This document shows positions 1-64,000 of a stretch of DNA of 64,000 nt, in pieces. The position numbers and the translations under genes are program-made. Position 1 is the first letter of the stretch; each line of letters starts with the position of its first letter. The notes beneath the pieces are model-generated. The model was not told the DNA's origin, made no database searches, and saw only the letters and a list, made by a program, of their open reading frames with translations. This DNA comes from an uncultured Mycoplasmatota bacterium (GTDB lineage: Bacteria > Bacillota_I > Bacilli_A > RF39 > UBA660), in the NCBI GenBank assembly GCA_946403755.1, contig CAMJBC010000001.1:80735-144734 (forward strand), in the 5' to 3' direction.

Positions 1-1497
1 TATAGTATTTATAATTTATTCTTAAATATAAGTACTGCAGGTATACCAATAGCAATGAGTATGATAATAAGTGAATATCTTGCTTTAGAAATGTATGATG
101 CTAAAGAAAGAAGTTATAAAGTAGGAAAATATATGATTAGTATTCTTGCTATTATATCTTTCTGTGCAGTATTTTTTGGAAGTGAAGTATTAGCTAGATT
201 TATTTTATCTAATGCTCAAGATGGACACAGTATACATGATGTATCTATGGTTATAAAATCTATATCATTTTGTCTATTAATTATACCTTTTTTAAGTATT
301 TTAAGAGGATATTTACAAGGACATAAATTTATAGCACCAACTAGTGCTGCTCAAGTAATAGAACAAGTAGTTAGAATATTAATTGTTATATTTGGATCAT
401 TTATTTCAATTAAAATATATAAAAGTAGTATTCCAATTGGAGTAAGTGTTGCTTTATCGGGTACTTTCTTTGGAGGATTATTTGCATATGTATATTTGAG
501 AAGAAAAGTACATAATAATAAAAGATCTTTCCCAGTGTCTGATAAAAGAAATAATGTAAGTAATATGACTTTAGCTAAGAAAATACTTATGTATTGTATA
601 CCTTTAGTTATTATAGCTGTTACTGATAATTTATATACTTTAATAGATATTAAATTAATTATTAAAGGTTTAAATATGGTTGGTTATAGTACACTAACTG
701 CTGAAACAATATCTAGTATATTAGCTACATGGGCTCCTAAAATATGTGCTATTATAGCTGCTATTTCTGTAGCATTAACAACTAATATTATTCCACATGT
801 AACATCATCTTATGTATGTAAAGATTATAAAAATGTAATGTATAGAATTAATCAAGCTATTTCTACCGTATTAATTATTACTATTCCTATGGCTGCTCTT
901 ATGTTTTTACTTTCTAATGAAGCATATTTTATATTCTATGGTAATAATCAATATGGACCTTTAATATTAAAAATGACAGCTATAATAAATGTATTCTTTG
1001 CAGTTAATACTGTTTTAACTAGTAGTTTACAGGCTATGAAAAAATTTAGAGTAATATATCTAAATACATTTATTGGTTTACTTGCTAATGCATGTTTAGA
1101 TATACCAATGATATTATTATTAAATAAACTTGGTTTACCAGCTTATGTTGGTACATCTTGTGCTACTATTATTGGTTATACTATATCAATTAGTATGTCT
1201 TTAATACATTTACATAAAGAAATGAACTTTAATTATAAAGCTACATTAAAAACAATAAGAAAAACTATTATTCCATTTATATGTTTATTTGTGCCAATTT
1301 TATTATCAAAATTATTTATTAAATATGAATATAATTATTTAACTGCATTTATATCATTAATAATTCATGGTATATTTGGTACTTGTATATATTTAATAGT
1401 TATGTATTTAAATGGAAATATAATAGATGTATTTGGAAGAGAGTACGTAAATAGGTTATTTATAAAACTTCATTTAAAAAAAGAAGAATCAAATTAA
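1..1497 (+). CDS. MOP-superfamily polysaccharide/lipid-II flippase-like membrane protein (MurJ/SpoVB-like), 5' end outside window
   Basis: Frame 1 is open from base 1 (YSIYNLFLNISTAGIPIAMS...). Polytopic hydrophobic protein with the RGYLQG motif typical of MviN/SpoVB-type flippases. Confidence 0.6.
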   Translation, partial: YSIYNLFLNISTAGIPIAMSMIISEYLALEMYDAKERSYKVGKYMISILAIISFCAVFFGSEVLARFILSNAQDGHSIHDVSMVIKSISFCLLIIPFLSILRGYLQGHKFIAPTSAAQVIEQVVRILIVIFGSFISIKIYKSSIPIGVSVALSGTFFGGLFAYVYLRRKVHNNKRSFPVSDKRNNVSNMTLAKKILMYCIPLVIIAVTDNLYTLIDIKLIIKGLNMVGYSTLTAETISSILATWAPKICAIIAAISVALTTNIIPHVTSSYVCKDYKNVMYRINQAISTVLIITIPMAALMFLLSNEAYFIFYGNNQYGPLILKMTAIINVFFAVNTVLTSSLQAMKKFRVIYLNTFIGLLANACLDIPMILLLNKLGLPAYVGTSCATIIGYTISISMSLIHLHKEMNFNYKATLKTIRKTIIPFICLFVPILLSKLFIKYEYNYLTAFISLIIHGIFGTCIYLIVMYLNGNIIDVFGREYVNRLFIKLHLKKEESN

Positions 1498-1501
1498 AAA
1501 A

Positions 1502-1528
1502 ATACTTTTAAAAAAGGTATTTTTTTTG
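1502..1528 (+). terminator. Rho-independent terminator after the flippase gene
   Basis: Hairpin ATACTTTT/AAAAGGTAT (8 bp, one G-U) followed by T8. Confidence 0.6.
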
Positions 1529-1551
1529 TATAATTAATAATAGGTGATAAT

Positions 1552-3612
1552 ATGAATAAAAAAGGTTTTACACTAGCCGAAATGCTAGCAGTAATTGCAG
1601 TACTTGGAATACTAGTATTATTAGTAGTGCCAAATGTACTTAAAAATTATAGAGAGGCTAAAAGAATTGCCTTTATCGATGAGGCAAAAACAGTATATTC
1701 TAAAGCAACAGATCAATATGTTTTATCAAGAACAAAAGGTAATAAAATAGGTTTAATTACTAATGACAATGAATATAAGTTAGATATTGATAATGCTAAT
1801 GATCTAGAGTATTTTGTAAGAATTAATGATGAAGGAGTAGTTACTCAATTTAGACTAACTAATAGAGAATTTTGCATAGTTGGTACTGGAGATTTCTTAG
1901 GCAATTATTCTAAAGATGATGTAATTGATATGACTGATGAAACTCAAGCAGGAAGATGCGTTACTAGTGCTTTAGTTGATGATGGAGTATATGCATTAAA
2001 ACTTCAAACAGCTAAACCAATAGTAAGTGAAGCAGATCCAAGAACAATATATTTAAAATATAATGTTGGTTGGTTTAAAAATAAAAGTGCTAAAACTGAG
2101 TTAGATAGAGATGAAAATGGAAAGTATAAAGTTACTATTCCTTATAGAAAAAATAACTATTTTAAAAATTCTTCAGTAACAAGACAAGAAGGAGAAACAA
2201 CTGTTAAAATTAAAGCAATTAATTGCGATGGTACTTTAGCAGCTGGTAATACTGGAGATGGATTATTTACTGGTACAGAAACATCTAACGAAATATTTTC
2301 TTTCTCAGAATTTGAACCAAAGTATTATCAAATAAAATTTGAACTTAATAATGGAACTGGTAGTATAACTACATTGAAAGTACCATACGGAGTTCAAAAG
2401 AATTTACCAGTTAATAAAGATAGTAATGGATATGGAATAAATATTAAGAGAACTGGATTTTTATTTAAAGGATGGACTAGCGGTGGAGTAACATATGCTG
2501 ATGGAGCTGCATTACCAGTATTAACTGATGATAATGAAGATGAGTATCCACACTTTAAATTTGATAATGTTTCAGTATGTAAAAATGGACTAGATTCAGC
2601 TAATACAAATATCATTCCATTTGAGCCAATTTGGGAAGCTTCAACTTATACAGTTAAATATGATGGAAATACTAATACAGGTGGTTCTAAAGCTGATTCT
2701 GTAGAGACATATGATAGAGCATTTAACTTACCAAATAATGTATTTACTAAATCAGGATATACATTTACAGGATGGACTGCTACTGGTATTGATACATCAA
2801 CAGCAAAACATGGTACATCAAATAATCCAAATACAGCATGGAATGGTACAACTAAAACTAAAGATACTTACTTTAAAAACTTAACTCCTGTTAGAGATGC
2901 AGAAGTTACAATGAAAGCTAATTGGGAAGCTAATAAATTCACTATTGCTTATGATGGAAATGGATCAGATAGTGGTTCAACAGCATCTCATGAATGTACT
3001 TATGACGCAGATTGTAATTTATCTAACAATGGATTTACAAGAACAGGATATGTATTTGATAAATGGGTATATAGTGGTACAACTTATTCTCAAGGAGATA
3101 GTGTTAAAAACATAACTACAACACCTAATGCAACTATTACTTTTAAAGCAACATGGATTGATAAATGTAGTAGCATTGCTTATGTAGATGGTACTTCATG
3201 TACTGTTTCATGCGGTGGAGGTACTTATAATAGAGTAGCTTATTCATCTTATGATTCAAATTATAGATGTCCAGCATCAGATACTTCAAGTGGTGGTAGT
3301 GCATGTCAAACTCAAGACTGTTGTTCTTCAACATATACATCATATGGTTCATGGGGTAATTATGGATCTTGTTCAAAAACTTGTGGCGGTGGATTAAAAT
3401 ATAGATCTAGATCATATACATATTATTCAAATTATAATGGACAAAATTGTGGATCAGGAACTGAATCAGAAAGTGCAAGTTGTAATACACAATCATGTTG
3501 TACACCACAACAAGTAATACCATGGCAATGTTGTACAACTGCTTGTGCATGGTATTGTTGCCCATCTGGTAGTAAATTACACAGTGATGGTACATGCTGG
3601 TATGAGTGTTAA
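1552..3612 (+). CDS. Type IV pilin-like (prepilin N-terminal methylation motif) surface protein with three Flg_new/Listeria-Bacteroides repeats and a C-terminal Cys-rich region holding two TSP1-like modules
   Basis: N-terminus MNKKG|FTLAEMLAVIAVLGILVLLVV is a class III signal (G-F, Glu at +5, hydrophobic helix). Repeats have the form Y.V.YDGNG..G......Y......L..N.F.R.GY.F.GW. The C-terminus contains SCTVSCGGGTYNR...C and WGNYGSCSKTCGGGLKYRSRS...C...C. RBS AGGTGA and an extended -10 TGTATAAT lie upstream. Confidence 0.8.
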   Translation: MNKKGFTLAEMLAVIAVLGILVLLVVPNVLKNYREAKRIAFIDEAKTVYSKATDQYVLSRTKGNKIGLITNDNEYKLDIDNANDLEYFVRINDEGVVTQFRLTNREFCIVGTGDFLGNYSKDDVIDMTDETQAGRCVTSALVDDGVYALKLQTAKPIVSEADPRTIYLKYNVGWFKNKSAKTELDRDENGKYKVTIPYRKNNYFKNSSVTRQEGETTVKIKAINCDGTLAAGNTGDGLFTGTETSNEIFSFSEFEPKYYQIKFELNNGTGSITTLKVPYGVQKNLPVNKDSNGYGINIKRTGFLFKGWTSGGVTYADGAALPVLTDDNEDEYPHFKFDNVSVCKNGLDSANTNIIPFEPIWEASTYTVKYDGNTNTGGSKADSVETYDRAFNLPNNVFTKSGYTFTGWTATGIDTSTAKHGTSNNPNTAWNGTTKTKDTYFKNLTPVRDAEVTMKANWEANKFTIAYDGNGSDSGSTASHECTYDADCNLSNNGFTRTGYVFDKWVYSGTTYSQGDSVKNITTTPNATITFKATWIDKCSSIAYVDGTSCTVSCGGGTYNRVAYSSYDSNYRCPASDTSSGGSACQTQDCCSSTYTSYGSWGNYGSCSKTCGGGLKYRSRSYTYYSNYNGQNCGSGTESESASCNTQSCCTPQQVIPWQCCTTACAWYCCPSGSKLHSDGTCWYEC

Positions 3613-3626
3613 TTAAGGAGGAAATT

Positions 3627-4421
3627 ATGAATAAAAAATATTTAATCACAATTTTATTATTATTAGTATTAAGTATTACATTTTATGGTTGTAAGAATAA
3701 TGAAAAGCCTACACCTCAACCACAACCTCAACCAACACCTGTAGAAAATAAGACAGATAATACTGATATAAACGTTAATTATAATGAAGAAACTATTAAA
3801 TCTTTCTTTACTAGTTTTGGACAATGTAATACAGGATATAAATTGACTTTTGGTGAAGATAAAACTATTAAATATGATGCTTTACCTAAAGAATTTGTAA
3901 ATAATACTTTATATAATTATTTAGTATTTGCTAAAAAAATTACTAGTAATAATAATACTGATTCATTTACTAAAACAGATTTAGAAACTGCTGTTAAAGT
4001 AATATATGGTAATGTTAAATATGAAATGGATAATAATTTTAATTTAGGAGATTATTCATTTACATTTGATAATGCTAGTGGCAAATATTCATATACTAAA
4101 AATGATAAAGTTGGTTGTGGTGATAAATTACTAGCAGGATATAGTATAAATGCAGTATTTAAACCAGTTTATGATTCAAAAGATGCTAATACAACTGCTG
4201 CTGATGAATATGTAGCTAGTATTTACTATTATGATTATAAATATGAAATGAATGATAATGGATACAAAATAATCTATTATGGAACTAAAACAGATAAATC
4301 ATTTGAAAATCCAAAATATGGTTTTATAGATGCTAATCCTAATCATTTCTTAAATTATGAGTTTATATTTGTAAAAAATGGTTCTAGATATGCATTTGAT
4401 CGTGTAGAATTAGTAGGTTAA
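3627..4421 (+). CDS. Lipoprotein of unknown function (paralog 1 of a tandem pair)
   Basis: AAGGAGG RBS 5 nt upstream of the ATG at 3627. Signal peptide with lipobox-like LSITFYG|C, then a PQPQPQPTP linker. Clearly similar to the next ORF (IKSFFTSFGQCNTGYKL / LPKEFVNNTLYNYL). Confidence 0.7.
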   Translation: MNKKYLITILLLLVLSITFYGCKNNEKPTPQPQPQPTPVENKTDNTDINVNYNEETIKSFFTSFGQCNTGYKLTFGEDKTIKYDALPKEFVNNTLYNYLVFAKKITSNNNTDSFTKTDLETAVKVIYGNVKYEMDNNFNLGDYSFTFDNASGKYSYTKNDKVGCGDKLLAGYSINAVFKPVYDSKDANTTAADEYVASIYYYDYKYEMNDNGYKIIYYGTKTDKSFENPKYGFIDANPNHFLNYEFIFVKNGSRYAFDRVELVG

Positions 4422-4430
4422 TATCTAATT

Positions 4431-5162
4431 ATGAAAAAGACTAAACAAAAGAAACAAAATAATAATGATTTTATAATTATGTCTATAATAGTATTAATTA
4501 TAGTAGTTGTATGTTTAGTATTTGGAATTCGTTCTAGAAATATAAAAATTGAATATGATGAAAACGAAATAAAATCATATTATTCTAAATTTGGATATTG
4601 TGCTTTTGGATATAAACTAGATTTTAAAGATAATAATATTAAATATGAAGATTTACCAAAAGTATTTATTAATAATACATTATATAATTATTTAAAATAT
4701 AATAATAAAGTATCCATCAATGAAGAAAAAGAATCATTTAATAAAGAAGATTTAGAAATTGCTGTTAAGGATATATATGGTGAAGTTAAATATGAATTTA
4801 CTGATACATTTGATTTAGGTGATTATTCATTTAAATACGATAAAAATGAAGAAATCTATAAAACTACTAAATCAAAAAAAATAGATTGTGAGAAGAAATT
4901 ACTTAATGGGTATGTGGTTAATTCTATTGAAGAGATAAATAACAAGCTATATCTAGATGTATTATATTATGACTATGATTTAGAACTTAATGGTAATACT
5001 TGTTTAAGATATAATTTTTATGGTACTAAAGATAATGAAACATTTACTTATGGTAGTCCAGAAAATCTTAAGTTTATACCTGAACATTTTTTAACATATA
5101 GATTTGTATTTAAACCATATAATGAATCATATATATTTGATTATGTAGAAGTAATAAAGTGA
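4431..5162 (+). CDS. Membrane-anchored protein of unknown function (paralog 2 of the tandem pair)
   Basis: N-terminal TM (FIIMSIIVLIIVVVCLVFGI). Shares IKSYYSKFGYCAFGYKL, LPKVFINNTLYNYL, DLGDYSF and two conserved Cys with ORF 3627-4421. Confidence 0.65.
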   Translation: MKKTKQKKQNNNDFIIMSIIVLIIVVVCLVFGIRSRNIKIEYDENEIKSYYSKFGYCAFGYKLDFKDNNIKYEDLPKVFINNTLYNYLKYNNKVSINEEKESFNKEDLEIAVKDIYGEVKYEFTDTFDLGDYSFKYDKNEEIYKTTKSKKIDCEKKLLNGYVVNSIEEINNKLYLDVLYYDYDLELNGNTCLRYNFYGTKDNETFTYGSPENLKFIPEHFLTYRFVFKPYNESYIFDYVEVIK

Positions 5163-5188
5163 AGTTAAGAAATTGACTTCACTTTTTT
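5158..5188 (+). terminator. Rho-independent terminator closing the pilin operon
   Basis: AGTGAAGT...ACTTCACT 8-bp stem overlapping the TGA stop, followed by T6. Confidence 0.7.
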
Positions 5189-5223
5189 AGTTATATAATG
5201 GTAAAATATTAATAGGTGATATT

Positions 5224-7791
5224 ATGAAAAAAAGAGCAATCTTAGTAGATGGAAATAATCTATTATTTAGAAGTTATTATGCTACTGCATATACTGGAAA
5301 TACTATGAAAAATTCTAAAGGTGTACCAACTAATGGATTATTTGGTTTTGTTAATATGATTAATAAAATTATTAATGAAGAAAAACCAGAATATATGATG
5401 ATTGCTTTTGATAAAGGTCATAATTTTAGACAAGATTTATATGATAATTATAAAGATGGTAGAATAGCAACACCAGATGATTTAAAAGTACAATTTCCAA
5501 TAGCAAAAGAATTATGTGATTTAATGGGTATTAAATATATTGAAATTGATAATTATGAGGCTGATGATATTATTGGTACTTTTGCTAGAATGGCTGATGA
5601 AGATAAAAATTATAATGCAACTATTATAAGTAGTGATAAAGATTTATTACAATTAATTAGTGATGAAGTAGATGTAAAATTATTAAAGCAAAAAGATTAT
5701 ATTATGATGAATAAAGATACATTCTTTGAAACATATGGCCTTGAACCAATTAAAATGATAGATCTTAAATCATTAATGGGGGATGCTAGTGATAATATTC
5801 CTGGTGTTAAAGGAATAGGTGAGAAAACAGCTCTTAATTTACTTCAAAAATATAATAGTTTAGATGGTGTATATGAACATATAGATGAAATTAGTGGAAA
5901 GACTAAAGAAAAGTTGGAAAATGATAAAGAAAATGCATATTTTTCATATAAATTAGCAACTATATATAAAAATATAGATTTTGATTATACATTTGAAGAT
6001 ATTAAATATAATGGTCCTAGAGTTAATGAATTAATAGATAAATATAAAGAATTAGAATTTAATTCATTTCTTAAAACTATTAAACCTGTTACTACAGAAG
6101 TAACTAGTGATATTGAAATAGTTAAAAGTAAGATTAGTATAGAAGGAGATTATAGTTTTTATTTAGAACTTGATAATTCTAATTATCATAAAGCTAATAT
6201 GATAGGAGCATCTATTTATGATGGTAATAAATCATATTATTTTGATAAAGCTTCTTTAATGTTAAATAAAGATTTATTAAAAGATGTATTAGTTACTTTT
6301 GATAATAAAAAGAATAATGTGTTTTTAAATACATTGAATATGAAAGTAGAATCTAAATTTGATACTATGATAGGAGCTTATTTACTTAATTATAATGTTA
6401 AAGAAGATGTATCATATTTAAGTACTACTTTTGGTATTGAAATACCTTATTATGAAAATATAATTAATACTAAAAATAAAATGAGTGATGAAGAAATAAG
6501 AAATGCTATTGTTATGAAAGCTAAATTCTTATTTGATACATATAAAGAATTTAATGATAAACTTAAAAACGATGAATTATATGATTTATATTATGATATG
6601 GAACATCCATTAATTGATGTACTTACTTCTATGGAAATAGATGGTATACATGTAGATGGTAGTGTAATTGATGAATTAAAGAGTGATATTAAAGTAAAAG
6701 TAGATAATCTTACTAATACTATTTACAACTATGCAGGAGAAGAATTTAATATATCTAGTCCTAAACAATTAGGATATATTCTTTATGATAAATTAGGTTT
6801 ACCTAAAGGTAGAGGTAAGAATGCTACTAGTACTGCTCATGAAGTATTAATTAAATATACTGATAAACATCCAATTATAAATGTAATTTTAGAATATAGA
6901 AATCTAAATAAACTACTTACAACATATTTAGATACATTTAATGATTATATACTTAGTGATGGAAAAATACATACTATATATAAACAAACTGGTACTAGAA
7001 CAGGTAGATTATCATCTGTTGATCCTAATTTACAAAATATACCTGTTAGAAGTGAAGAGGGTAAAAAAATAAGAAAAGCATTTTTACCTAGTAAAGATAG
7101 TGTTTTATTATCAAGTGATTATAGTCAAATTGAACTTAGAGTATTAGCGCATATATCTAATGCTAAATCTTTACAACAAGCATTTATTAATGATGAAGAT
7201 ATTCATACACATGTAGCTAGTGATATATTTGATGTACCTGATGAAAATGTTACTCCTAATATGAGAAGAACTGCTAAGAGTGTTATATTTGGTATTGTAT
7301 ATGGAATTAGTGGATATGGTTTATCTGAAAACTTAGATATTACTCCAACTGAGGGTAAAAAATATATTGAAAAATATTTGGAATTATATCCTGAAGTAGA
7401 TAAATATATGAAAGATATAGTTGAAAAAACTAGAGAACTTGGATATGTAAGAACATTATTTAATAGAAAAAGAGATATTGAAGAAATTAAAAATACAAAT
7501 TATTTAATACGTTCTATGGGAGATAGAATGGCTCTTAATACTCCAATACAAGGAACTAGTGCTGATATATTAAAATTAGCTATGGTTAAACTATATAAAT
7601 TATTAAATGAAAAAGGTTATAAAACTAAAATGTTATTACAAGTTCACGATGAATTAATATTTGATGTACCTAATGATGAATTAGATAGTATTAAAGAATT
7701 AGTTAGAGATACTATGGAAAACATATATAAGTTATCAGTTCCATTAAAAGTAAGTATTGAATATGGAAAAAACTGGTATGAAGCTAAATAA
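5224..7791 (+). CDS. polA: DNA polymerase I
   Basis: 855 aa. 5'-3' exonuclease N-terminus (LVDGNNLLFRSYYA, GVKGIGEKTA). Family A polymerase motifs DYSQIELRVLAH, RRTAKSVIFGIVYG and QVHDELIF. Confidence 0.95.
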   Translation: MKKRAILVDGNNLLFRSYYATAYTGNTMKNSKGVPTNGLFGFVNMINKIINEEKPEYMMIAFDKGHNFRQDLYDNYKDGRIATPDDLKVQFPIAKELCDLMGIKYIEIDNYEADDIIGTFARMADEDKNYNATIISSDKDLLQLISDEVDVKLLKQKDYIMMNKDTFFETYGLEPIKMIDLKSLMGDASDNIPGVKGIGEKTALNLLQKYNSLDGVYEHIDEISGKTKEKLENDKENAYFSYKLATIYKNIDFDYTFEDIKYNGPRVNELIDKYKELEFNSFLKTIKPVTTEVTSDIEIVKSKISIEGDYSFYLELDNSNYHKANMIGASIYDGNKSYYFDKASLMLNKDLLKDVLVTFDNKKNNVFLNTLNMKVESKFDTMIGAYLLNYNVKEDVSYLSTTFGIEIPYYENIINTKNKMSDEEIRNAIVMKAKFLFDTYKEFNDKLKNDELYDLYYDMEHPLIDVLTSMEIDGIHVDGSVIDELKSDIKVKVDNLTNTIYNYAGEEFNISSPKQLGYILYDKLGLPKGRGKNATSTAHEVLIKYTDKHPIINVILEYRNLNKLLTTYLDTFNDYILSDGKIHTIYKQTGTRTGRLSSVDPNLQNIPVRSEEGKKIRKAFLPSKDSVLLSSDYSQIELRVLAHISNAKSLQQAFINDEDIHTHVASDIFDVPDENVTPNMRRTAKSVIFGIVYGISGYGLSENLDITPTEGKKYIEKYLELYPEVDKYMKDIVEKTRELGYVRTLFNRKRDIEEIKNTNYLIRSMGDRMALNTPIQGTSADILKLAMVKLYKLLNEKGYKTKMLLQVHDELIFDVPNDELDSIKELVRDTMENIYKLSVPLKVSIEYGKNWYEAK

Positions 7792-7817
7792 TGTGATATA
7801 TTATTACAGGTGAAAAT

Positions 7818-9047
7818 ATGATACAAATATTTAGAAAGAGAGAAAAAAATGTAGATAATCCTCAAGGATGTGAAGAATTAACTGATTTTGAGAATTATGA
7901 TAGACCTTTTATGATGTGTTTATCATCTCAAGATTTAATTGATAATTCTGTCTTTGGCTTGATTAAAGAAGGTGCTAGAGCCGCTAGAGTTAGAACTTCT
8001 GATGAATTAGCAGGTGGATTTAAAATAGATGAAATGCCTTTTGATTTTTTAGGTCTTAAATATGTACCTGATAAAGTTAAAAATCAAAGAATAGATAAAT
8101 TAGTTAATGATTTCATATATCCTTACTTAAAAAGAGGAAATGATATTAAAAAACAAGCTAGAAAAATTAATTTCTTTGTATTTTGTGATGCTACTAATAG
8201 ATATATAGAAATAGAAAGACAATTAAAAGAATTGTTAAGATCAGATGGTTATAGTGAAGAGGATATTAAAGATATATTATCTCAAATATCTGTTGTGGCT
8301 ATAGCTAGTAATGCTAAAATAGCTGATTTATATGCTACTACATTTTTATTTAAAGACATTAATGACTCAGAAGTATATGATAGAGTATCTAAAATTTGTG
8401 CAAATAAATTACCTGTTAATAGAAATACTATGATACATCAATTAAGTAATACAGTAAGAGTATTTGCATTTAATGGTACTGGAGATCATTCTTTAAGAGA
8501 ATATTTAAATGACGGAAGTATTGCAAAACCATCTTTATGTGCAATGGTTAGTTATTTAGTAGAAAATTCTATTTTAAATAGTAAATCTAATGAATTGGTA
8601 CCAATTAATGGAAAAATATTATCAGGTAGAGCATTAAAATATAATGCAGATTTTGATAGTATTGATGAATCTTTAGATAATTTAGATATTAGTCTTGATT
8701 ATGATGGTACTCCTAGATATACAAAAAGCGAACATGCTATATTATTAGAATTAGATAAAGTATGTAAAAAATATGCTGCTTCTAAAAAAACAACTGAAAG
8801 ACAAGAAAAAGAAATACAAGATTTACAAGATAATAAAAGAACTTTAATATCTGGAATAAGAGAAAATTGTAGTGAAGTAGCTTTTGCTAATATAGTAGTT
8901 AAAAATAAAATGTATAATCCATCAAAAAAAGATTTAGAAATATTATCTCAACAGTTGCCTACTGATAAAGAGGTTAGACAAATGTGGGAATTAAGTAGAA
9001 CATACACGCCTAATCCTGAATTAGATGATTCTGGACCAAAGTTATAA
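7818..9047 (+). CDS. Hypothetical cytoplasmic protein, 409 aa
   Basis: Good RBS (AGGTGA). No signal peptide or TM. No motif I recognise. C-terminal third looks coiled-coil (QEKEIQDLQDNKRTL). Confidence 0.5.
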   Translation: MIQIFRKREKNVDNPQGCEELTDFENYDRPFMMCLSSQDLIDNSVFGLIKEGARAARVRTSDELAGGFKIDEMPFDFLGLKYVPDKVKNQRIDKLVNDFIYPYLKRGNDIKKQARKINFFVFCDATNRYIEIERQLKELLRSDGYSEEDIKDILSQISVVAIASNAKIADLYATTFLFKDINDSEVYDRVSKICANKLPVNRNTMIHQLSNTVRVFAFNGTGDHSLREYLNDGSIAKPSLCAMVSYLVENSILNSKSNELVPINGKILSGRALKYNADFDSIDESLDNLDISLDYDGTPRYTKSEHAILLELDKVCKKYAASKKTTERQEKEIQDLQDNKRTLISGIRENCSEVAFANIVVKNKMYNPSKKDLEILSQQLPTDKEVRQMWELSRTYTPNPELDDSGPKL

Positions 9048-9076
9048 TAAAAAGGATGATTACTCATCCTTTTTTA
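9047..9076. terminator. Bidirectional terminator between convergent genes
   Basis: AAAGGATGA-ttac-TCATCCTTT 9-bp stem flanked by an A-run and a T-run. It overlaps the stop of the minus-strand gene. Confidence 0.7.
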
Positions 9077-10196
9077 TTGGTTTATTTTTTATTTCATCAT
9101 CCATAATATTTTCATATATTTGAGAATATACTTGAGATACTCTATATTCTATATCTAATGTTTTATATTTCTTAGTATCATATTTATTTAATATTGGAAC
9201 ATTTATATTACTTTTTATTATATTTAAATATTCTTGTCCTTTTTTATTAAAACCTAGTATTCTTATATATTCTAAATCTTTTATATTATTTTCTTCTTTA
9301 GTAAACGAACATAATATATGACATAACATTCTAGATATTTTATTATATGTATATCTTTTTGTTTTTATATTTTGAATTAATTCTTCTAAATTATTAGATA
9401 TATTAATAGATTTTTTAATTCTTGTAGATAATCCTTCATCTACATCTAAATAAACACTTAAGTCTTTTTCTGATACTATTTTATATTTTAAATATTCAAA
9501 GTATTTTGAAGCTATATTTTTGCTTTTTAATATATTTAGTGTATTTGATGGTACCATATGTGAAATATCTTTATTTTGGCTTAATTTTGCTCTTATATTT
9601 GATGAGGAAGATATATCATCATTAGAATCAATATCATGATAATTATTTGTTCTTTTAATATTAAGTGGTTTGAAACTATAATTATTCTTTAATATTTCTT
9701 TTATATATGACAATGCTAATAAATCATTAGGTGTATTAAACTCTTTTTGATTTAAATCTTTTAATGCATTATTTAATGCAGTAGGGTAATTAATACCTTT
9801 ATCCATATATTCTTTTACTAATAAATCAAACTTTTTATTATTTATTTGTGTTTTAGCACTTTTAATAAGATTATCTATATTATCTGATTCTGTTCCAAAA
9901 CATAAATAATTTATATTAAATTCATTTAATATTTTTAATGAATATTTAGCAAATATATCACTAGATTGAGTAGAGTATATATATGGTAATTCAAGTACTA
10001 TATCTATACCATTCTCTAAAGCAATTTTAGTTTTATCCCATTTATTTATAATAGATAATTCTCCTCTTTGAGTAAAAGAAGAAGATGTAACAACTATTAT
10101 TAATGAATTTGGATATAATTCTTTTATTTTATTTATTTGATATAAATGTCCATTATGAAATGGATTATATTCAACAACTATACCAATAACTTCCAT
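9060..10196 (-). CDS. tmcAL: tRNA(Met) cytidine acetate ligase (YlbM/UPF0348 nucleotidyltransferase family)
   Basis: N-terminus MEVIGIVVEYNPFHNGHLYQ is the characteristic (V)EYNPFHNGH nucleotidyltransferase motif of YlbM/TmcAL. Length of about 380 aa fits. Confidence 0.8.
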   Translation of the reverse strand: MEVIGIVVEYNPFHNGHLYQINKIKELYPNSLIIVVTSSSFTQRGELSIINKWDKTKIALENGIDIVLELPYIYSTQSSDIFAKYSLKILNEFNINYLCFGTESDNIDNLIKSAKTQINNKKFDLLVKEYMDKGINYPTALNNALKDLNQKEFNTPNDLLALSYIKEILKNNYSFKPLNIKRTNNYHDIDSNDDISSSSNIRAKLSQNKDISHMVPSNTLNILKSKNIASKYFEYLKYKIVSEKDLSVYLDVDEGLSTRIKKSINISNNLEELIQNIKTKRYTYNKISRMLCHILCSFTKEENNIKDLEYIRILGFNKKGQEYLNIIKSNINVPILNKYDTKKYKTLDIEYRVSQVYSQIYENIMDDEIKNKPIKKDE

Positions 10197-10350
10197 ATAT
10201 TACTCCTTTCAGCGTGAATATTATATCAAAATTAAAAAAATTATACAATTTATTAAGATTTTACTTGATATTTTTATTATTTTATGAGAAAATACATTAG
10301 CAAATGAAAAAAAGTATAAAAAACCTTATATATAAAAAGGAGGAATAAAA

Positions 10351-10563
10351 ATGAAATTAGATATTACTTTATTTGGTGCTTTACCTTTTAGAAGAGTTAG
10401 TAAAACTGCTAAAAGACAAAGAAGAACTCATTTAAAGAAAACTGCTCCTACAGTAGTAACTTGCCCTAATTGTGGTGCTACTGTTGCTCCACATAGAGCA
10501 TGCACTAAGTGTGGATACTATAAAGGAAAAGAAGTTATTAAAGTTAACAAAGAAGAAAAGTAG
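10351..10563 (+). CDS. rpmF: 50S ribosomal protein L32 (zinc-ribbon form) with a short N-terminal extension
   Basis: [16 protein letters not shown] followed by CPNCG...C.KCG. AAGGAGG RBS 7 nt upstream of the ATG at 10351. Confidence 0.9.
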
Positions 10564-10632
10564 TCAGTCGTCAGATTGACTTTTTTTATGTTTTATGATA
10601 TAATATGTTCGCTTTTTAAGGGGGAGCATAAA

Positions 10633-11127
10633 ATGAAAAAAAGATTAGCTGCTAAGGTACTTAGTACAGTAGCAACAATATCATTATTAAGTGGCTGTGC
10701 TGCTGATACAAAAAATAATAGTGAGAACACTGTTAGTGTTAGTGTTACTGAACCAACTATTGTACAAGAAGTAATACCAAATGATTATACTAAACCTGAA
10801 ACTGATTCAGCTATTAAATATGCTGGGGAACATTATATTACATATTATGCATATTATGATAATGATAACGACTATTATGATGATAATAATTTTGGTAAAA
10901 CTAATGGTTGGATAAATGCTAATGTACCAAGTATAGAAGGATATTCAGTATATGATGTTAATCCTATTACTGGAAGATATGGAAATGGATCAAAAACTAT
11001 TGGTTTTTCATATCATTTAGTAAATAATGAAGATGTAAGAGTAACAGGATATTATAATCCATTAACTGGTGATTATGATTATCTAGAACCTGGTACACCA
11101 ATTAGAATAATTAAAACTTTAGATTAA
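10633..11127 (+). CDS. Lipoprotein of unknown function
   Basis: MKKRLAAKVLSTVATISLLSG|CAAD is a classic lipobox. GGGGAG RBS precedes 10633. The upstream alternative start in the ORF track lacks an RBS. Confidence 0.7.
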   Translation: MKKRLAAKVLSTVATISLLSGCAADTKNNSENTVSVSVTEPTIVQEVIPNDYTKPETDSAIKYAGEHYITYYAYYDNDNDYYDDNNFGKTNGWINANVPSIEGYSVYDVNPITGRYGNGSKTIGFSYHLVNNEDVRVTGYYNPLTGDYDYLEPGTPIRIIKTLD

Positions 11128-11210
11128 TATAAAAAAGGTAAGATGAAAGTCTTACTTTTTTATTGGAAAAAATTACATAAAATGTTATAATAGTTTTGGA
11201 GATGATAAAT

Positions 11211-11693
11211 ATGAAAAAAGGATTTACTTTAATAGAATTATTAGTTGTTATAGTAATCATTGGCGCTATAGCAACATTAGTATTACCTGGATTATTAAAT
11301 AATTATACAAAAGCATTATCTAAAATTATGCATACTCAAGAAAACTTAATTAATGATGCTGCTAGTTTAGCTGTTAAAGATTATTGTAATAGTCCAATAA
11401 CACCACAATATAGATTAGAATGTAAGTATAATGCTTCTTCTTCAAATATTAGAAAAGGATTAATTAAAGAAGCTAATGGAATATATTATATGTGTGAATA
11501 TGATTTAGAGACATATGGATATTATGAAAATCAATTAACTTATGAAAAAACTACATGTAATGCATTTACCACTTTTGAATTAAATTCAAATAATCAATTT
11601 GTTAATCCAAAAACATATGTTTATTGTGGACAAGATTATGATTATGATTATGTTACGGATGAAAGCGTAAGCGAATATGATTTTGAATGCTAG
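11211..11693 (+). CDS. Type IV pilin / ComGC-like pseudopilin
   Basis: MKKG|FTLIELLVVIVIIGAIATLVLP is a prepilin cleavage/methylation motif. Six Cys in the globular part. GGAG RBS. Confidence 0.8.
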   Translation: MKKGFTLIELLVVIVIIGAIATLVLPGLLNNYTKALSKIMHTQENLINDAASLAVKDYCNSPITPQYRLECKYNASSSNIRKGLIKEANGIYYMCEYDLETYGYYENQLTYEKTTCNAFTTFELNSNNQFVNPKTYVYCGQDYDYDYVTDESVSEYDFEC

Positions 11694-11701
11694 GAGTTAA
11701 T

Positions 11702-12115
11702 ATGGCAAAGAAAGCAAAAATATATAAAATAGATAATACAAATACTAAAGAAGGTAATAAAGTTATTATTCAATTTATAGTTGGAATATTAGTATATGCT
11801 TTAGTATTAATGATAGCTAATAGTATATTTAAAGGAATATTTATTAGTAATTTCTTTTATGCTATTGTAGCAGCATTAATTTTATCTATACTAGATTATT
11901 ATGTTAAACCAATTATTGTATTCTTTACTTGGCCACTTACATTAATTACACTAGGTCTTGCTTATCCAGTGGTTAATGTAATAATGCTACATATATGTGA
12001 TTGGATAATGGGTTCTGCATTTGAAATAGGTGGATTTATTAATGCATTTATAATAGCTATATTTATTAGTATAGTAAGAATATTTTTAGATAATATAATA
12101 ACTAAGAACGTATAG
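11702..12115 (+). CDS. YvlD-like 4-TM membrane protein (phage holin 4_2 superfamily)
   Basis: Small protein with four hydrophobic segments. The pattern ...DYYVKPIIVFFTWPLTLITLGL... resembles the YvlD family. AGGAG RBS before 11702. Confidence 0.5.
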   Translation: MAKKAKIYKIDNTNTKEGNKVIIQFIVGILVYALVLMIANSIFKGIFISNFFYAIVAALILSILDYYVKPIIVFFTWPLTLITLGLAYPVVNVIMLHICDWIMGSAFEIGGFINAFIIAIFISIVRIFLDNIITKNV

Positions 12116-12125
12116 GAGGGATATT

Positions 12126-12938
12126 ATGTCACCAGTTATGTTTACAATTGGTCCATTTGAAATAAGATGGTATAGTGTTTTAATTCTTATTGGAGTAATT
12201 TTAGCATATAAAATTATATCTAGCGAAATGAATAGATTTCATATTAAAAATGATTTTACTTTTAATATGATGTTTTGGGCATTAATAGCTGGTATTTTAG
12301 GAGCTAGAATATATTATGTTATATTTGAATGGGGTTATTATTCACAAAATCTATCAGAAATAATTAAAATATGGCATGGAGGACTTGCTATTCATGGAGG
12401 TTTATTAGCAGGTGGATTAGTAGTATACTTCTTTTCTAAAAAGAATGGAGCTGATCCAAGAAAAATGTTTGATATTTTAGTACCTGGTGTTATAATTGCT
12501 CAAGCAATTGGAAGATGGGGTAATTTCTTTAATGGTGAAGCATATGGAAGTGCTGTTGAATATGATACATTAATTAAATTAAGATTTATTCCTCAATTTG
12601 TAATAGATAATATGGAAGTAAATGGTGTATATCATTTACCAATGTTCTATTTTGAATCATTATTATGTATATTAGGATTTATAATTATACTTATTATTAG
12701 AAGAGGCAAATATGTTAAAAAAGGACAAATATTTGGTTTCTATTTAATGTGGTATGGTTTAATTAGATTTGTAATTGAAATATTTAGAATGGATAGTTTA
12801 ATGATATTTAATGCTAAAGTAGCTCATATAGTTAGTGTATTAATGTTTATATTTGGATTCTATTTAATATCTATTCAAGCTAGAAAACCTAAATTAGATG
12901 AATTATATAATAATTTTGATGATGAAATTAAATATTAG
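12126..12938 (+). CDS. lgt: Prolipoprotein diacylglyceryl transferase
   Basis: GPFEIRWYSVLI, HGGLAIHGGLLAG and GRWGNFFNGEAYG are Lgt signature segments. Confidence 0.93.
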   Translation: MSPVMFTIGPFEIRWYSVLILIGVILAYKIISSEMNRFHIKNDFTFNMMFWALIAGILGARIYYVIFEWGYYSQNLSEIIKIWHGGLAIHGGLLAGGLVVYFFSKKNGADPRKMFDILVPGVIIAQAIGRWGNFFNGEAYGSAVEYDTLIKLRFIPQFVIDNMEVNGVYHLPMFYFESLLCILGFIIILIIRRGKYVKKGQIFGFYLMWYGLIRFVIEIFRMDSLMIFNAKVAHIVSVLMFIFGFYLISIQARKPKLDELYNNFDDEIKY

Positions 12939-12946
12939 GTGATATT

Positions 12947-13834
12947 ATGTATGATTGTATTATAGTAGGAATGGGATGTGCTGGCATGAGTGCTGGCATT
13001 TATGCTAAAAGAGCTGGATTAAATACTTTAATGGTTGATGAAGCTATGCCTGGTGAAAATTTGGCTAAAATAAGTGTTATAGAAAACTATCTTGGATTTA
13101 AAAGTATTACTGGTAGTGAACTTGCTCTTCAAATGTTTGAACATATTAAATCTGAAGATGTTCAATATAAAATAGCTAAAGTACTTAATATTAGAATTAA
13201 TGATGATGGAACTAAGACTGTTTTTACTAGTAAAGGTGAATATAAATCAAAAGGTGTAATTATCGCAGGTGGTAGAAAATATAAGAAAAGTGGACTTGCT
13301 AATGAAGATAAATACATAGGTAAAGGTATTAGTTATTGTGCTGTTTGTGATGGACCACTTTATAAAAATAAAACAATAGTTGTACTTGGTGGTGGAAATA
13401 GTGCTTTTGAAGAAGCAGCATATTTAAGTAGATTTGCTAAAAGCGTTACTATTATAGTAAGAGGATCTATTAAAGCAGATATGCAAGCAAGAGAACAAGT
13501 AAATAAAGCTAATATTAAGATTATTGCTCAAAGAAGTGTAGTAGAATTTCTTGGAAATGAATATATTACAGGAGTTAAGCTAGATGATGATACAGTTATT
13601 GATTGTGAAGGTGTATTTATATACTTTGGTACAGTAGCTGATACTTCATTTATTAAAGAACTTGATATTACTGATGAAAATGGATATATACTAGTAGATA
13701 ATTGTATGAAAACTAAATATGATGGTGTATATGCATGTGGTGATGTTATTAAAAAAGAATTATATCAAATAGCAACAGCTGTTTCAGATGGTGCCATTGC
13801 AGCAACTTGTTTAAAGAGGGAACTTGATAAATGA
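12947..13834 (+). CDS. trxB: Thioredoxin-reductase-family flavoprotein (CAVC redox motif, atypical pyridine-nucleotide site)
   Basis: FAD GxGxxG (IVGMGCAGMSAG), redox-active CAVCDG, second Rossmann GGGNSAFEEAAYL and ACGDV. The HRR..FR motif is replaced by VRGSIKAD. Confidence 0.8.
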   Translation: MYDCIIVGMGCAGMSAGIYAKRAGLNTLMVDEAMPGENLAKISVIENYLGFKSITGSELALQMFEHIKSEDVQYKIAKVLNIRINDDGTKTVFTSKGEYKSKGVIIAGGRKYKKSGLANEDKYIGKGISYCAVCDGPLYKNKTIVVLGGGNSAFEEAAYLSRFAKSVTIIVRGSIKADMQAREQVNKANIKIIAQRSVVEFLGNEYITGVKLDDDTVIDCEGVFIYFGTVADTSFIKELDITDENGYILVDNCMKTKYDGVYACGDVIKKELYQIATAVSDGAIAATCLKRELDK

Positions 13835-14358
13835 AAATATTTATAGGTTGTTCATCTTATGATGAATTAAATAATATTTATTATGAAGAAGCTAAAAAAA
13901 TTGCTAAATATCTAGTGGACAGAAATTGTTCACTAGTTTTTGGTGGCTCAAGTAAAGGAATAATGGGTAGTGTATATAATACTTTTAAAGAAAATAATAA
14001 AGATATATATGCTATTCAAACAAAACATTATTCTAATGATTTAGAAGGATTAGAATGCCATAAGCAAATAGTTGAAACTACTTTAGAACAACTAGAAGAA
14101 TTTATGAAACAATCTGATTTACTTATTTTTTTACCTGGTGGTTATGGTACATATAATGAATTATTCTATATGATAAGTGAATATGTAAATGAAACTCATA
14201 ATAAAAAGATAATAATCTATAATATTAATAATTATTTTGACGGATTAGAAGAAATATTTAGTAAAATTAAAGAAGAAAAATTTGCATCTTTGTTTGATTT
14301 TGTTAAAATAATAAATAACTTAGATGAATTTAAATCTTATATGGAGGAAATATGCTAG
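13831..14358 (+). CDS. LOG-family (TIGR00730) nucleotide-binding protein
   Basis: GGSSKGIMG and PGGYGTYNELFYM motifs. Start overlaps the trxB stop (ATGA). Confidence 0.75.
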   Translation: MKIFIGCSSYDELNNIYYEEAKKIAKYLVDRNCSLVFGGSSKGIMGSVYNTFKENNKDIYAIQTKHYSNDLEGLECHKQIVETTLEQLEEFMKQSDLLIFLPGGYGTYNELFYMISEYVNETHNKKIIIYNINNYFDGLEEIFSKIKEEKFASLFDFVKIINNLDEFKSYMEEIC

Positions 14359-15050
14359 TATATGGTAAAAATGTAGTTAGAGAAATTATTAATTCTAATA
14401 CTAAAATATTTAAAGTATTTTTAGATAATAATTTTAATGATCAAGAATTAATGAGTTTAATAAATAAAAAGAATCTCAAGAAATTCCATATGGATAGAAA
14501 TAAATTAGATAGAATGTGTGATAATGGAATTACTCAAGGAATAGCACTTGATATTGAAGAATATAAATATCTAGATATTAAAGATATTGAAAATGATAAA
14601 GATGCTAATTTCTTAGTTATGTTAGATTCTCTTGAAGATCCACATAATTTTGGTGCTATAATAAGAACTTGTGAATGTGCTGGAGTAAATTATATTATTA
14701 TTCCTAAAAAAAGAAGTGTTTCTGTTAATTCTACAGTATATAAAACTAGTGTAGGGGCACTTAATAATGTTAAAATAGTTGAAGTTGTTAATTTAACTAA
14801 TACTATAAACAAATTAAAAGATTTAGGTTATTGGGTATATGGTGCTGAAGCAGGAAGTACAGATTTTAGAAAAATAGATTATAGTGGTAAAACATGTTTA
14901 GTTATTGGTAGTGAAGGACATGGTTTAAAACAAATAGTAGCATCATCTTGTGATCAAATAATTTCTTTACCAATGAAAGGAAAAGTAAATTCATTAAATG
15001 CAAGTGTAGCTGGTGGAATATTAATATATGAAATTATGAGATATAAATAG
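14352..15050 (+). CDS. rlmB: 23S rRNA (guanosine-2'-O)-methyltransferase, SpoU/TrmH family
   Basis: YGKN.V.E, DPHNFGAIIRT, IGSEGHGL and SLNASVAGGI motifs. Position before a sigH-like gene matches Bacillus. Confidence 0.85.
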   Translation: MLVYGKNVVREIINSNTKIFKVFLDNNFNDQELMSLINKKNLKKFHMDRNKLDRMCDNGITQGIALDIEEYKYLDIKDIENDKDANFLVMLDSLEDPHNFGAIIRTCECAGVNYIIIPKKRSVSVNSTVYKTSVGALNNVKIVEVVNLTNTINKLKDLGYWVYGAEAGSTDFRKIDYSGKTCLVIGSEGHGLKQIVASSCDQIISLPMKGKVNSLNASVAGGILIYEIMRYK

Positions 15051-15058
15051 GAGGTTTT

Positions 15059-15664
15059 ATGGATTACAAAAATGATAATGAATTAATATATTTATGTTGT
15101 GAAAATAATGAAGAAGCTTATGATATTATTATTAGAAAGTATAAAAAAGTAATTCTATCAATATTAAAAGATTTACTTAAAGAATATAATATTATTGGTT
15201 ATGAAGCTTCTGATTTATATCAAGAGGGTTTAATAGGATTATTGCATGCTATTCATACATATAAAGAAACTGAATCAGCTTCTTTTAATACTTATGCAAC
15301 AACATGTATTAAAAATAATATTATGACTTCTATTAAACAATCATTTAGACAAAAAAATAGAATACTTAATAATTCATATTCATTAGATAAATTATTTGAA
15401 GAATCAAATGAATCATACTATAATATATTAAAAGATAATTCTTTTGAACCATCTGAGATGTTATTTAATGCTGAAAATGAAAATGATTTAATACAAAGAT
15501 TAAAAGCTAAATTAAGTAAAAGAGAAAGTGTTATATTTGACTTAAGATTAAACGGACTTAAAAATTCTGAAATAGCTGAATTATTAAGTAAAGATAAAAA
15601 ATTTATAGAAAATACTATGTTTAGAATCAATAGAAAATATAATCAATTAATAAATAATGAATAG
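15059..15664 (+). CDS. sigH: Sigma-70 family sigma factor, SigH-like
   Basis: Region 2 (DLYQEGLIGLLHAIHTYKE..SFNTYATTCIKNNI) and a region 4 HTH (LNGLKNSEIAELL). Synteny with rlmB. Confidence 0.7.
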   Translation: MDYKNDNELIYLCCENNEEAYDIIIRKYKKVILSILKDLLKEYNIIGYEASDLYQEGLIGLLHAIHTYKETESASFNTYATTCIKNNIMTSIKQSFRQKNRILNNSYSLDKLFEESNESYYNILKDNSFEPSEMLFNAENENDLIQRLKAKLSKRESVIFDLRLNGLKNSEIAELLSKDKKFIENTMFRINRKYNQLINNE

Positions 15665-15743
15665 ATATTAACAATCTTAAAAATATGTAAAATAACTAGT
15701 AATAGTTATTTTTAATTGATATAATTATTATGAGGATGATATT

Positions 15744-16292
15744 ATGTTTGATTATTTAAAAGGAATAGTAACAAAATGCATCGCTAATTATATAGTAGTA
15801 GATGTAAATGGAGTTGGATATAGAGTATATACATCTAACCCATATAGATTTCATGAAGATGAAGAATACACTGTATATGTTTATAATCATGTAAGAGAAG
15901 AAGAATATACATTATATGGATTTATAAGTGAAGAAGAAAGAGATTTATTTTTAAGATTAATAGATGTTAAAGGACTTGGTCCTAAAATGGCTTTATCAAT
16001 TCTAGCAACTGGTACTATTAATGGTATAGTAGATGCAATTGATAGAGAAAATATCTTGTATCTTAAGAAAATACCAAAAATTGGAGAAAAACTTGCTAGA
16101 CAAATTATACTTGATCTTAAAGGTAAACTAGCTAGTATAGAAAGTCATGAAGAATCATCTGATGAATTAATTATGGCTTTAGAAGCATTAGGATATAAAT
16201 CTAGTGATGTTAAAAATGTTATAGTTAAAGTAGATAAAACTCAAAATATAGAAACTCAAATAAAAGAAGCATTAAAATTATTATTAAAGTGA
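15744..16292 (+). CDS. ruvA: Holliday junction DNA helicase subunit RuvA
   Basis: MFDYLKGIV...VDVNGVGYRVY, HhH motifs (VKGLGPKMAL, IPKIGEKLA) and a C-terminal domain III. Confidence 0.93.
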   Translation: MFDYLKGIVTKCIANYIVVDVNGVGYRVYTSNPYRFHEDEEYTVYVYNHVREEEYTLYGFISEEERDLFLRLIDVKGLGPKMALSILATGTINGIVDAIDRENILYLKKIPKIGEKLARQIILDLKGKLASIESHEESSDELIMALEALGYKSSDVKNVIVKVDKTQNIETQIKEALKLLLK

Positions 16293-16299
16293 GGTTATT

Positions 16300-16890
16300 A
16301 TGGTAATAGGAATAGATATGGATGATACAATTTGTTCTACTAATGAAAGAATAATTGTTGAAGCTGATAAATATGATAAAGAAGTATTAGGTGGTAGTGG
16401 TATTAAAGATATCAATGCTTATGAATTTACTGAAATGATGGGATGGGAAAAAGACATGAAAGGTAAATTCTTTGCAGATAGACTTGAATACATAATGGAT
16501 AATGCTGAAATTAAACCTAGTGCTAAAGAAGTTATAAATAAATTACATGATGAGGGTAATAAAATTATTATTATTTCTTTTAGAAAAGGTAAATATATTA
16601 AAGATCCATATAATTTAACTATTAATTGGTTAAATAGACATGGAATTAAATATGACAAAGTATATGTAGATACTGGCGAAAAGACAGATGAATGTATTGA
16701 AAATGGAGTTAATCTATTTATAGATGATAAAGAAAGTCATTGTGAAGATGTAAGCAATGCAGGAATAGAAGTACTTTTATTTACTAATCAATATAATCAT
16801 GATGAAAATAGATTTAGAAGAGTAGATAATTGGGATGAAGTGTATAGTTATATAAAGGAGAAAAATAATGGAGGAGAGAGTAGTAACTAA
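16300..16890 (+). CDS. HAD-superfamily 5'(3')-deoxyribonucleotidase-like phosphatase
   Basis: [10 protein letters not shown] is a DxDxT HAD motif I. C-terminal FIDDK is motif IV. Size and layout match the NT5C/YorS family. Confidence 0.6.
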
Positions 16891-17881
16891 TCATGAATTA
16901 ACTGAAGATACTTTTGAAAAAAGTATTAGACCTGATTCATTTGATGAATATATTGGACAAACTGATGTTAAAGAGAATATTAAAGTATTTGTAGCAGCAG
17001 CTAAACTTAGAAATACTTCTCTTGATCATGTTTTATTATATGGCCCTCCTGGACTAGGAAAAACAACCCTAGCTCATATTATTGCTAATGAACTTGGAAG
17101 TAATATTAAAACTGCTAGTGGACCTACTATTGAAAAAAGTGGTGATTTGGCAGCTATACTTTCTACTTTAGAACCTAATGATGTATTATTTATAGATGAA
17201 ATTCATAGAATACCTAAATATATTGAAGAAATATTATATAGTGCTATGGAAGACTATAAATTAGATATTATTATTGGTGGTGAAGGACAAAGTAGAAGTA
17301 TTAAAATAGATTTACCTCCATTTACTTTAGTTGGAGCAACAACAAGAGCTGGTGATTTATCAAGTCCATTAAGAGATAGATTTGGTATTGTATCTAAATT
17401 GGAATTTTATACTGATGAAGAATTAACAGAAATTGTAGAAAGAACTGCAAGAGTGTTAAATACTAAGATTGAAAAGAAAGCAGCTTTTGAAATAGCAATA
17501 CGTAGTAGAAAGACTCCTCGTATAGCAAATAGATTACTTAAAAGAGTTAGTGATTTTGCTTTAGTTGAAGGAAAAGATAAAATAGACTTAGACATAGTAA
17601 AAAAGAGCCTAGAACGTCTTAAAATCAATCCTCATGGCCTAGATAGTACTGATGTAGAATATTTAATGAGTATTATTAAGAAATTTAATGGTGGACCTGT
17701 TGGAATTGAATCAATTGCATCATCTATTGGAGAAGAAGCAACAACTATAGAAGATGTTATAGAACCTTTCTTATTACAAGAAGGATATGTAAAAAGAACT
17801 TCTAGAGGAAGAATTATAACAGAAAAAACTTATAGAGAATTTAAAATAAATGAACAAAAAACATTATTTGATGAATACTAA
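16868..17881 (+). CDS. ruvB: Holliday junction DNA helicase RuvB
   Basis: [11 protein letters not shown], Walker [10 protein letters not shown], Walker B LFIDEIHR and [15 protein letters not shown]. Confidence 0.96.
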
Positions 17882-17892
17882 AAAAAATAGAA

Positions 17893-18747
17893 CTATTTAT
17901 ATAGTTCTATTTTATATTGTTCTATTATTTCATTCATTAAGCTTATATAATCTTTTTCTTCTAATCTTTCCTCTTCAGATAAAGTAAATATATTATTAAT
18001 TTCTAATTTCTTTAATGAATTTTCATTAATAAATTTTTCTTGATCTTCATTTAATTCTTGTCCTTCAAGAATATAAATATATTCAATTTTCTTTTCACTT
18101 ATTAATTTCTTAGCATCAGATTTAGATTTATCAATAGATTCATTATTTTCATCAATAGATATTACATTAATATTATATTTAGATAAGAAAGTTAAATCAT
18201 CAGAAGTAGTTAATATAGTATTATGATTACCATTTTTACCAATATTATATAATTGAACATCTAATTCAGATACTTTTTCATTTAAACTATCGTAATTCTT
18301 TTGTATTTCTTCTTTTACATATGCATTATCAGTATATTCAATTAAACTAGATTTAATATTACTACATAACATTAAATAGTTAGATGGATTTAACCAAACT
18401 CTAGTAAAACTATAACTATTTGATATACCTTTAGTAGCATCAATTATTTGTAATTTACCATTTTTATTAAGTAAATCTCTTGCTAAAGTAGCTTCATTTG
18501 AAATACCAGAGTATATAAATGTTTCTCCTTTAGAATATTTATCTTTCTTTTTATCAGTAACTTTATAACTTGAATTAGCTCCATTTGGATAAACACTTGA
18601 TATATTAGCATGATCTTTATATAACATATTAGTTGCATATTCAATAGGATAACTTGTAGTATATACATATTTATCACTAAAATCATCTACAAAATCACAA
18701 CCACATAACATTAAAATTGCTACTAAAACTATTAATATTTTTTTCAT
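17893..18747 (-). CDS. ZnuA/TroA-like lipoprotein (cluster-9 solute-binding fold) apparently lacking metal-ligand histidines
   Basis: Lipobox LMLCG|C. Layout [13 protein letters not shown]...[13 protein letters not shown]...TFIYSG mirrors the ZnuA pattern (V.TS..PL......PxGxxPHxYEP...), but the His/Glu ligands are replaced. Confidence 0.45.
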
Positions 18748-18962
18748 AATTCTTCTCCTTTAATAACAGGATCATATCCAAATTTACCAAATGGATGACA
18801 CCTTAATATTCTTTTAATTCCTTTAAATATACCTTTAACTCCATAAATTTCTATACATTCTTTCATATATTCACTACATGTAGGAGTAAATCTACATGCA
18901 GAATGAGTATGAAGTGGCATTATTTGATATAAATTAATTAATTTAATTAATACTTTTTTCAT
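18744..18962 (-). CDS. yidD: Membrane protein insertion efficiency factor YidD
   Basis: [19 protein letters not shown]....G....RILRCHPF...GYDPV. Its stop overlaps the start of the downstream lipoprotein gene. Confidence 0.9.
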
Positions 18963-19049
18963 ATTAATAATTATATAATAAAATGTAAAAAAAATAAACA
19001 TATCTTTCTATTAAATATGAATTATACTATAATTATGATAGGTGATTAT

Positions 19050-19613
19050 ATGAAAGTAAAAATAAAGTTTACTATTAAAAAAGAATACATTTTATATTTC
19101 TCATTATTCTTTATATTATTAGTAGCTATTCTATCTATTAATACTTATTTTAAATCTACTAAAGAAATAATTCTTGCTTACCCAGATGATTTATATAGTG
19201 AACTAAATATATATGAAGATCAAATGAAAAACTATAAAAATAGTAATTGCAAAAAATTCGTTCAAAGTTTTATTGATGAAATACAAGTTGGTATTTTAAA
19301 TGGAGAATATAGCCCACAAACTATATATATTTTTGGTAAAAATGTAGATATATTAAATGATTTTAAAAATGGAAATGAAATGTGTAATATTAATAAAGAT
19401 AATCAAAAGAATATAGCTGATTTGTACTTATCTATTTTAAGTAATGATTATATTTATCCATATTTATTTCAATATGAAATATCATTTAGTACTAATTCTT
19501 TAAAAGATAATTTAAATTATACTCAATTATCATATCAATCATTAAAAAGAAATGAAATGTCTCTTTTAAGAATATATATGGATAAATTAAGGGAGGAAAA
19601 TAATTATGAATAA
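19050..19613 (+). CDS. Hypothetical membrane-anchored protein
   Basis: AGGTGA RBS before the ATG at 19050. One N-terminal TM (ILYFSLFFILLVAILSI). No recognisable domain. Confidence 0.5.
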   Translation: MKVKIKFTIKKEYILYFSLFFILLVAILSINTYFKSTKEIILAYPDDLYSELNIYEDQMKNYKNSNCKKFVQSFIDEIQVGILNGEYSPQTIYIFGKNVDILNDFKNGNEMCNINKDNQKNIADLYLSILSNDYIYPYLFQYEISFSTNSLKDNLNYTQLSYQSLKRNEMSLLRIYMDKLREENNYE

Positions 19614-20010
19614 AAAGTATTTAAAATTATATTTAATTGAATCAATATTAACTTTTGCATTGTTATTTTTTTCTATATGTAGTCAGATGAACTCATTTAA
19701 TTTAGTTGGCTATTTTTATGATTTTAGTGATTTTATTAAGCATCAATTATTACTAGTAATTCTAAGTATATTTAATGTATTGTTTTTTATAGTAAATTTA
19801 GTATTTATTATCAAGAAAAAGAAGATTAGAGTAGATAATCTAACTTTTCCAATATCATATGCAATATTCTTTATATTTATTGTAATAATAGCAATATTAT
19901 TTAGTAGTAGAGTGGTAGAAAATATGCATGTAACATATTATTGTACTTTTATACTATTTGATTATTTGTTATTTAATATCTATACATTAATTGCATTTAA
20001 AGAAAGGTAA
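19606..20010 (+). CDS. Hypothetical polytopic membrane protein
   Basis: Four hydrophobic segments. Start overlaps the preceding stop, with a GGGAGG RBS inside the upstream gene. Confidence 0.5.
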   Translation: MNKKYLKLYLIESILTFALLFFSICSQMNSFNLVGYFYDFSDFIKHQLLLVILSIFNVLFFIVNLVFIIKKKKIRVDNLTFPISYAIFFIFIVIIAILFSSRVVENMHVTYYCTFILFDYLLFNIYTLIAFKER

Positions 20011-20075
20011 CTGTAAAAAAGAATAAATAGGTATAAATATTTATTCTTTTTTGATATAATAATCTTGTGATTTTT

Positions 20076-20723
20076 ATGAAAAATATATTTAAAAAATATG
20101 GTGTAGTTATTAAAAATACTAAATTATTAGGTACAGCTTTAACTCATAGTAGTTACTCTAATGAACATGGTGGTGAATCTTATGAAAGATTAGAATACTT
20201 AGGAGATGCTGTTTTAGAAATAGTTTGTAGTGATTATTTATATCATAAAACTAATAAACCTGAAGGTGAAATGAGTAGATTAAGAAGTTTATATGTATGT
20301 GAAAATGCATTATATGAATATTCTAAAGAAGTTAATTTAAAAGATTATATATATCTTGGAAATAGCGTAGATGAAGCTAATAAAACAATAATAGCTGATG
20401 TTTTTGAAGCATGTATGGCTGTTATTTATTTAGAAAGTGGTTTATCTGCGGTTAAAAAGATATTTAATAATCTTATTGTACCTTATATTGAAAGAGAAGA
20501 AGATTTCTTAATGGATTATAAGAGTTTACTTCAAGAAAGTGTTCAAACAGTTAGAAAAAGCGTTGAATATAAACTTATTAAAGAAGAAGGACCTGCTCAT
20601 AATAAAACATTTGTAGTTGAAGCAATAGTAGATAATTTAGTTTATGGTAAAGGAGAAGGTAGTTCTAAAAAAGAAGCAGAACAAAATGCTGCTAAGGAAG
20701 CTTATAATAAAAGAGCATTTTAG
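20076..20723 (+). CDS. rnc: Ribonuclease III
   Basis: ALTHSSY and ERLEYLGDAVLE catalytic signature, plus a C-terminal dsRBD (GPAHNKTF...GSSKKEAEQNAAKEA). TATAAT at 20054-20059 is only about 16 nt before the ATG, so the leader is very short or absent. Confidence 0.92.
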   Translation: MKNIFKKYGVVIKNTKLLGTALTHSSYSNEHGGESYERLEYLGDAVLEIVCSDYLYHKTNKPEGEMSRLRSLYVCENALYEYSKEVNLKDYIYLGNSVDEANKTIIADVFEACMAVIYLESGLSAVKKIFNNLIVPYIEREEDFLMDYKSLLQESVQTVRKSVEYKLIKEEGPAHNKTFVVEAIVDNLVYGKGEGSSKKEAEQNAAKEAYNKRAF

Positions 20724-20785
20724 TGCTCTTTTTATTTGGTAATAAAGTAAAAGTATGCTATAATTATTAAAGTAGGATGTGTGAT

Positions 20786-21271
20786 ATGAATTTAATTATA
20801 GTAATTTATGTATTAATAGCATTATCAGTTTTGGGTGGAGTTGTTTATTTAATTATATACTTTAATAATTTAGGTAAAAAAGAACCAATTAATCCCGAAA
20901 TATTAAGAACTAAACTTAATAGTTACGGTTTTAATATGAGTGATGTATATAGTAAATACTCATACAGTGAAGAAATTTCTAAAGCTTTTGAATTTAATAA
21001 AGAAAATATGATCATTTTATTCTTTGAATTAAGATCTGATACTATTAAAATATTAAATGACACTATAAATGATATAAATGAAGAATTTTTTAAAGCTGAG
21101 CTTGAAATGTGGACTTCAAAACCACAACCTGGTAATGCAGGATGTGAAACAATATATGGTCCACATTACATAAAATGGAAAAAAATTAATAATACACTAT
21201 TAATAATTAAAGGCAAATCAGAAAATAAAGACTTGTTTAGAAAAATATCTACAGATATTGGATATAACTAA
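20786..21271 (+). CDS. Hypothetical membrane-anchored protein
   Basis: N-terminal TM (LIIVIYVLIALSVLGGVVYLIIY). Inserted between rnc and smc. No known motif. Confidence 0.5.
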   Translation: MNLIIVIYVLIALSVLGGVVYLIIYFNNLGKKEPINPEILRTKLNSYGFNMSDVYSKYSYSEEISKAFEFNKENMIILFFELRSDTIKILNDTINDINEEFFKAELEMWTSKPQPGNAGCETIYGPHYIKWKKINNTLLIIKGKSENKDLFRKISTDIGYN

Positions 21272-21288
21272 TATAGAAAGGTTAACTT

Positions 21289-24216
21289 ATGTACATAAAG
21301 ACAATTAAAATTAATGGATTTAAATCATTTGCAGATAAAATGAATATTGAACTTGATCCTACATTTACAGGTATAGTTGGACCAAATGGTAGTGGTAAAA
21401 GTAATATAGTTGATGCTGTTAAATGGGTTTTAGGTGAACAAAGTATAAAAGCTCTTCGTGGGTCTAATAATATGACTGACGTTATTTTTAATGGGTCATC
21501 TTCTAGACAACCTTCTAATTTTGCAAGTGTAGGTATTACTTTTGATAATACAGATAGATTATTAAATATAGATTTTAATGATGTAGAAATTAAAAGAACT
21601 GTATATAAAACTGGTGAAAATGAATACTATATAAATAATGAAAAATGTAGATTAAAAGATATAACTAATTTACTTTTAGATACTAAAGGTAGCAAAGAAT
21701 CTTTTAATATCATTCCTCAAAATAAAATAGATCAAATATTAAGTGAAAAGCCAGAAGAAAGAAGAGTTATATTTGAAGATGCTGCTGGAGTATTAAAATA
21801 TAAAAAGAGAAAAGAAGAAAGTTTATCTAAACTTGCTAAAACACATGATAATATTGATAGAATTAATCTTATTATAGATGAAAATTCAGAAAATCTAGTT
21901 CCTTTAGAAGAAAGTGCTAGAAAAGCTAAAGAATATAAAGAAGCTAAAAGTAAATTAGAAAATATAGAAATAGCTTTAATAGCAAAAGATATTACTACAT
22001 TTAGTGATGAAGTAGAAGTAAAGAAAAATAAAAAGATTAAATTAGAAGAAGAATTATCTAATGTAGAGTCATCTTCTACTAAGGATGATACTAAGATTGA
22101 AAAAATTAAAGTAGATATATTAAATGTAGATGAAAAAATTAATAAAACAAGCAAAGAAATATTTAATATAAATGAAAGTTTAATATCTTTAAGTAATAAG
22201 AAAACACTATTAACTGAAAGAAATAAATATGATAAAGAAAGTAATGAAATAAAAAATAAATTAATTAATCTTAAAGATAGAGAAGGTAAATTAAATAATA
22301 ATATTTCAGCTATTAATATAGATATAGAAAATATAAAGAAAAATCTTAATAGTTATAATGATACTTTAGTTAGTTTAACAACTGATTATAATTCTAATAA
22401 TGTTAAAAGAGAAAGTGTTTCTTTTGAAATTAATAATAGAAATAAAAAATTACTTGATATAAGAAACAAAATAGATATTTTAGAGACTAATTTATCTAGT
22501 TTAAATAAAATACCATTTGCTGTTAAAAATATCGTAGGAAATGCAACTTTAAGAGGTATTTATGATATATTAGGTAATGTAATTGATACTAAAGATGAAT
22601 ATGTAATTATGTTAGATACAGCTCTTGCTTCATCATCAAATAACATTATTACTGAAGATGAAGTATGTGCTAAAGAAGCAATTGAATATTTAAAGAGAAA
22701 GAATCTTGGTAGAGCAACATTCTTCCCATTAAATGTAATAAAACCTCGTAGTATTGAACCAGATATGCTAAAAGATTTAAAAAATATTATTGGTTTTGTA
22801 GGAGTTGCTAGTGACTTAGTAACATATGATACAAAATTTTATAATATTATAATGAATCAATTAGGAAATATCATAGTGTGTGATAATATTGATAATGCTA
22901 CAAAAATAAGTAAAAAAATCAATCATAAATATAGAGTAATAACACTAGATGGAGATGTTATTCATACTGGTGGTATTATGAGTGGAGGTAGTTATAAAAA
23001 ATCTAATTCTTATATTAATGATAAATATGAAATAGATAGATTAAGAAATAGTATTGATACTGTAACTAATGAAATAGGGGAGTACAATAATGAACTTAAA
23101 GAATTAGATAATAATATAGCTATTATTAAAGATAAAATATATAACTTAAATATTGAAATAGTTAAAAATAATGAAGTATTAAATAATAAGATATCTCAAT
23201 TAGATAGTCTTAAAAATGATCAAGAGTTATTAAAAGATGAAATAGAGAATCTAAGTAATAATAATTTAGATAAAGAATTAGAAACAATTATTAAAGATTA
23301 TTATGAACATGAACAAAGAAAGACAACACTTGAAAAAGAATTAGCTAGTTTAAATAATCAAAAGAATCAATTAAATGAAAATCTTAATGAAATAGAAACT
23401 TCTATTAAGAAAATGAATAATAAATATAATAGTCTAAATAATGAAATAAATAATTTAGAAATAGATATAACTAAATTAAATATGAATTTAGATACATTAT
23501 TAACTAGATTAAGTGAAGAATATTCTTTAGGATATGAAAGAGCTAAAAATGAATATATTCTTGAAATAAATGAAGATGAAGCTAGAAGTGAAGTAAATAC
23601 TCTTAGAAGAAAGATTAAATCTCTTGGAGAAGTTAATCTTGGAAGTATTGATGAATATGAAAGAATATCCAAACGTGTTTCTTTCTTAACTAAACAAAAA
23701 GATGATTTAGAAAATAGTGAAAAAGATTTATTAAAAATAATAGATGATATGGATAATGTAATGAAAGATAAATTCTTAGATACATTTAATAAAATAAATG
23801 TAGAATTTAATAAAGTATTTAAATCATTATTCAAAGGTGGTAATGCACACTTAGAAATGACTGATAAATCTAATATTTTAGAAACAGGTATAGACATAAT
23901 AGCAGTACCTCCAGGAAAGAATCAAAAACCACTTAGTTTATTATCAGGTGGTGAGCGAACAATGACTGCTATTAGTTTATTATTCTCAATAATGAATCTT
24001 GAAAATGTTCCTTTTGTAATACTAGATGAAGTAGAATCTGCTTTAGATGAAGCTAATGCTACTATATTTGGTGAATATTTACAAAATTATAAAAATAAAA
24101 CACAATTACTTGTTATTACACATAAAAAGAAAACAATGGAATACCTTGATAAATTATATGGTATTACAATGCAAGAATCTGGTGTAAGTAAAATAGTTAG
24201 TGTTAAATTAGACTAA
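21289..24216 (+). CDS. smc: Chromosome partition protein SMC (short, 975 aa)
   Basis: FKSFADK...GPNGSGKSN Walker A, hinge region (GI.G.L...I........A...AL), C-terminal LSGGE signature and Walker B ILDEVE.ALD. Sits after rnc as in Bacillus. Confidence 0.93.
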   Translation: MYIKTIKINGFKSFADKMNIELDPTFTGIVGPNGSGKSNIVDAVKWVLGEQSIKALRGSNNMTDVIFNGSSSRQPSNFASVGITFDNTDRLLNIDFNDVEIKRTVYKTGENEYYINNEKCRLKDITNLLLDTKGSKESFNIIPQNKIDQILSEKPEERRVIFEDAAGVLKYKKRKEESLSKLAKTHDNIDRINLIIDENSENLVPLEESARKAKEYKEAKSKLENIEIALIAKDITTFSDEVEVKKNKKIKLEEELSNVESSSTKDDTKIEKIKVDILNVDEKINKTSKEIFNINESLISLSNKKTLLTERNKYDKESNEIKNKLINLKDREGKLNNNISAINIDIENIKKNLNSYNDTLVSLTTDYNSNNVKRESVSFEINNRNKKLLDIRNKIDILETNLSSLNKIPFAVKNIVGNATLRGIYDILGNVIDTKDEYVIMLDTALASSSNNIITEDEVCAKEAIEYLKRKNLGRATFFPLNVIKPRSIEPDMLKDLKNIIGFVGVASDLVTYDTKFYNIIMNQLGNIIVCDNIDNATKISKKINHKYRVITLDGDVIHTGGIMSGGSYKKSNSYINDKYEIDRLRNSIDTVTNEIGEYNNELKELDNNIAIIKDKIYNLNIEIVKNNEVLNNKISQLDSLKNDQELLKDEIENLSNNNLDKELETIIKDYYEHEQRKTTLEKELASLNNQKNQLNENLNEIETSIKKMNNKYNSLNNEINNLEIDITKLNMNLDTLLTRLSEEYSLGYERAKNEYILEINEDEARSEVNTLRRKIKSLGEVNLGSIDEYERISKRVSFLTKQKDDLENSEKDLLKIIDDMDNVMKDKFLDTFNKINVEFNKVFKSLFKGGNAHLEMTDKSNILETGIDIIAVPPGKNQKPLSLLSGGERTMTAISLLFSIMNLENVPFVILDEVESALDEANATIFGEYLQNYKNKTQLLVITHKKKTMEYLDKLYGITMQESGVSKIVSVKLD

Positions 24217-24217
24217 T

Positions 24218-24246
24218 AAAAAAATTCTCAATTTGAGAATTTTTTA
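24218..24246. terminator. Bidirectional terminator between smc and the convergent gene
   Basis: AAAAATTCTCA-att-TGAGAATTTTT palindrome with A/T runs on both sides. Confidence 0.7.
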
Positions 24247-24251
24247 TTTTG

Positions 24252-25205
24252 TTATTTAACTTTTACTGAAGTAAGTAATGTATCTAAATATTGATTACAT
24301 TCATCATTTGAATAATATGCATTATATTCAATCATTACAATATTTCCATTAACATCAGCAACATATCTAGTTATTGTACCACCTAGTGCAGATGGATAAG
24401 AAATCTTATTCCATTTAGTACCATTTAGTTCTTCTTCACTGATAGATGTTTTTTCTCCTCTAGCAATCATATTTGCAACAGATATAGCATCTTTTTCAGT
24501 TTCAGTTGATACAACATTAAATTCCATAGTACATGTATTATTTTCAGTACTTAATTCATAACCTTTACTAGATTTAGTAAATTGAGATGGAACAGTATAA
24601 TTTACATAATCATCAAATACTTTTTCATCATCTTTAATAATTACATATGAAGTATCTTCTGTAGTATTTCCACCACCATTATCTAAAATATTAGCTCTTA
24701 AATTAATTTGAACTTTAACATTATTACCAGATGTAGAAAATTTAACTCCTTGAGCAAGTGTAGTGCTATAAAAATCTGAATATTGATAAGTTTCAAATAT
24801 TTTTCCTTCAGCAGTACCATTTTTTAAACCAACAGCATCAATCATTAATTTAACTATTGTTTCTGGGTTTGTTTCATTTTTATTATATACAGTTTCTAAA
24901 TATTTAGTTCCTTTATCTTCTTTAAATGAGAACTCTAATTTTGAATTAATTTTATCATTTTTATAATCCACTAAGATACCTTTATCGCTTATAGAAGCTT
25001 TAATAGCTCTTTTAGAATCATTATTAATAGTTCTAACTTGAGTTAAACCATTAAATTTTGTTATATAGTCTTTAACTTCAGTTCTTATTCTACCAGCTGT
25101 GCCATGTCCCGTATAACTTAGGAAAACACCAGCACCTCCGATTAATAGGAAAACTACAAAAATAGCTCCCCAAATTCCCAACCTCTTTTTATTAATTCCT
25201 GTCAT
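24252..25205 (-). CDS. Hypothetical membrane-anchored extracellular protein
   Basis: N-terminal TM (LGIWGAIFVVFLLIGGAGVFL). AGGAG RBS is best spaced for the third-codon ATG at 25205. No known domain. Confidence 0.5.
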   Translation of the reverse strand: MTGINKKRLGIWGAIFVVFLLIGGAGVFLSYTGHGTAGRIRTEVKDYITKFNGLTQVRTINNDSKRAIKASISDKGILVDYKNDKINSKLEFSFKEDKGTKYLETVYNKNETNPETIVKLMIDAVGLKNGTAEGKIFETYQYSDFYSTTLAQGVKFSTSGNNVKVQINLRANILDNGGGNTTEDTSYVIIKDDEKVFDDYVNYTVPSQFTKSSKGYELSTENNTCTMEFNVVSTETEKDAISVANMIARGEKTSISEEELNGTKWNKISYPSALGGTITRYVADVNGNIVMIEYNAYYSNDECNQYLDTLLTSVKVK

Positions 25206-25278
25206 TTGCATCTACTCCTATATTAATAATTATAAAGTATTATACAAAAAAAGTAAACATATTATTTTTTAGTTTACT

Positions 25279-25827
25279 TTAAATTGCTCTCATTGATTCC
25301 TTGTTTTTAAAAGGATTCTTTTTATCTATTTTATCTACAAATAATATACCATTTAAATGATCTATTTCATGTTGAAATGCTACTGCTATTTCTTCTCTTA
25401 CTCTTACAGTTTGTTTTTCTCCATGTTCATCATAATATTCTACAGTAATTCTAGCGTATCTAGGAACAATACCTTCAACATATCTATTAACGCTTAAGCA
25501 TCCTTCTCCTTCTTCTACATATATTAATTCTTCTGAATTAGATACTATTTTTGGGTTAATAACTTTATATTCTTCAAATGTACCATCTTCATTTTTATAT
25601 GATATTACAAAATATCTTTTTTTGATGCCTAATTGTATAGCAGACAACCCCATACCAGCACGTATATTATTCTTTTCTGCATATTCTTCATCTTGACTTA
25701 ATCTTAAATACATAATCATTTCATTAATTGTAGATAAATCCTCGCTAGATAGGGGAAAAGTTACTGGAACGCTTTTTTCTCTTAATATTTTTTCTTTTTC
25801 ATCTAATATATCACATTGATTAAGCAT
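25279..25827 (-). CDS. def: Peptide deformylase
   Basis: GLSAIQLG, EGCLS and HEIDHLNG motifs. GGAGG RBS before the ATG at 25827. Confidence 0.93.
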   Translation of the reverse strand: MLNQCDILDEKEKILREKSVPVTFPLSSEDLSTINEMIMYLRLSQDEEYAEKNNIRAGMGLSAIQLGIKKRYFVISYKNEDGTFEEYKVINPKIVSNSEELIYVEEGEGCLSVNRYVEGIVPRYARITVEYYDEHGEKQTVRVREEIAVAFQHEIDHLNGILFVDKIDKKNPFKNKESMRAI

Positions 25828-25929
25828 ATTCTTTTCCTCCAAAAACATTGTATCAAATAACCGTAATTATTTCAAATTTTATTGAAAAAAATATATATTA
25901 ATTATATAATTATTTTAGTATAAGAGTAG

Positions 25930-27462
25930 GTGAATATGTTAAAAAATAGATACTTATTATTACTAGCTTATATTGGAATAGTACTATGTGTACTAGTTTT
26001 TGGCATGTCTACATATGCTTATGTCACAGTAAGTTTAGGTGAAGAAGATGATCCTATTGAAATTAAAACATATGATAGAAATGTAGAAGTTAATTATGTA
26101 GATACTAGTAATGTTTCTATGGTAAATGCTTATACAGGTCAAAAAATAGTAAAAACATTTTATATAGAAAATAAAAGTGAAGGTGTAGCATATTACGATA
26201 TTATTTTAGAAAATGTTATAAACGACTTTGCTAATAAAGAAGATCTAATTTACAATATAAAATCAGATAATAATGGCGCTGTTATATATGATAGTGTTTT
26301 ACCAAGTGAAGATATTACTTTAGCATCTAATATTAAAATAGATGTTGGTGAAAAACAAACGTATGAAATGACTATCAATTTCTTAAAAACTGATGGTGAC
26401 CAAAATGAAAATATGAATAGAACTTTTTCATCAAATATTAATGTAATAGCATCTAAAAATGTAAATGCTGGAGAATATATTTATAAAGATAATACACTAT
26501 TAAAAGAAATTGTTACTAACGCTAAAGGTAATACTGATATAAAAGATTTTAATGATAATATTGATGGAGTTTATTATACAAATAATGCTATAAATGGAAA
26601 TACAACTTATTTTTATAGGGGAAGCAATAATTTAAATAATAATGTTGTTATTGGAAACTTATGTTATAAAGTTATTAGAACTAGTGAAAACTATGGAATT
26701 AAATTATTATATAGTGGTAAATATGAAAATAATAGATGTAATGATGTAGAGTTTGGTGATAAAGTAGCATATAATACTTTTTCAAATTATAATGCTTATG
26801 TTGGATATATGTATGGTAATGTAAGCAGTGATAATTATGAAGCTGAACATAAAAATATTAGTTCTAGTGATATTAAAAAATATTTAGATGTTTGGTATAA
26901 CTCAAATATTAAAGATTATGAAGAATTAATAGATAAAAGTAGTATCTATTGTAATAATAGATCTATGTCTGCATTTAAATATAATAATATTTTATATAAT
27001 TTAAATGGATATAGTAATTTAAATACAGGTTATTTATTAATGAATAATTATTTTATTAAAAATGATAAAAAATTATTAAATTATAATTGTAATATGGATG
27101 ATAGATTCTCCGTAGATAATGAATTTGGTAATAATAAATTAAATTATCCAATAGCATTATTAACTATAGAAGAAGCATATTTTGCTGGATTAGATCGTAA
27201 TAAACCTAATAATAATTTCTTAGTATCTGATTATGATTATATTACTATGACACCAGCATATTTTAATGGACAAGATGCTTATAATTTTGTAATAACTAAA
27301 AATAAAGTTATTCCATCTAAAGTATCAAATCTATATTATGTAAGACCAGTAATAACTATAAAGAAAGATACTAAAATATTATCTGGTAATGGTACATTAG
27401 ATGAACCATATATTTTGGCTGAAACAAAAGCAATCGAAACAGAAGAAAGTGATGTAGAATGA
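25930..27462 (+). CDS. Secreted protein with a SipW-type (TasA/camelysin-like) signal peptide, function unknown
   Basis: The N-terminal hydrophobic segment ends in FGMSTYAYVT, close to the G(T/S)YAYF(T/S) signature of SipW-dependent signal peptides. A beta-rich region follows. Confidence 0.4.
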   Translation: MNMLKNRYLLLLAYIGIVLCVLVFGMSTYAYVTVSLGEEDDPIEIKTYDRNVEVNYVDTSNVSMVNAYTGQKIVKTFYIENKSEGVAYYDIILENVINDFANKEDLIYNIKSDNNGAVIYDSVLPSEDITLASNIKIDVGEKQTYEMTINFLKTDGDQNENMNRTFSSNINVIASKNVNAGEYIYKDNTLLKEIVTNAKGNTDIKDFNDNIDGVYYTNNAINGNTTYFYRGSNNLNNNVVIGNLCYKVIRTSENYGIKLLYSGKYENNRCNDVEFGDKVAYNTFSNYNAYVGYMYGNVSSDNYEAEHKNISSSDIKKYLDVWYNSNIKDYEELIDKSSIYCNNRSMSAFKYNNILYNLNGYSNLNTGYLLMNNYFIKNDKKLLNYNCNMDDRFSVDNEFGNNKLNYPIALLTIEEAYFAGLDRNKPNNNFLVSDYDYITMTPAYFNGQDAYNFVITKNKVIPSKVSNLYYVRPVITIKKDTKILSGNGTLDEPYILAETKAIETEESDVE

Positions 27463-28124
27463 ATATATTAGATGCAGTAATAATTGTTTTACTATTAGTT
27501 GGTATACTAGGTGGTATTAGAAGAGGTGTAGTAAAAGAAGCTGTTTTATTAGTAGGTTTAGTACTAATAGTTGTATTATCTTGGCATTTAAGAGTACCAG
27601 TTGCAACATTTTTATATAAACATTTACCATTCTTTGGATTTAATGGATTATTTAAAGATGTAAGCATATTAAATATATTATTATATGAATTAATAGCTTT
27701 CTTAGCAGTATTTTGTATATTAGCTATTATATTATCAATATTATTAAAAATAAGTGGTATTATTGAAAAATTATTAAAAGCTACTATTATACTTGGTATA
27801 TTTTCTAAAATAGGTGGTGCTATAGTAGGATTCTTAGAAGGATATATTATAATATTTATTATATTATTTATAATGCATCAACCATTTATAAATATATCTG
27901 GTATTGAAGGATCTAAATTATCTGATATTATATTAAATCATACTCCTGTTTTATCTTCTACAACTGATAAAACTAGAAAAACTATTAATGAGATATATAA
28001 TATTACTGATAAATATAAAAATAATAAAAATCAATTAAATGATGAAATGATTAAAATATTTATAAAATATGATATAATATCAAAAGAAAACCTTGAATAT
28101 TTAAAAGAGAAAGGAAAGATTTAA
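27459..28124 (+). CDS. cvpA: CvpA-family membrane protein
   Basis: MNILDAVIIVLLLVGILGGIRRG N-terminus and four TM segments typical of CvpA. Confidence 0.75.
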   Translation: MNILDAVIIVLLLVGILGGIRRGVVKEAVLLVGLVLIVVLSWHLRVPVATFLYKHLPFFGFNGLFKDVSILNILLYELIAFLAVFCILAIILSILLKISGIIEKLLKATIILGIFSKIGGAIVGFLEGYIIIFIILFIMHQPFINISGIEGSKLSDIILNHTPVLSSTTDKTRKTINEIYNITDKYKNNKNQLNDEMIKIFIKYDIISKENLEYLKEKGKI

Positions 28125-28125
28125 T

Positions 28126-28425
28126 ATGGTACATTTAGATAAAGAAGATTTTAATGAATTAATATCAAAAGGTAATAAATTAGTAGATTTTTATGCTGAA
28201 TGGTGTGGTCCTTGTAAAATGATGGGAACTGTACTTGAAAGTGTAGATGATAAATTAGATATTATTAAAGTAGATATTGATAAATTCAGTGAATTAGCTG
28301 ATGAATATAAAGTAATGAGTGTTCCTACATTAGTATTTTTCAAAGATGGAGAAAAAGTTAGAGAAGAAGTAGGATATCATGATGAAGAAGATTTACTTAA
28401 AATAGCTGAAGAAACATTTAAATAG
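28126..28425 (+). CDS. trxA: Thioredoxin
   Basis: 99 aa with the WCGPCK active site and VPTLVFFKDG. Confidence 0.95.
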   Translation: MVHLDKEDFNELISKGNKLVDFYAEWCGPCKMMGTVLESVDDKLDIIKVDIDKFSELADEYKVMSVPTLVFFKDGEKVREEVGYHDEEDLLKIAEETFK

Positions 28426-28447
28426 AACTTTTAATAGTTCTTTTTTT
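28424..28447 (+). terminator. Rho-independent terminator after trxA
   Basis: AGAACT-tttaat-AGTTCT stem followed by T7. Confidence 0.65.
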
Positions 28448-28506
28448 ATGTTATAATCTAAACGAATTGAAAGAAGGTGACGCTAGGCTGTTTTCCTAGT
28501 AGTTTT

Positions 28507-30668
<2,162 letters not shown>

Positions 30669-30680
30669 TGTAAAATCTTA

Positions 30681-30710
30681 GTAGAAACAAATAATGTTTC
30701 TACTTTTTTT
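30681..30710 (+). terminator. Rho-independent terminator after tgt
   Basis: GTAGAAACA-aataa-TGTTTCTAC 9-bp stem followed by T7. Confidence 0.8.
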
Positions 30711-30734
30711 GTTAAAATAATAATGGTGAAATAT

Positions 30735-31637
30735 ATGGAAGAAAACAATCAAAATATTAAAAAGAAAAATCCTTTTATTGTTATTGTATCAATACTATTA
30801 ATAATAAGTATTGGATGTGCAATATATGGTTATTTAAATAAAGATAATGACACTAATATTAATAGCAATGAAACATCTAACACTACATCAAATAATGTTG
30901 ATGATGGGGAAAAAATTGAAGGTAATATTGAAGAAAACAATCAGACAAATTCTACATCAATAATATCTACTGAAGTAAATGATGAACCTTCTAGTGAAGA
31001 TGAAATATTAGAAGATGATGGCAGTGAAAATAAAGAATTATTAACTAAAAAAGATTCTAGTTATGAGTATAGTTATTATCAAGATGATGAAGAAGAAGCA
31101 AATAATGAAGTAGTATCATTTAAAATAAATAATAAAGAAGTAATAGAAGAAATAGGTTTTGTATCTGAAATATCTGAAATTAAAAAATATAATGATTTTA
31201 TTGCTATAAAAGCAAATTATGTAGCAACATGTGGACCTGATCATAATGATTTATTTATTTTTGATTATAAAGGGAATTTATTATTTAAATCAGGTAGTAT
31301 ATCAATAGAAGACTTAAATAGAATTAAAAGCGATGATTTGGATGAAAAATGGGAAAAAGGATACATGACTTTTGATAATTATTCATATGATGATAGTAAA
31401 AAACAATTAAACGTAGCATATTTATTTAATATTAATACTGTTTTAGGAGATTGTGTTGGTGATGGAAAACTATTTTGTGAAGTTTCAAAAAATAATACTA
31501 TCTATACTAAGATAACATTGACCTCATCTTTAAAAAATGGAAAATTTGAAAAAGAACAAATCACTGAGAAAAAAGCATTTAATATTAAAGATTTTGATAC
31601 AAATGATTTAGAATTATATAATAGCTATTGTAAGTAA
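30735..31637 (+). CDS. Membrane-anchored protein: TM, acidic/Asn-rich linker, conserved unknown C-terminal domain (family member A)
   Basis: GGTGA RBS. TM FIVIVSILLIISIGCAIYGY. The C-terminal 190 aa or so align by eye to the C-terminus of ORF 31697-33199 (EYSYYQD..NEVVSFKINNKEV...IKKYNDFIAIK / EYAYYYD..NEVLYFKVNGKKV...IKKYKDFIAVE). Confidence 0.6.
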   Translation: MEENNQNIKKKNPFIVIVSILLIISIGCAIYGYLNKDNDTNINSNETSNTTSNNVDDGEKIEGNIEENNQTNSTSIISTEVNDEPSSEDEILEDDGSENKELLTKKDSSYEYSYYQDDEEEANNEVVSFKINNKEVIEEIGFVSEISEIKKYNDFIAIKANYVATCGPDHNDLFIFDYKGNLLFKSGSISIEDLNRIKSDDLDEKWEKGYMTFDNYSYDDSKKQLNVAYLFNINTVLGDCVGDGKLFCEVSKNNTIYTKITLTSSLKNGKFEKEQITEKKAFNIKDFDTNDLELYNSYCK

Positions 31638-31667
31638 AGTAAGAACTAGTAATTCTTACTTTTTTTT
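31638..31667 (+). terminator. Rho-independent terminator
   Basis: AGTAAGAA-ctagtaa-TTCTTACT stem followed by T8. Confidence 0.7.
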
Positions 31668-31696
31668 GATACAATTTTATAGTAGGTGATAATACG

Positions 31697-33199
31697 ATGA
31701 GAAAGGTAATCACAGTAATAGTAGGTATTTTATTATTTATATCACTAGGCTTAACTACACTTGGATACAAATTGCATAATGATGAAAAAAATTATGAATT
31801 ATTTGTTGAAGCTGAAAATAAAAGAGTAAATAATTGGCTTAAAGATGTTGAAGATAAAAAAGTAATATTATTTTTAAAAACAGCATATTGTCCTAGTTGT
31901 ACTGAAATACTAGAAAATATTAATCTAAAAGCTAATGCAAAAAATTATATTGTATATGCTTTTGATGAAGCCTATTTAAGTCAGGAAAATTTAGATATAA
32001 TTGCAGATAAATTTGGAATTTTTTATGATGATTATGGATCATTTATAGGAGCTACTAAAAATGGTACTGTACTTGGTGGTAGTAGTCGTATTTTTGATAA
32101 AGAAGACGTAACTGATTTTTTTGATTGCTGGGAAGTTGATACAAAAGATAATGAAAATGACAATGCTAAAATATCAGAATGGGAAAAAGAAGTTATAAAA
32201 AATGATACTGAAAAAATAGTTACTGTAATATCTTTTCCTCAATGTCAACAATGTAATAAATATATACAAAATGTAAAAGAATTATCAAAAGAAAAAAACT
32301 TTAAACTATATTACTTTGATGCTGAAACTCTAAGTGAAGAAGATTTAAATAAAATATTTCATTTTAATAATAATAATCTTGGTAGGGGAGATAATGGATA
32401 TATTTATCCACTTCCATCAACAATATATACTTTTATGGGTAATATAATAAGTTTTGGTAGTGGATATAGTAATAAAGAACAATTAATTGAACGTTTAGAT
32501 AATGTTGATAAAAATGTTAAAAGCATTAAAGAAGATAATAAAGTTGAAATAGATGAAGAAGATGAAAGAGACATACAAATAAAAAAAGATGAAGATTACG
32601 AATATGCTTACTATTATGATAAAGATTGGAAATATACAAACGAAGTTTTATATTTTAAAGTAAATGGTAAAAAAGTATTAGATGACAGTGATAATATATC
32701 AGAAATTTTAACTATTAAAAAATATAAAGATTTTATTGCAGTAGAAACAGATAGTCATTGGGAGGGTATAGTAAGTGAAAAGCATCTATACATATATGAT
32801 TATACAGGTAATAAATTATATTCTTCTGAAAATCTTTCACTATTAGATTTAACAGATTTGGATTTTGGTTCTGACTATGAAAAATTAAATTCTGGTGATA
32901 TGTATTATAATTCATATTCATATGATGAAAAAAGCAAAAAACTAGAAATAAAATATAAATTTGATTTATATAGTAGAATAGGGGATGTAGATCCATCCGC
33001 TCCACCAACAGATAGATCAGATACACCTTTTTGCATAGCATCAAAAACTAAAACATTATATGATTCTGCTACAATATCTTTAACACTTAAAAATAAGAAA
33101 TTTGAAGATAGAACAGTATTAGATAAAACTATATTTAACATAAAGAATTATAGTGAAAAAGATCAAGACGTTTATTATACTGAATGTGGTAAAAAATAA
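31697..33199 (+). CDS. Membrane-anchored protein with two thioredoxin-like CxxC modules plus the shared unknown C-terminal domain (family member B)
   Basis: TM VITVIVGILLFISLGLTTLGY. Module 1 is KVILFLKTAYCPSCTEI...YIVYAF. Module 2 is IVTVISFPQCQQCNKY...FKLYYF. The C-terminal domain is homologous to ORF 30735-31637. Confidence 0.65.
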   Translation: MRKVITVIVGILLFISLGLTTLGYKLHNDEKNYELFVEAENKRVNNWLKDVEDKKVILFLKTAYCPSCTEILENINLKANAKNYIVYAFDEAYLSQENLDIIADKFGIFYDDYGSFIGATKNGTVLGGSSRIFDKEDVTDFFDCWEVDTKDNENDNAKISEWEKEVIKNDTEKIVTVISFPQCQQCNKYIQNVKELSKEKNFKLYYFDAETLSEEDLNKIFHFNNNNLGRGDNGYIYPLPSTIYTFMGNIISFGSGYSNKEQLIERLDNVDKNVKSIKEDNKVEIDEEDERDIQIKKDEDYEYAYYYDKDWKYTNEVLYFKVNGKKVLDDSDNISEILTIKKYKDFIAVETDSHWEGIVSEKHLYIYDYTGNKLYSSENLSLLDLTDLDFGSDYEKLNSGDMYYNSYSYDEKSKKLEIKYKFDLYSRIGDVDPSAPPTDRSDTPFCIASKTKTLYDSATISLTLKNKKFEDRTVLDKTIFNIKNYSEKDQDVYYTECGKK

Positions 33200-33220
33200 G
33201 AAAATATTTCTTATTTTTTT
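33196..33220 (+). terminator. Rho-independent terminator
   Basis: ATAAGAAA-ata-TTTCTTAT stem overlapping the stop codon, then a T-run. Confidence 0.6.
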
Positions 33221-33270
33221 ATTTATAATAATATGCTATAATTATCTAGGGTAATATTAAAGGAGACTAT

Positions 33271-34032
33271 ATGATAGAGGTTAAAAACATATCTAAAGAG
33301 TTTACTAAGATTGATAATAATAAAAAGAAAATTAAATTCTTAGCAGATAATGATATTAGTTTTACAGCTAAAGATGGTGAAATACTTGGTATTTTAGGAC
33401 CAAATGGTGCTGGTAAAACAACATTACTTAGAATAATAGCTGGTATTATGAATCCAACTAATGGCGAAGTAATAATTGATGATAAAACATATGCTAAAAA
33501 TGATATAGAAATTAAGAAACAAATAGCATTTTTATCAGGTAATACTAAATTATATAAAGATATATCTGCTGTAGAATTACTTAAGATGTGTGCTGATTAT
33601 TATGAGGTAGATAATAAAACTTTTAATGAAAGATTAGATGAAATAATTAAAAGATTTGATATGGAATCATTTAAAAATCAAAAAATAGGTAGTTTATCAA
33701 CTGGTCAAACTCAAAGAGTAGGTGTTGCTAGATGTATAATTCATGATCCTCATTATTATATATTTGATGAAGCTACTAGTGGACTTGATATTATATCTAG
33801 TCAAGTAATACTAAAATTTATTAAAGAAGAAAAGAACAAAAATAAATGTATCATATATTCAACACATTATATGGAAGAAGCTGAAAATATTTGTGATAGA
33901 GTAGTACTAATAAATAAAGGCAAAATTATTGCTATTGGTACTCCTAGTGAAGTAAAACAAAAAACAAATACAACTAATTTAAGAGAAGCTTTCTTATCTT
34001 TAATAGGGGGTGATAATAATGAAATGGAGTAA
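33271..34032 (+). CDS. natA: ABC transporter ATP-binding protein (NatA-like, ABC-2 exporter)
   Basis: Walker A GPNGAGKTT, signature LSTGQTQR and Walker B IFDEATSGLD. Confidence 0.85.
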   Translation: MIEVKNISKEFTKIDNNKKKIKFLADNDISFTAKDGEILGILGPNGAGKTTLLRIIAGIMNPTNGEVIIDDKTYAKNDIEIKKQIAFLSGNTKLYKDISAVELLKMCADYYEVDNKTFNERLDEIIKRFDMESFKNQKIGSLSTGQTQRVGVARCIIHDPHYYIFDEATSGLDIISSQVILKFIKEEKNKNKCIIYSTHYMEEAENICDRVVLINKGKIIAIGTPSEVKQKTNTTNLREAFLSLIGGDNNEME

Positions 34033-35164
34033 TATTAAAACCACTATTAAAAAAGAATTAAGAGGTATATTTAGAGATAAGAATTCATTTAAAACTTTAA
34101 TATTTTTACCATTTATAATTCCATTTTATATTCTATTAATGGGATTTATGTTTGAAGTATTAGAAGACTCTAATTATGTAATTGGAGCAAACTATGAAAT
34201 AAATGAAGTTGAAAAAGCTATTATTAATGAAATAGGTGAATTAGAATTTAAATATTATGAAAATTCAGATGATTTAGGTTTTGCATATGAAAATAGTGAT
34301 ATTAATGCATATATAATCAAAGAAGATAATAAATATACTATTTATTCTGATTTATCTACTAATAGTGGAACTATGATATTTTCATATTTAAGTGCATATT
34401 TAAATGGATATAACCAATATCTTGCTAATAATAATATAATTAATCAAGGTTTAGATCCTAATGAAATATTTAATAATTTAACAGTAGAAAGTGTAACTCT
34501 TGGTGAAGAAGGACAAGATATAACATTAGTGATGCTACTAAGCATATCTATTACATATATTTTAATGATTATAGTTATTAGTACATCTACTGTAGCTACT
34601 GATGCAACAGCTGGTGAAAAAGAAAGAGGTACTTTAGAAACATTACTAACTTTTCCAATTAAAAGTAGTGAAATAATAACTGGTAAATATTTATCTATAT
34701 CTTTATGTGGTATTTTCCTAGGATTATTTGCACTATTACTATTAGTACCATCGTTATTAATAGGTAAATCTATGTATGCATCTTTTGCTGATTTTGATAC
34801 TAATTTTTCTTTAATATCTATATTATTAACAGTATTTATAATAATTATTAGTTCATTATTATCAGCTGGTGTATGTATGGCACTTGCTGGTAAAACTAAA
34901 ACATATAAAGAAGCTCAATCTAAGTTACAAATATTATCATTTGTATCAATAATACCTATGTTTGTACAATTAGTTGATGTTAAAAGTGGCATATTAGATT
35001 ATATTCCACTAGTAAACTGTGGTTTAGCTTTAAATAAAGTATTAACTAATACTTTTACTATTGATTCATTAATAATTATGCTGGTTACTACAATAATATA
35101 TACAGTACTAATAATTATATATATATCAAAACAATATAAATCAGAAGAAACATTATTTGGATAA
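34019..35164 (+). CDS. natB: ABC-2 type permease (NatB-like)
   Basis: N-terminal TM, a large extracytoplasmic loop, then five C-terminal TMs with a GEKERGTLE motif typical of NatB/ABC-2 permeases. AGGGGG RBS before 34019. Overlaps the natA end. Confidence 0.75.
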   Translation: MKWSNIKTTIKKELRGIFRDKNSFKTLIFLPFIIPFYILLMGFMFEVLEDSNYVIGANYEINEVEKAIINEIGELEFKYYENSDDLGFAYENSDINAYIIKEDNKYTIYSDLSTNSGTMIFSYLSAYLNGYNQYLANNNIINQGLDPNEIFNNLTVESVTLGEEGQDITLVMLLSISITYILMIIVISTSTVATDATAGEKERGTLETLLTFPIKSSEIITGKYLSISLCGIFLGLFALLLLVPSLLIGKSMYASFADFDTNFSLISILLTVFIIIISSLLSAGVCMALAGKTKTYKEAQSKLQILSFVSIIPMFVQLVDVKSGILDYIPLVNCGLALNKVLTNTFTIDSLIIMLVTTIIYTVLIIIYISKQYKSEETLFG

Positions 35165-35175
35165 GAGGTAATAAT

Positions 35176-35592
35176 ATGGGATTATTTAAAAATAATAAAA
35201 AGACTGAAATAGATTATTTTTATTTAACACTTAATAATGGTGTTAGTTCTATAAAAATAGGAGAAAAAGAAATACCAATTTTAGGTATTTTAGTAACACC
35301 GGGTGCTATGCATGAAGTAGTAACTGGTAAAAGAATAGATAATAATGTAGAAAAAACACCAACAGGAACTATGACATATATTTCTGCTGTTCCAGTCCCT
35401 AAAAAAGAAGCTAAAGGTGTTGAAGAAATAATATTTGGTATGACTATACCAGAAAAAGAAGAATTTGAAAAAATAATGAAAAAAATGAAACAAGATATTG
35501 AAGATCAACATTTTGTAAATAGTTCTTATGGTCTTGGTGAAATGATGATGAGAAGACTTATGGTTAAAGCCAAAAGAGAAAAAGAAGAGTAA
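35176..35592 (+). CDS. Hypothetical small cytoplasmic protein
   Basis: GAGGT RBS. 138 aa, with a beta-rich N-terminal half and a charged helical C-terminus. No known motif. Confidence 0.45.
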   Translation: MGLFKNNKKTEIDYFYLTLNNGVSSIKIGEKEIPILGILVTPGAMHEVVTGKRIDNNVEKTPTGTMTYISAVPVPKKEAKGVEEIIFGMTIPEKEEFEKIMKKMKQDIEDQHFVNSSYGLGEMMMRRLMVKAKREKEE

Positions 35593-35662
35593 TACCTTCT
35601 TTTTAATTTGACTATTTTAGTAAATTATGGTATTATATACCCAATTTTTTAGGGGGTATATA

Positions 35663-36124
35663 ATGGAAAAAGAGTATTATATTTTAAATTTAAATCATAC
35701 TAATTCTAAGAATCCTTGTAAATTAGATAATATTATTTATAAAGGAAGAAATACAAAATATCCTTTTGAAACTGAAGATGATGAATTAGAAGATATATAT
35801 GATAGTATTGAAGTACTAGCAGAAAAGACTCCATTTGGAGCATATAAAGATGTTATTACTAAAGAAATAATAATTTCATCTAATAGTGGTAAAACACCAG
35901 AATTATCTTTTAATAGAGCTACTCCAGCTAGTAGACATGATATCATTAGAATAACTAAAATATATAGAGAAATGTCTGATGAAGATTTAGCTAGATATAC
36001 AGCTGCTATTGAAAGAATTAAAAAGAATAGTAAAATTCTTTATGAAAGAGAAATGCAAATGGAAAGAGAAGAACTATCTGAAGAAAGAGCAGCAAGGGAT
36101 TTTCTTCTTCACTATTTTGTGTAA
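35663..36124 (+). CDS. Hypothetical small cytoplasmic protein
   Basis: AGGGGG RBS before the ATG at 35663. Same two-part layout as the preceding ORF: a beta-rich N-terminal half, then a charged helical tail (EREMQMEREELSEERAARD). Confidence 0.45.
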   Translation: MEKEYYILNLNHTNSKNPCKLDNIIYKGRNTKYPFETEDDELEDIYDSIEVLAEKTPFGAYKDVITKEIIISSNSGKTPELSFNRATPASRHDIIRITKIYREMSDEDLARYTAAIERIKKNSKILYEREMQMEREELSEERAARDFLLHYFV

Positions 36125-36134
36125 ATATAAAAGT

Positions 36135-36165
36135 AAAATCAATTTTTGAAAATTGATTTTTATTT
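36135..36165 (+). terminator. Rho-independent terminator
   Basis: AAAATCAATTT-ttga-AAATTGATTTT long AT-rich stem followed by a T-rich tract. Confidence 0.6.
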
Positions 36166-36204
36166 TCTCTAATATTAAGATAATACTAGAGAAAGTAGGA
36201 AAAT

Positions 36205-36402
36205 ATGGCAACTAAATCTAAAAAAGTAAGTAAAAAAAGTAATATTAGTTTTATAAAAACTATTTGTTGTTTAAGTTTCTTAGTTGGTGCAATAGGATTA
36301 TGTTGGTCAACATATTACTGTGGTAAAGATTCATTCTTATGGGTTATAATTCTATTATTAACTGGCGTAGGAATTTTTAGTCCTGATGAAATAAAAAAAT
36401 AG
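36205..36402 (+). CDS. Small two-TM membrane protein
   Basis: 65 aa. Basic N-terminus, then two hydrophobic helices. AGGAAA RBS-like sequence upstream. Confidence 0.4.
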   Translation: MATKSKKVSKKSNISFIKTICCLSFLVGAIGLCWSTYYCGKDSFLWVIILLLTGVGIFSPDEIKK

Positions 36403-36441
36403 CGCTTTTATACAAAGTGTTTTTTTATTATAATTAAAGCT

Positions 36442-36576
36442 AATGATGAATATAAAGGGCTACATAAAAGAGATAAAACAACATTTATTGTAAATACTGG
36501 AATGTCAGGTTGGGCTATTAAATTCAAGACTGGAACTAAGTCTGAATATGTAGTAATAGACATTATTAACAATTAA
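36442..36576 (+). pseudogene. Orphan C-terminal remnant resembling the end of a metallophosphoesterase
   Basis: The frame is open only from 36403 and has no usable start codon. Translation NDEYKGLHKRDKTTFIVNTGMSGWAIKFKTGTKSEYVVIDIINN* resembles the usual C-terminus (..G.G.....R.....EIVVI.L) of YkuE-type phosphoesterases. Confidence 0.35.
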
Positions 36577-36599
36577 AGTGTAAACTTAATTTAGAAATA

Positions 36600-36627
36600 T
36601 TGAATATATTGATTAGTATGATATAAT
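36600..36627 (+). promoter_or_regulatory. Sigma-A-type promoter with extended -10 driving the sRNA
   Basis: TTGAAT (36600-36605), 16-nt spacer, TGaTATAAT (36619-36627). Confidence 0.6.
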
Positions 36628-36633
36628 TAAATT

Positions 36634-36804
36634 AACCTAGATGAATAAATAAGCAAACAATAAACCGACTATGTAATGATATAGGGGAGATAATTAGTAT
36701 AGGGGATTGAATGCTGACTAGTTTCAGAATCACGAATATATTATGTTCTCTACCACCTCGTGTGAAGCGAGATTTATTACACTTATTTACACTAGGTTTT
36801 TTTT
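36634..36804 (+). ncRNA. ssrS: Structured sRNA of about 170 nt, candidate 6S RNA
   Basis: Lies between its own promoter and a U-tract. The 5' and 3' ends pair over about 23 bp: 36634-36640/36793-36799, 36642-36643/36790-36791, 36646-36653/36782-36789 and 36659-36664/36773-36778. An asymmetric central bubble carries a small 3'-side hairpin (CUCG-ugugaag-CGAG, 36757-36771). An inner helix joins 36676-36683 to 36737-36744, and an apical hairpin spans 36705-36731. It sits directly upstream of tcdA (yrvM), where B. subtilis 6S-1/bsrA is found. Confidence 0.5.
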
Positions 36805-36814
36805 ATGCTATAAT
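36786..36814 (+). promoter_or_regulatory. Promoter of tcdA overlapping the sRNA 3' end
   Basis: TTTACA (36786-36791), 17-nt spacer, TGcTATAAT (36806-36814). AAAGGAGG RBS at 36826-36833. Confidence 0.55.
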
Positions 36815-36841
36815 ATTCTTCGCCAAAGGAGGTTAATTCTG

Positions 36842-37516
36842 ATGAATTTATCTAGATTGGAAAGTTTAATTGGCATAGAAAATATTAATAAACTTAAAGC
36901 TACTAAAGTATTAGTTTTAGGATTAGGAGGAGTAGGTGGATACGTAGTAGAATCACTAGTAAGAAGTGGTGTAGAAAACATTACTCTTGTAGATGGTGAT
37001 ACTATTAAACCTAGTAATATTAATAGACAAATAATTGTTACTTCAAGAAATATTAATAATTATAAAACTAAAGAATGGAAAAAAAGAATTAAATTAATTA
37101 ATAGAGATTGTAAAGTAAATATTATAAATACTATGATTAATGAAGATAATATGGAAGTATTATTTTCAGATAATTATAACTATATAATTGATGCATGTGA
37201 CACTACTAAAGTAAAAACTAAATTAATTAGAGAATGTCATAATAGAGGCATTAAATTAATAAGTAGTATGGGAACTGCCAAAAAGATGGATGCTACTAAA
37301 TTAATAATCACTACATTAGATAAAACAAATACAGATCCACTTGCTAAAAAGATTAGAAGTGAACTTAAAAATGAAAAAGATTTAATGAAAGAAGTAACTG
37401 TAGTTACATCTACAGAGAAAGCTACTGATACAATAGAACTTGGTTCAACTGCATATGTTCCAGCAGTAGCAGGTTTATATATAACTAATTACATAGTAAA
37501 TGATATTGTAAAATAA
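36842..37516 (+). CDS. tcdA: tRNA threonylcarbamoyladenosine dehydratase (ThiF/E1-like family)
   Basis: VLVLGLGGVGGYVVESLVRSG..ITLVDGD....SNINRQ is an E1-like Rossmann motif. About 225 aa from the ATG at 36842, which has an AAAGGAGG RBS. The longer ORF-track start would run through the sRNA and promoter. Confidence 0.8.
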   Translation: MNLSRLESLIGIENINKLKATKVLVLGLGGVGGYVVESLVRSGVENITLVDGDTIKPSNINRQIIVTSRNINNYKTKEWKKRIKLINRDCKVNIINTMINEDNMEVLFSDNYNYIIDACDTTKVKTKLIRECHNRGIKLISSMGTAKKMDATKLIITTLDKTNTDPLAKKIRSELKNEKDLMKEVTVVTSTEKATDTIELGSTAYVPAVAGLYITNYIVNDIVK

Positions 37517-37573
37517 AATAAAACATATTGAAGAAATATGTTTTTTATTTTAAATTTAATATATGGTGATATT

Positions 37574-38836
37574 ATGAATAATAATCCAAATGAAACAAAT
37601 AATACTAACACAGTAATAAATAATACGGAAGTAACAGTAGTTGATAATACTGCAAAACCAATAAAGAAAATCAGTAATAAAGGTCCAATAATAGCTTTTG
37701 TAATTATAATGCTAATTGGTAGTGTTGTTGTATTATTTAAAGATGATTTCTTTAAAAAAGAAGTACCAATAATAGAAAATAATACTGTAGTAGAAAATAA
37801 TAATGAAACTGAAGAAGTAGATGAAATAGATAATCATGTTTATGAATGGAAAGATGATGCTACTGAAGGAACAGTAGTAACTGTAATATCTAAAAATGAT
37901 TGTTATTTTTGTAGTACTTATGAACCTGTTATTAAAAAACTAGCAAATGATATGGGTTTTAAATTATATTATTTTGTATCAGATGATTTACTTTCTGGCG
38001 AATATGATATGATTACTAGTTCATTTAATAATAAATTTAGAGGATCGTTTCCATATACTTTTATTGTTAGTGAAGGTAAATTCATAGGAGAATATACAGG
38101 ATATACTACTGAAAGTGAAATAAAGAGTTTTCTTACATCACATTTATCTCTTGAAGAAGATGAATTAGAAGAACCAGTTAAAAAGATAAATAAGACTAAA
38201 ACTTTATATAATAAAAACATAAATTTAAATGGAAAAGATGTAAATATTAAATTAGTTGGTAAATTTAAATCAAATGATGAGTGGCTTGATGGAACTTATA
38301 CTATATTATTTGATGGTAAAGAATCACTTAGCATTGAAGATAGTTTATATGATTTTGATGAAAGTGTTAAATTTACTTATGTAAAAGATATAAGTAAGAT
38401 AGTAGATAATAATAACAAAGAATATATAGTAGTAAATATAGATATTCCTGATGAAACTGGTATTGAACACTATTTTGTACTTATTAATGATGAAGGAAAA
38501 GCTTTATTAGAATTTAATCAATATATATCAAGTTTTGTATATGAAATAAGTGGCGCTAATAGTAGTAGATACTTACTAAATGATAATAATTGTAAAACAT
38601 ATTTTGCTGATTGGGTTTGTAAAGATATTAAAAAAATATATTCTACTTATACTATTGATAGTGATAAGATATATTTCTTAGATTGTAAGGAAGATGAAAA
38701 TATTTTATATGAACATACTCTTCAAATTAAAGATGGAGTAGTTGAATTAATTGATTCTGAAGATAAATATAATATAAGTAATTTAGATCAATTAAGTGGT
38801 GGTGGATTTAGTTGTCCAAATTATAATAAAAAATAG
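37574..38836 (+). CDS. Membrane-anchored protein with one thioredoxin-like CxxC module and a large unknown C-terminal domain (family member C)
   Basis: GGTGA RBS. TM IIAFVIIMLIGSVVVLF. VVTVISKNDCYFCSTYEPVIKKLANDMGFKLYYF parallels the modules of ORF 31697-33199. Confidence 0.6.
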   Translation: MNNNPNETNNTNTVINNTEVTVVDNTAKPIKKISNKGPIIAFVIIMLIGSVVVLFKDDFFKKEVPIIENNTVVENNNETEEVDEIDNHVYEWKDDATEGTVVTVISKNDCYFCSTYEPVIKKLANDMGFKLYYFVSDDLLSGEYDMITSSFNNKFRGSFPYTFIVSEGKFIGEYTGYTTESEIKSFLTSHLSLEEDELEEPVKKINKTKTLYNKNINLNGKDVNIKLVGKFKSNDEWLDGTYTILFDGKESLSIEDSLYDFDESVKFTYVKDISKIVDNNNKEYIVVNIDIPDETGIEHYFVLINDEGKALLEFNQYISSFVYEISGANSSRYLLNDNNCKTYFADWVCKDIKKIYSTYTIDSDKIYFLDCKEDENILYEHTLQIKDGVVELIDSEDKYNISNLDQLSGGGFSCPNYNKK

Positions 38837-38858
38837 AACTTTTTGGTTCTATTTTTTT
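38828..38858. terminator. Bidirectional terminator between convergent genes
   Basis: ATAGAAC-tttttg-GTTCTAT stem flanked by an A-run and a T-run. Contains the rarA stop codon. Confidence 0.65.
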
Positions 38859-40039
38859 ATTGATTGATTAAATTTATACATTTCAGTTTCAAATTTGTTT
38901 TTTCTTGGACTATAATACTTTCTATTTTTTAATTTATCTGGTAAATATTGTTGATCTACCCAATAGTTTGCATAATTATGAGGATATTTATAATTTGGAC
39001 TGGTTGTTCTTATATGTTCTGGTATTCTTCCTACATTTCCTGCTTCTATATCAGATATTGCTGCTTCTATAGCAGTATTAGCTGAATTTGATTTAGGACT
39101 TAGAGCCATTTCTATAATTACAACACTTAGTGGTTTAATTAATTCTGGATATCCAACTCTTTCACTAGCTTCAATAGCAGCAATTACTTTAGGACCAATT
39201 CCTGGGTTAGCAAGTCCAATATCTTCATATGCTATAACAATCATACGTCTATATATTGAATCATAATCTCCTGATACAATTAATCTGCCTAAGTAGTGTA
39301 GCGCTGCATCTACATCAGAACCTCTAATACTTTTTTGAAAAGCAGATAACATATCATAATGACCATCTTCATTTTTATCAGTAAAGAATGATGATTTATT
39401 ATTAGTTTTAGATATATTTTCTATAGTAACTTCTTTATTATATCCATAATATATAAATTCTACTAAATTATATGCATATCTAATATCTCCATTAGATAAA
39501 CTTGCTATATATTTAATAGTTTTTAAATCCATTTTTATATCAGGAAGAACTTCTTTAACTCTTTTTAATCCTTTTATAATGTCTTCTTCACTTAGTGCTT
39601 TTAATTCTATTAATTGGCATCTACTTCTTATTGCTTGATTTATAGAGTGATATGGATTTGAATTAGTAAGACCTATTAAAGTTATTAATCCACTTTCAAT
39701 ATAAGAAAGTAGTATATCTTGTTTATCTTTATTCATTCTATGAATTTCATCTACTATTAAGATGATTCCATTATACATTTTTGCTTCTTCTATAACTATT
39801 TCAAAGTCTTTTTTAGAATTAACAGTAGCATTTAATGATCTATATCTAGTTTTTAATTCATTCATTAGTGCTAAAGCAATTGTAGTTTTACCAGAACCAC
39901 TATTTCCATAGAAAATAATATTAAATAATTTCTTTTCTTTAACTAAATTATTTAATATTTTACCTTTACCAATTATATGTTCTTGTCCTAAAACATCTTT
40001 TAAATATTCAGGTCTTAATTTATTTTGAAGTAAATCCAT
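38849..40039 (-). CDS. rarA: Replication-associated recombination protein A (MgsA/RarA AAA+ ATPase)
   Basis: LRPEYLKDVLGQEHI, a Walker A variant GNSGSGKTT, Walker B IVDEIHR, sensor region, and the C-terminal MgsA domain (HYDMLSAFQKSIRGSD.DAALHYL, AYEDIGLA, YKYPH). Confidence 0.9.
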   Translation of the reverse strand: MDLLQNKLRPEYLKDVLGQEHIIGKGKILNNLVKEKKLFNIIFYGNSGSGKTTIALALMNELKTRYRSLNATVNSKKDFEIVIEEAKMYNGIILIVDEIHRMNKDKQDILLSYIESGLITLIGLTNSNPYHSINQAIRSRCQLIELKALSEEDIIKGLKRVKEVLPDIKMDLKTIKYIASLSNGDIRYAYNLVEFIYYGYNKEVTIENISKTNNKSSFFTDKNEDGHYDMLSAFQKSIRGSDVDAALHYLGRLIVSGDYDSIYRRMIVIAYEDIGLANPGIGPKVIAAIEASERVGYPELIKPLSVVIIEMALSPKSNSANTAIEAAISDIEAGNVGRIPEHIRTTSPNYKYPHNYANYWVDQQYLPDKLKNRKYYSPRKNKFETEMYKFNQSIKK

Positions 40040-40121
40040 ATTAACACCTCATTAAATATTTTATCATATAAAGTTTAATTTTAAATAAAAATATGATAAT
40101 ATTAATTAGTAGGATGATATT

Positions 40122-40640
40122 ATGGATGAAGATATTAAAATAAATAAATGGTCTATTATATTATTTATGATATTTGCTATATTAATAGTTATTTTAATAT
40201 TGGTTATAAATAATCCTTCTACGTCTACTAGACCTCATGTAGGTAGATATACTACAAGTGTACCTATTAGTGATAATAGTAAAAAAATACTTGGAGAATA
40301 TGGTATAAATGCTAATGGTAAAATACAATATGAATTAATACTTAAAAATGATGATACTTTTATTTTATATGTAACTGGTATTAATAAAGTAGCATACACT
40401 GGAAATTACGATAAAGGATTTAATAAATATGTATTAAAGACATTTAAAATATATGATATTAATAAGAATTGTTTTACTAAACATAGATATGAATACTTAT
40501 TAAAACCAAGCAATAAAACATTAGTAACTAGTGAAATTACTGATAGTGAAATAGCATTTATTAAGTATGATGATAATATAACTAAATATGATAAAGAAAT
40601 ATCATCAATATATTTAGAATGTGGTTCTTTAAATGATTAA
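40122..40640 (+). CDS. Hypothetical membrane-anchored protein
   Basis: AGGATGA RBS-like sequence. N-terminal TM (WSIILFMIFAILIVILILVI). No known domain. Confidence 0.5.
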   Translation: MDEDIKINKWSIILFMIFAILIVILILVINNPSTSTRPHVGRYTTSVPISDNSKKILGEYGINANGKIQYELILKNDDTFILYVTGINKVAYTGNYDKGFNKYVLKTFKIYDINKNCFTKHRYEYLLKPSNKTLVTSEITDSEIAFIKYDDNITKYDKEISSIYLECGSLND

Positions 40641-40709
40641 TTAAGACATTGGCATAGTAAAGTTTTGTCAATGTTCTTTTTATTTAAAGGAGAATATTAT
40701 ATAATTAGT

Positions 40710-41624
40710 ATGGGTAATAATATGGTAGAAATTAATAATAAAGAATATTTAGATGATTTTATAAACTATTTAAATATTGATAAAAATTATTCTAAAAATA
40801 CTATTGAATCTTATATAAGAGACTTAAGATTCTTTTTAGAATATGTAAATAAAGATATTGAAGAAATTTCTAAAAAAGATATAGATAATTATATATTACA
40901 TATATTTAAAACATATAATGAAAGTTCTATTAATAGAATAATAGCTAGTATTAAGAGTTTTTATAAATATTTATCTATGTATAAAGGATTAGTTAATATT
41001 AGTGAAGATGTAGAAAGTCTAAAAAGAAAGAAAACTCTTCCTAATTATTTAAGTATTAGTGAAGTAGATAAATTATTAGATATTAAACTTGAAACTCCAT
41101 TTGATTATAGAAATAAAGCTATATTAGAATTATTATATGCTAGTGGCTTAAGAGCTACAGAATTAGTTAGTTTAGATATTGATAATATAGATACAGTTAA
41201 TATGGTAGTTAGAGTATTTGGTAAAGGAAGTAAAGAAAGAATAGTTCCTTTATCAAAAATAGCAGTTAATTATTTAGATTTATATATTAATACTTATAGA
41301 GAATTAATGTTTGTTAAAAATCAGAAACCTACTAATGCATTATTTTTAAATAATCATGGTAAGAGAATGACTAGAGTTGGATTATATAAAATGATTGGTG
41401 AAATAGCTATAAAACAAGGTATTAAAAAAGAAATAACACCACATGTACTTAGACATAGTTTTGCAACACATATGATTGAATGTGGTGCTGATATAAGAAG
41501 TGTTCAAGAATTACTTGGACATGAAAATGTAGTTACTACTGAAATATATACTCATTTAGCTAATAATTTTATTAAAGATAGTTATAATGAGTACTTTAAT
41601 AGAAGTAGTAAAGGAAGTGATTAA
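40710..41624 (+). CDS. xerD: Tyrosine recombinase XerD/XerC (chromosome dimer resolution)
   Basis: N-terminal SAM-like core-binding domain (NTIESYIRDLRFF). Catalytic ELLYASGLRATEL, HVLRHSFATHM and LLGHENVVTTEIYTH. Immediately followed by deoB, as ripX-drm is in Bacillus. The start is ambiguous between 40710 and 40722. Confidence 0.85.
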   Translation: MGNNMVEINNKEYLDDFINYLNIDKNYSKNTIESYIRDLRFFLEYVNKDIEEISKKDIDNYILHIFKTYNESSINRIIASIKSFYKYLSMYKGLVNISEDVESLKRKKTLPNYLSISEVDKLLDIKLETPFDYRNKAILELLYASGLRATELVSLDIDNIDTVNMVVRVFGKGSKERIVPLSKIAVNYLDLYINTYRELMFVKNQKPTNALFLNNHGKRMTRVGLYKMIGEIAIKQGIKKEITPHVLRHSFATHMIECGADIRSVQELLGHENVVTTEIYTHLANNFIKDSYNEYFNRSSKGSD

Positions 41625-41625
41625 T

Positions 41626-42783
41626 ATGTTTAAAAGAATATTTTTAATAGTAATGGATGGTTGTGGAATAGGAGAAGCTCCAGATGCGAAAGATTTTGGT
41701 GATAAAGGAGCTAATACATTATTACATACAATAGGAAGTGCATATAATTTAGATGTTTTAGAAAGACTTGGCCTTACAACATTATTAGGATGCGAAGTAC
41801 CTGAAAAAAGAGGTATGTATATGAGAGTACATCCTAGTGCTAAGGCTAAAGATTCATTAAATGGACATTATGAATTAATGGGAGCTATAATGAAGCAACC
41901 ATATAAAACATATCCTGAAGGATTTCCTCAAGAATTAATTAATAGAATACAAGAATCTACTGGATATGATGTAATTGGAAATATTTGTGGTGATGGGCAT
42001 GAAATAATAAATGAACTTGGTGAAATGCAAATGAAAACTGGTTCAATTATTATATATACAAGTGCAGATAGTGTACTTCAAGTAGCAGCTCATGAAGATA
42101 TAGTTCCTCTTGAAACATTATATAAAATATGTGAAAAGATAAGTGTTATTTCTTCTAGTAGTGAATTTAGTGTATCTAGAGTTATAGCAAGACCTTTTTA
42201 TGGAAAACTAGGAGATTTTTCAAGAGATGATTCTAAAAGAAGAGATTATACTTTAGATCCACCTATTAATGTACTTGATTTACTTGAAAGAAATAATATT
42301 AATACAGTTGGTATTGGTAAAATACCTGATTTATTTAATGGAAAAGGGTTTAATGTTAAAATTAGAACTAAAGATAATATAGATACTATTATGAAAATAG
42401 TAGATTTTTCTAAGGGTAATTTTGAAGGATTCTTATTTGCTAATTTAAATGATTTTGATACTTTATATGGTCATAGAAGAGATCCTAAAGGTTTTTTAGA
42501 AGCTTTAGAAGAATTTAATTATTATTTACCAATAATACTTAAAAATCTTAAAAAAGATGATCTATTAATCATTACAGCTGATCATGGAAATGATCCTACA
42601 TTTAAAGGTAGTGATCATACTAGAGAAGATGTTCCTGTATTAATATATAGTCCATTATTTAAAAAGAGTAAACATATTGATGATAGAGATTCTCTTTCTG
42701 ATGTTGGAGCTACTGTATTAGATGGATTTAATATTAAAAATGATTTAGGTGTTGGCAAAAGTATATTTGATGAGTTAAGATAA
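41626..42783 (+). CDS. deoB: Phosphopentomutase
   Basis: FLIVMDGCGIGEAPDA, GHYELMG, NDFDTLYGHRRD and TADHGNDPT motifs. Confidence 0.93.
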   Translation: MFKRIFLIVMDGCGIGEAPDAKDFGDKGANTLLHTIGSAYNLDVLERLGLTTLLGCEVPEKRGMYMRVHPSAKAKDSLNGHYELMGAIMKQPYKTYPEGFPQELINRIQESTGYDVIGNICGDGHEIINELGEMQMKTGSIIIYTSADSVLQVAAHEDIVPLETLYKICEKISVISSSSEFSVSRVIARPFYGKLGDFSRDDSKRRDYTLDPPINVLDLLERNNINTVGIGKIPDLFNGKGFNVKIRTKDNIDTIMKIVDFSKGNFEGFLFANLNDFDTLYGHRRDPKGFLEALEEFNYYLPIILKNLKKDDLLIITADHGNDPTFKGSDHTREDVPVLIYSPLFKKSKHIDDRDSLSDVGATVLDGFNIKNDLGVGKSIFDELR

Positions 42784-42787
42784 ATGT

Positions 42788-43957
42788 ATGAAAATTAATG
42801 ATGAATATAAAATAGTTATTGATAATGAAGATTATATAGGAAATGGTGTAACAAGAATTAATAATTTTGTTACATTTATTTTGAATGGTTTAAAAGGTGA
42901 AATAGTTAGAGTTAAAATAATATATATTCATAAAAGATTTGCAATAGCAGAAATCATAGAACAAATTACTTCTTCAAAATATAGAATAGAACCTATATGT
43001 AATAATTATAATAAATGTGGTGGATGTAATTTTTTACATACTACATTAGAAAATGAAATAAATATTAAAAAAGAATATTTAGAAAGATTATTTAATAGAA
43101 AAATAGATTACTATCAATCTAAAAATGAATATAATTATAGAAATAAAGTAGTATTACATGTTTTAGAAGGCAAATTAGGCTATTTTAACGATAAAACACA
43201 TGATATATGTGAATTTGATAGTTGTAAGTTATTAAACCCTAAAATTAACTCTAAAATAAGTGATTTAAAAAAATATAATTTAAATGGTATAAATGAAATA
43301 TTAATTAGATGCATTAATAATGAAATAATGATTAATATATCTGGTAATATTAAAGATAATAAATTAAAAGATATAGATTGTGATTCATTATATATAAATA
43401 ACAATTATACAAAAGGTAAAGAATACTTAATAGATGAAATAAATAATTTAAAATTTAGTATATATCCTAATAGCTTTTATCAAGTAAATAGAGAAGTTAT
43501 GTCAAAAATATATGATAAAGCTAAAGAATATGCAGGTAGAGGAAATAATCTTTTAGATTTATATTGTGGTACTGGAACTATTGGTATATGGATGAGTGAT
43601 AACTATAAAAATATAACTGGAGTAGAAATAAATAAAGATTCTATTAAGAATGCTAATATTAATAAAAAATTAAATAATTTAAAAAATATTAATTTTATAT
43701 GTGGAGATGCTAAAATAGCTAAAGGAAATTATGATACAATAATAGTAGATCCGCCAAGAAATGGATTATCTAATAATGTAATAGATTTCTTAAACAAATC
43801 TAATTCTGATAAAATAATATATATATCATGCAATCCTAAAACATTACAAAGAGATATAGAATTATTAAATAAATATGAATTAAAGAATATTAGTGCATAT
43901 TCTATGTTTCCTAGAACAAAACACATTGAATGTGTTACATTACTTGAGAGGAGATAA
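42788..43957 (+). CDS. rlmCD: 23S rRNA (uracil-C5)-methyltransferase, RumA/RlmCD family
   Basis: N-terminal TRAM-like domain, Fe-S Cys cluster C..(6)..CGGCNFLH, SAM motif DLYCGTG, DPPRNG, and the catalytic Cys in ISCNPKTL. Confidence 0.85.
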   Translation: MKINDEYKIVIDNEDYIGNGVTRINNFVTFILNGLKGEIVRVKIIYIHKRFAIAEIIEQITSSKYRIEPICNNYNKCGGCNFLHTTLENEINIKKEYLERLFNRKIDYYQSKNEYNYRNKVVLHVLEGKLGYFNDKTHDICEFDSCKLLNPKINSKISDLKKYNLNGINEILIRCINNEIMINISGNIKDNKLKDIDCDSLYINNNYTKGKEYLIDEINNLKFSIYPNSFYQVNREVMSKIYDKAKEYAGRGNNLLDLYCGTGTIGIWMSDNYKNITGVEINKDSIKNANINKKLNNLKNINFICGDAKIAKGNYDTIIVDPPRNGLSNNVIDFLNKSNSDKIIYISCNPKTLQRDIELLNKYELKNISAYSMFPRTKHIECVTLLERR

Positions 43958-43959
43958 TT

Positions 43960-44151
43960 ATGAAAAAAGATAAAAAGAAAGATAAAAACGAAAGTAATGG
44001 AATCGCTATAGGTATGTGTATAGGAATAAGTATAGGAACTGCTGTGGGTGCTGCTACAAATAATTTTGGTCTTTGGATACCAATTGGACTTTGTATAGGA
44101 TTATGTTTAGGTCTATCATTCTCAGGTGATAAAAAGGATAATAAAAAGTAA
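43960..44151 (+). CDS. Small glycine-zipper membrane protein
   Basis: 63 aa with Lys-rich ends and a GIAIGMCIGISIGTAVGAA...GLCIGLCLGL core. GGAG RBS. Confidence 0.5.
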   Translation: MKKDKKKDKNESNGIAIGMCIGISIGTAVGAATNNFGLWIPIGLCIGLCLGLSFSGDKKDNKK

Positions 44152-44177
44152 TATATTATTTGAAAGGAAATGGCATT

Positions 44178-44726
44178 ATGTCATATGATGAATATTTAGA
44201 TTTATTTATATTAGCTCAAAAAAATACTGATGCAATGTATTATGTAGTTTCTTTTGATACTGTTAATAGTAAATTATTATCAAAAGATAAACGAGAAGCA
44301 TTAAAAAATAATATTTTTTCAATAGTTAAATATGTTTATGAGAAACTACTTCAAAAAGAAAAAGAATTAAATAGACAAGTAGTCATACATGATGAAAGAT
44401 TTTATACTCCCTGGAGTAACGAAGCCTTAGTTTCATTAAATCATAATTATTTAGATCCATCGATATTTGGAGATAATTTTGCATTTACTATTTTTAGAGA
44501 TACAGTTTCAAAAGATGAGATTGTTGAATGGGTTAATGAATGTAAAAGAAAATTGAACATGGAAGAAGAATTTCATATAGCAGATGGTTATTATGAAACA
44601 AATAATTATGGAGAAGGAGGCTCTAAACTGTATAGAGGATATTGTCTTCAAATATTAGAAAGATTTCATAAACCTGAGCTACAATTAAGATTTAAAAGAG
44701 TGCAAAAAAGACTAGAGAGGAAATAA
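44178..44726 (+). CDS. Hypothetical cytoplasmic protein (weak SatD-like resemblance)
   Basis: The patterns YYVVSFDTVNSKLLS..KREAL and GDNFAF loosely resemble SatD-family proteins. This rests on recall only. Confidence 0.3.
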   Translation: MSYDEYLDLFILAQKNTDAMYYVVSFDTVNSKLLSKDKREALKNNIFSIVKYVYEKLLQKEKELNRQVVIHDERFYTPWSNEALVSLNHNYLDPSIFGDNFAFTIFRDTVSKDEIVEWVNECKRKLNMEEEFHIADGYYETNNYGEGGSKLYRGYCLQILERFHKPELQLRFKRVQKRLERK

Positions 44727-44729
44727 TAA

Positions 44730-45353
44730 ATGACTAAAAAAAGGAAAATAATTGATATATTTATAATAGTTCTATTTATATTAATTGGAGTAGGGTTATT
44801 TGGATATACTGGATATGTAGCATATAAAAGTATAACTGATACTCCAACTAAAACTAAGGAATTAATATCTTTAGATTTATATGGGTATAAATTAAGTGAT
44901 AAAGATACAGAATTATTTAGTAATACTTTTAAAGATTTAGAAATAGTTTTAAATGAAGATACTATTGATTATAGTAAATATGCTGAATTATTATCTAAAT
45001 TATTTGTGATAGATGTATTTACTCTTAATAATAAACTTGCTAGTACTGATATAGGTGGTTTAGATTATTTACATAAAGATTTAAAAGAAAACTTTAAAGA
45101 AAATATGGGAGCAACGTTATATAAAAACGTAGAAAATAATTTAGATGGTACTAGGACACAAAAATTACCTGAAGTAAGTAGTATTAGTGTTACTAGTATT
45201 GAAGAAACTAAATATACTTATGAAAATGAAGAATATGATGGATATAATGTATCATTATCTTGGGAATATGTAGAAGATTTAGGTTATGAAAAATCAATTA
45301 AATTAACTTTAATAAAAGATAATGGTAAATTATATGTAGTTAAAGGATTATAA
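44730..45353 (+). CDS. Hypothetical membrane-anchored protein
   Basis: N-terminal TM (IIDIFIIVLFILIGVGLFGYTGYVAY), then an extracytoplasmic domain with no known motif. Confidence 0.5.
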   Translation: MTKKRKIIDIFIIVLFILIGVGLFGYTGYVAYKSITDTPTKTKELISLDLYGYKLSDKDTELFSNTFKDLEIVLNEDTIDYSKYAELLSKLFVIDVFTLNNKLASTDIGGLDYLHKDLKENFKENMGATLYKNVENNLDGTRTQKLPEVSSISVTSIEETKYTYENEEYDGYNVSLSWEYVEDLGYEKSIKLTLIKDNGKLYVVKGL

Positions 45354-45354
45354 A

Positions 45355-45387
45355 ATAAAAAATTCAAGTTAATCTTGAATTTTTTTA
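45355..45387. terminator. Bidirectional terminator
   Basis: AATTCAAG-ttaat-CTTGAATT stem flanked by an A-run and a T-run. Confidence 0.7.
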
Positions 45388-47616
45388 TTCAGTTATTTCT
45401 TCAGTTTTCTTTTTAACATAAATGGTTAATGTATTAACCATACTTAATATTGTATCTTTATGTTCTTTTTGTTTTACAAAAGTATAATTAGCCCAATCAT
45501 CTATAGATACATCTTGTCCTGTAGCACTATCTATAAATCTAAGTTTTAAATTATGTTCAGATGCATAATTTCTTATGCTAGAAACAGATAACCCTGACAT
45601 ACTTTTTAGAGTAGGGATAGATGAAGCAGAATAACTACCTTGTCCTATTATTTTATCTTTATAAGGATTATTTAAATCAAAAGATATTTTCTTTGATCCA
45701 CTAGCACTAGTATTTTTTAAATTAGCTTTTATTTCTTTTTTAATATCATTTATACTTCCTTGATAAGGGAATGTAACTGATGGATAACTCTTTGATTGTG
45801 GTTCATATATCTTTTTATAGTAGCCACTTAGTTGCATTCTTTGAATATTAACTATATTCATATTATCTGATATCATTATTGATTTAGCTAAATTATATAA
45901 TTGTAATAAATCTTTTGCTTTAATATTTGTTTGAAAATTAGATTTAACTTTATCTAATATAGCAACTACATCATTAGGATTATCTATTTTAGTAGCAGCT
46001 TTAACTATACCAACAATAACTTTCATTTGATTTCTACCTCTAGTATAGTCGTTTCTTGCTCCTTTAGTCCAAGTAGGACAATATTTAGCCATTGTTTTAC
46101 CAGTTTTACTTCCATCATTAGGTTTATGTCTATTTCTTGCAAAGGCTAGGGCTTGTTCACCATTTAAATGTTGTAATCCTTTTTCTATATATTGTGTATT
46201 TTGTCCCCATTTTCTAGAACTATTTTGCTCACAAATAGAGTATTCTACGTCTACATCAATTCCATCTACAGCATCAACTAATTGAACAACTCCTTTAAAA
46301 TTAACTTTGGCATAATAATCTATATTTACTCCAAACATATTTTCTATTGTTTGAACAGCACAACTAGATGAACTTCCCCAAGTAGTAGTATTAATTCTTC
46401 TATATGTACCTCCAGAACAAGCAGTTCTTAAATACATATCACGAGGAACAGAGGTTAGGGTAGCTCTTAGTGTTTTAGGATTAAATGTTGCTAGTAATAA
46501 TACATCAGCATTATATCCAGAAGTAACACCATTTTTAGAAGAATCTACACCAATTAATAAAATACTAAATGGTTTATTTAATGAAGCTCCTTCACTTTTA
46601 ATATCTTCTTCAGTATTTTCATATTCTTTACTTTCTTCATAAAGAACTTTTGTATCATATTCTATATCTTCAAATCCTTCTAAAGAATAAAACATATCTA
46701 TATAATTACTACTAAAAAATGCAGCATCTATTTCATTATTTTTAATACCATATAATTCCTCTAATGTAGAATCATATACAACTATTTCATTATTATCCTC
46801 TAATAATAGTTTTTCAATTATTTCTTTAGCTAATACATTCCCTTCATAATCATCCTTATCATTAGTAATACCTATTTTTTTATTTACTAAGTCAGTATAT
46901 GAATTTAATGATAAATTATAAGTCACTAAAGAAGATGATTTTAAATATTTATTATCACTAAAATCATCAATAGAAGTATATATTTTATTTAAATAATAGA
47001 ATAGAGTACCTTCTATTAATATAATCATTAATGAAAGAATAAATGGTATTATAAATGTTATAAATTTCCTTTTAAGACTTCTAAATAATAAATAAGTAAA
47101 AAACAAAAATAAATATACAGTAATAGCAATACCAAGTATTCTAAGTAATGTTTCAGCACCTTCATATAAAATAATAGAATAAGTATCTAAAATAGATCCA
47201 GCAAGCAATAATAAAGAAGTTATAATAATAAAAATTAATCTAAATACTTTAATTTTAGGTTTAACTTGTTTAATTTCTTCTTTAATTTCTTCAACTGTTT
47301 CGGTAATAGGTTCAGTATTTTCAATTATTGGTTCTGTTAAAGGTTCAGTTGCTTCAACTACAACTATTTCTTTAACTTCTTCAATAATTGGTTCTGTTAC
47401 AATTTCTATTTGTTTTATTTCTTTTTTAGGTTGTTGTTTAACTTGTTTTTTCTTTTTATTTTGATAATTCTTTTTATAATACTTTTTCTTTGATTGCTTT
47501 TTATTACTAGGTACTTGCTTATGTGGTTTTTGAGCATTATTTTGCTTAGTATTTTGTTGTTTTTTAGTTTGAGTTTGATTATTATTTGTTTTTTTCTTCT
47601 TTTTGTTTTTACTCAT
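45385..47616 (-). CDS. LytR-CpsA-Psr (LCP) family cell-wall polymer transferase with a long Lys/Gln-rich N-terminal tail and extra domains
   Basis: LCP core FSILLIGVDS....G.NADVLLLATFNP......TSVPRD and LNGEQALAFARNRH. The first 120 aa are K/Q/N-rich, followed by EPI(I/T)E repeats. Several TMs lie between residues 125 and 220 or so. Confidence 0.85.
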   Translation of the reverse strand: MSKNKKKKKTNNNQTQTKKQQNTKQNNAQKPHKQVPSNKKQSKKKYYKKNYQNKKKKQVKQQPKKEIKQIEIVTEPIIEEVKEIVVVEATEPLTEPIIENTEPITETVEEIKEEIKQVKPKIKVFRLIFIIITSLLLLAGSILDTYSIILYEGAETLLRILGIAITVYLFLFFTYLLFRSLKRKFITFIIPFILSLMIILIEGTLFYYLNKIYTSIDDFSDNKYLKSSSLVTYNLSLNSYTDLVNKKIGITNDKDDYEGNVLAKEIIEKLLLEDNNEIVVYDSTLEELYGIKNNEIDAAFFSSNYIDMFYSLEGFEDIEYDTKVLYEESKEYENTEEDIKSEGASLNKPFSILLIGVDSSKNGVTSGYNADVLLLATFNPKTLRATLTSVPRDMYLRTACSGGTYRRINTTTWGSSSSCAVQTIENMFGVNIDYYAKVNFKGVVQLVDAVDGIDVDVEYSICEQNSSRKWGQNTQYIEKGLQHLNGEQALAFARNRHKPNDGSKTGKTMAKYCPTWTKGARNDYTRGRNQMKVIVGIVKAATKIDNPNDVVAILDKVKSNFQTNIKAKDLLQLYNLAKSIMISDNMNIVNIQRMQLSGYYKKIYEPQSKSYPSVTFPYQGSINDIKKEIKANLKNTSASGSKKISFDLNNPYKDKIIGQGSYSASSIPTLKSMSGLSVSSIRNYASEHNLKLRFIDSATGQDVSIDDWANYTFVKQKEHKDTILSMVNTLTIYVKKKTEEITE

Positions 47617-47753
47617 TTTATAGCCTCCACATATATTTATGTAAATGTTTATATATTACAAATAATATTATATATGATATTGGTGGAAATTTAAAGTAAA
47701 TTATGATAAAATTTACTTATACAATTTTTATAAATTATATGGAGTAGGGCAAT

Positions 47754-48224
47754 ATGAAAGGAACAATTTGTATATATTATAGTAGAAGTGGAAATACTGA
47801 AGAAATAGCTAAATACGTAAATAATAAACTAAATAGTGAATTATTATGCATTAGTGATGGTATTAATAGAGAAGGTACTAAAATGTATCTTAAATCAGGA
47901 TATGAATCAATGAAAGGCATTCTTCCTAAATTAAAAAGTTTTGGAATGCATAAAAAATTAGAGGATTATCGTAATGTAATAATATGTTCTCCAATATGGG
48001 CATGGAATATATGTCCTGTTATAAGGTCATTTTTAAGCACATATGGGAAGAAAATCAAAGGGAAAACATATTTTATAATTACCCATGATTCTAAGTCAAA
48101 ATATGATAAAAAAATAAATAAATTAGATGAATATTTATTAAACAAACATATAGCACATTTATCAATTTGTAATAGAAATAAAAATAATGAAGAAATAGAT
48201 AGTTTTATTAAAAATATAAAGTAG
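47754..48224 (+). CDS. Flavodoxin-like protein
   Basis: ICIYYSRSGNTEEIAKYV is an FMN phosphate-binding loop. Its 156 aa is a typical short flavodoxin-like size. Confidence 0.65.
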   Translation: MKGTICIYYSRSGNTEEIAKYVNNKLNSELLCISDGINREGTKMYLKSGYESMKGILPKLKSFGMHKKLEDYRNVIICSPIWAWNICPVIRSFLSTYGKKIKGKTYFIITHDSKSKYDKKINKLDEYLLNKHIAHLSICNRNKNNEEIDSFIKNIK

Positions 48225-48233
48225 GGTGATATT

Positions 48234-48557
48234 ATGTTTTTTTTCAAAAAGAAAAAGGAAAGTGAGTGTAAACCTGTAGAGGGTGGGGAATTTAGAGTTT
48301 CTTATGTATCTGATGGACAAGAGATTTATTTTACTCATGTTCACATAGATTCAAGAGATGAAGACTTTGATGATTTATATATTCCTAAAAAAGATGGTTA
48401 TAATTTTGATGGTTGGTACTTCGATTCAACCTATCAAAACAAAGTAGGGGTAGTGAATTCTAAAGATCTACCAAGGACCCCTATTTATGATCAAAATAAT
48501 TGTCATATTGGTTATAAAGATATAACATTATATGCTAAATGGATTAAAAATGAATAA
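48234..48557 (+). CDS. Small protein with a single Flg_new/Listeria-Bacteroides repeat, no signal peptide
   Basis: F.V.Y..DG......H..........P.KDGYNFDGWY.D......V...........LYAKW matches the repeat type seen in the pilin at 1552-3612. Confidence 0.55.
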   Translation: MFFFKKKKESECKPVEGGEFRVSYVSDGQEIYFTHVHIDSRDEDFDDLYIPKKDGYNFDGWYFDSTYQNKVGVVNSKDLPRTPIYDQNNCHIGYKDITLYAKWIKNE

Positions 48558-48580
48558 AAGTTACAATTTGTAACTTTTTT
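48557..48580 (+). terminator. Rho-independent terminator
   Basis: AGTTACA-att-TGTAACT stem followed by T6. Confidence 0.7.
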
Positions 48581-48775
48581 ATTTCTGTAATTTGCATCGA
48601 CATTAAAAAAGATGAATAATCCTATCACTTCACTTAAAAATTAAAATTTCTAATTTGCATCGAGAATCAAAAAAGTGATCAATCTATCATCTTACTACAA
48701 AATCATATTTTTCTAATTTGCATCGAGATATCAAAAGATAGGTAATTATCCAACTCATAGCAAACTTTTGTTTTG
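48581..48775. repeat. Three degenerate direct tandem repeats of about 64 bp with a conserved core TTCT(G)TAATTTGCATCGA(G/C)
   Basis: Cores lie at 48583-48600, 48648-48664 and 48711-48727 (spacing 65 and 63 bp). Each is followed by an A-rich block (A(T/A)TCAAAAAAG) and a weakly conserved ATC.TATCA tail. Confidence 0.8.
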
Positions 48776-49007
48776 TACATATTACTATATAATATAATAA
48801 TGATATATACATTATAATAAATATATAAAATATTTAAATTCAAATATTATATATTATATAATTCATATTTATTTAATAATTGTAATAACAGAGTAATAAT
48901 GTATTAAAACAAATAAAAACCTATATATTTTTATATATAGATTTATATTTTATAACATAGAAGTTAACATAACATATATTATAGGAAGTACGTTCTAGAT
49001 TGATATT

Positions 49008-49775
49008 TTAAACTTTTCTAGATTGTATTTCAGCCATTTTATTTAATACTTCTGATGCATTCTCTTTTGTTATCTCAGTATATCCTAATTCTTTTAATGC
49101 TTGGATCTTAAATGTATTTAATTGTTGTGTTCTTGATAATTTTTCTTCTTTATCATTTTCAATTTCTTGTTCAAATCTAGCATGTGATTCAACTAATTTA
49201 GATTTAGATGCACCACCATTGTTATATAAATTAAATGCTGTGAATACTATACTTTCTAATATAAATTGTTTAGTATCATTAAACTTAAATTCATTTGGAT
49301 TAGTAAAACCACACTTCTTTGATAAATATGCAAATAAATATTTAATTTCTTGTACATTATCAAGTGATTGTAATACATGATACAAATATAAGAAAATCCA
49401 ATATGTTTCTTTTGTTTTTTCTTCAGTAAATTTCTCTTTAATTAAGAATACTATATCATTTAATAATTCTTGTTCTTCTTTAGTTAGATTTTTATAATTG
49501 AATGATTGACTATTCATATCTCTAACATTTTGATTCAATCTAGCTTCAACATTTTCTAAATATTCACTTGTTATTTTAATATTTTTAATAGCATCATCAC
49601 TGCCATCTTCAATATCTAATAATTTTAATAATAAAATACGTTTTTCTTGAGGCCATTTACTTAAAGAATCAAATTCTAGATAATTATATATCATTTGTCT
49701 AGAAACTCCTAAATATTTGGCTAATTTTACCTTTGATATACCTATTTCACTTAATAAATTGTTTAATTCTTTCAT
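49008..49775 (-). CDS. XRE-family helix-turn-helix protein with an unknown 190-aa C-terminal domain
   Basis: N-terminal LSEIGISKVKLAKYLGVSRQMIYNYLE is an HTH_3-like motif. GGAGAG RBS. The rest is unrecognised. Confidence 0.65.
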   Translation of the reverse strand: MKELNNLLSEIGISKVKLAKYLGVSRQMIYNYLEFDSLSKWPQEKRILLLKLLDIEDGSDDAIKNIKITSEYLENVEARLNQNVRDMNSQSFNYKNLTKEEQELLNDIVFLIKEKFTEEKTKETYWIFLYLYHVLQSLDNVQEIKYLFAYLSKKCGFTNPNEFKFNDTKQFILESIVFTAFNLYNNGGASKSKLVESHARFEQEIENDKEEKLSRTQQLNTFKIQALKELGYTEITKENASEVLNKMAEIQSRKV

Positions 49776-49807
49776 ACCCTACTCTCCTTAATGTTCTATC
49801 TTTCTTG

Positions 49808-49846
49808 TACAATATAATTGTATAGCATTTTACACATTATTGTCAA
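49808..49846 (-). promoter_or_regulatory. Promoter of the HTH gene with an overlapping inverted-repeat operator
   Basis: On the minus strand: TTGACA (plus-strand 49841-49846), 16-nt spacer, TGcTATACA. The inverted repeat TACAAT-nnn-ATTGTA (49808-49822) overlaps the -10/+1 region. Confidence 0.5.
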
Positions 49847-49892
49847 CAATATTTAATTCTTTTTTGATAAAAAAGAGAAGTTTTTTCTTCCC

Positions 49893-51371
49893 TTAATTAT
49901 TATTATTTTCTAATTGTAATTTTTGTTGTGATTCTTTCTTTTCTCTAGGTCCAGGAGCAACATATTTTAAATCTTCTGATAAATACATAGGTATCATTTT
50001 ATGTTCAACTTTTGGTGCCCTTTTAGCGTATAAATTAGATATACAAGTGAAACTATCAAAACCTAGTTTCCAATAAACAGGTTCTACTCTTCTAATACTT
50101 TTTTTAGATATAGCCATTTTATATCCATTATAGTCATATTCATCAAAAGTGTATAATTCATGATTGTAGTCATCAACTACATTTCTATAAGTATTATCTG
50201 TTTTGACAGCAATACCCTCTTCTATTAATTTGTTAAATGCCCATTTCTCTATATTAGATGCAGGAGATAATGGAGCTTCACCAAATGCCACTACATTAGT
50301 ACCTAATTCTCTTATTCGAGAAAATACTTTTGATCCATCATTACCGAAATAATTAAATATATATCTAACATTACCTACTAAACCACGATATTCTTCATAA
50401 TGTTCTGAATAATCATATCGCCCTGATAACTCACTAAAATCTAAAGTGTTTGCAGGATAATCTTTAGCTACAAATAAGCCATTAAACAATTCATTATAAT
50501 TTATGCCACTATTTGTTTTATTAGCATTAATATATTCATTGCTTTCAACACTTAATCTACTTCTAAGTTTACTATTAGCTAAAAAATCAATAACTGTTTG
50601 TGATAAAGATCCACTAATTATCTTCATATTAATAAAGTCTATTGAATTAATATCTTTACTATTTAAGCAACATTCAATAGCATAACATTTTATATAATCT
50701 GGACAACTATCATTAATTAATACATAAGGTACATAATAAGAAATTTCGGCTGATGATTCGAATACTTTTAAACTACATTTAGGATTTTTTAATAATAATT
50801 TTGCATATGTACTGTTAACATTTTGAAGACGTTCAGATGCTCTTTCATTACAATTTAAATTCAATGCAATTCCAATTCTTCCTAAAGTACTCTCATCTTC
50901 ATTAATACTATTAATTGTTTTGTCAGAACAGTTAGGATTTAGTGCTATGGCAAAATGAGAATCACCATCAAAATCTAAGTTATATAATTCATCCAACATA
51001 TCTGCAGTACAATTACTATTAGCAGCAATAGCACATCTGATATATTTATCATCACTATCTAAATACTCTCTTAATTCATCTGAAGAACACATTGAACTTT
51101 CCAAATATTTTAATATATTAATAAAAGTTTTTGATTTATTATTAATATCTTCAGAATATAAATATGGATATTTATCATGAATTAATTTGCATATTCTTTT
51201 ACATAATTTTTCAAAGCTAATATCAATATTTTCGTCTAATATTTTACTTATTTCTTCAATTAATTCATCTTCTCTTGCCCATTTAGTGTTTAATGATTCC
51301 ATGTTTTCATCATCTTCAGATTCTACATCCTCTATTTCAAAATCAATATCTTTTTTAAAATTTTCACTCAT
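49893..51371 (-). CDS. Hypothetical 492-aa cytoplasmic protein with LRV-like (A/L).N(P/S)NC repeats and an unknown C-terminal domain
   Basis: Acidic N-terminus. Repeats IAANSNCTADML, IALNPNCSDKTI, IALNLNCNERAS and LLKNPKCSLKVF resemble leucine-rich variant/HEAT-like repeats. The C-terminal 200 aa are unrecognised. Confidence 0.5.
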   Translation of the reverse strand: MSENFKKDIDFEIEDVESEDDENMESLNTKWAREDELIEEISKILDENIDISFEKLCKRICKLIHDKYPYLYSEDINNKSKTFINILKYLESSMCSSDELREYLDSDDKYIRCAIAANSNCTADMLDELYNLDFDGDSHFAIALNPNCSDKTINSINEDESTLGRIGIALNLNCNERASERLQNVNSTYAKLLLKNPKCSLKVFESSAEISYYVPYVLINDSCPDYIKCYAIECCLNSKDINSIDFINMKIISGSLSQTVIDFLANSKLRSRLSVESNEYINANKTNSGINYNELFNGLFVAKDYPANTLDFSELSGRYDYSEHYEEYRGLVGNVRYIFNYFGNDGSKVFSRIRELGTNVVAFGEAPLSPASNIEKWAFNKLIEEGIAVKTDNTYRNVVDDYNHELYTFDEYDYNGYKMAISKKSIRRVEPVYWKLGFDSFTCISNLYAKRAPKVEHKMIPMYLSEDLKYVAPGPREKKESQQKLQLENNNN

Positions 51372-51439
51372 AAAAAGCCCCCTAATAAAAGTGTTTTTTA
51401 TTATAACAAATGCCTATTAATAAATCAATTAAAAAGAGA

Positions 51440-52534
51440 TTATTTTAAATACCAAATCTCTTTTCCTTCTTTAAACACTTGTTTAATAATTCCACCACCT
51501 ATTACTTGTTCACCAAGATAAATAACACAAGCTTGTCCTGGAGTTACTGATTTTCCATTTTCATATTTTACTCTTATATTTTTATTATCTATATATTCAA
51601 TTGATACTGGAACATCCTCACTTCTATATCTAAACTTTGCAGTAGCAAAAGTTGGATGTTTACTTGAGATAAAATTCATATCTTCAATTAATGCTTCATC
51701 AGAAAGTAAGTATTTTGAATCATCTCCATAAGCAACATATAAAGTATTAGTTTTAGAGTCTTTACCACATACATAATGTCTTTTTTCATCACCAGAAAGA
51801 CCTACATTACGTCTTTGACCAATGGTATAGTTCATTAAACCATTATGCTCCCCTACTTTCTTTCCAGTTTCTACATCAATTATATCTCCTTTTTTACCTT
51901 TTAAATAATTAGATACAAATTCTTGATAATGTCTTTCTCCAATAAAGCATATTCCAGTAGAATCTTTCTTTTTAGCTACAGGTATTCCTGCTTCCTCTGC
52001 TATTTTTCTAACTTCTGGTTTAGTTAAATGACCTATTGGAAATAATACATCTTTTAATTGTTCTGTTGTAACTTGAGATAAAAAGTAAGTTTGATCTTTA
52101 TTTTGATCTACTGCTCTTAATAATCTATTTCCTTCTATTCTAGCATAATGACCAGTTGCTATCTTATCAGCACCTAATTTAAAGGCCTCTTTTTTGAATT
52201 TATCAAACTTTATATATTTATTACACATAATATCAGGATTTGGTGTTCTACCCTTCTCTAATTCAGTTAAGAAGTACTTAAATACATCATCCCAATATTC
52301 TTTTATAAAATCTACTCTATATAATGCAATTCCAAGTTCATCGCAAACTGCTTTAGCATCAGCATAGTCTTGTTCTTGAGGACATATTCCATCAGTAACA
52401 CCTTCAGGATCATTATTAATATTAGAATCCCAGTTTTTCATAAATAGTCCTGCTACTTCATATCCTTCTTTCTTTAAAAGATATGCTGCTACTGCAGAAT
52501 CTACTCCACCACTCATGCCAACTATTACTTTCAT
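51440..52534 (-). CDS. mnmA: tRNA-specific 2-thiouridylase
   Basis: VGMSGGVDSAV PP-loop, NPDIMCN, DSTGICFIG and the C-terminal beta-barrel region. Confidence 0.95.
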   Translation of the reverse strand: MKVIVGMSGGVDSAVAAYLLKKEGYEVAGLFMKNWDSNINNDPEGVTDGICPQEQDYADAKAVCDELGIALYRVDFIKEYWDDVFKYFLTELEKGRTPNPDIMCNKYIKFDKFKKEAFKLGADKIATGHYARIEGNRLLRAVDQNKDQTYFLSQVTTEQLKDVLFPIGHLTKPEVRKIAEEAGIPVAKKKDSTGICFIGERHYQEFVSNYLKGKKGDIIDVETGKKVGEHNGLMNYTIGQRRNVGLSGDEKRHYVCGKDSKTNTLYVAYGDDSKYLLSDEALIEDMNFISSKHPTFATAKFRYRSEDVPVSIEYIDNKNIRVKYENGKSVTPGQACVIYLGEQVIGGGIIKQVFKEGKEIWYLK

Positions 52535-52636
52535 AATATCACCTTTTCTTCAGTCAACCATATTATACTACATTTTTTTAATTAATTCTTTATTTTTATT
52601 ATTATTTATATTATAATTCTTTTAGAGGTTAAAGAA

Positions 52637-52750
52637 ATGGCAAAAAAGACAAAAGGAAGAGATATTTTTAAAAAAGTAATTGCTTGGATTTTTTTACTAG
52701 CAATGATATTAAGTATATTTGCTTATGCATTCTCAGTATTTGCAAAATAA
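52637..52750 (+). CDS. Possible 37-aa membrane peptide (not in the ORF track)
   Basis: AGAGG RBS 8 nt upstream. MAKKTKGRDIFKKVIAWIFLLAMILSIFAYAFSVFAK has a basic N-terminus and one TM. A terminator follows directly. Confidence 0.35.
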   Translation: MAKKTKGRDIFKKVIAWIFLLAMILSIFAYAFSVFAK

Positions 52751-52777
52751 AAGAACTATTTAATAGTTCTTTTTTTA
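52748..52777. terminator. Bidirectional terminator
   Basis: AAGAACTA-tttaa-TAGTTCTT stem with flanking A/T runs. Overlaps the stop of the minus-strand 733-aa gene. Confidence 0.7.
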
Positions 52778-54961
52778 TTCATAAGCAGTATATCTTCTAG
52801 TTACTTCAAAACCACAGTGACCATTTCCTCTAGTACCATGTTTTATTATAATACCATTTTTAACAGCACTCATTTCTATCCATACTTCTTTACCAGCAGA
52901 ATCTCTTCCAAGAAACATGCCAATATGATTAGCTCCACCATCTTTAGTTGTTCTACTATATAATCCAACATCACCAGGTTTTAAATCACTTCTTTTAACA
53001 TTAGTGTATGCATTAATTTTATCATCAAGAAATGAACCTGTATAAATATTTTTTCTTGCATTAATAGTTTGCCCTGCTTTTAATAAACATCTAGAAACAA
53101 AACCAGAACAGTCTAAATATTTTGGAATTTCATGTTTTAAATTCATATCCCTAGCTGGCATACTATAACAAATTCCTTTATTCATTAAAGTTAGCGCTAC
53201 TTCAACAGCTTTATATCTTTCCTTTTCCATGCTTTCTGGCCAACTCTTCATAACTTCTTTTAATTCTTTAATTGCTTTAGCACTCATATTAGAAGTATCC
53301 ATATTATAATCAGATATTGTTATAAAAGTAGCTTTATTAGAATTCTCTTTAGAACTATCAGTTTGAGTTGATGATGTTTTTTCTGGTTCAAATGGTTTAA
53401 TATAATTCTTTAATAAATCGTAACAACCACTAGCAGAAGTAATTCCATAGGCTGATAAATCTAAATAGAAATTTGATTTAAACTCAGCATTTCCATTAGT
53501 ATTATTTACTGGACTAGCAAACGCTTCTTTTACTTGTGATGTAGCATCATTAATCATCTTTTGTGCATTATTTACAACAATAGCAAAATTATTAATTTTT
53601 TCTATCTGTTTTTTTAATTCATCAGATTTTTCTTGATATCCATCAATAGTATTTTGAATAGCTTGTATTTCCTCATTAGAAGGCTCTAAACGGCAGTTAG
53701 TTTTTTGATTATATTCAATACCAAGTGAATTCTTAGTAAGTACATAATCACATACCTCTTTTTGAGAACTTCTCATACTACTAACTTTAGTAGTTAGTTC
53801 AGTTATTTGATTTTTTAAACTTTCATATTCTTTTTCTAGTTCTGGTAAATTACTATCATCTAATTCAGTATCTGGATATAGAAAATCTTCTACCATTTTT
53901 TTAGCAGAACTTAATACATCAGATATAAAACTAGATGAATTAATACTAGCATTTAATAAACTTTTATATGTCTCTAAATTTTCTTTTACATTTTTCCAAC
54001 TATTTCCTCTTAGTTTACCAGAATTATTTATTTCACTCATAAAATCAGTAATAGAGCCCATCATTTCATTACATTTATTTGCGTCATCTTTCAATGATGG
54101 AATTATACTGTTTAATGATAAACCTAATTTACTTACATCTATTTTTCCTATTTTACCTGGTTCTAGACTTGTACCTAAAAATGATGTTATTTCATCAAAT
54201 TTTCCTGCTAAAGCAGTAGATTTTGTTTCTTCGATTAATTCTTTTGTTGTAGCATTTACTTGATCAGCAGTTAATCCTTTAATAGTAGATTCTTTTGATT
54301 TAGATCCACCGCCACCTATATTTGAATGAGCTGCATTTGAAGCAGCCGCATCAATAGCAGAATATACACTTGCTATAGTAGAAATTGCTCCTGCTTCTTC
54401 TACTATACCATTATATAATGTATTATTTATATTTTTATAATAATTTACAACATCGCACATAGCACCAACTAATCCTGCTTCACCAGCAGTTACAGTATAT
54501 GATATCTTACCTGAATCATCAATATAACCTACTAAAGAATTCATAGAGTCATTAACGTAGCCTAAATCAGATGCCACTAAACCATCACTTAATTTATTTT
54601 TACTAATAAATATAGAATTATTAAATTTATCATCTTGAATTAAATTCATTACTTCTTCAGATGTTAATGAAACTAATTTACCTTCTTCATCGAAAGTATA
54701 ATAGTGTAAACTATCTATAGTTATAATTGGATTACCATTTTCATCATATACTGAATAGTTGTTTGTTCCATCTATTAAAGAAATAATTCTACCATTTGAA
54801 TCTAAAACAAATTTATTTAAATTATCCTCAATTACTTCATTATCATTATTTTTATCATCAGTAGTATGATAACTAATTATAACTTGATTATTATTATCAT
54901 TTTCATAACTTGCTTTTAATACATCTTCATAACTAACTAATTTATATTTTAATTCAGCCAT
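52775..54961 (-). CDS. Large multidomain protein: YD-like repeats, internal LXG-like helical region, C-terminal NlpC/P60 cysteine peptidase
   Basis: AGGTG RBS before the ATG at 54961. YSVYDENGNPI and YYTFDEEGKLVSL are YD-type motifs. GKLRGNSWKNVKENLETYKSLL, followed by coiled-coil sequence, resembles an LXG domain. C-terminal LDCSGFVSRCL...GDVGLY...ANHIGMFLG is an NlpC/P60 Cys-His core. Confidence 0.7.
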   Translation of the reverse strand: MAELKYKLVSYEDVLKASYENDNNNQVIISYHTTDDKNNDNEVIEDNLNKFVLDSNGRIISLIDGTNNYSVYDENGNPIITIDSLHYYTFDEEGKLVSLTSEEVMNLIQDDKFNNSIFISKNKLSDGLVASDLGYVNDSMNSLVGYIDDSGKISYTVTAGEAGLVGAMCDVVNYYKNINNTLYNGIVEEAGAISTIASVYSAIDAAASNAAHSNIGGGGSKSKESTIKGLTADQVNATTKELIEETKSTALAGKFDEITSFLGTSLEPGKIGKIDVSKLGLSLNSIIPSLKDDANKCNEMMGSITDFMSEINNSGKLRGNSWKNVKENLETYKSLLNASINSSSFISDVLSSAKKMVEDFLYPDTELDDSNLPELEKEYESLKNQITELTTKVSSMRSSQKEVCDYVLTKNSLGIEYNQKTNCRLEPSNEEIQAIQNTIDGYQEKSDELKKQIEKINNFAIVVNNAQKMINDATSQVKEAFASPVNNTNGNAEFKSNFYLDLSAYGITSASGCYDLLKNYIKPFEPEKTSSTQTDSSKENSNKATFITISDYNMDTSNMSAKAIKELKEVMKSWPESMEKERYKAVEVALTLMNKGICYSMPARDMNLKHEIPKYLDCSGFVSRCLLKAGQTINARKNIYTGSFLDDKINAYTNVKRSDLKPGDVGLYSRTTKDGGANHIGMFLGRDSAGKEVWIEMSAVKNGIIIKHGTRGNGHCGFEVTRRYTAYE

Positions 54962-55004
54962 ATTTACACCTATCATATGTTAACATTATACTATATTTTA
55001 AGTA

Positions 55005-55034
55005 ATAAAAAAAAGAGTATTTAACTCTTTTTTT
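55005..55034 (-). terminator. Hairpin plus U-run between the two NlpC/P60 genes
   Basis: AAAGAGT-atttaa-ACTCTTT stem. On the minus strand it is followed by U8-10. A TATAAT for the downstream gene lies at about 54990. Confidence 0.55.
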
Positions 55035-56193
55035 ACTTATTATATTCATAGTTTTCATCATAGTCAGTATATCTATAATATACGCCCCAGTTTTTATTTC
55101 TATGAGTAACTATTACTCCTCCACCACTAACTTCAATCCATACTTGTCTTCCTTCATCATCTTTTCCTATATACATACCTATGTGGTTAGAGTTTCCACC
55201 TGAAGTTGATGCGTTAGCTAAAGCAACATCGCCAGGTATTAAATCTTTGCTGCTTATAGATTTAAACTTCTTACTAGTTACATATGTTCCTGTATAAGCA
55301 CCTTTATTAATATCAATTCCTGCGGCTACTAAACAATAAGTAACAAATGAAGAACAATCCATTTGAGTTGGCCATCCATTTTTCATACCATGTCTATTAG
55401 GTTGACTATATGTAATTCCTTTATCCATTAATGATAATGCTGTTTGAATAGCTATATATCTTTGGGCATCAAATCCTTCAGAAGGCCAATTTCTTTCTAG
55501 TTCTTCAAGTAATTGTTTAGCTCTAGAACTAAAATGAGTAGTATCTACATTTGGTCTAAATATACCAAGTTTTGGATTGTAATTATATAATGATCTACTA
55601 TTCTTTCTAAATGCTTCCATTCCAGATTGAGTAAATGTTCCATCATCAATTCCAATTGCACATCTAGATATATTTTCTATATCAGTTATAGCTTTTTCAA
55701 ATGCTCCATATAATGAAGAATCTGTTGATTTTAATTTTTCTAATAATTCTTTATAATGATATAACTCTTTATAAATACCATCCCAATAACTAATTAAAGA
55801 TGCATAGTTATTACCACTATCAACTTTAGATGATTGTTCTCTTAGATATCTTAAATATCCTTCTATTTGTTTTAATCTTATTTTATATTCATCTAATTTA
55901 GAATCATCTAATGAAGAGTATCCTTCCATGTAATTTAACATAGAATTATTAGCATTTTTAGCAATGCTCATATAATTTTCACATATAACATGTAAAGTTT
56001 TAAATACTTCTACATATAATGATAATTTCTTTCTAACAGAATTATATCCTCCACCTTTTAATTGATCAGTAGATTCATAAATAAATGCATTTAAAACACT
56101 AATAGTAGCTTGAGATGAATTCATAACTGCATTAAGTGCATCCATATTATTAGAATTAGCACTTGCAACATCAGAGGCAATTACTTTTGTCAT
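55033..56193 (-). CDS. LXG-like N-terminal domain fused to a C-terminal NlpC/P60 peptidase
   Basis: No signal peptide. N-terminus ...ISVLNAFIYESTDQLKGGGYNSVRKKLSLYVEVFKTL... carries an L.G motif in a helical context of about 200 aa. C-terminus MDCSSFVTYCL...GDVALA...SNHIGMYIG is paralogous to the C-terminus of ORF 52775-54961. Confidence 0.7.
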   Translation of the reverse strand: MTKVIASDVASANSNNMDALNAVMNSSQATISVLNAFIYESTDQLKGGGYNSVRKKLSLYVEVFKTLHVICENYMSIAKNANNSMLNYMEGYSSLDDSKLDEYKIRLKQIEGYLRYLREQSSKVDSGNNYASLISYWDGIYKELYHYKELLEKLKSTDSSLYGAFEKAITDIENISRCAIGIDDGTFTQSGMEAFRKNSRSLYNYNPKLGIFRPNVDTTHFSSRAKQLLEELERNWPSEGFDAQRYIAIQTALSLMDKGITYSQPNRHGMKNGWPTQMDCSSFVTYCLVAAGIDINKGAYTGTYVTSKKFKSISSKDLIPGDVALANASTSGGNSNHIGMYIGKDDEGRQVWIEVSGGGVIVTHRNKNWGVYYRYTDYDENYEYNK

Positions 56194-57290
56194 TGTTGAT
56201 CACCTCCATCATCTTCATAACCATAGTCTTCATATTCTTTATCTTCTTGAGACTTTTTATACATAGTATAACCAGCTGCTCCAGCTCCAGCAGCAAGACC
56301 AAGTCCAGCTATAACTCCAGCAGCAACTTTACCGGAATTAGATTTCTTTGGTACTTGTGCATCATCAATCGGAGTATCAATATCTATTATTTGATCTTCT
56401 ATATCAATAATAGGTTCTTCATATTCTGGTTCTTCAATAATAGGTTCCTCAATTATTGGTTCTTCAATTACTGGTTCTTCATCTATAATTGGTTCATCTA
56501 TAATAGTTGGCATTTCCATTGGCTCAGTATTTGTAATAACACCTTGTTCATATTTTTCAACACTAGGTGTACTAGTATGAGTCTTTGTAGGTTTATCAGG
56601 TTTTGGTTTTGATGGTGCACTAGTTGGTGCTTCTGTTACCATTTCAGTTATTACTTCTGTAATAGCTTCAGTTACCGGTTCAGTTGTTGGATATACAGTT
56701 TCAGTAGTTGGTTCTCCTGGCCCAGTTTCTGGCTCTGTAACTTGAACCTCTCCTCCTGGTGGATTTGTAGGTGGTGTTGTTGTTGGTGTTGTTGGTGTTG
56801 GAGTACTTTCTTCTCCACCTGTAGTAGTTGGCCTTGTATAACCTCCATAACTTCTATCATCATCATCGTCATCATCTGACTTTTTATTTTTTCCATCTAA
56901 TCCATCATTATAGCCTTCAACAATAGGTACTTCTTTTTCAAGTAAAGTATCTAATGATGTAGTTGCAAATTCACTTAAACCAACAACTGATGATTTATAT
57001 GATTGAACTTGAAAACCTAAATCTATACTTTGACCTGCTAAAAAGTCATCCATAGTTTGGAATCCTTCTCCAACAGTTCTTATATTAGATACGTCATTAT
57101 TTAATTTAGTAAATATCTCGTTAGCTGCTTTTAATAATTGTTCTATTAATGGTGGTTCAGCAGCAGGTACTTTAGTTGTACTACTATATTTATTTGCTGA
57201 AGCAGTTGCATCAAGTCCAGCTTTACTAGCAGTTTGAATAGAATCTAAGCCACTATTAAGATATTCTTTATTGCTTAAGACTTCTCCCAT
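56190..57290 (-). CDS. Tail-anchored protein: helical N-domain of about 135 aa, Asp7 run, Pro/Thr-rich and EPII(E/D) repeats, C-terminal TM, acidic tail
   Basis: No N-terminal signal peptide. The single TM VAAGVIAGLGLAAGAGAAGYTMY lies near the C-terminus. Low-complexity DDDDDDD, TPTPTTPTTTPPTNPP and EPIIEEPIIEEPIIEEPEYEEPII segments. Its stop overlaps the start of the next gene (ATGA). Confidence 0.65.
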   Translation of the reverse strand: MGEVLSNKEYLNSGLDSIQTASKAGLDATASANKYSSTTKVPAAEPPLIEQLLKAANEIFTKLNNDVSNIRTVGEGFQTMDDFLAGQSIDLGFQVQSYKSSVVGLSEFATTSLDTLLEKEVPIVEGYNDGLDGKNKKSDDDDDDDRSYGGYTRPTTTGGEESTPTPTTPTTTPPTNPPGGEVQVTEPETGPGEPTTETVYPTTEPVTEAITEVITEMVTEAPTSAPSKPKPDKPTKTHTSTPSVEKYEQGVITNTEPMEMPTIIDEPIIDEEPVIEEPIIEEPIIEEPEYEEPIIDIEDQIIDIDTPIDDAQVPKKSNSGKVAAGVIAGLGLAAGAGAAGYTMYKKSQEDKEYEDYGYEDDGGDQQ

Positions 57291-57343
57291 TTATATTCCT
57301 CCTATAATAAATAAATTATATCATAAAATATTATATTAATATA

Positions 57344-58852
57344 TTATTTTATCAAAACTTCCCCTGTCATTTCTTCTGGAATATCAATATTTAAAAGTTT
57401 TAACATTGTAGGTGCTATATCACCAAGTTTTCCTTCTTTTAGTTCTATATCCTTTTTAGTAATTATGAATGGAACAGGCTCTGTAGTATGGCTAGTTACA
57501 ACATTATGATTTTCATCCCACATAGTATCACAATTACCATGATCTGCTGTTACTATTAATATTCCATCTAACTCAGTAACTTTATCATATATTCTTTTTA
57601 AACATTTATCTAAAAATTCTACAGCTGTTTTAGCTGCTTCATAAACACCAGTGTGTCCTACCATATCACCATTAGCAAAATTTAATATTACAACATCATA
57701 CATATCTTTAGATAATTCATCTATAAGTGTATCAGTTACTTCTTCTGCACTCATTTCGGGTTTTAAATCATATGTTGCAACTTTAGGACTAGGTATTAAT
57801 ATTTTATTTTCATTTTTATAATTTATTTCTTGTCCTCCATCAAAGAAGAATGTTACATGGGCATATTTTTCAGTTTCTGCTATTCTTAATTGACTTAAAT
57901 TATTTTTTTCAAGTACATCTCCTAAAATATTTTTTAAATCAGGATCATTAAATGCATGAGGACATTTGACTGTATCAACTACAGGCATCATAGTAACACA
58001 TTTAACATTATTAAATGAGACTATATGCATATCTTTTTCTAATGCTAAGTTTTCATATTCATGAGGATTTGTAATACAAGTAAACATTTCTCTTAATCTA
58101 TCTTTTCTAAAATTAAATGCTATTACTCCATCATTATCAGATAATTTAGCTTCTGTAATAATACCAGGTATAACAAATTCATCAGTTATATCTTTTGCAT
58201 ATGATTCATCTATTAATTCTTTAGCACTATTAAATTTAGGAGCATCACCATATACAATAGCGTCATATGCAAGTTTTAATCTATCAAAGTTATTATCTCT
58301 ATCCATTGCATAATATCTTCCTGATATAGTAGCAATATGTCCATATTTAATATCTTCTATTTGTTTAATGTATTCATAAGCACTTTTTGGTGGTACATCT
58401 CTACCATCTAAGAAAAAATGCATATACAAATCAACATCATTCATTTTACACATCTCAATGATAGCTTTTAAATGATTAATATGAGAGTGTACTCCCCCAT
58501 CAGATAAAAGTCCCATAACATGTAATTTACTATTATTCATTTTTACATGATTAATTACATTTAATAATTCTTTATTTTCATAAAAACTATTTGTTTCTAT
58601 TTCATGATTTATAAATTCAAGTGGTTGATAAAATAATCTACCTGCTCCTATATTCATATGCCCTACTTCACTATTACCCATTTGTCCATCTGGAAGTCCT
58701 ACAAAGTTTCCTGATGCTTGTAATAATGTATGAGGATAATTATTCCATAAATAATCAAATGTAGGTTTATTTGCATTTTTAAATGCATTTCCATCTGATT
58801 CCTCTCTTATTCCACATCCATCTAAAATTGCTAAAATTAATGGCTTCTTCAT
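57344..58852 (-). CDS. gpmI: 2,3-bisphosphoglycerate-independent phosphoglycerate mutase
   Basis: LAILDGCG, NSEVGHMNIGAGR, DGGVHSH and TADHGN motifs. 502 aa. Confidence 0.95.
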   Translation of the reverse strand: MKKPLILAILDGCGIREESDGNAFKNANKPTFDYLWNNYPHTLLQASGNFVGLPDGQMGNSEVGHMNIGAGRLFYQPLEFINHEIETNSFYENKELLNVINHVKMNNSKLHVMGLLSDGGVHSHINHLKAIIEMCKMNDVDLYMHFFLDGRDVPPKSAYEYIKQIEDIKYGHIATISGRYYAMDRDNNFDRLKLAYDAIVYGDAPKFNSAKELIDESYAKDITDEFVIPGIITEAKLSDNDGVIAFNFRKDRLREMFTCITNPHEYENLALEKDMHIVSFNNVKCVTMMPVVDTVKCPHAFNDPDLKNILGDVLEKNNLSQLRIAETEKYAHVTFFFDGGQEINYKNENKILIPSPKVATYDLKPEMSAEEVTDTLIDELSKDMYDVVILNFANGDMVGHTGVYEAAKTAVEFLDKCLKRIYDKVTELDGILIVTADHGNCDTMWDENHNVVTSHTTEPVPFIITKKDIELKEGKLGDIAPTMLKLLNIDIPEEMTGEVLIK

Positions 58853-59652
58853 TGATATTCCTCCTCGTATTTTTTCTTTAGTCTCATACCTAAATTATAG
58901 CCTTTTTTATAAAAATCTTCTACATTTTCATTTAAATAATCTTTTCTATAACATAATTCAAATGTTAAATAGCTATGATAATTAGCAATACTTAATCCAT
59001 CTAAAACATAATCAAAATTAACACTACCATCACCAGGTAATAAATGCTCATCTTTTTCTCCATGATTATCATGAATATGTATTGCAAACATTTTGTCTCT
59101 AAAATGTTCAAAATCAAAATTATCTTTAAAATGACAATGATCATGACCACAATCATAACATACGCCAACATTATCATAATCCATATGATCTACTAAATAT
59201 TCTAAATAACCAGGCATTTTTGTGTTTTCAAAAGCAACTTTAATATTCAATTCTTTAGCATGATCACATATTCTTCTAAATCTTTCTAAACCTATTTTAT
59301 TTGGTTTAGGAGCATCAAATCCAACACATGCATGAATTATTACCATATCTATTCCTAAAGCTTTTAATTCATCTAAATTCTTTAAATATCTTTTAACCCA
59401 TGCTTCTCCAACTTCACCATCTAACCATATATCATTCATATTTCTATAACCTAGATGCGCAAATATAACATTTAAACCCTTACTTCTAGCATATTTAACT
59501 TGTTCTTCTTGAGATACATCAAATGTTTTATAATCATTTTCATACCATTGAACAAACACATTTTTAAATCCAGAAGCTACAATCGCATCTATAGTTTCAT
59601 ATGCTGAAACACTCTCATTATCATTACTTATTACTACCGCTAATTCCTTCAT
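58849..59652 (-). CDS. Sugar phosphate isomerase/epimerase (xylose isomerase-like TIM barrel) family protein
   Basis: Pattern ...IIHAC...FEN...CYDCGHDH...IHIHDNHGEKDEHLLPGDGSVNF is typical of AP_endonuc_2/XylA-like TIM barrels. Confidence 0.65.
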   Translation of the reverse strand: MKELAVVISNDNESVSAYETIDAIVASGFKNVFVQWYENDYKTFDVSQEEQVKYARSKGLNVIFAHLGYRNMNDIWLDGEVGEAWVKRYLKNLDELKALGIDMVIIHACVGFDAPKPNKIGLERFRRICDHAKELNIKVAFENTKMPGYLEYLVDHMDYDNVGVCYDCGHDHCHFKDNFDFEHFRDKMFAIHIHDNHGEKDEHLLPGDGSVNFDYVLDGLSIANYHSYLTFELCYRKDYLNENVEDFYKKGYNLGMRLKKKYEEEYQ

Positions 59653-60493
59653 TATTATCCTTTCCATATATTACTTTATATATATTAGAACTATTACCTT
59701 CTATTTCTTCGATATACTTAATTAGATTATTAACATTAGAATTATTATATTTATTCTTATTATTATAATCTTTAAGCTCATTAAAATACTTTAATAATTC
59801 ATAATTATTAAATTCTTCTACTAAATCTTTTCTATCATTAATATCTAAATAACTTAATGAATCATTTATTATTTCATAATATAGTTTCTTATTATTATCT
59901 AATAATTTTTCATTACCAAAATAATTCTCATTAGATATCTTCATTTCATTATATAAATTACTAATACTTTTTCTATCATAAGTATTAATGTCATATTCAA
60001 GAGATAAAACTGGATATTTAAGTAATATATTACCTTTATGTTTCTTAATATATCTAGTTACCTCATCATTTAAATATTTATTATATTTTGCATTAAAATT
60101 ACTGTTTAATATAAATATTTTAGCTAATTTTAAAATATAATTTGAAAAATAATTTTTATTAGTAATTAATTTATATTTTCTAAAATAACTAATTTGATTA
60201 TAAAAATCTTTTAATATATTTTTACATGCTAAATATCTATCTTTTTTATTCTTAGACTTTAAATCATATAATCTATTTTCATCAATAAAAACAGTATTTT
60301 CTTCTTTTTTATCAAAAGATAATTTAATATTATTTTCATTAAATTTATCTATATGAGAATAATTAAATCCATTTATTTCAGATTCATTTTCAAGTAATAA
60401 TATGAGATTGGTTTTAAATTGAATGATATTATCATCTTTAAGAGTATCCATTATAGAAAATAGGCTATTTATTATTTGTTTCGATGTTTCCAT
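59624..60493 (-). CDS. Hypothetical Asn/Lys-rich cytoplasmic protein
   Basis: Long ORF with no TM and no recognisable motif. Its 3' end overlaps the start of the isomerase gene. The start is either ATG 60493 or GTG 60502. Confidence 0.45.
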   Translation of the reverse strand: METSKQIINSLFSIMDTLKDDNIIQFKTNLILLLENESEINGFNYSHIDKFNENNIKLSFDKKEENTVFIDENRLYDLKSKNKKDRYLACKNILKDFYNQISYFRKYKLITNKNYFSNYILKLAKIFILNSNFNAKYNKYLNDEVTRYIKKHKGNILLKYPVLSLEYDINTYDRKSISNLYNEMKISNENYFGNEKLLDNNKKLYYEIINDSLSYLDINDRKDLVEEFNNYELLKYFNELKDYNNKNKYNNSNVNNLIKYIEEIEGNSSNIYKVIYGKDNNEGISGSNK

Positions 60494-60638
60494 CTTCTTC
60501 ACCTACTTTTTCTTCATATACTTTATCTATAAATTTTAATATTTCATTTGATAAATCTATTTCTTCTAATAAAATATACTCTTCATTCATATTATCACTC
60601 TCTAAAATATTATAACAAAAAACTCGAAATATTTCGAG

Positions 60639-61223
60639 TTAATCTTTATGATATTCAAAATCATTTAATATCTTATCCATAAGATCATTTAATTCTTTAG
60701 TTACTTTATCATTTTCTAAATCAATTTTACCTAAGATAATTTCTTCAGGTGGCATACTTACTGGTGCTGATGAAAGAGTTATTTGATAAAAATCATTCAT
60801 TACAGGCTCAACAAAATATGCTATAAATTGTCTAGTTATTAATTTAGCTTCTTTAATAGGAATAATCATATCACATACATATACTTTGTAATTAAATATT
60901 TCATTAGTGTAATCTTTATAGAATCTAAAGCTTTTATCTATATCTTCACATCCACATTCTTTCATAAATCCTTTTGTAGAATTAATAACAGTTTCAATTC
61001 TTTTATCAAAAGTTCCCTCTTCACAATACCCGTCAGATGTAACTTGTTCAATGCATCCATCTTTTTCAGCTAATAATAATACTTGAGGATCATCGCTTTC
61101 TAATCTTTGGAATCCTTCTAATAATGGCATATAAAGACCTTGAGCATGTAACTCATAATTCATATCTCTTAGAGTTTCTAAAAGATTAGCTGACATTTCA
61201 TCAATAACAATATCTTCTTCCAT
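60639..61223 (-). CDS. Hypothetical acidic cytoplasmic protein, 194 aa
   Basis: AGGTGA RBS. Net acidic, several Cys (CIEQ, YCEEG, CGCED), no known motif. Confidence 0.45.
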   Translation of the reverse strand: MEEDIVIDEMSANLLETLRDMNYELHAQGLYMPLLEGFQRLESDDPQVLLLAEKDGCIEQVTSDGYCEEGTFDKRIETVINSTKGFMKECGCEDIDKSFRFYKDYTNEIFNYKVYVCDMIIPIKEAKLITRQFIAYFVEPVMNDFYQITLSSAPVSMPPEEIILGKIDLENDKVTKELNDLMDKILNDFEYHKD

Positions 61224-61260
61224 ATTCTTTCACCTATTATATTTTATCATATTTAATTAA

Positions 61261-62391
61261 TTATTTATATATTTTGTATGTAATATTGTAATTTCTAACT
61301 GAATAATTAGTCATTTCTAAATCTATACTTAATTTAGGGCTAATAATAATTGTTTCATTATGACTTTCTTTATTCATAAAATCTTTAATTAAAGAAGTAT
61401 TTTCTTTAGATAAAGATAATTTAGTATTTAGTTTCTTAGAAAAGTATTCAAGATCATTTTTAATAATATTTAAATAATAATCACTAAAATAATTACCTTT
61501 ATAATTTAATATTATTTGATCATATTCTGATTTACTCTTACTATAATTAAATCTATAATATGCATCACTAGTTCCACCATGGCAGAATGATGAAGAAAAA
61601 CTATAATTACCTTCAATATATCCTACAGAACATAAATCTTTACTAGTGTTTTTTAATGCTACATAGAAATAATCATTATATTTAAAGTATTGTTTATTAT
61701 TTTCCATAGATATATCATATAATCTCTTCATAAAATTTGTTTTATCATTATCTTTTAAAGAAGAAATTATAGTATCTAAACTAATTGGTTTAAAAATTGT
61801 CTTTTCTTCAGATATATATCTTGGACTAATAGTGTATTCTAATCCATCATAATAATAAGCTATTCTCACATACATATTATCAGTTTCTATATTAATATTA
61901 TGAAAATTAAATCTATCAAAATCATTTATAAGTTTTTTAATATTATCAGATATATTTATCTTTCTATTATACATCTCATCTAATAATTCAAAATCTTTTG
62001 TATAATTATGATTTTTTATATTATCTTTAGTACCATCAACATATATATTTAATAAAGTAGACATAGTATTATATGTAATAAAATAATTATCTTTTTTAAA
62101 GCATTTTTCAAAATATCTACACCTATCACTAGTATCATCTACAAACCCAAGAGAATATAGTTTTTCATCCATATATGCATGTATATCTTGATGAAAAACA
62201 TCTTTTGGTTCAGCATTTGGTGCAGGTGTAGGAGAAATATATGCTGGTACTGTAGATTCATTTTTAAGATTTTCTTCTGCTATATTAATATTTCTATATT
62301 TTTTAATATAACTCACAACTAATAAGCCAATTATTAATAATACTGCAAAAATAATATCCCATTTTTGCTTTATATCAGTTTTATCTTCCAT
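61261..62391 (-). CDS. Hypothetical membrane-anchored extracytoplasmic protein, 376 aa
   Basis: AGGTGA RBS. N-terminal TM (WDIIFAVLLIIGLLVVSYI). No known domain. Confidence 0.5.
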   Translation of the reverse strand: MEDKTDIKQKWDIIFAVLLIIGLLVVSYIKKYRNINIAEENLKNESTVPAYISPTPAPNAEPKDVFHQDIHAYMDEKLYSLGFVDDTSDRCRYFEKCFKKDNYFITYNTMSTLLNIYVDGTKDNIKNHNYTKDFELLDEMYNRKINISDNIKKLINDFDRFNFHNINIETDNMYVRIAYYYDGLEYTISPRYISEEKTIFKPISLDTIISSLKDNDKTNFMKRLYDISMENNKQYFKYNDYFYVALKNTSKDLCSVGYIEGNYSFSSSFCHGGTSDAYYRFNYSKSKSEYDQIILNYKGNYFSDYYLNIIKNDLEYFSKKLNTKLSLSKENTSLIKDFMNKESHNETIIISPKLSIDLEMTNYSVRNYNITYKIYK

Positions 62392-62468
62392 AACATCACC
62401 TATTCTACTCTAACATTATAGCATAAAAAAATAAATTAAACATAAAGCCTAATTTATTTTACAAATTA

Positions 62469-62544
62469 TGGTGCTGGAAACATGAATCGAACATGCGACC
62501 TACGCGTTACGAGGGCGTTGCTCTACCAACTGAGCTATTCCAGC
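62469..62544 (-). tRNA. tRNA-Thr (anticodon CGU)
   Basis: The reverse complement folds as a 76-nt cloverleaf: GCTGGAA/TTCCAGC acceptor, GCTC-AGTTGGTA-GAGC D arm, anticodon loop CT-CGT-AA, GCATG-TTCGATT-CATGT T arm and an encoded CCA. There is one C31-C39 mismatch. Confidence 0.85.
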
Positions 62545-62545
62545 A

Positions 62546-62619
62546 TGGTTGCCCTGATAGGATTCGAACCTATGATTATGGAGTCAGAGTCCAATGCCTT
62601 ACCACTTGGCCACAGGGCA
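62546..62619 (-). tRNA. tRNA-Gln (anticodon CUG)
   Basis: The reverse complement is 74 nt: TGCCCTG/CAGGGCA acceptor (U1-A72 as in Bacillus tRNA-Gln), GCCAAGTGGTAAGGC D arm, anticodon loop CT-CTG-AC, ATAGG-TTCGAAT-CCTAT T arm and an encoded CCA. Confidence 0.85.
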
Positions 62620-62630
62620 ATAATAAAAAA

Positions 62631-63116
62631 CTAATTTAGTTTTTTAATATCAGTATGCATTCTAGGATGATAACCTTGTTTATCATAGAATTTAATACCA
62701 TTTTTATTATAAGCAAATACATCTACAAATGAATATTCACAACCTTGTGATTTAAAATATTCTTCCATTTGATTCATTAGTTTTTGTCCAATACCTTTAC
62801 TTCTTACTTTGCTTGTTACTACTAACTCAGTTATTATTCCTCTTTTAGGACATTTATAATCTAAATAATCATATTCATCAAAAGGAGGTATTGTTCCCAT
62901 AATTAAACCTAATACTTTACCTTCTTCGATAGCAAGATAGCATTTGCCATTGTTTTCATTTACATCTTTTAAATCAATTATAGCCATTTTTTCTCTATAT
63001 TCTGGATGCAATTGATCTAACTCATCTTCATCAATAGTAAGAATATATTCTTCTAATTCAACCAATAAATCTCTAACATCTTCTAAATATTTTTCTTCAT
63101 ATTCAATTATTTGCAT
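62631..63116 (-). CDS. GNAT-family N-acetyltransferase
   Basis: 161 aa. Acetyl-CoA motif A: VVTSKVRSKGIGQKLMNQMEEY. Confidence 0.8.
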   Translation of the reverse strand: MQIIEYEEKYLEDVRDLLVELEEYILTIDEDELDQLHPEYREKMAIIDLKDVNENNGKCYLAIEEGKVLGLIMGTIPPFDEYDYLDYKCPKRGIITELVVTSKVRSKGIGQKLMNQMEEYFKSQGCEYSFVDVFAYNKNGIKFYDKQGYHPRMHTDIKKLN

Positions 63117-63147
63117 TTACTTCACTCCTTAACAATTATAACTCAAT

Positions 63148-64000
63148 TTAATTATCATTTTCTATAACAATATTAACAGAAGATAAAATATCTTCTTTTA
63201 ATTCATTTATATGAGGATATTCAATATATTGTTTTAGATAATAAACAATATCATAGATAGCTAATCTTTTATATAAATTATCTACATGCATTAACTCAGG
63301 ATAATACTTTTCTATATATGACATTATATTTTGATAATCTTCTAACCTAGTATATTTTTCAGTTTCTTCACTAGCAAATTTCCATGGTTTTCTAATCATT
63401 CTATAAATAATATCTAATTCAAAATCAATTGGTGCATATAATGATCTTTCAAAATCAATTAATTTAATATTTCCATCATCATAAATAATATTATCAAAAT
63501 GTAAATCATTATGTACTAGTACAAACTTATCAGATTCTAAATATTTATCAAAACTACTATATGCTTTTTCTAATAATAGTTGTTCATTTTCATTAAATAA
63601 ATGTTTTGCTTTATTATATGCTTTCATAAATAAATCTTTTGTTTTTAAACACCAATCATATTCTTTACTAGTATTACTATGAAACTGTTTCATAGCAATA
63701 CATAATTGTTTAATAATATCTTCTCTTTGTGATTCATCTAATTTATGCCATACATTAAATAAAGATACACCACTTACCTTTTCTGTTATTTCATACATAT
63801 ATGGAATATCTTTTTTAGTAATATCTGAATAATATAATTTTGGAATTAATTTATTATTTTTATTAGAATTATAAAAATTAATCTCTTTTACAAATTTATT
63901 CTCATTATTTAAATTACTACATACTTTAATAATATATTTATCATTAATAGTAAATATTGTATTTGTAAAACCAACATTTATTTTTTCAATATTTGTGTTA
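63148..64000 (-). CDS. Aminoglycoside/choline-kinase-type phosphotransferase (APH family), 5' end outside window
   Basis: Brenner/catalytic motif LVHNDLHFDNIIY and IDFERS. The reading frame stays open upstream of the listed Met through base 64000 (..NTNIEKINVGFTN..). Confidence 0.75.
   Translation of the reverse strand, partial: NTNIEKINVGFTNTIFTINDKYIIKVCSNLNNENKFVKEINFYNSNKNNKLIPKLYYSDITKKDIPYMYEITEKVSGVSLFNVWHKLDESQREDIIKQLCIAMKQFHSNTSKEYDWCLKTKDLFMKAYNKAKHLFNENEQLLLEKAYSSFDKYLESDKFVLVHNDLHFDNIIYDDGNIKLIDFERSLYAPIDFELDIIYRMIRKPWKFASEETEKYTRLEDYQNIMSYIEKYYPELMHVDNLYKRLAIYDIVYYLKQYIEYPHINELKEDILSSVNIVIENDN

Follow-up and report, generated by a model that had tools for sequence, protein, structure and literature searches.

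A cluster of three adjacent minus-strand genes in an uncultured gut Bacilli bacterium, here called A, B and C, raises the question of how two putative cell-wall hydrolases that carry no Sec signal would leave the cell, and whose wall they would then cleave. The cluster lies in a 64-kb stretch of DNA, which was analysed as a whole and is referred to as the window, and is laid out as follows.

56190..57290, minus strand: gene A, 366 aa (open reading frame), with a Lap1-like domain, a disordered stalk, a transmembrane (TM) helix and an acidic tail
55033..56193, minus strand: gene B, 386 aa, an LXG-like domain plus a putative NlpC/P60 endopeptidase
54962..55032, minus strand: B-C spacer, with an AT-rich hairpin, a T-run, TATAAT and an AGGTG ribosome-binding site (direct reading)
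52775..54961, minus strand: gene C, 728 aa, a conserved N-region of about 520 aa that includes an LXG-like domain, followed by NlpC/P60

The original prediction of a three-gene module was confirmed in its sizes (366, 386 and 728/733 aa) and in the 4-nt overlap of A and B (56190-56193). All three genes were listed as maximal open reading frames; that of C spans 52775-54976 (733 aa), although its start is likely the ATG at 54961, which is preceded by AGGTG and yields a 728-aa product identical to database protein P0043. No hydrophobic stretch was present at the N-terminus of A, B or C in these maximal frames, so that a Sec signal cannot hide behind an upstream start of any of them; the absence of Sec signals therefore stands, and the cryptic signal peptide or alternative upstream start that had been considered is ruled out. 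The hairpin, T-run and TATAAT described earlier in the B-C spacer (56-71 nt) are indeed present, but they could not be distinguished from background, as a terminator scanner made no call at the hairpin and T-run and the frequency of promoter-like sites did not exceed that in shuffled sequence.

The neighbours of the module are gpmI, mnmA and an AP endonuclease-like gene, and no phage genes were found among those examined; the five largest other reading frames of the window encode SMC, PolA, an LCP protein, a pilin-like protein and an unassigned 492-aa protein. On the 3' side of C there is only a convergent, conserved 37-aa TM reading frame and then mnmA, in agreement with the claim that no immunity-like gene follows the hydrolases; no cognate immunity gene was found directly downstream of either B or C. 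Neither essC, WXG100, a small helical partner gene nor a Lap2-like (DUF3958) gene was found within the 64 kb, and type VII secretion system (T7SS) queries derived from the lineage matched A, B and C only, which upholds the earlier statement that the window holds no T7SS genes.

The regions of A were assigned as follows.

56901..57290, minus strand: A residues 1-130, Lap1/DUF3130/TIGR04197-like helical domain (TIGR04197 match and alignment)
57048..57062, minus strand: FxxxD motif F77-Q-T-M-D81 of A, invariant across the A family (alignment)
56328..56900, minus strand: A residues 131-321, acidic, PT-rich, EPIIE-repeat disordered stalk of about 190 aa
56259..56327, minus strand: A residues 322-344, single Gly/Ala-rich TM helix
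56193..56258, minus strand: A residues 345-366, KK followed by a conserved acidic/Tyr tail, EDKEYEDYGYEDD, 22 aa

A had been described as a tail-anchored PT/acidic-repeat protein without a signal peptide; this architecture was borne out, with PT-rich and EPIIE-type repeats and a C-terminal TM helix at residues 322-344, but the Lap1/TIGR04197 domain and its FxxxD motif had been missed. A matched TIGR04197 with 31.3 bits (cut-off 26) over residues 6-87, against a model of 85 positions; all 17 of 17 A relatives matched it as well (best E = 9.2e-9), and the A-like protein encoded in essC locus L097 was matched by residues 1-130 (E = 2e-13). TIGR04197, DUF3130 and Lap1 are one family, in which the substitutions F77A and D81A of LapD1 abolish secretion of TelD (PMC9600955). 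The FxxxD of A, near the end of helix 2, occupies the same positions as in LapD1 (F77 and D81). The DxxTxxxGN motif of Lap1 was not visible by eye in the A-family alignment, and the conserved stretch in that alignment reads S-T-T-x-x-P-x-x-E-P. On these matches, A is predicted to carry a Lap1-type T7SS targeting-factor domain.

A is not, however, a small soluble helical hairpin, since its 366 residues also comprise stalk, TM helix and tail. The stalk, whose DNA contains a 15/30-nt tandem array at 56403-56506, is poorly conserved in sequence but keeps its length and composition across the family; the acidic tail is conserved more strongly than the stalk. The TM helix, directly followed by KK(K), was found in 16 of 17 A-family members, that is, in every full-length one (P0039 is truncated). 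A similar DYGYE/DYSYE tail ends the essC-linked A-like proteins and the C-family proteins P0053 and P0054, and the paralogues of A range from 677 to 953 aa.

B and C combine an LXG-like domain with a catalytic one.

55594..56193, minus strand: B residues 1-200, LXG-like four-helix domain
56053..56061, minus strand: L45-K-G47 of B, L-x-G motif at the turn between helix 1 and helix 2
55054..55551, minus strand: B residues 215-380, NlpC/P60 (also Amidase_5), with the Cys of DCSSF and the His of NHIG
53477..54109, minus strand: C residues 290-500 (733-aa numbering), LXG-like domain with invariant L322-R-G324 and W327
52778..53305, minus strand: C residues 558-733, NlpC/P60 domain paralogous to that of B

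The predicted Cys-His peptidase of B and its paralogue in C were both recovered: NlpC/P60 (PF00877) was matched with 38 bits by B and 26.5 bits by C (cut-off 23), the two domains are 41% identical, the catalytic domain of B aligned with Spr/MepS, and the catalytic Cys of DCS(S/G)F and His of NHIGM are kept in both. B and C are thus putative NlpC/P60 peptidoglycan endopeptidases. The YD-like repeats that had been reported in C found no support, as YD/RHS models gave no match at E<=1.

The LXG pattern of B and the internal LXG-like segment of C, both part of the original prediction, hold at the level of the family but not of the single protein: against PF04740 (LXG), B scored 17.2 bits, below the gathering score of 26.5, and C itself gave no match, so that the assignment of both rests on family-level evidence. 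PF04740 was matched by 6 of 20 B relatives (best E = 1.9e-6) and by 4 of 12 C relatives (best E = 6.4e-6), and it is the commonest Pfam match in the superfamily of the B N-domain (15 of 147 representatives, best E = 2.5e-9). In the B alignment G47 is invariant and L45 nearly so; AlphaFold2 places both in the loop between helices 6-43 and 48-88, which are followed by helices 97-121 and 131-180. The N-domain of B also matched a 202-aa protein of an essC locus (1.3e-28). In C the LXG-like domain is internal, beginning after about 290 aa; it is colinear with the B family by hhalign and matched a 221-aa LXG-like protein of an essC locus (4.8e-10), and the HMM of the B N-domain detected the C homologue in locus L088 (6.6e-7). 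The payloads carried by B-type N-domains were C39_2 (12), NlpC/P60 (9), glucosaminidase (6), lysozyme and M15; all recognised catalytic domains were peptidoglycan hydrolases, with no nuclease or NADase. C-type N-regions were found joined to either of two NlpC/P60 types, to glucosaminidase, or to a stalk and TM helix. [quoted passage not shown]

Related genomes contain machinery to which such proteins could be directed. Across the lineage, 28 metagenome-assembled genomes (MAGs) contain relatives of EssC, and in four loci, from four of its MAGs, an A-like/B-like pair lies directly upstream of essC. The mnmA genes of related MAGs with essC-linked paralogues are 79-84% identical to that of the window; in one of them, CAMKNB01 (84%), the genes encode, in this order, an LXG-like protein (221 aa), a helical one (125 aa), a WXG-like one (107 aa), a WXG100 protein (103 aa), an A-like (716 aa) and a B-like protein (202 aa), a second helical one (113 aa) and EssC (1528 aa), the last with FHA and FtsK_SpoIIIE (3e-41) domains. 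Paralogues of A and B that bear no payload lie inside essC loci. The gene adjoining essC in L101 encodes a helical protein that has a C39_2 domain but no signal peptide, in L095 the Lap1-like domain and PT stalk of the A-like protein are separated by a glucosaminidase domain (6.8e-10), and the essC-linked A-like paralogues (716-953 aa), P0053 and P0054 have an N-domain with a GxSxG-like motif and one weak Esterase match. These essC loci with adjoining A/B paralogues make it unnecessary to invoke the unknown export route or new autolysin-delivery system that had been suggested; most simply, B and C would be exported by a T7SS encoded elsewhere in the genome, and the module would be an unusual variant of known T7SS export, not a new pathway. 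An A-like gene lies directly upstream of a B-like gene in all metagenome loci whose flanking sequence is long enough, and this strict adjacency indicates that A and B are functionally linked.

We propose, with a probability of about one half, that the three genes form an orphan T7SS substrate module, in which an anchored Lap1-like protein, A, serves two LXG-like peptidoglycan hydrolases, B and C, that are used outside the cell. A and B would be translationally coupled through their 4-nt overlap and, following the Lap1-LXG paradigm of S. intermedius, the Lap1-like hairpin of A would pack alongside the LXG-like helices of B and probably also along those of C. The FxxxD of A, placed beside the L-x-G turn, would direct the complex to an EssC-type ATPase whose gene lies elsewhere in the genome, as homology and the essC loci of relatives suggest, and B and C would traverse the membrane with no need of a Sec signal. 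Stalk, TM helix and acidic tail, which soluble Lap1 does not have, make it probable that A is co-exported and left anchored as a wall-spanning tether for the hydrolase; its N-out/C-in orientation is suggested by the paralogue in which a glucosaminidase sits between Lap1-like domain and stalk, and the KK(K) that directly follows the TM helix agrees with it. Counting against co-export of A, the Lap1 proteins of S. intermedius were reported as non-secreted (PMC9600955). Once outside, B and C would cleave the stem peptides of peptidoglycan. Several results count against the proposal as a whole: the window has no essC, WXG100 or Lap2-like gene, nor does the vicinity of comparable modules; MAGs with an essC-linked pair do not have one at mnmA; the LXG scores of B and C themselves are below the gathering score or absent; fold searches returned no LXG or Lap structure; and an immunity gene was not found.

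The closest comparison is with the LXG toxins of S. intermedius and their Lap1/Lap2 partners (TelC/TelD, LapC1/LapD1; Klein et al. 2022, PMC9600955, and 2024, PMC10801868), which likewise have a Lap1-type gene directly upstream, an L-x-G at a helical turn, swappable C-terminal domains, no Sec signal and a location away from the essC locus. The module differs in that A, in place of a soluble Lap1 of about 100-150 aa, is fused to a stalk of about 190 aa, a TM helix and a conserved acidic tail; in having neither Lap2 (DUF3958) nor an immunity gene; in its family's payloads, which are peptidoglycan hydrolases only; and in its sub-threshold LXG score, unseen DxxTxxxGN motif and the internal position of the LXG-like domain of C.

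EssH of S. aureus has a Sec signal peptide. Like B and C it is a cysteine-peptidase-type wall hydrolase tied to type VII secretion, a T7SSb-dedicated CHAP enzyme whose N-terminal non-catalytic domain is required for function (PMC13059805), but it has no LXG-like domain and is partnered with the wall-spanning EsaA, whereas B and C would themselves carry a T7SS-type targeting domain. In the reverse-arrangement T7SS lipase toxins of S. aureus, TslA and TslM (for TslM, PMC13560087), the enzyme-like domain precedes the helical T7SS-type domain, as it does in the essC-linked A-like proteins, P0053 and P0054. The A of the window differs from all of these in having no enzyme-like N-domain. The A-like proteins terminate in a stalk, a TM helix and an acidic tail; to our knowledge, neither TslA nor TslM has been described with such an end. 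A helical N-domain followed by an NlpC/P60-superfamily peptidase is also the plan of CwlO (B. subtilis), RipA/Cg1735 (Corynebacterium) and PcsB (S. pneumoniae), which, unlike B and C, are secreted by signal peptides, controlled by FtsEX-type or other partners and without any link to Lap1, LXG or EssC. T6SS Tae amidases and Tox-NlpC/P60 toxins share the NlpC/P60 fold and are secreted anti-bacterial, wall-degrading payloads, but Tae effectors come with periplasmic immunity genes, and Tox-NlpC/P60 is listed only for Bacteroidetes and delta-proteobacteria, with delivery by T6SS, PVC or TcdB/TcaC and not by LXG/T7SS (PMC3482391, Zhang et al. 2012).

As to whose wall is cleaved, we lean towards neighbouring Gram-positive cells and strain-level antagonism, because the module is an accessory one, is hypervariable even where genomes are nearly identical, occurs in duplicate in some strains and is fitted with swappable C-terminal domains. 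It was found upstream of mnmA in 0 of 80 related species representatives, and its strict motif in only 3 MAGs among GTDB representatives; between genomes that share 96.7% identity in mnmA, identity is 53-63% for A and 61-63% for B, a 255-aa neighbour gene remains 98-99% identical where A and B diverge, and two alleles of the module coexist within one sample. The same T7SS route could instead supply hydrolases that remodel the producer's own wall for T7SS passage, growth or cell separation, in the manner of EssH, with A positioning them. This we consider possible but unlikely: such patchiness, such allelic divergence beside 97%-identical genes, and the tandem duplications and exchanged C-terminal domains of the family suit conflict better than housekeeping, even though the lack of an immunity gene, the restriction of recognised payloads to peptidoglycan hydrolases, the payload-free A/B paralogues that sit in essC loci like core components, the absence of an EsaA-like wall-spanning protein from the essC loci examined, the precedent of EssH as a T7SS-dedicated wall hydrolase (PMC13059805) and the retention of A-B-mnmA synteny where mnmA is 77-98% identical all speak for a role at home.

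Two further readings dispense with the T7SS altogether. A, with its Gly-zipper-like TM helix and acidic tail, might itself release or translocate B and C, by a holin-endolysin-like or a new route; the TM-protein gene does overlap a hydrolase gene by 4 nt, the helix is Gly/Ala-rich, B matches the phage-type Amidase_5 family, no essC, WXG100 or Lap2-like gene was found closer than 10 kb to any A-B module that bears payloads and is linked to mnmA, and the mnmA-linked pair is absent from the two MAGs that have an A-like/B-like pair beside essC. We nevertheless hold this to be improbable, since FxxxD and L-x-G are invariant in the mnmA-linked alleles, which points to continued selection by a recognising machinery, and the module is closely paralogous to essC-adjacent genes; we know of no report of LXG or Lap1 families functioning without a T7SS. 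A phage holin-endolysin cassette in particular was rejected: A, at 366 aa with a long stalk, is unlike known holins and matches TIGR04197, and there are no phage genes among the examined neighbours. The likeness to LXG and Lap1 might also be coiled-coil noise, with B and C ordinary autolysins of the CwlO/RipA/PcsB type whose helical N-domain would be a coiled coil for autoinhibition or partner binding, but to this we give very little credence. Foldseek searches of the PDB with the AlphaFold2 models (pLDDT 80 and 72) returned only generic helical or BAR-like bundles (E >= 2e-3) and no LXG/Lap structure, and the best full-length match was to the RipA-like Cg1735 of Corynebacterium, a coiled coil plus NlpC/P60; weak NCBIfam matches to RipC and PDB sequence matches to the catalytic domains of CwlO and MepS point the same way. 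The Cg1735 match is weak (E = 2e-3, TM-score about 0.26), however, and driven by overall architecture; CwlO, RipA and PcsB have signal peptides where B and C have none, TIGR04197 is matched above its curated cut-off by 17 of 17 A relatives, the motifs are invariant, paralogues lie between WXG100 genes and essC, and the gene adjoining B is the Lap1-like A and not FtsEX.

What is unusual here, beside the lack of an immunity gene, is the fusion of a Lap1-like domain to a stalk, TM helix and acidic tail, an LXG-like subfamily whose recognised payloads are peptidoglycan hydrolases only, and the hypervariability of the module next to flanking genes that are 97% identical.

The module consists of three minus-strand genes, A, B and C, and the ORFs lie where the original prediction had placed them:

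A: 56190-57290, minus strand, ORF of 366 aa
B: 55033-56193, minus strand, ORF of 386 aa
C: 52775-54976, minus strand, maximal ORF of 733 aa

A and B overlap by 4 nt, and the probable start of C is the ATG at 54961, which is preceded by AGGTG and yields a protein of 728 aa. Because the ORFs are maximal and their N-termini are not hydrophobic, an alternative start giving a Sec signal is excluded, and the reported lack of Sec signals in all three proteins was confirmed. The hairpin with a U-run and the TATAAT described ahead of C can be read directly in the AT-rich spacer between B and C, although motifs of this type occur at chance frequency in a window of 24-27% GC. The YD-like repeats ascribed to C were unsupported; RHS/YD repeats were rejected after an HMM search returned no match at E <= 1.

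The C-terminal NlpC/P60 payloads of B and C both surpassed the Pfam gathering score by HMM search, as predicted, and the two catalytic domains are 41% identical. The proposal that both proteins are also LXG-like held at the level of their families, but window B itself scored only 17.2 bits against Pfam LXG, under the gathering score of 26.5. LXG was matched by 6 of 20 close relatives of B (best E = 1.9e-6) and by 4 of 12 relatives of C. When 1.84 billion proteins were searched with a profile of the B N-domain (E <= 0.001), 370 cluster representatives were recovered, and LXG was the commonest Pfam family among the best 147 of these (15 members; best E = 2.5e-9). L45 of B is nearly invariant and G47 invariant; both lie in the loop that joins the two first long helices predicted by AlphaFold2, where the L-x-G motif is located. 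The N-region of C (~520 residues) is conserved; residues 290-500 are colinear with the B N-domain by hhalign, an L-R-G...W pattern is invariant in the C family, and the B N-domain HMM matched the C homologue of locus L088 (6.6e-7). These family-level data are consistent with B and C being LXG-like, with the window proteins themselves sub-threshold.

Structure was uninformative for the LXG assignment. AlphaFold2 models of full-length B (pLDDT 80) and of its N-domain alone (pLDDT 72) both matched generic, BAR-domain-like helical bundles when compared with the PDB by Foldseek, with PE/PPE proteins at low rank and, for full-length B, a weak match to the RipA-like Cg1735. In profile searches of PDB sequences the B N-domain matched designed coiled coils only, and hits for the catalytic domain were to Spr/MepS, a Tn916-type hydrolase and CwlO.

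The C-termini of the B and C families are polymorphic. Among the best 147 of the 370 representatives, 93 were stand-alone N-domains (~195 aa) and 41 carried an extra domain; the fused catalytic domains were C39_2 (12), NlpC/P60 (9), glucosaminidase (6), phage lysozyme (1) and M15 (1), so that every recognised catalytic domain on a B-type N-domain in this set was a peptidoglycan hydrolase. No nuclease, NADase or similar toxin domain was present among the 25 families listed for the same 147 representatives. Zhang et al. 2012 (PMC3482391) listed Tox-NlpC/P60 domains solely for Gram-negative bacteria, where delivery is by T6SS, PVC or Tc. The third position of the module is also variable, as seen in the more distant relative L001, where a 353-aa transglutaminase-core protein (11209-12270; 6.4e-9) follows the A-B pair in place of a C-type gene. 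Longer versions were observed in the rabbit-gut MAG CANRCX01 (L006 6535-11341 and L007 1438-4066), both in housekeeping surroundings (M16 peptidases, SecDF, RelA; RNase HII). Their A-like proteins, of 741 and 677 aa, have an extra N-domain of ~290 aa with a GxSxG-like motif; one is followed by two B-types, one with a glucosaminidase and one with a second, C39_2-like domain, and the other by a payload-free LXG-like protein of 209 aa.

Gene A had been described as a tail-anchored protein with PT and acidic repeats, an architecture that proved right, although a Lap1 domain had been missed: the N-terminal ~90 residues score 31.3 bits with NCBIfam TIGR04197 ('T7SS_SACOL2603'), whose curated cut-off is 26, and 17 of 17 relatives of A pass it as well. 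TIGR04197, DUF3130 and Lap1, a targeting factor for LXG proteins, are one family (Klein et al. 2022, PMC9600955). F77 and D81, spaced as in the FxxxD export motif of Lap1, are invariant columns of the A-family alignment, in the context G-E-G-F-x-T-M-D-N-F-L. The helical N-region is followed by a long acidic stretch of PT and EPIIE repeats in tandem array, a single Gly/Ala-rich TM helix (residues 322-344) and an acidic tail of 22 residues, and it is past residue ~130, in stalk, TM helix and tail, that A departs from known Lap1 proteins. Across the family the stalk is poorly conserved in sequence and constant in composition, and the tail, KK-x-x-EDKEYEDYGYEDD, is better conserved than the stalk. 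No Lap1-like segment was found within C by hhalign of the A family or by BLASTP of A.

The Lap1 proteins of S. intermedius reportedly remain in the cell (PMC9600955), which would make both the N-domain and the stalk of A cytoplasmic. In L095/L098, however, the Lap1-like domain and PT stalk of the A-like protein are separated by a glucosaminidase domain (6.8e-10), and this can be of use only on the outer side of the membrane. Further A-like and C-like proteins begin with an enzyme-like domain and end with the same stalk, TM helix and DYGYE-type tail, and a KK(K) directly follows the TM helix of A. From these features we infer that A would be exported and left anchored N-out/C-in, its stalk being of sufficient length to span the wall.

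The window was queried with lineage-specific EssC (the T7SS ATPase), WXG100 and small-helical sequences, which matched A, B and C alone; the predicted lack of T7SS genes in the 64 kb thus stands. The largest ORFs of the window encode SMC, PolA, an LCP protein and a pilin-like protein. Also observed was a 686-aa protein (1552-3612, plus strand) with a type IV pilin-like N-terminal methylation motif, Listeria-Bacteroides (Flg_new) repeats and thrombospondin type 1/spondin-like TSP1 matches (6e-9), a combination unusual in bacteria. The window mnmA is at most 87% identical to that of any GTDB species representative, its closest relatives coming from MAGs of uncultured gut 'Bacilli', 'Tenericutes', 'Clostridium sp. 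CAG:628' and the like. Searches of GTDB genomes with B alone gave 0 relatives and with alignment A1 one MAG; a degenerate DNA motif, made by hand to cover the conserved NNxMxN(Y/F)MEGY stretch, gave three MAGs, which led to the discovery of essC loci. Two of these three (CAMKNB01, whose mnmA is 84% identical to that of the window, and RUG10929) contain an essC locus with a B-like gene:

Genes of the essC locus
1: LXG-like protein, 221 aa
2: helical protein, 125 aa
3: WXG-like protein, 107 aa
4: WXG100 protein, 103 aa, PF06013 above threshold
5: A-like protein, 716-916 aa
6: B-like protein, 202 aa
7: helical protein, 113 aa
8: EssC, 1528 aa, FHA and FtsK_SpoIIIE (3e-41)
9: 84-aa ORF

A, B and C best matched genes 5, 6 and 1, respectively (2e-13, 1e-28 and 5e-10). 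Within the lineage, 28 MAGs have EssC relatives, among them those with mnmA 81% and 79% identical, and an A-like/B-like pair lies directly upstream of essC in four loci; in L101 a C39_2 peptidase on a signal-less helical protein takes that position. On these matches, the simplest reading is that the window module would be a payload-bearing, dispersed copy of the lineage's type VII genes, and the unknown export route originally suggested is largely explained by the A, B and C paralogues in essC loci of related MAGs.

The compact essC loci (L097 1-10497, L098, L099, L110 and L101 7615-14835) contain two WXG100-like genes, small helical genes, LXG-like genes, EssC with FHA, an 83-84-aa ORF without Pfam match and, in some, an A-like TM protein; housekeeping genes (AddAB, ValS, ZIP transporter, RelA) border those of L097 and L101. 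No EsaA, EssA or EssB homologues were visible in the essC loci examined, and none of the T7SSb-j layouts of Garrett et al. 2024 clearly corresponded to the compact loci. A further essC locus, more distantly related, is L119 10001-19654 on the circular 1.2-Mb MAG JBAMOY01; it encodes WXG100 (4e-13), DUF6382, Ser/Thr kinase, second WXG100-like, MORN-repeat and DUF4176 proteins, and resembles the kinase/DUF6382-containing T7SSe/j types.

The mnmA site was compared between the window and two genomes co-linear with it, L003 and L126, which come from one sample. Identity was 96.7% for mnmA and 98-99% for the next gene (255-aa, HTH-like), versus 53-63% for A and 61-63% for B, with a sharp boundary at the B/C-mnmA junction (window ~55033-62391 diverged, 49008-52534 conserved). 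An upstream four-gene block is 34-77% identical (376-aa TM-anchored protein, 34%; 194-aa protein, 62-73%; 292-aa protein, 60-63%; AP-endonuclease-like protein, 69-77%); of the three, the window alone has a gpmI insertion, which separates A from the AP-endonuclease-like gene. In the metagenome loci an A-like gene lies immediately 5' of a B-like gene wherever the flank suffices. C adjoins B only in the window and L131, its homologue in the L003 genome lying ~75 kb off on the same contig; L138 has two A-B pairs in tandem, and in L128 a B that is 99% identical precedes a C whose N-terminus is only 51% identical. The module was beside mnmA in 0 of 80 related species representatives.

Candidates for a cognate immunity gene were sought around the module. 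A 37-aa ORF (52637-52750, plus strand) with a basic N-terminus, one TM helix and the sequence MAKKTKGRDIFKKVIAWIFLLAMILSIFAYAFSVFAK has its own ribosome-binding site and converges with C over a bidirectional hairpin; it is kept in L003 and L126 and annotated as a 36-aa gene in five contigs. Its conservation contrasts with the hypervariability of A and B and makes a role as the cognate immunity protein unlikely. The fast-evolving upstream genes had no support for such a link, nor did a 492-aa acidic protein (49893-51371, minus strand) with repeated 'ALNPNC'-type (LRV-like) motifs and no Pfam match. The latter lies between mnmA and the 255-aa gene in the window only; a 963-aa LRV-repeat protein that resembles it weakly (28% over 99 aa, E = 1e-5) comes after the C homologue of L088.

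The closest known mechanism is that of the Lap1-LXG effector modules of T7SSb, from which the window module differs in that its Lap1 is not a small soluble protein, it has neither a Lap2 nor an immunity gene, its proteins are sub-threshold on the LXG HMM, and it is known from 64 kb without T7SS genes. Our main explanation, to which we assign a probability of about one half, is an orphan T7SS substrate module with an anchored Lap1-like partner, its EssC being encoded elsewhere. We lean towards antagonism rather than housekeeping as its function, because the module unites four traits: it sits at a fixed site, is accessory in distribution, has hypervariable alleles and swaps domains. Its lack of an immunity gene and its hydrolase-only payloads keep alive the alternative that the hydrolases act on the producer's own wall, for which EssH is a precedent (PMC13059805). 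More radically, the module might work without any EssC. No essC or WXG100 gene was within reach of the payload-bearing A-B modules in 28 metagenome loci and 6 contigs, and the mnmA-linked pair is absent from both MAGs that have the pair beside essC, so the mechanism may be T7SS-independent; the mnmA-linked alleles keep FxxxD and L-x-G invariant, which argues that machinery recognising these motifs would still be present.

Within the orphan-substrate explanation, a more specific and rather doubtful proposal is that A-types form a new class of T7SS substrate, exported Lap1 fusions anchored by the C-terminus in the membrane of the producer, whose wall-spanning stalk displays LXG-tagged peptidoglycan hydrolases on the cell surface or beyond it. 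Together they would make a contact-dependent wall-cutting device in which tethering replaces the immunity protein, served by a compact essC locus without EsaA, EssA or EssB. The points of remaining interest are the anchored Lap1 fusion, the hydrolase-dedicated LXG-like subfamily, the compact essC loci and the hypervariability.

These bear on how T7SSb effectors cross the thick Gram-positive wall into neighbouring cells. A natural experiment on this passage would be provided by a targeting factor whose fusion to a wall-spanning stalk and a membrane anchor is permanent, and likewise by an LXG-like subfamily given over wholly to peptidoglycan hydrolases; the two features suggest surface-tethered wall-degrading weapons, or hydrolases built into secretion. 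The findings also extend T7SS-type biology to small-genome uncultured gut Bacilli (labels CAG-628, CAG-433 and 'Tenericutes'), which have seemingly more compact essC loci than the T7SSb to T7SSj types described, and the striking hypervariability of one fixed chromosomal site among gut strains that occur together points to strain-level conflict.
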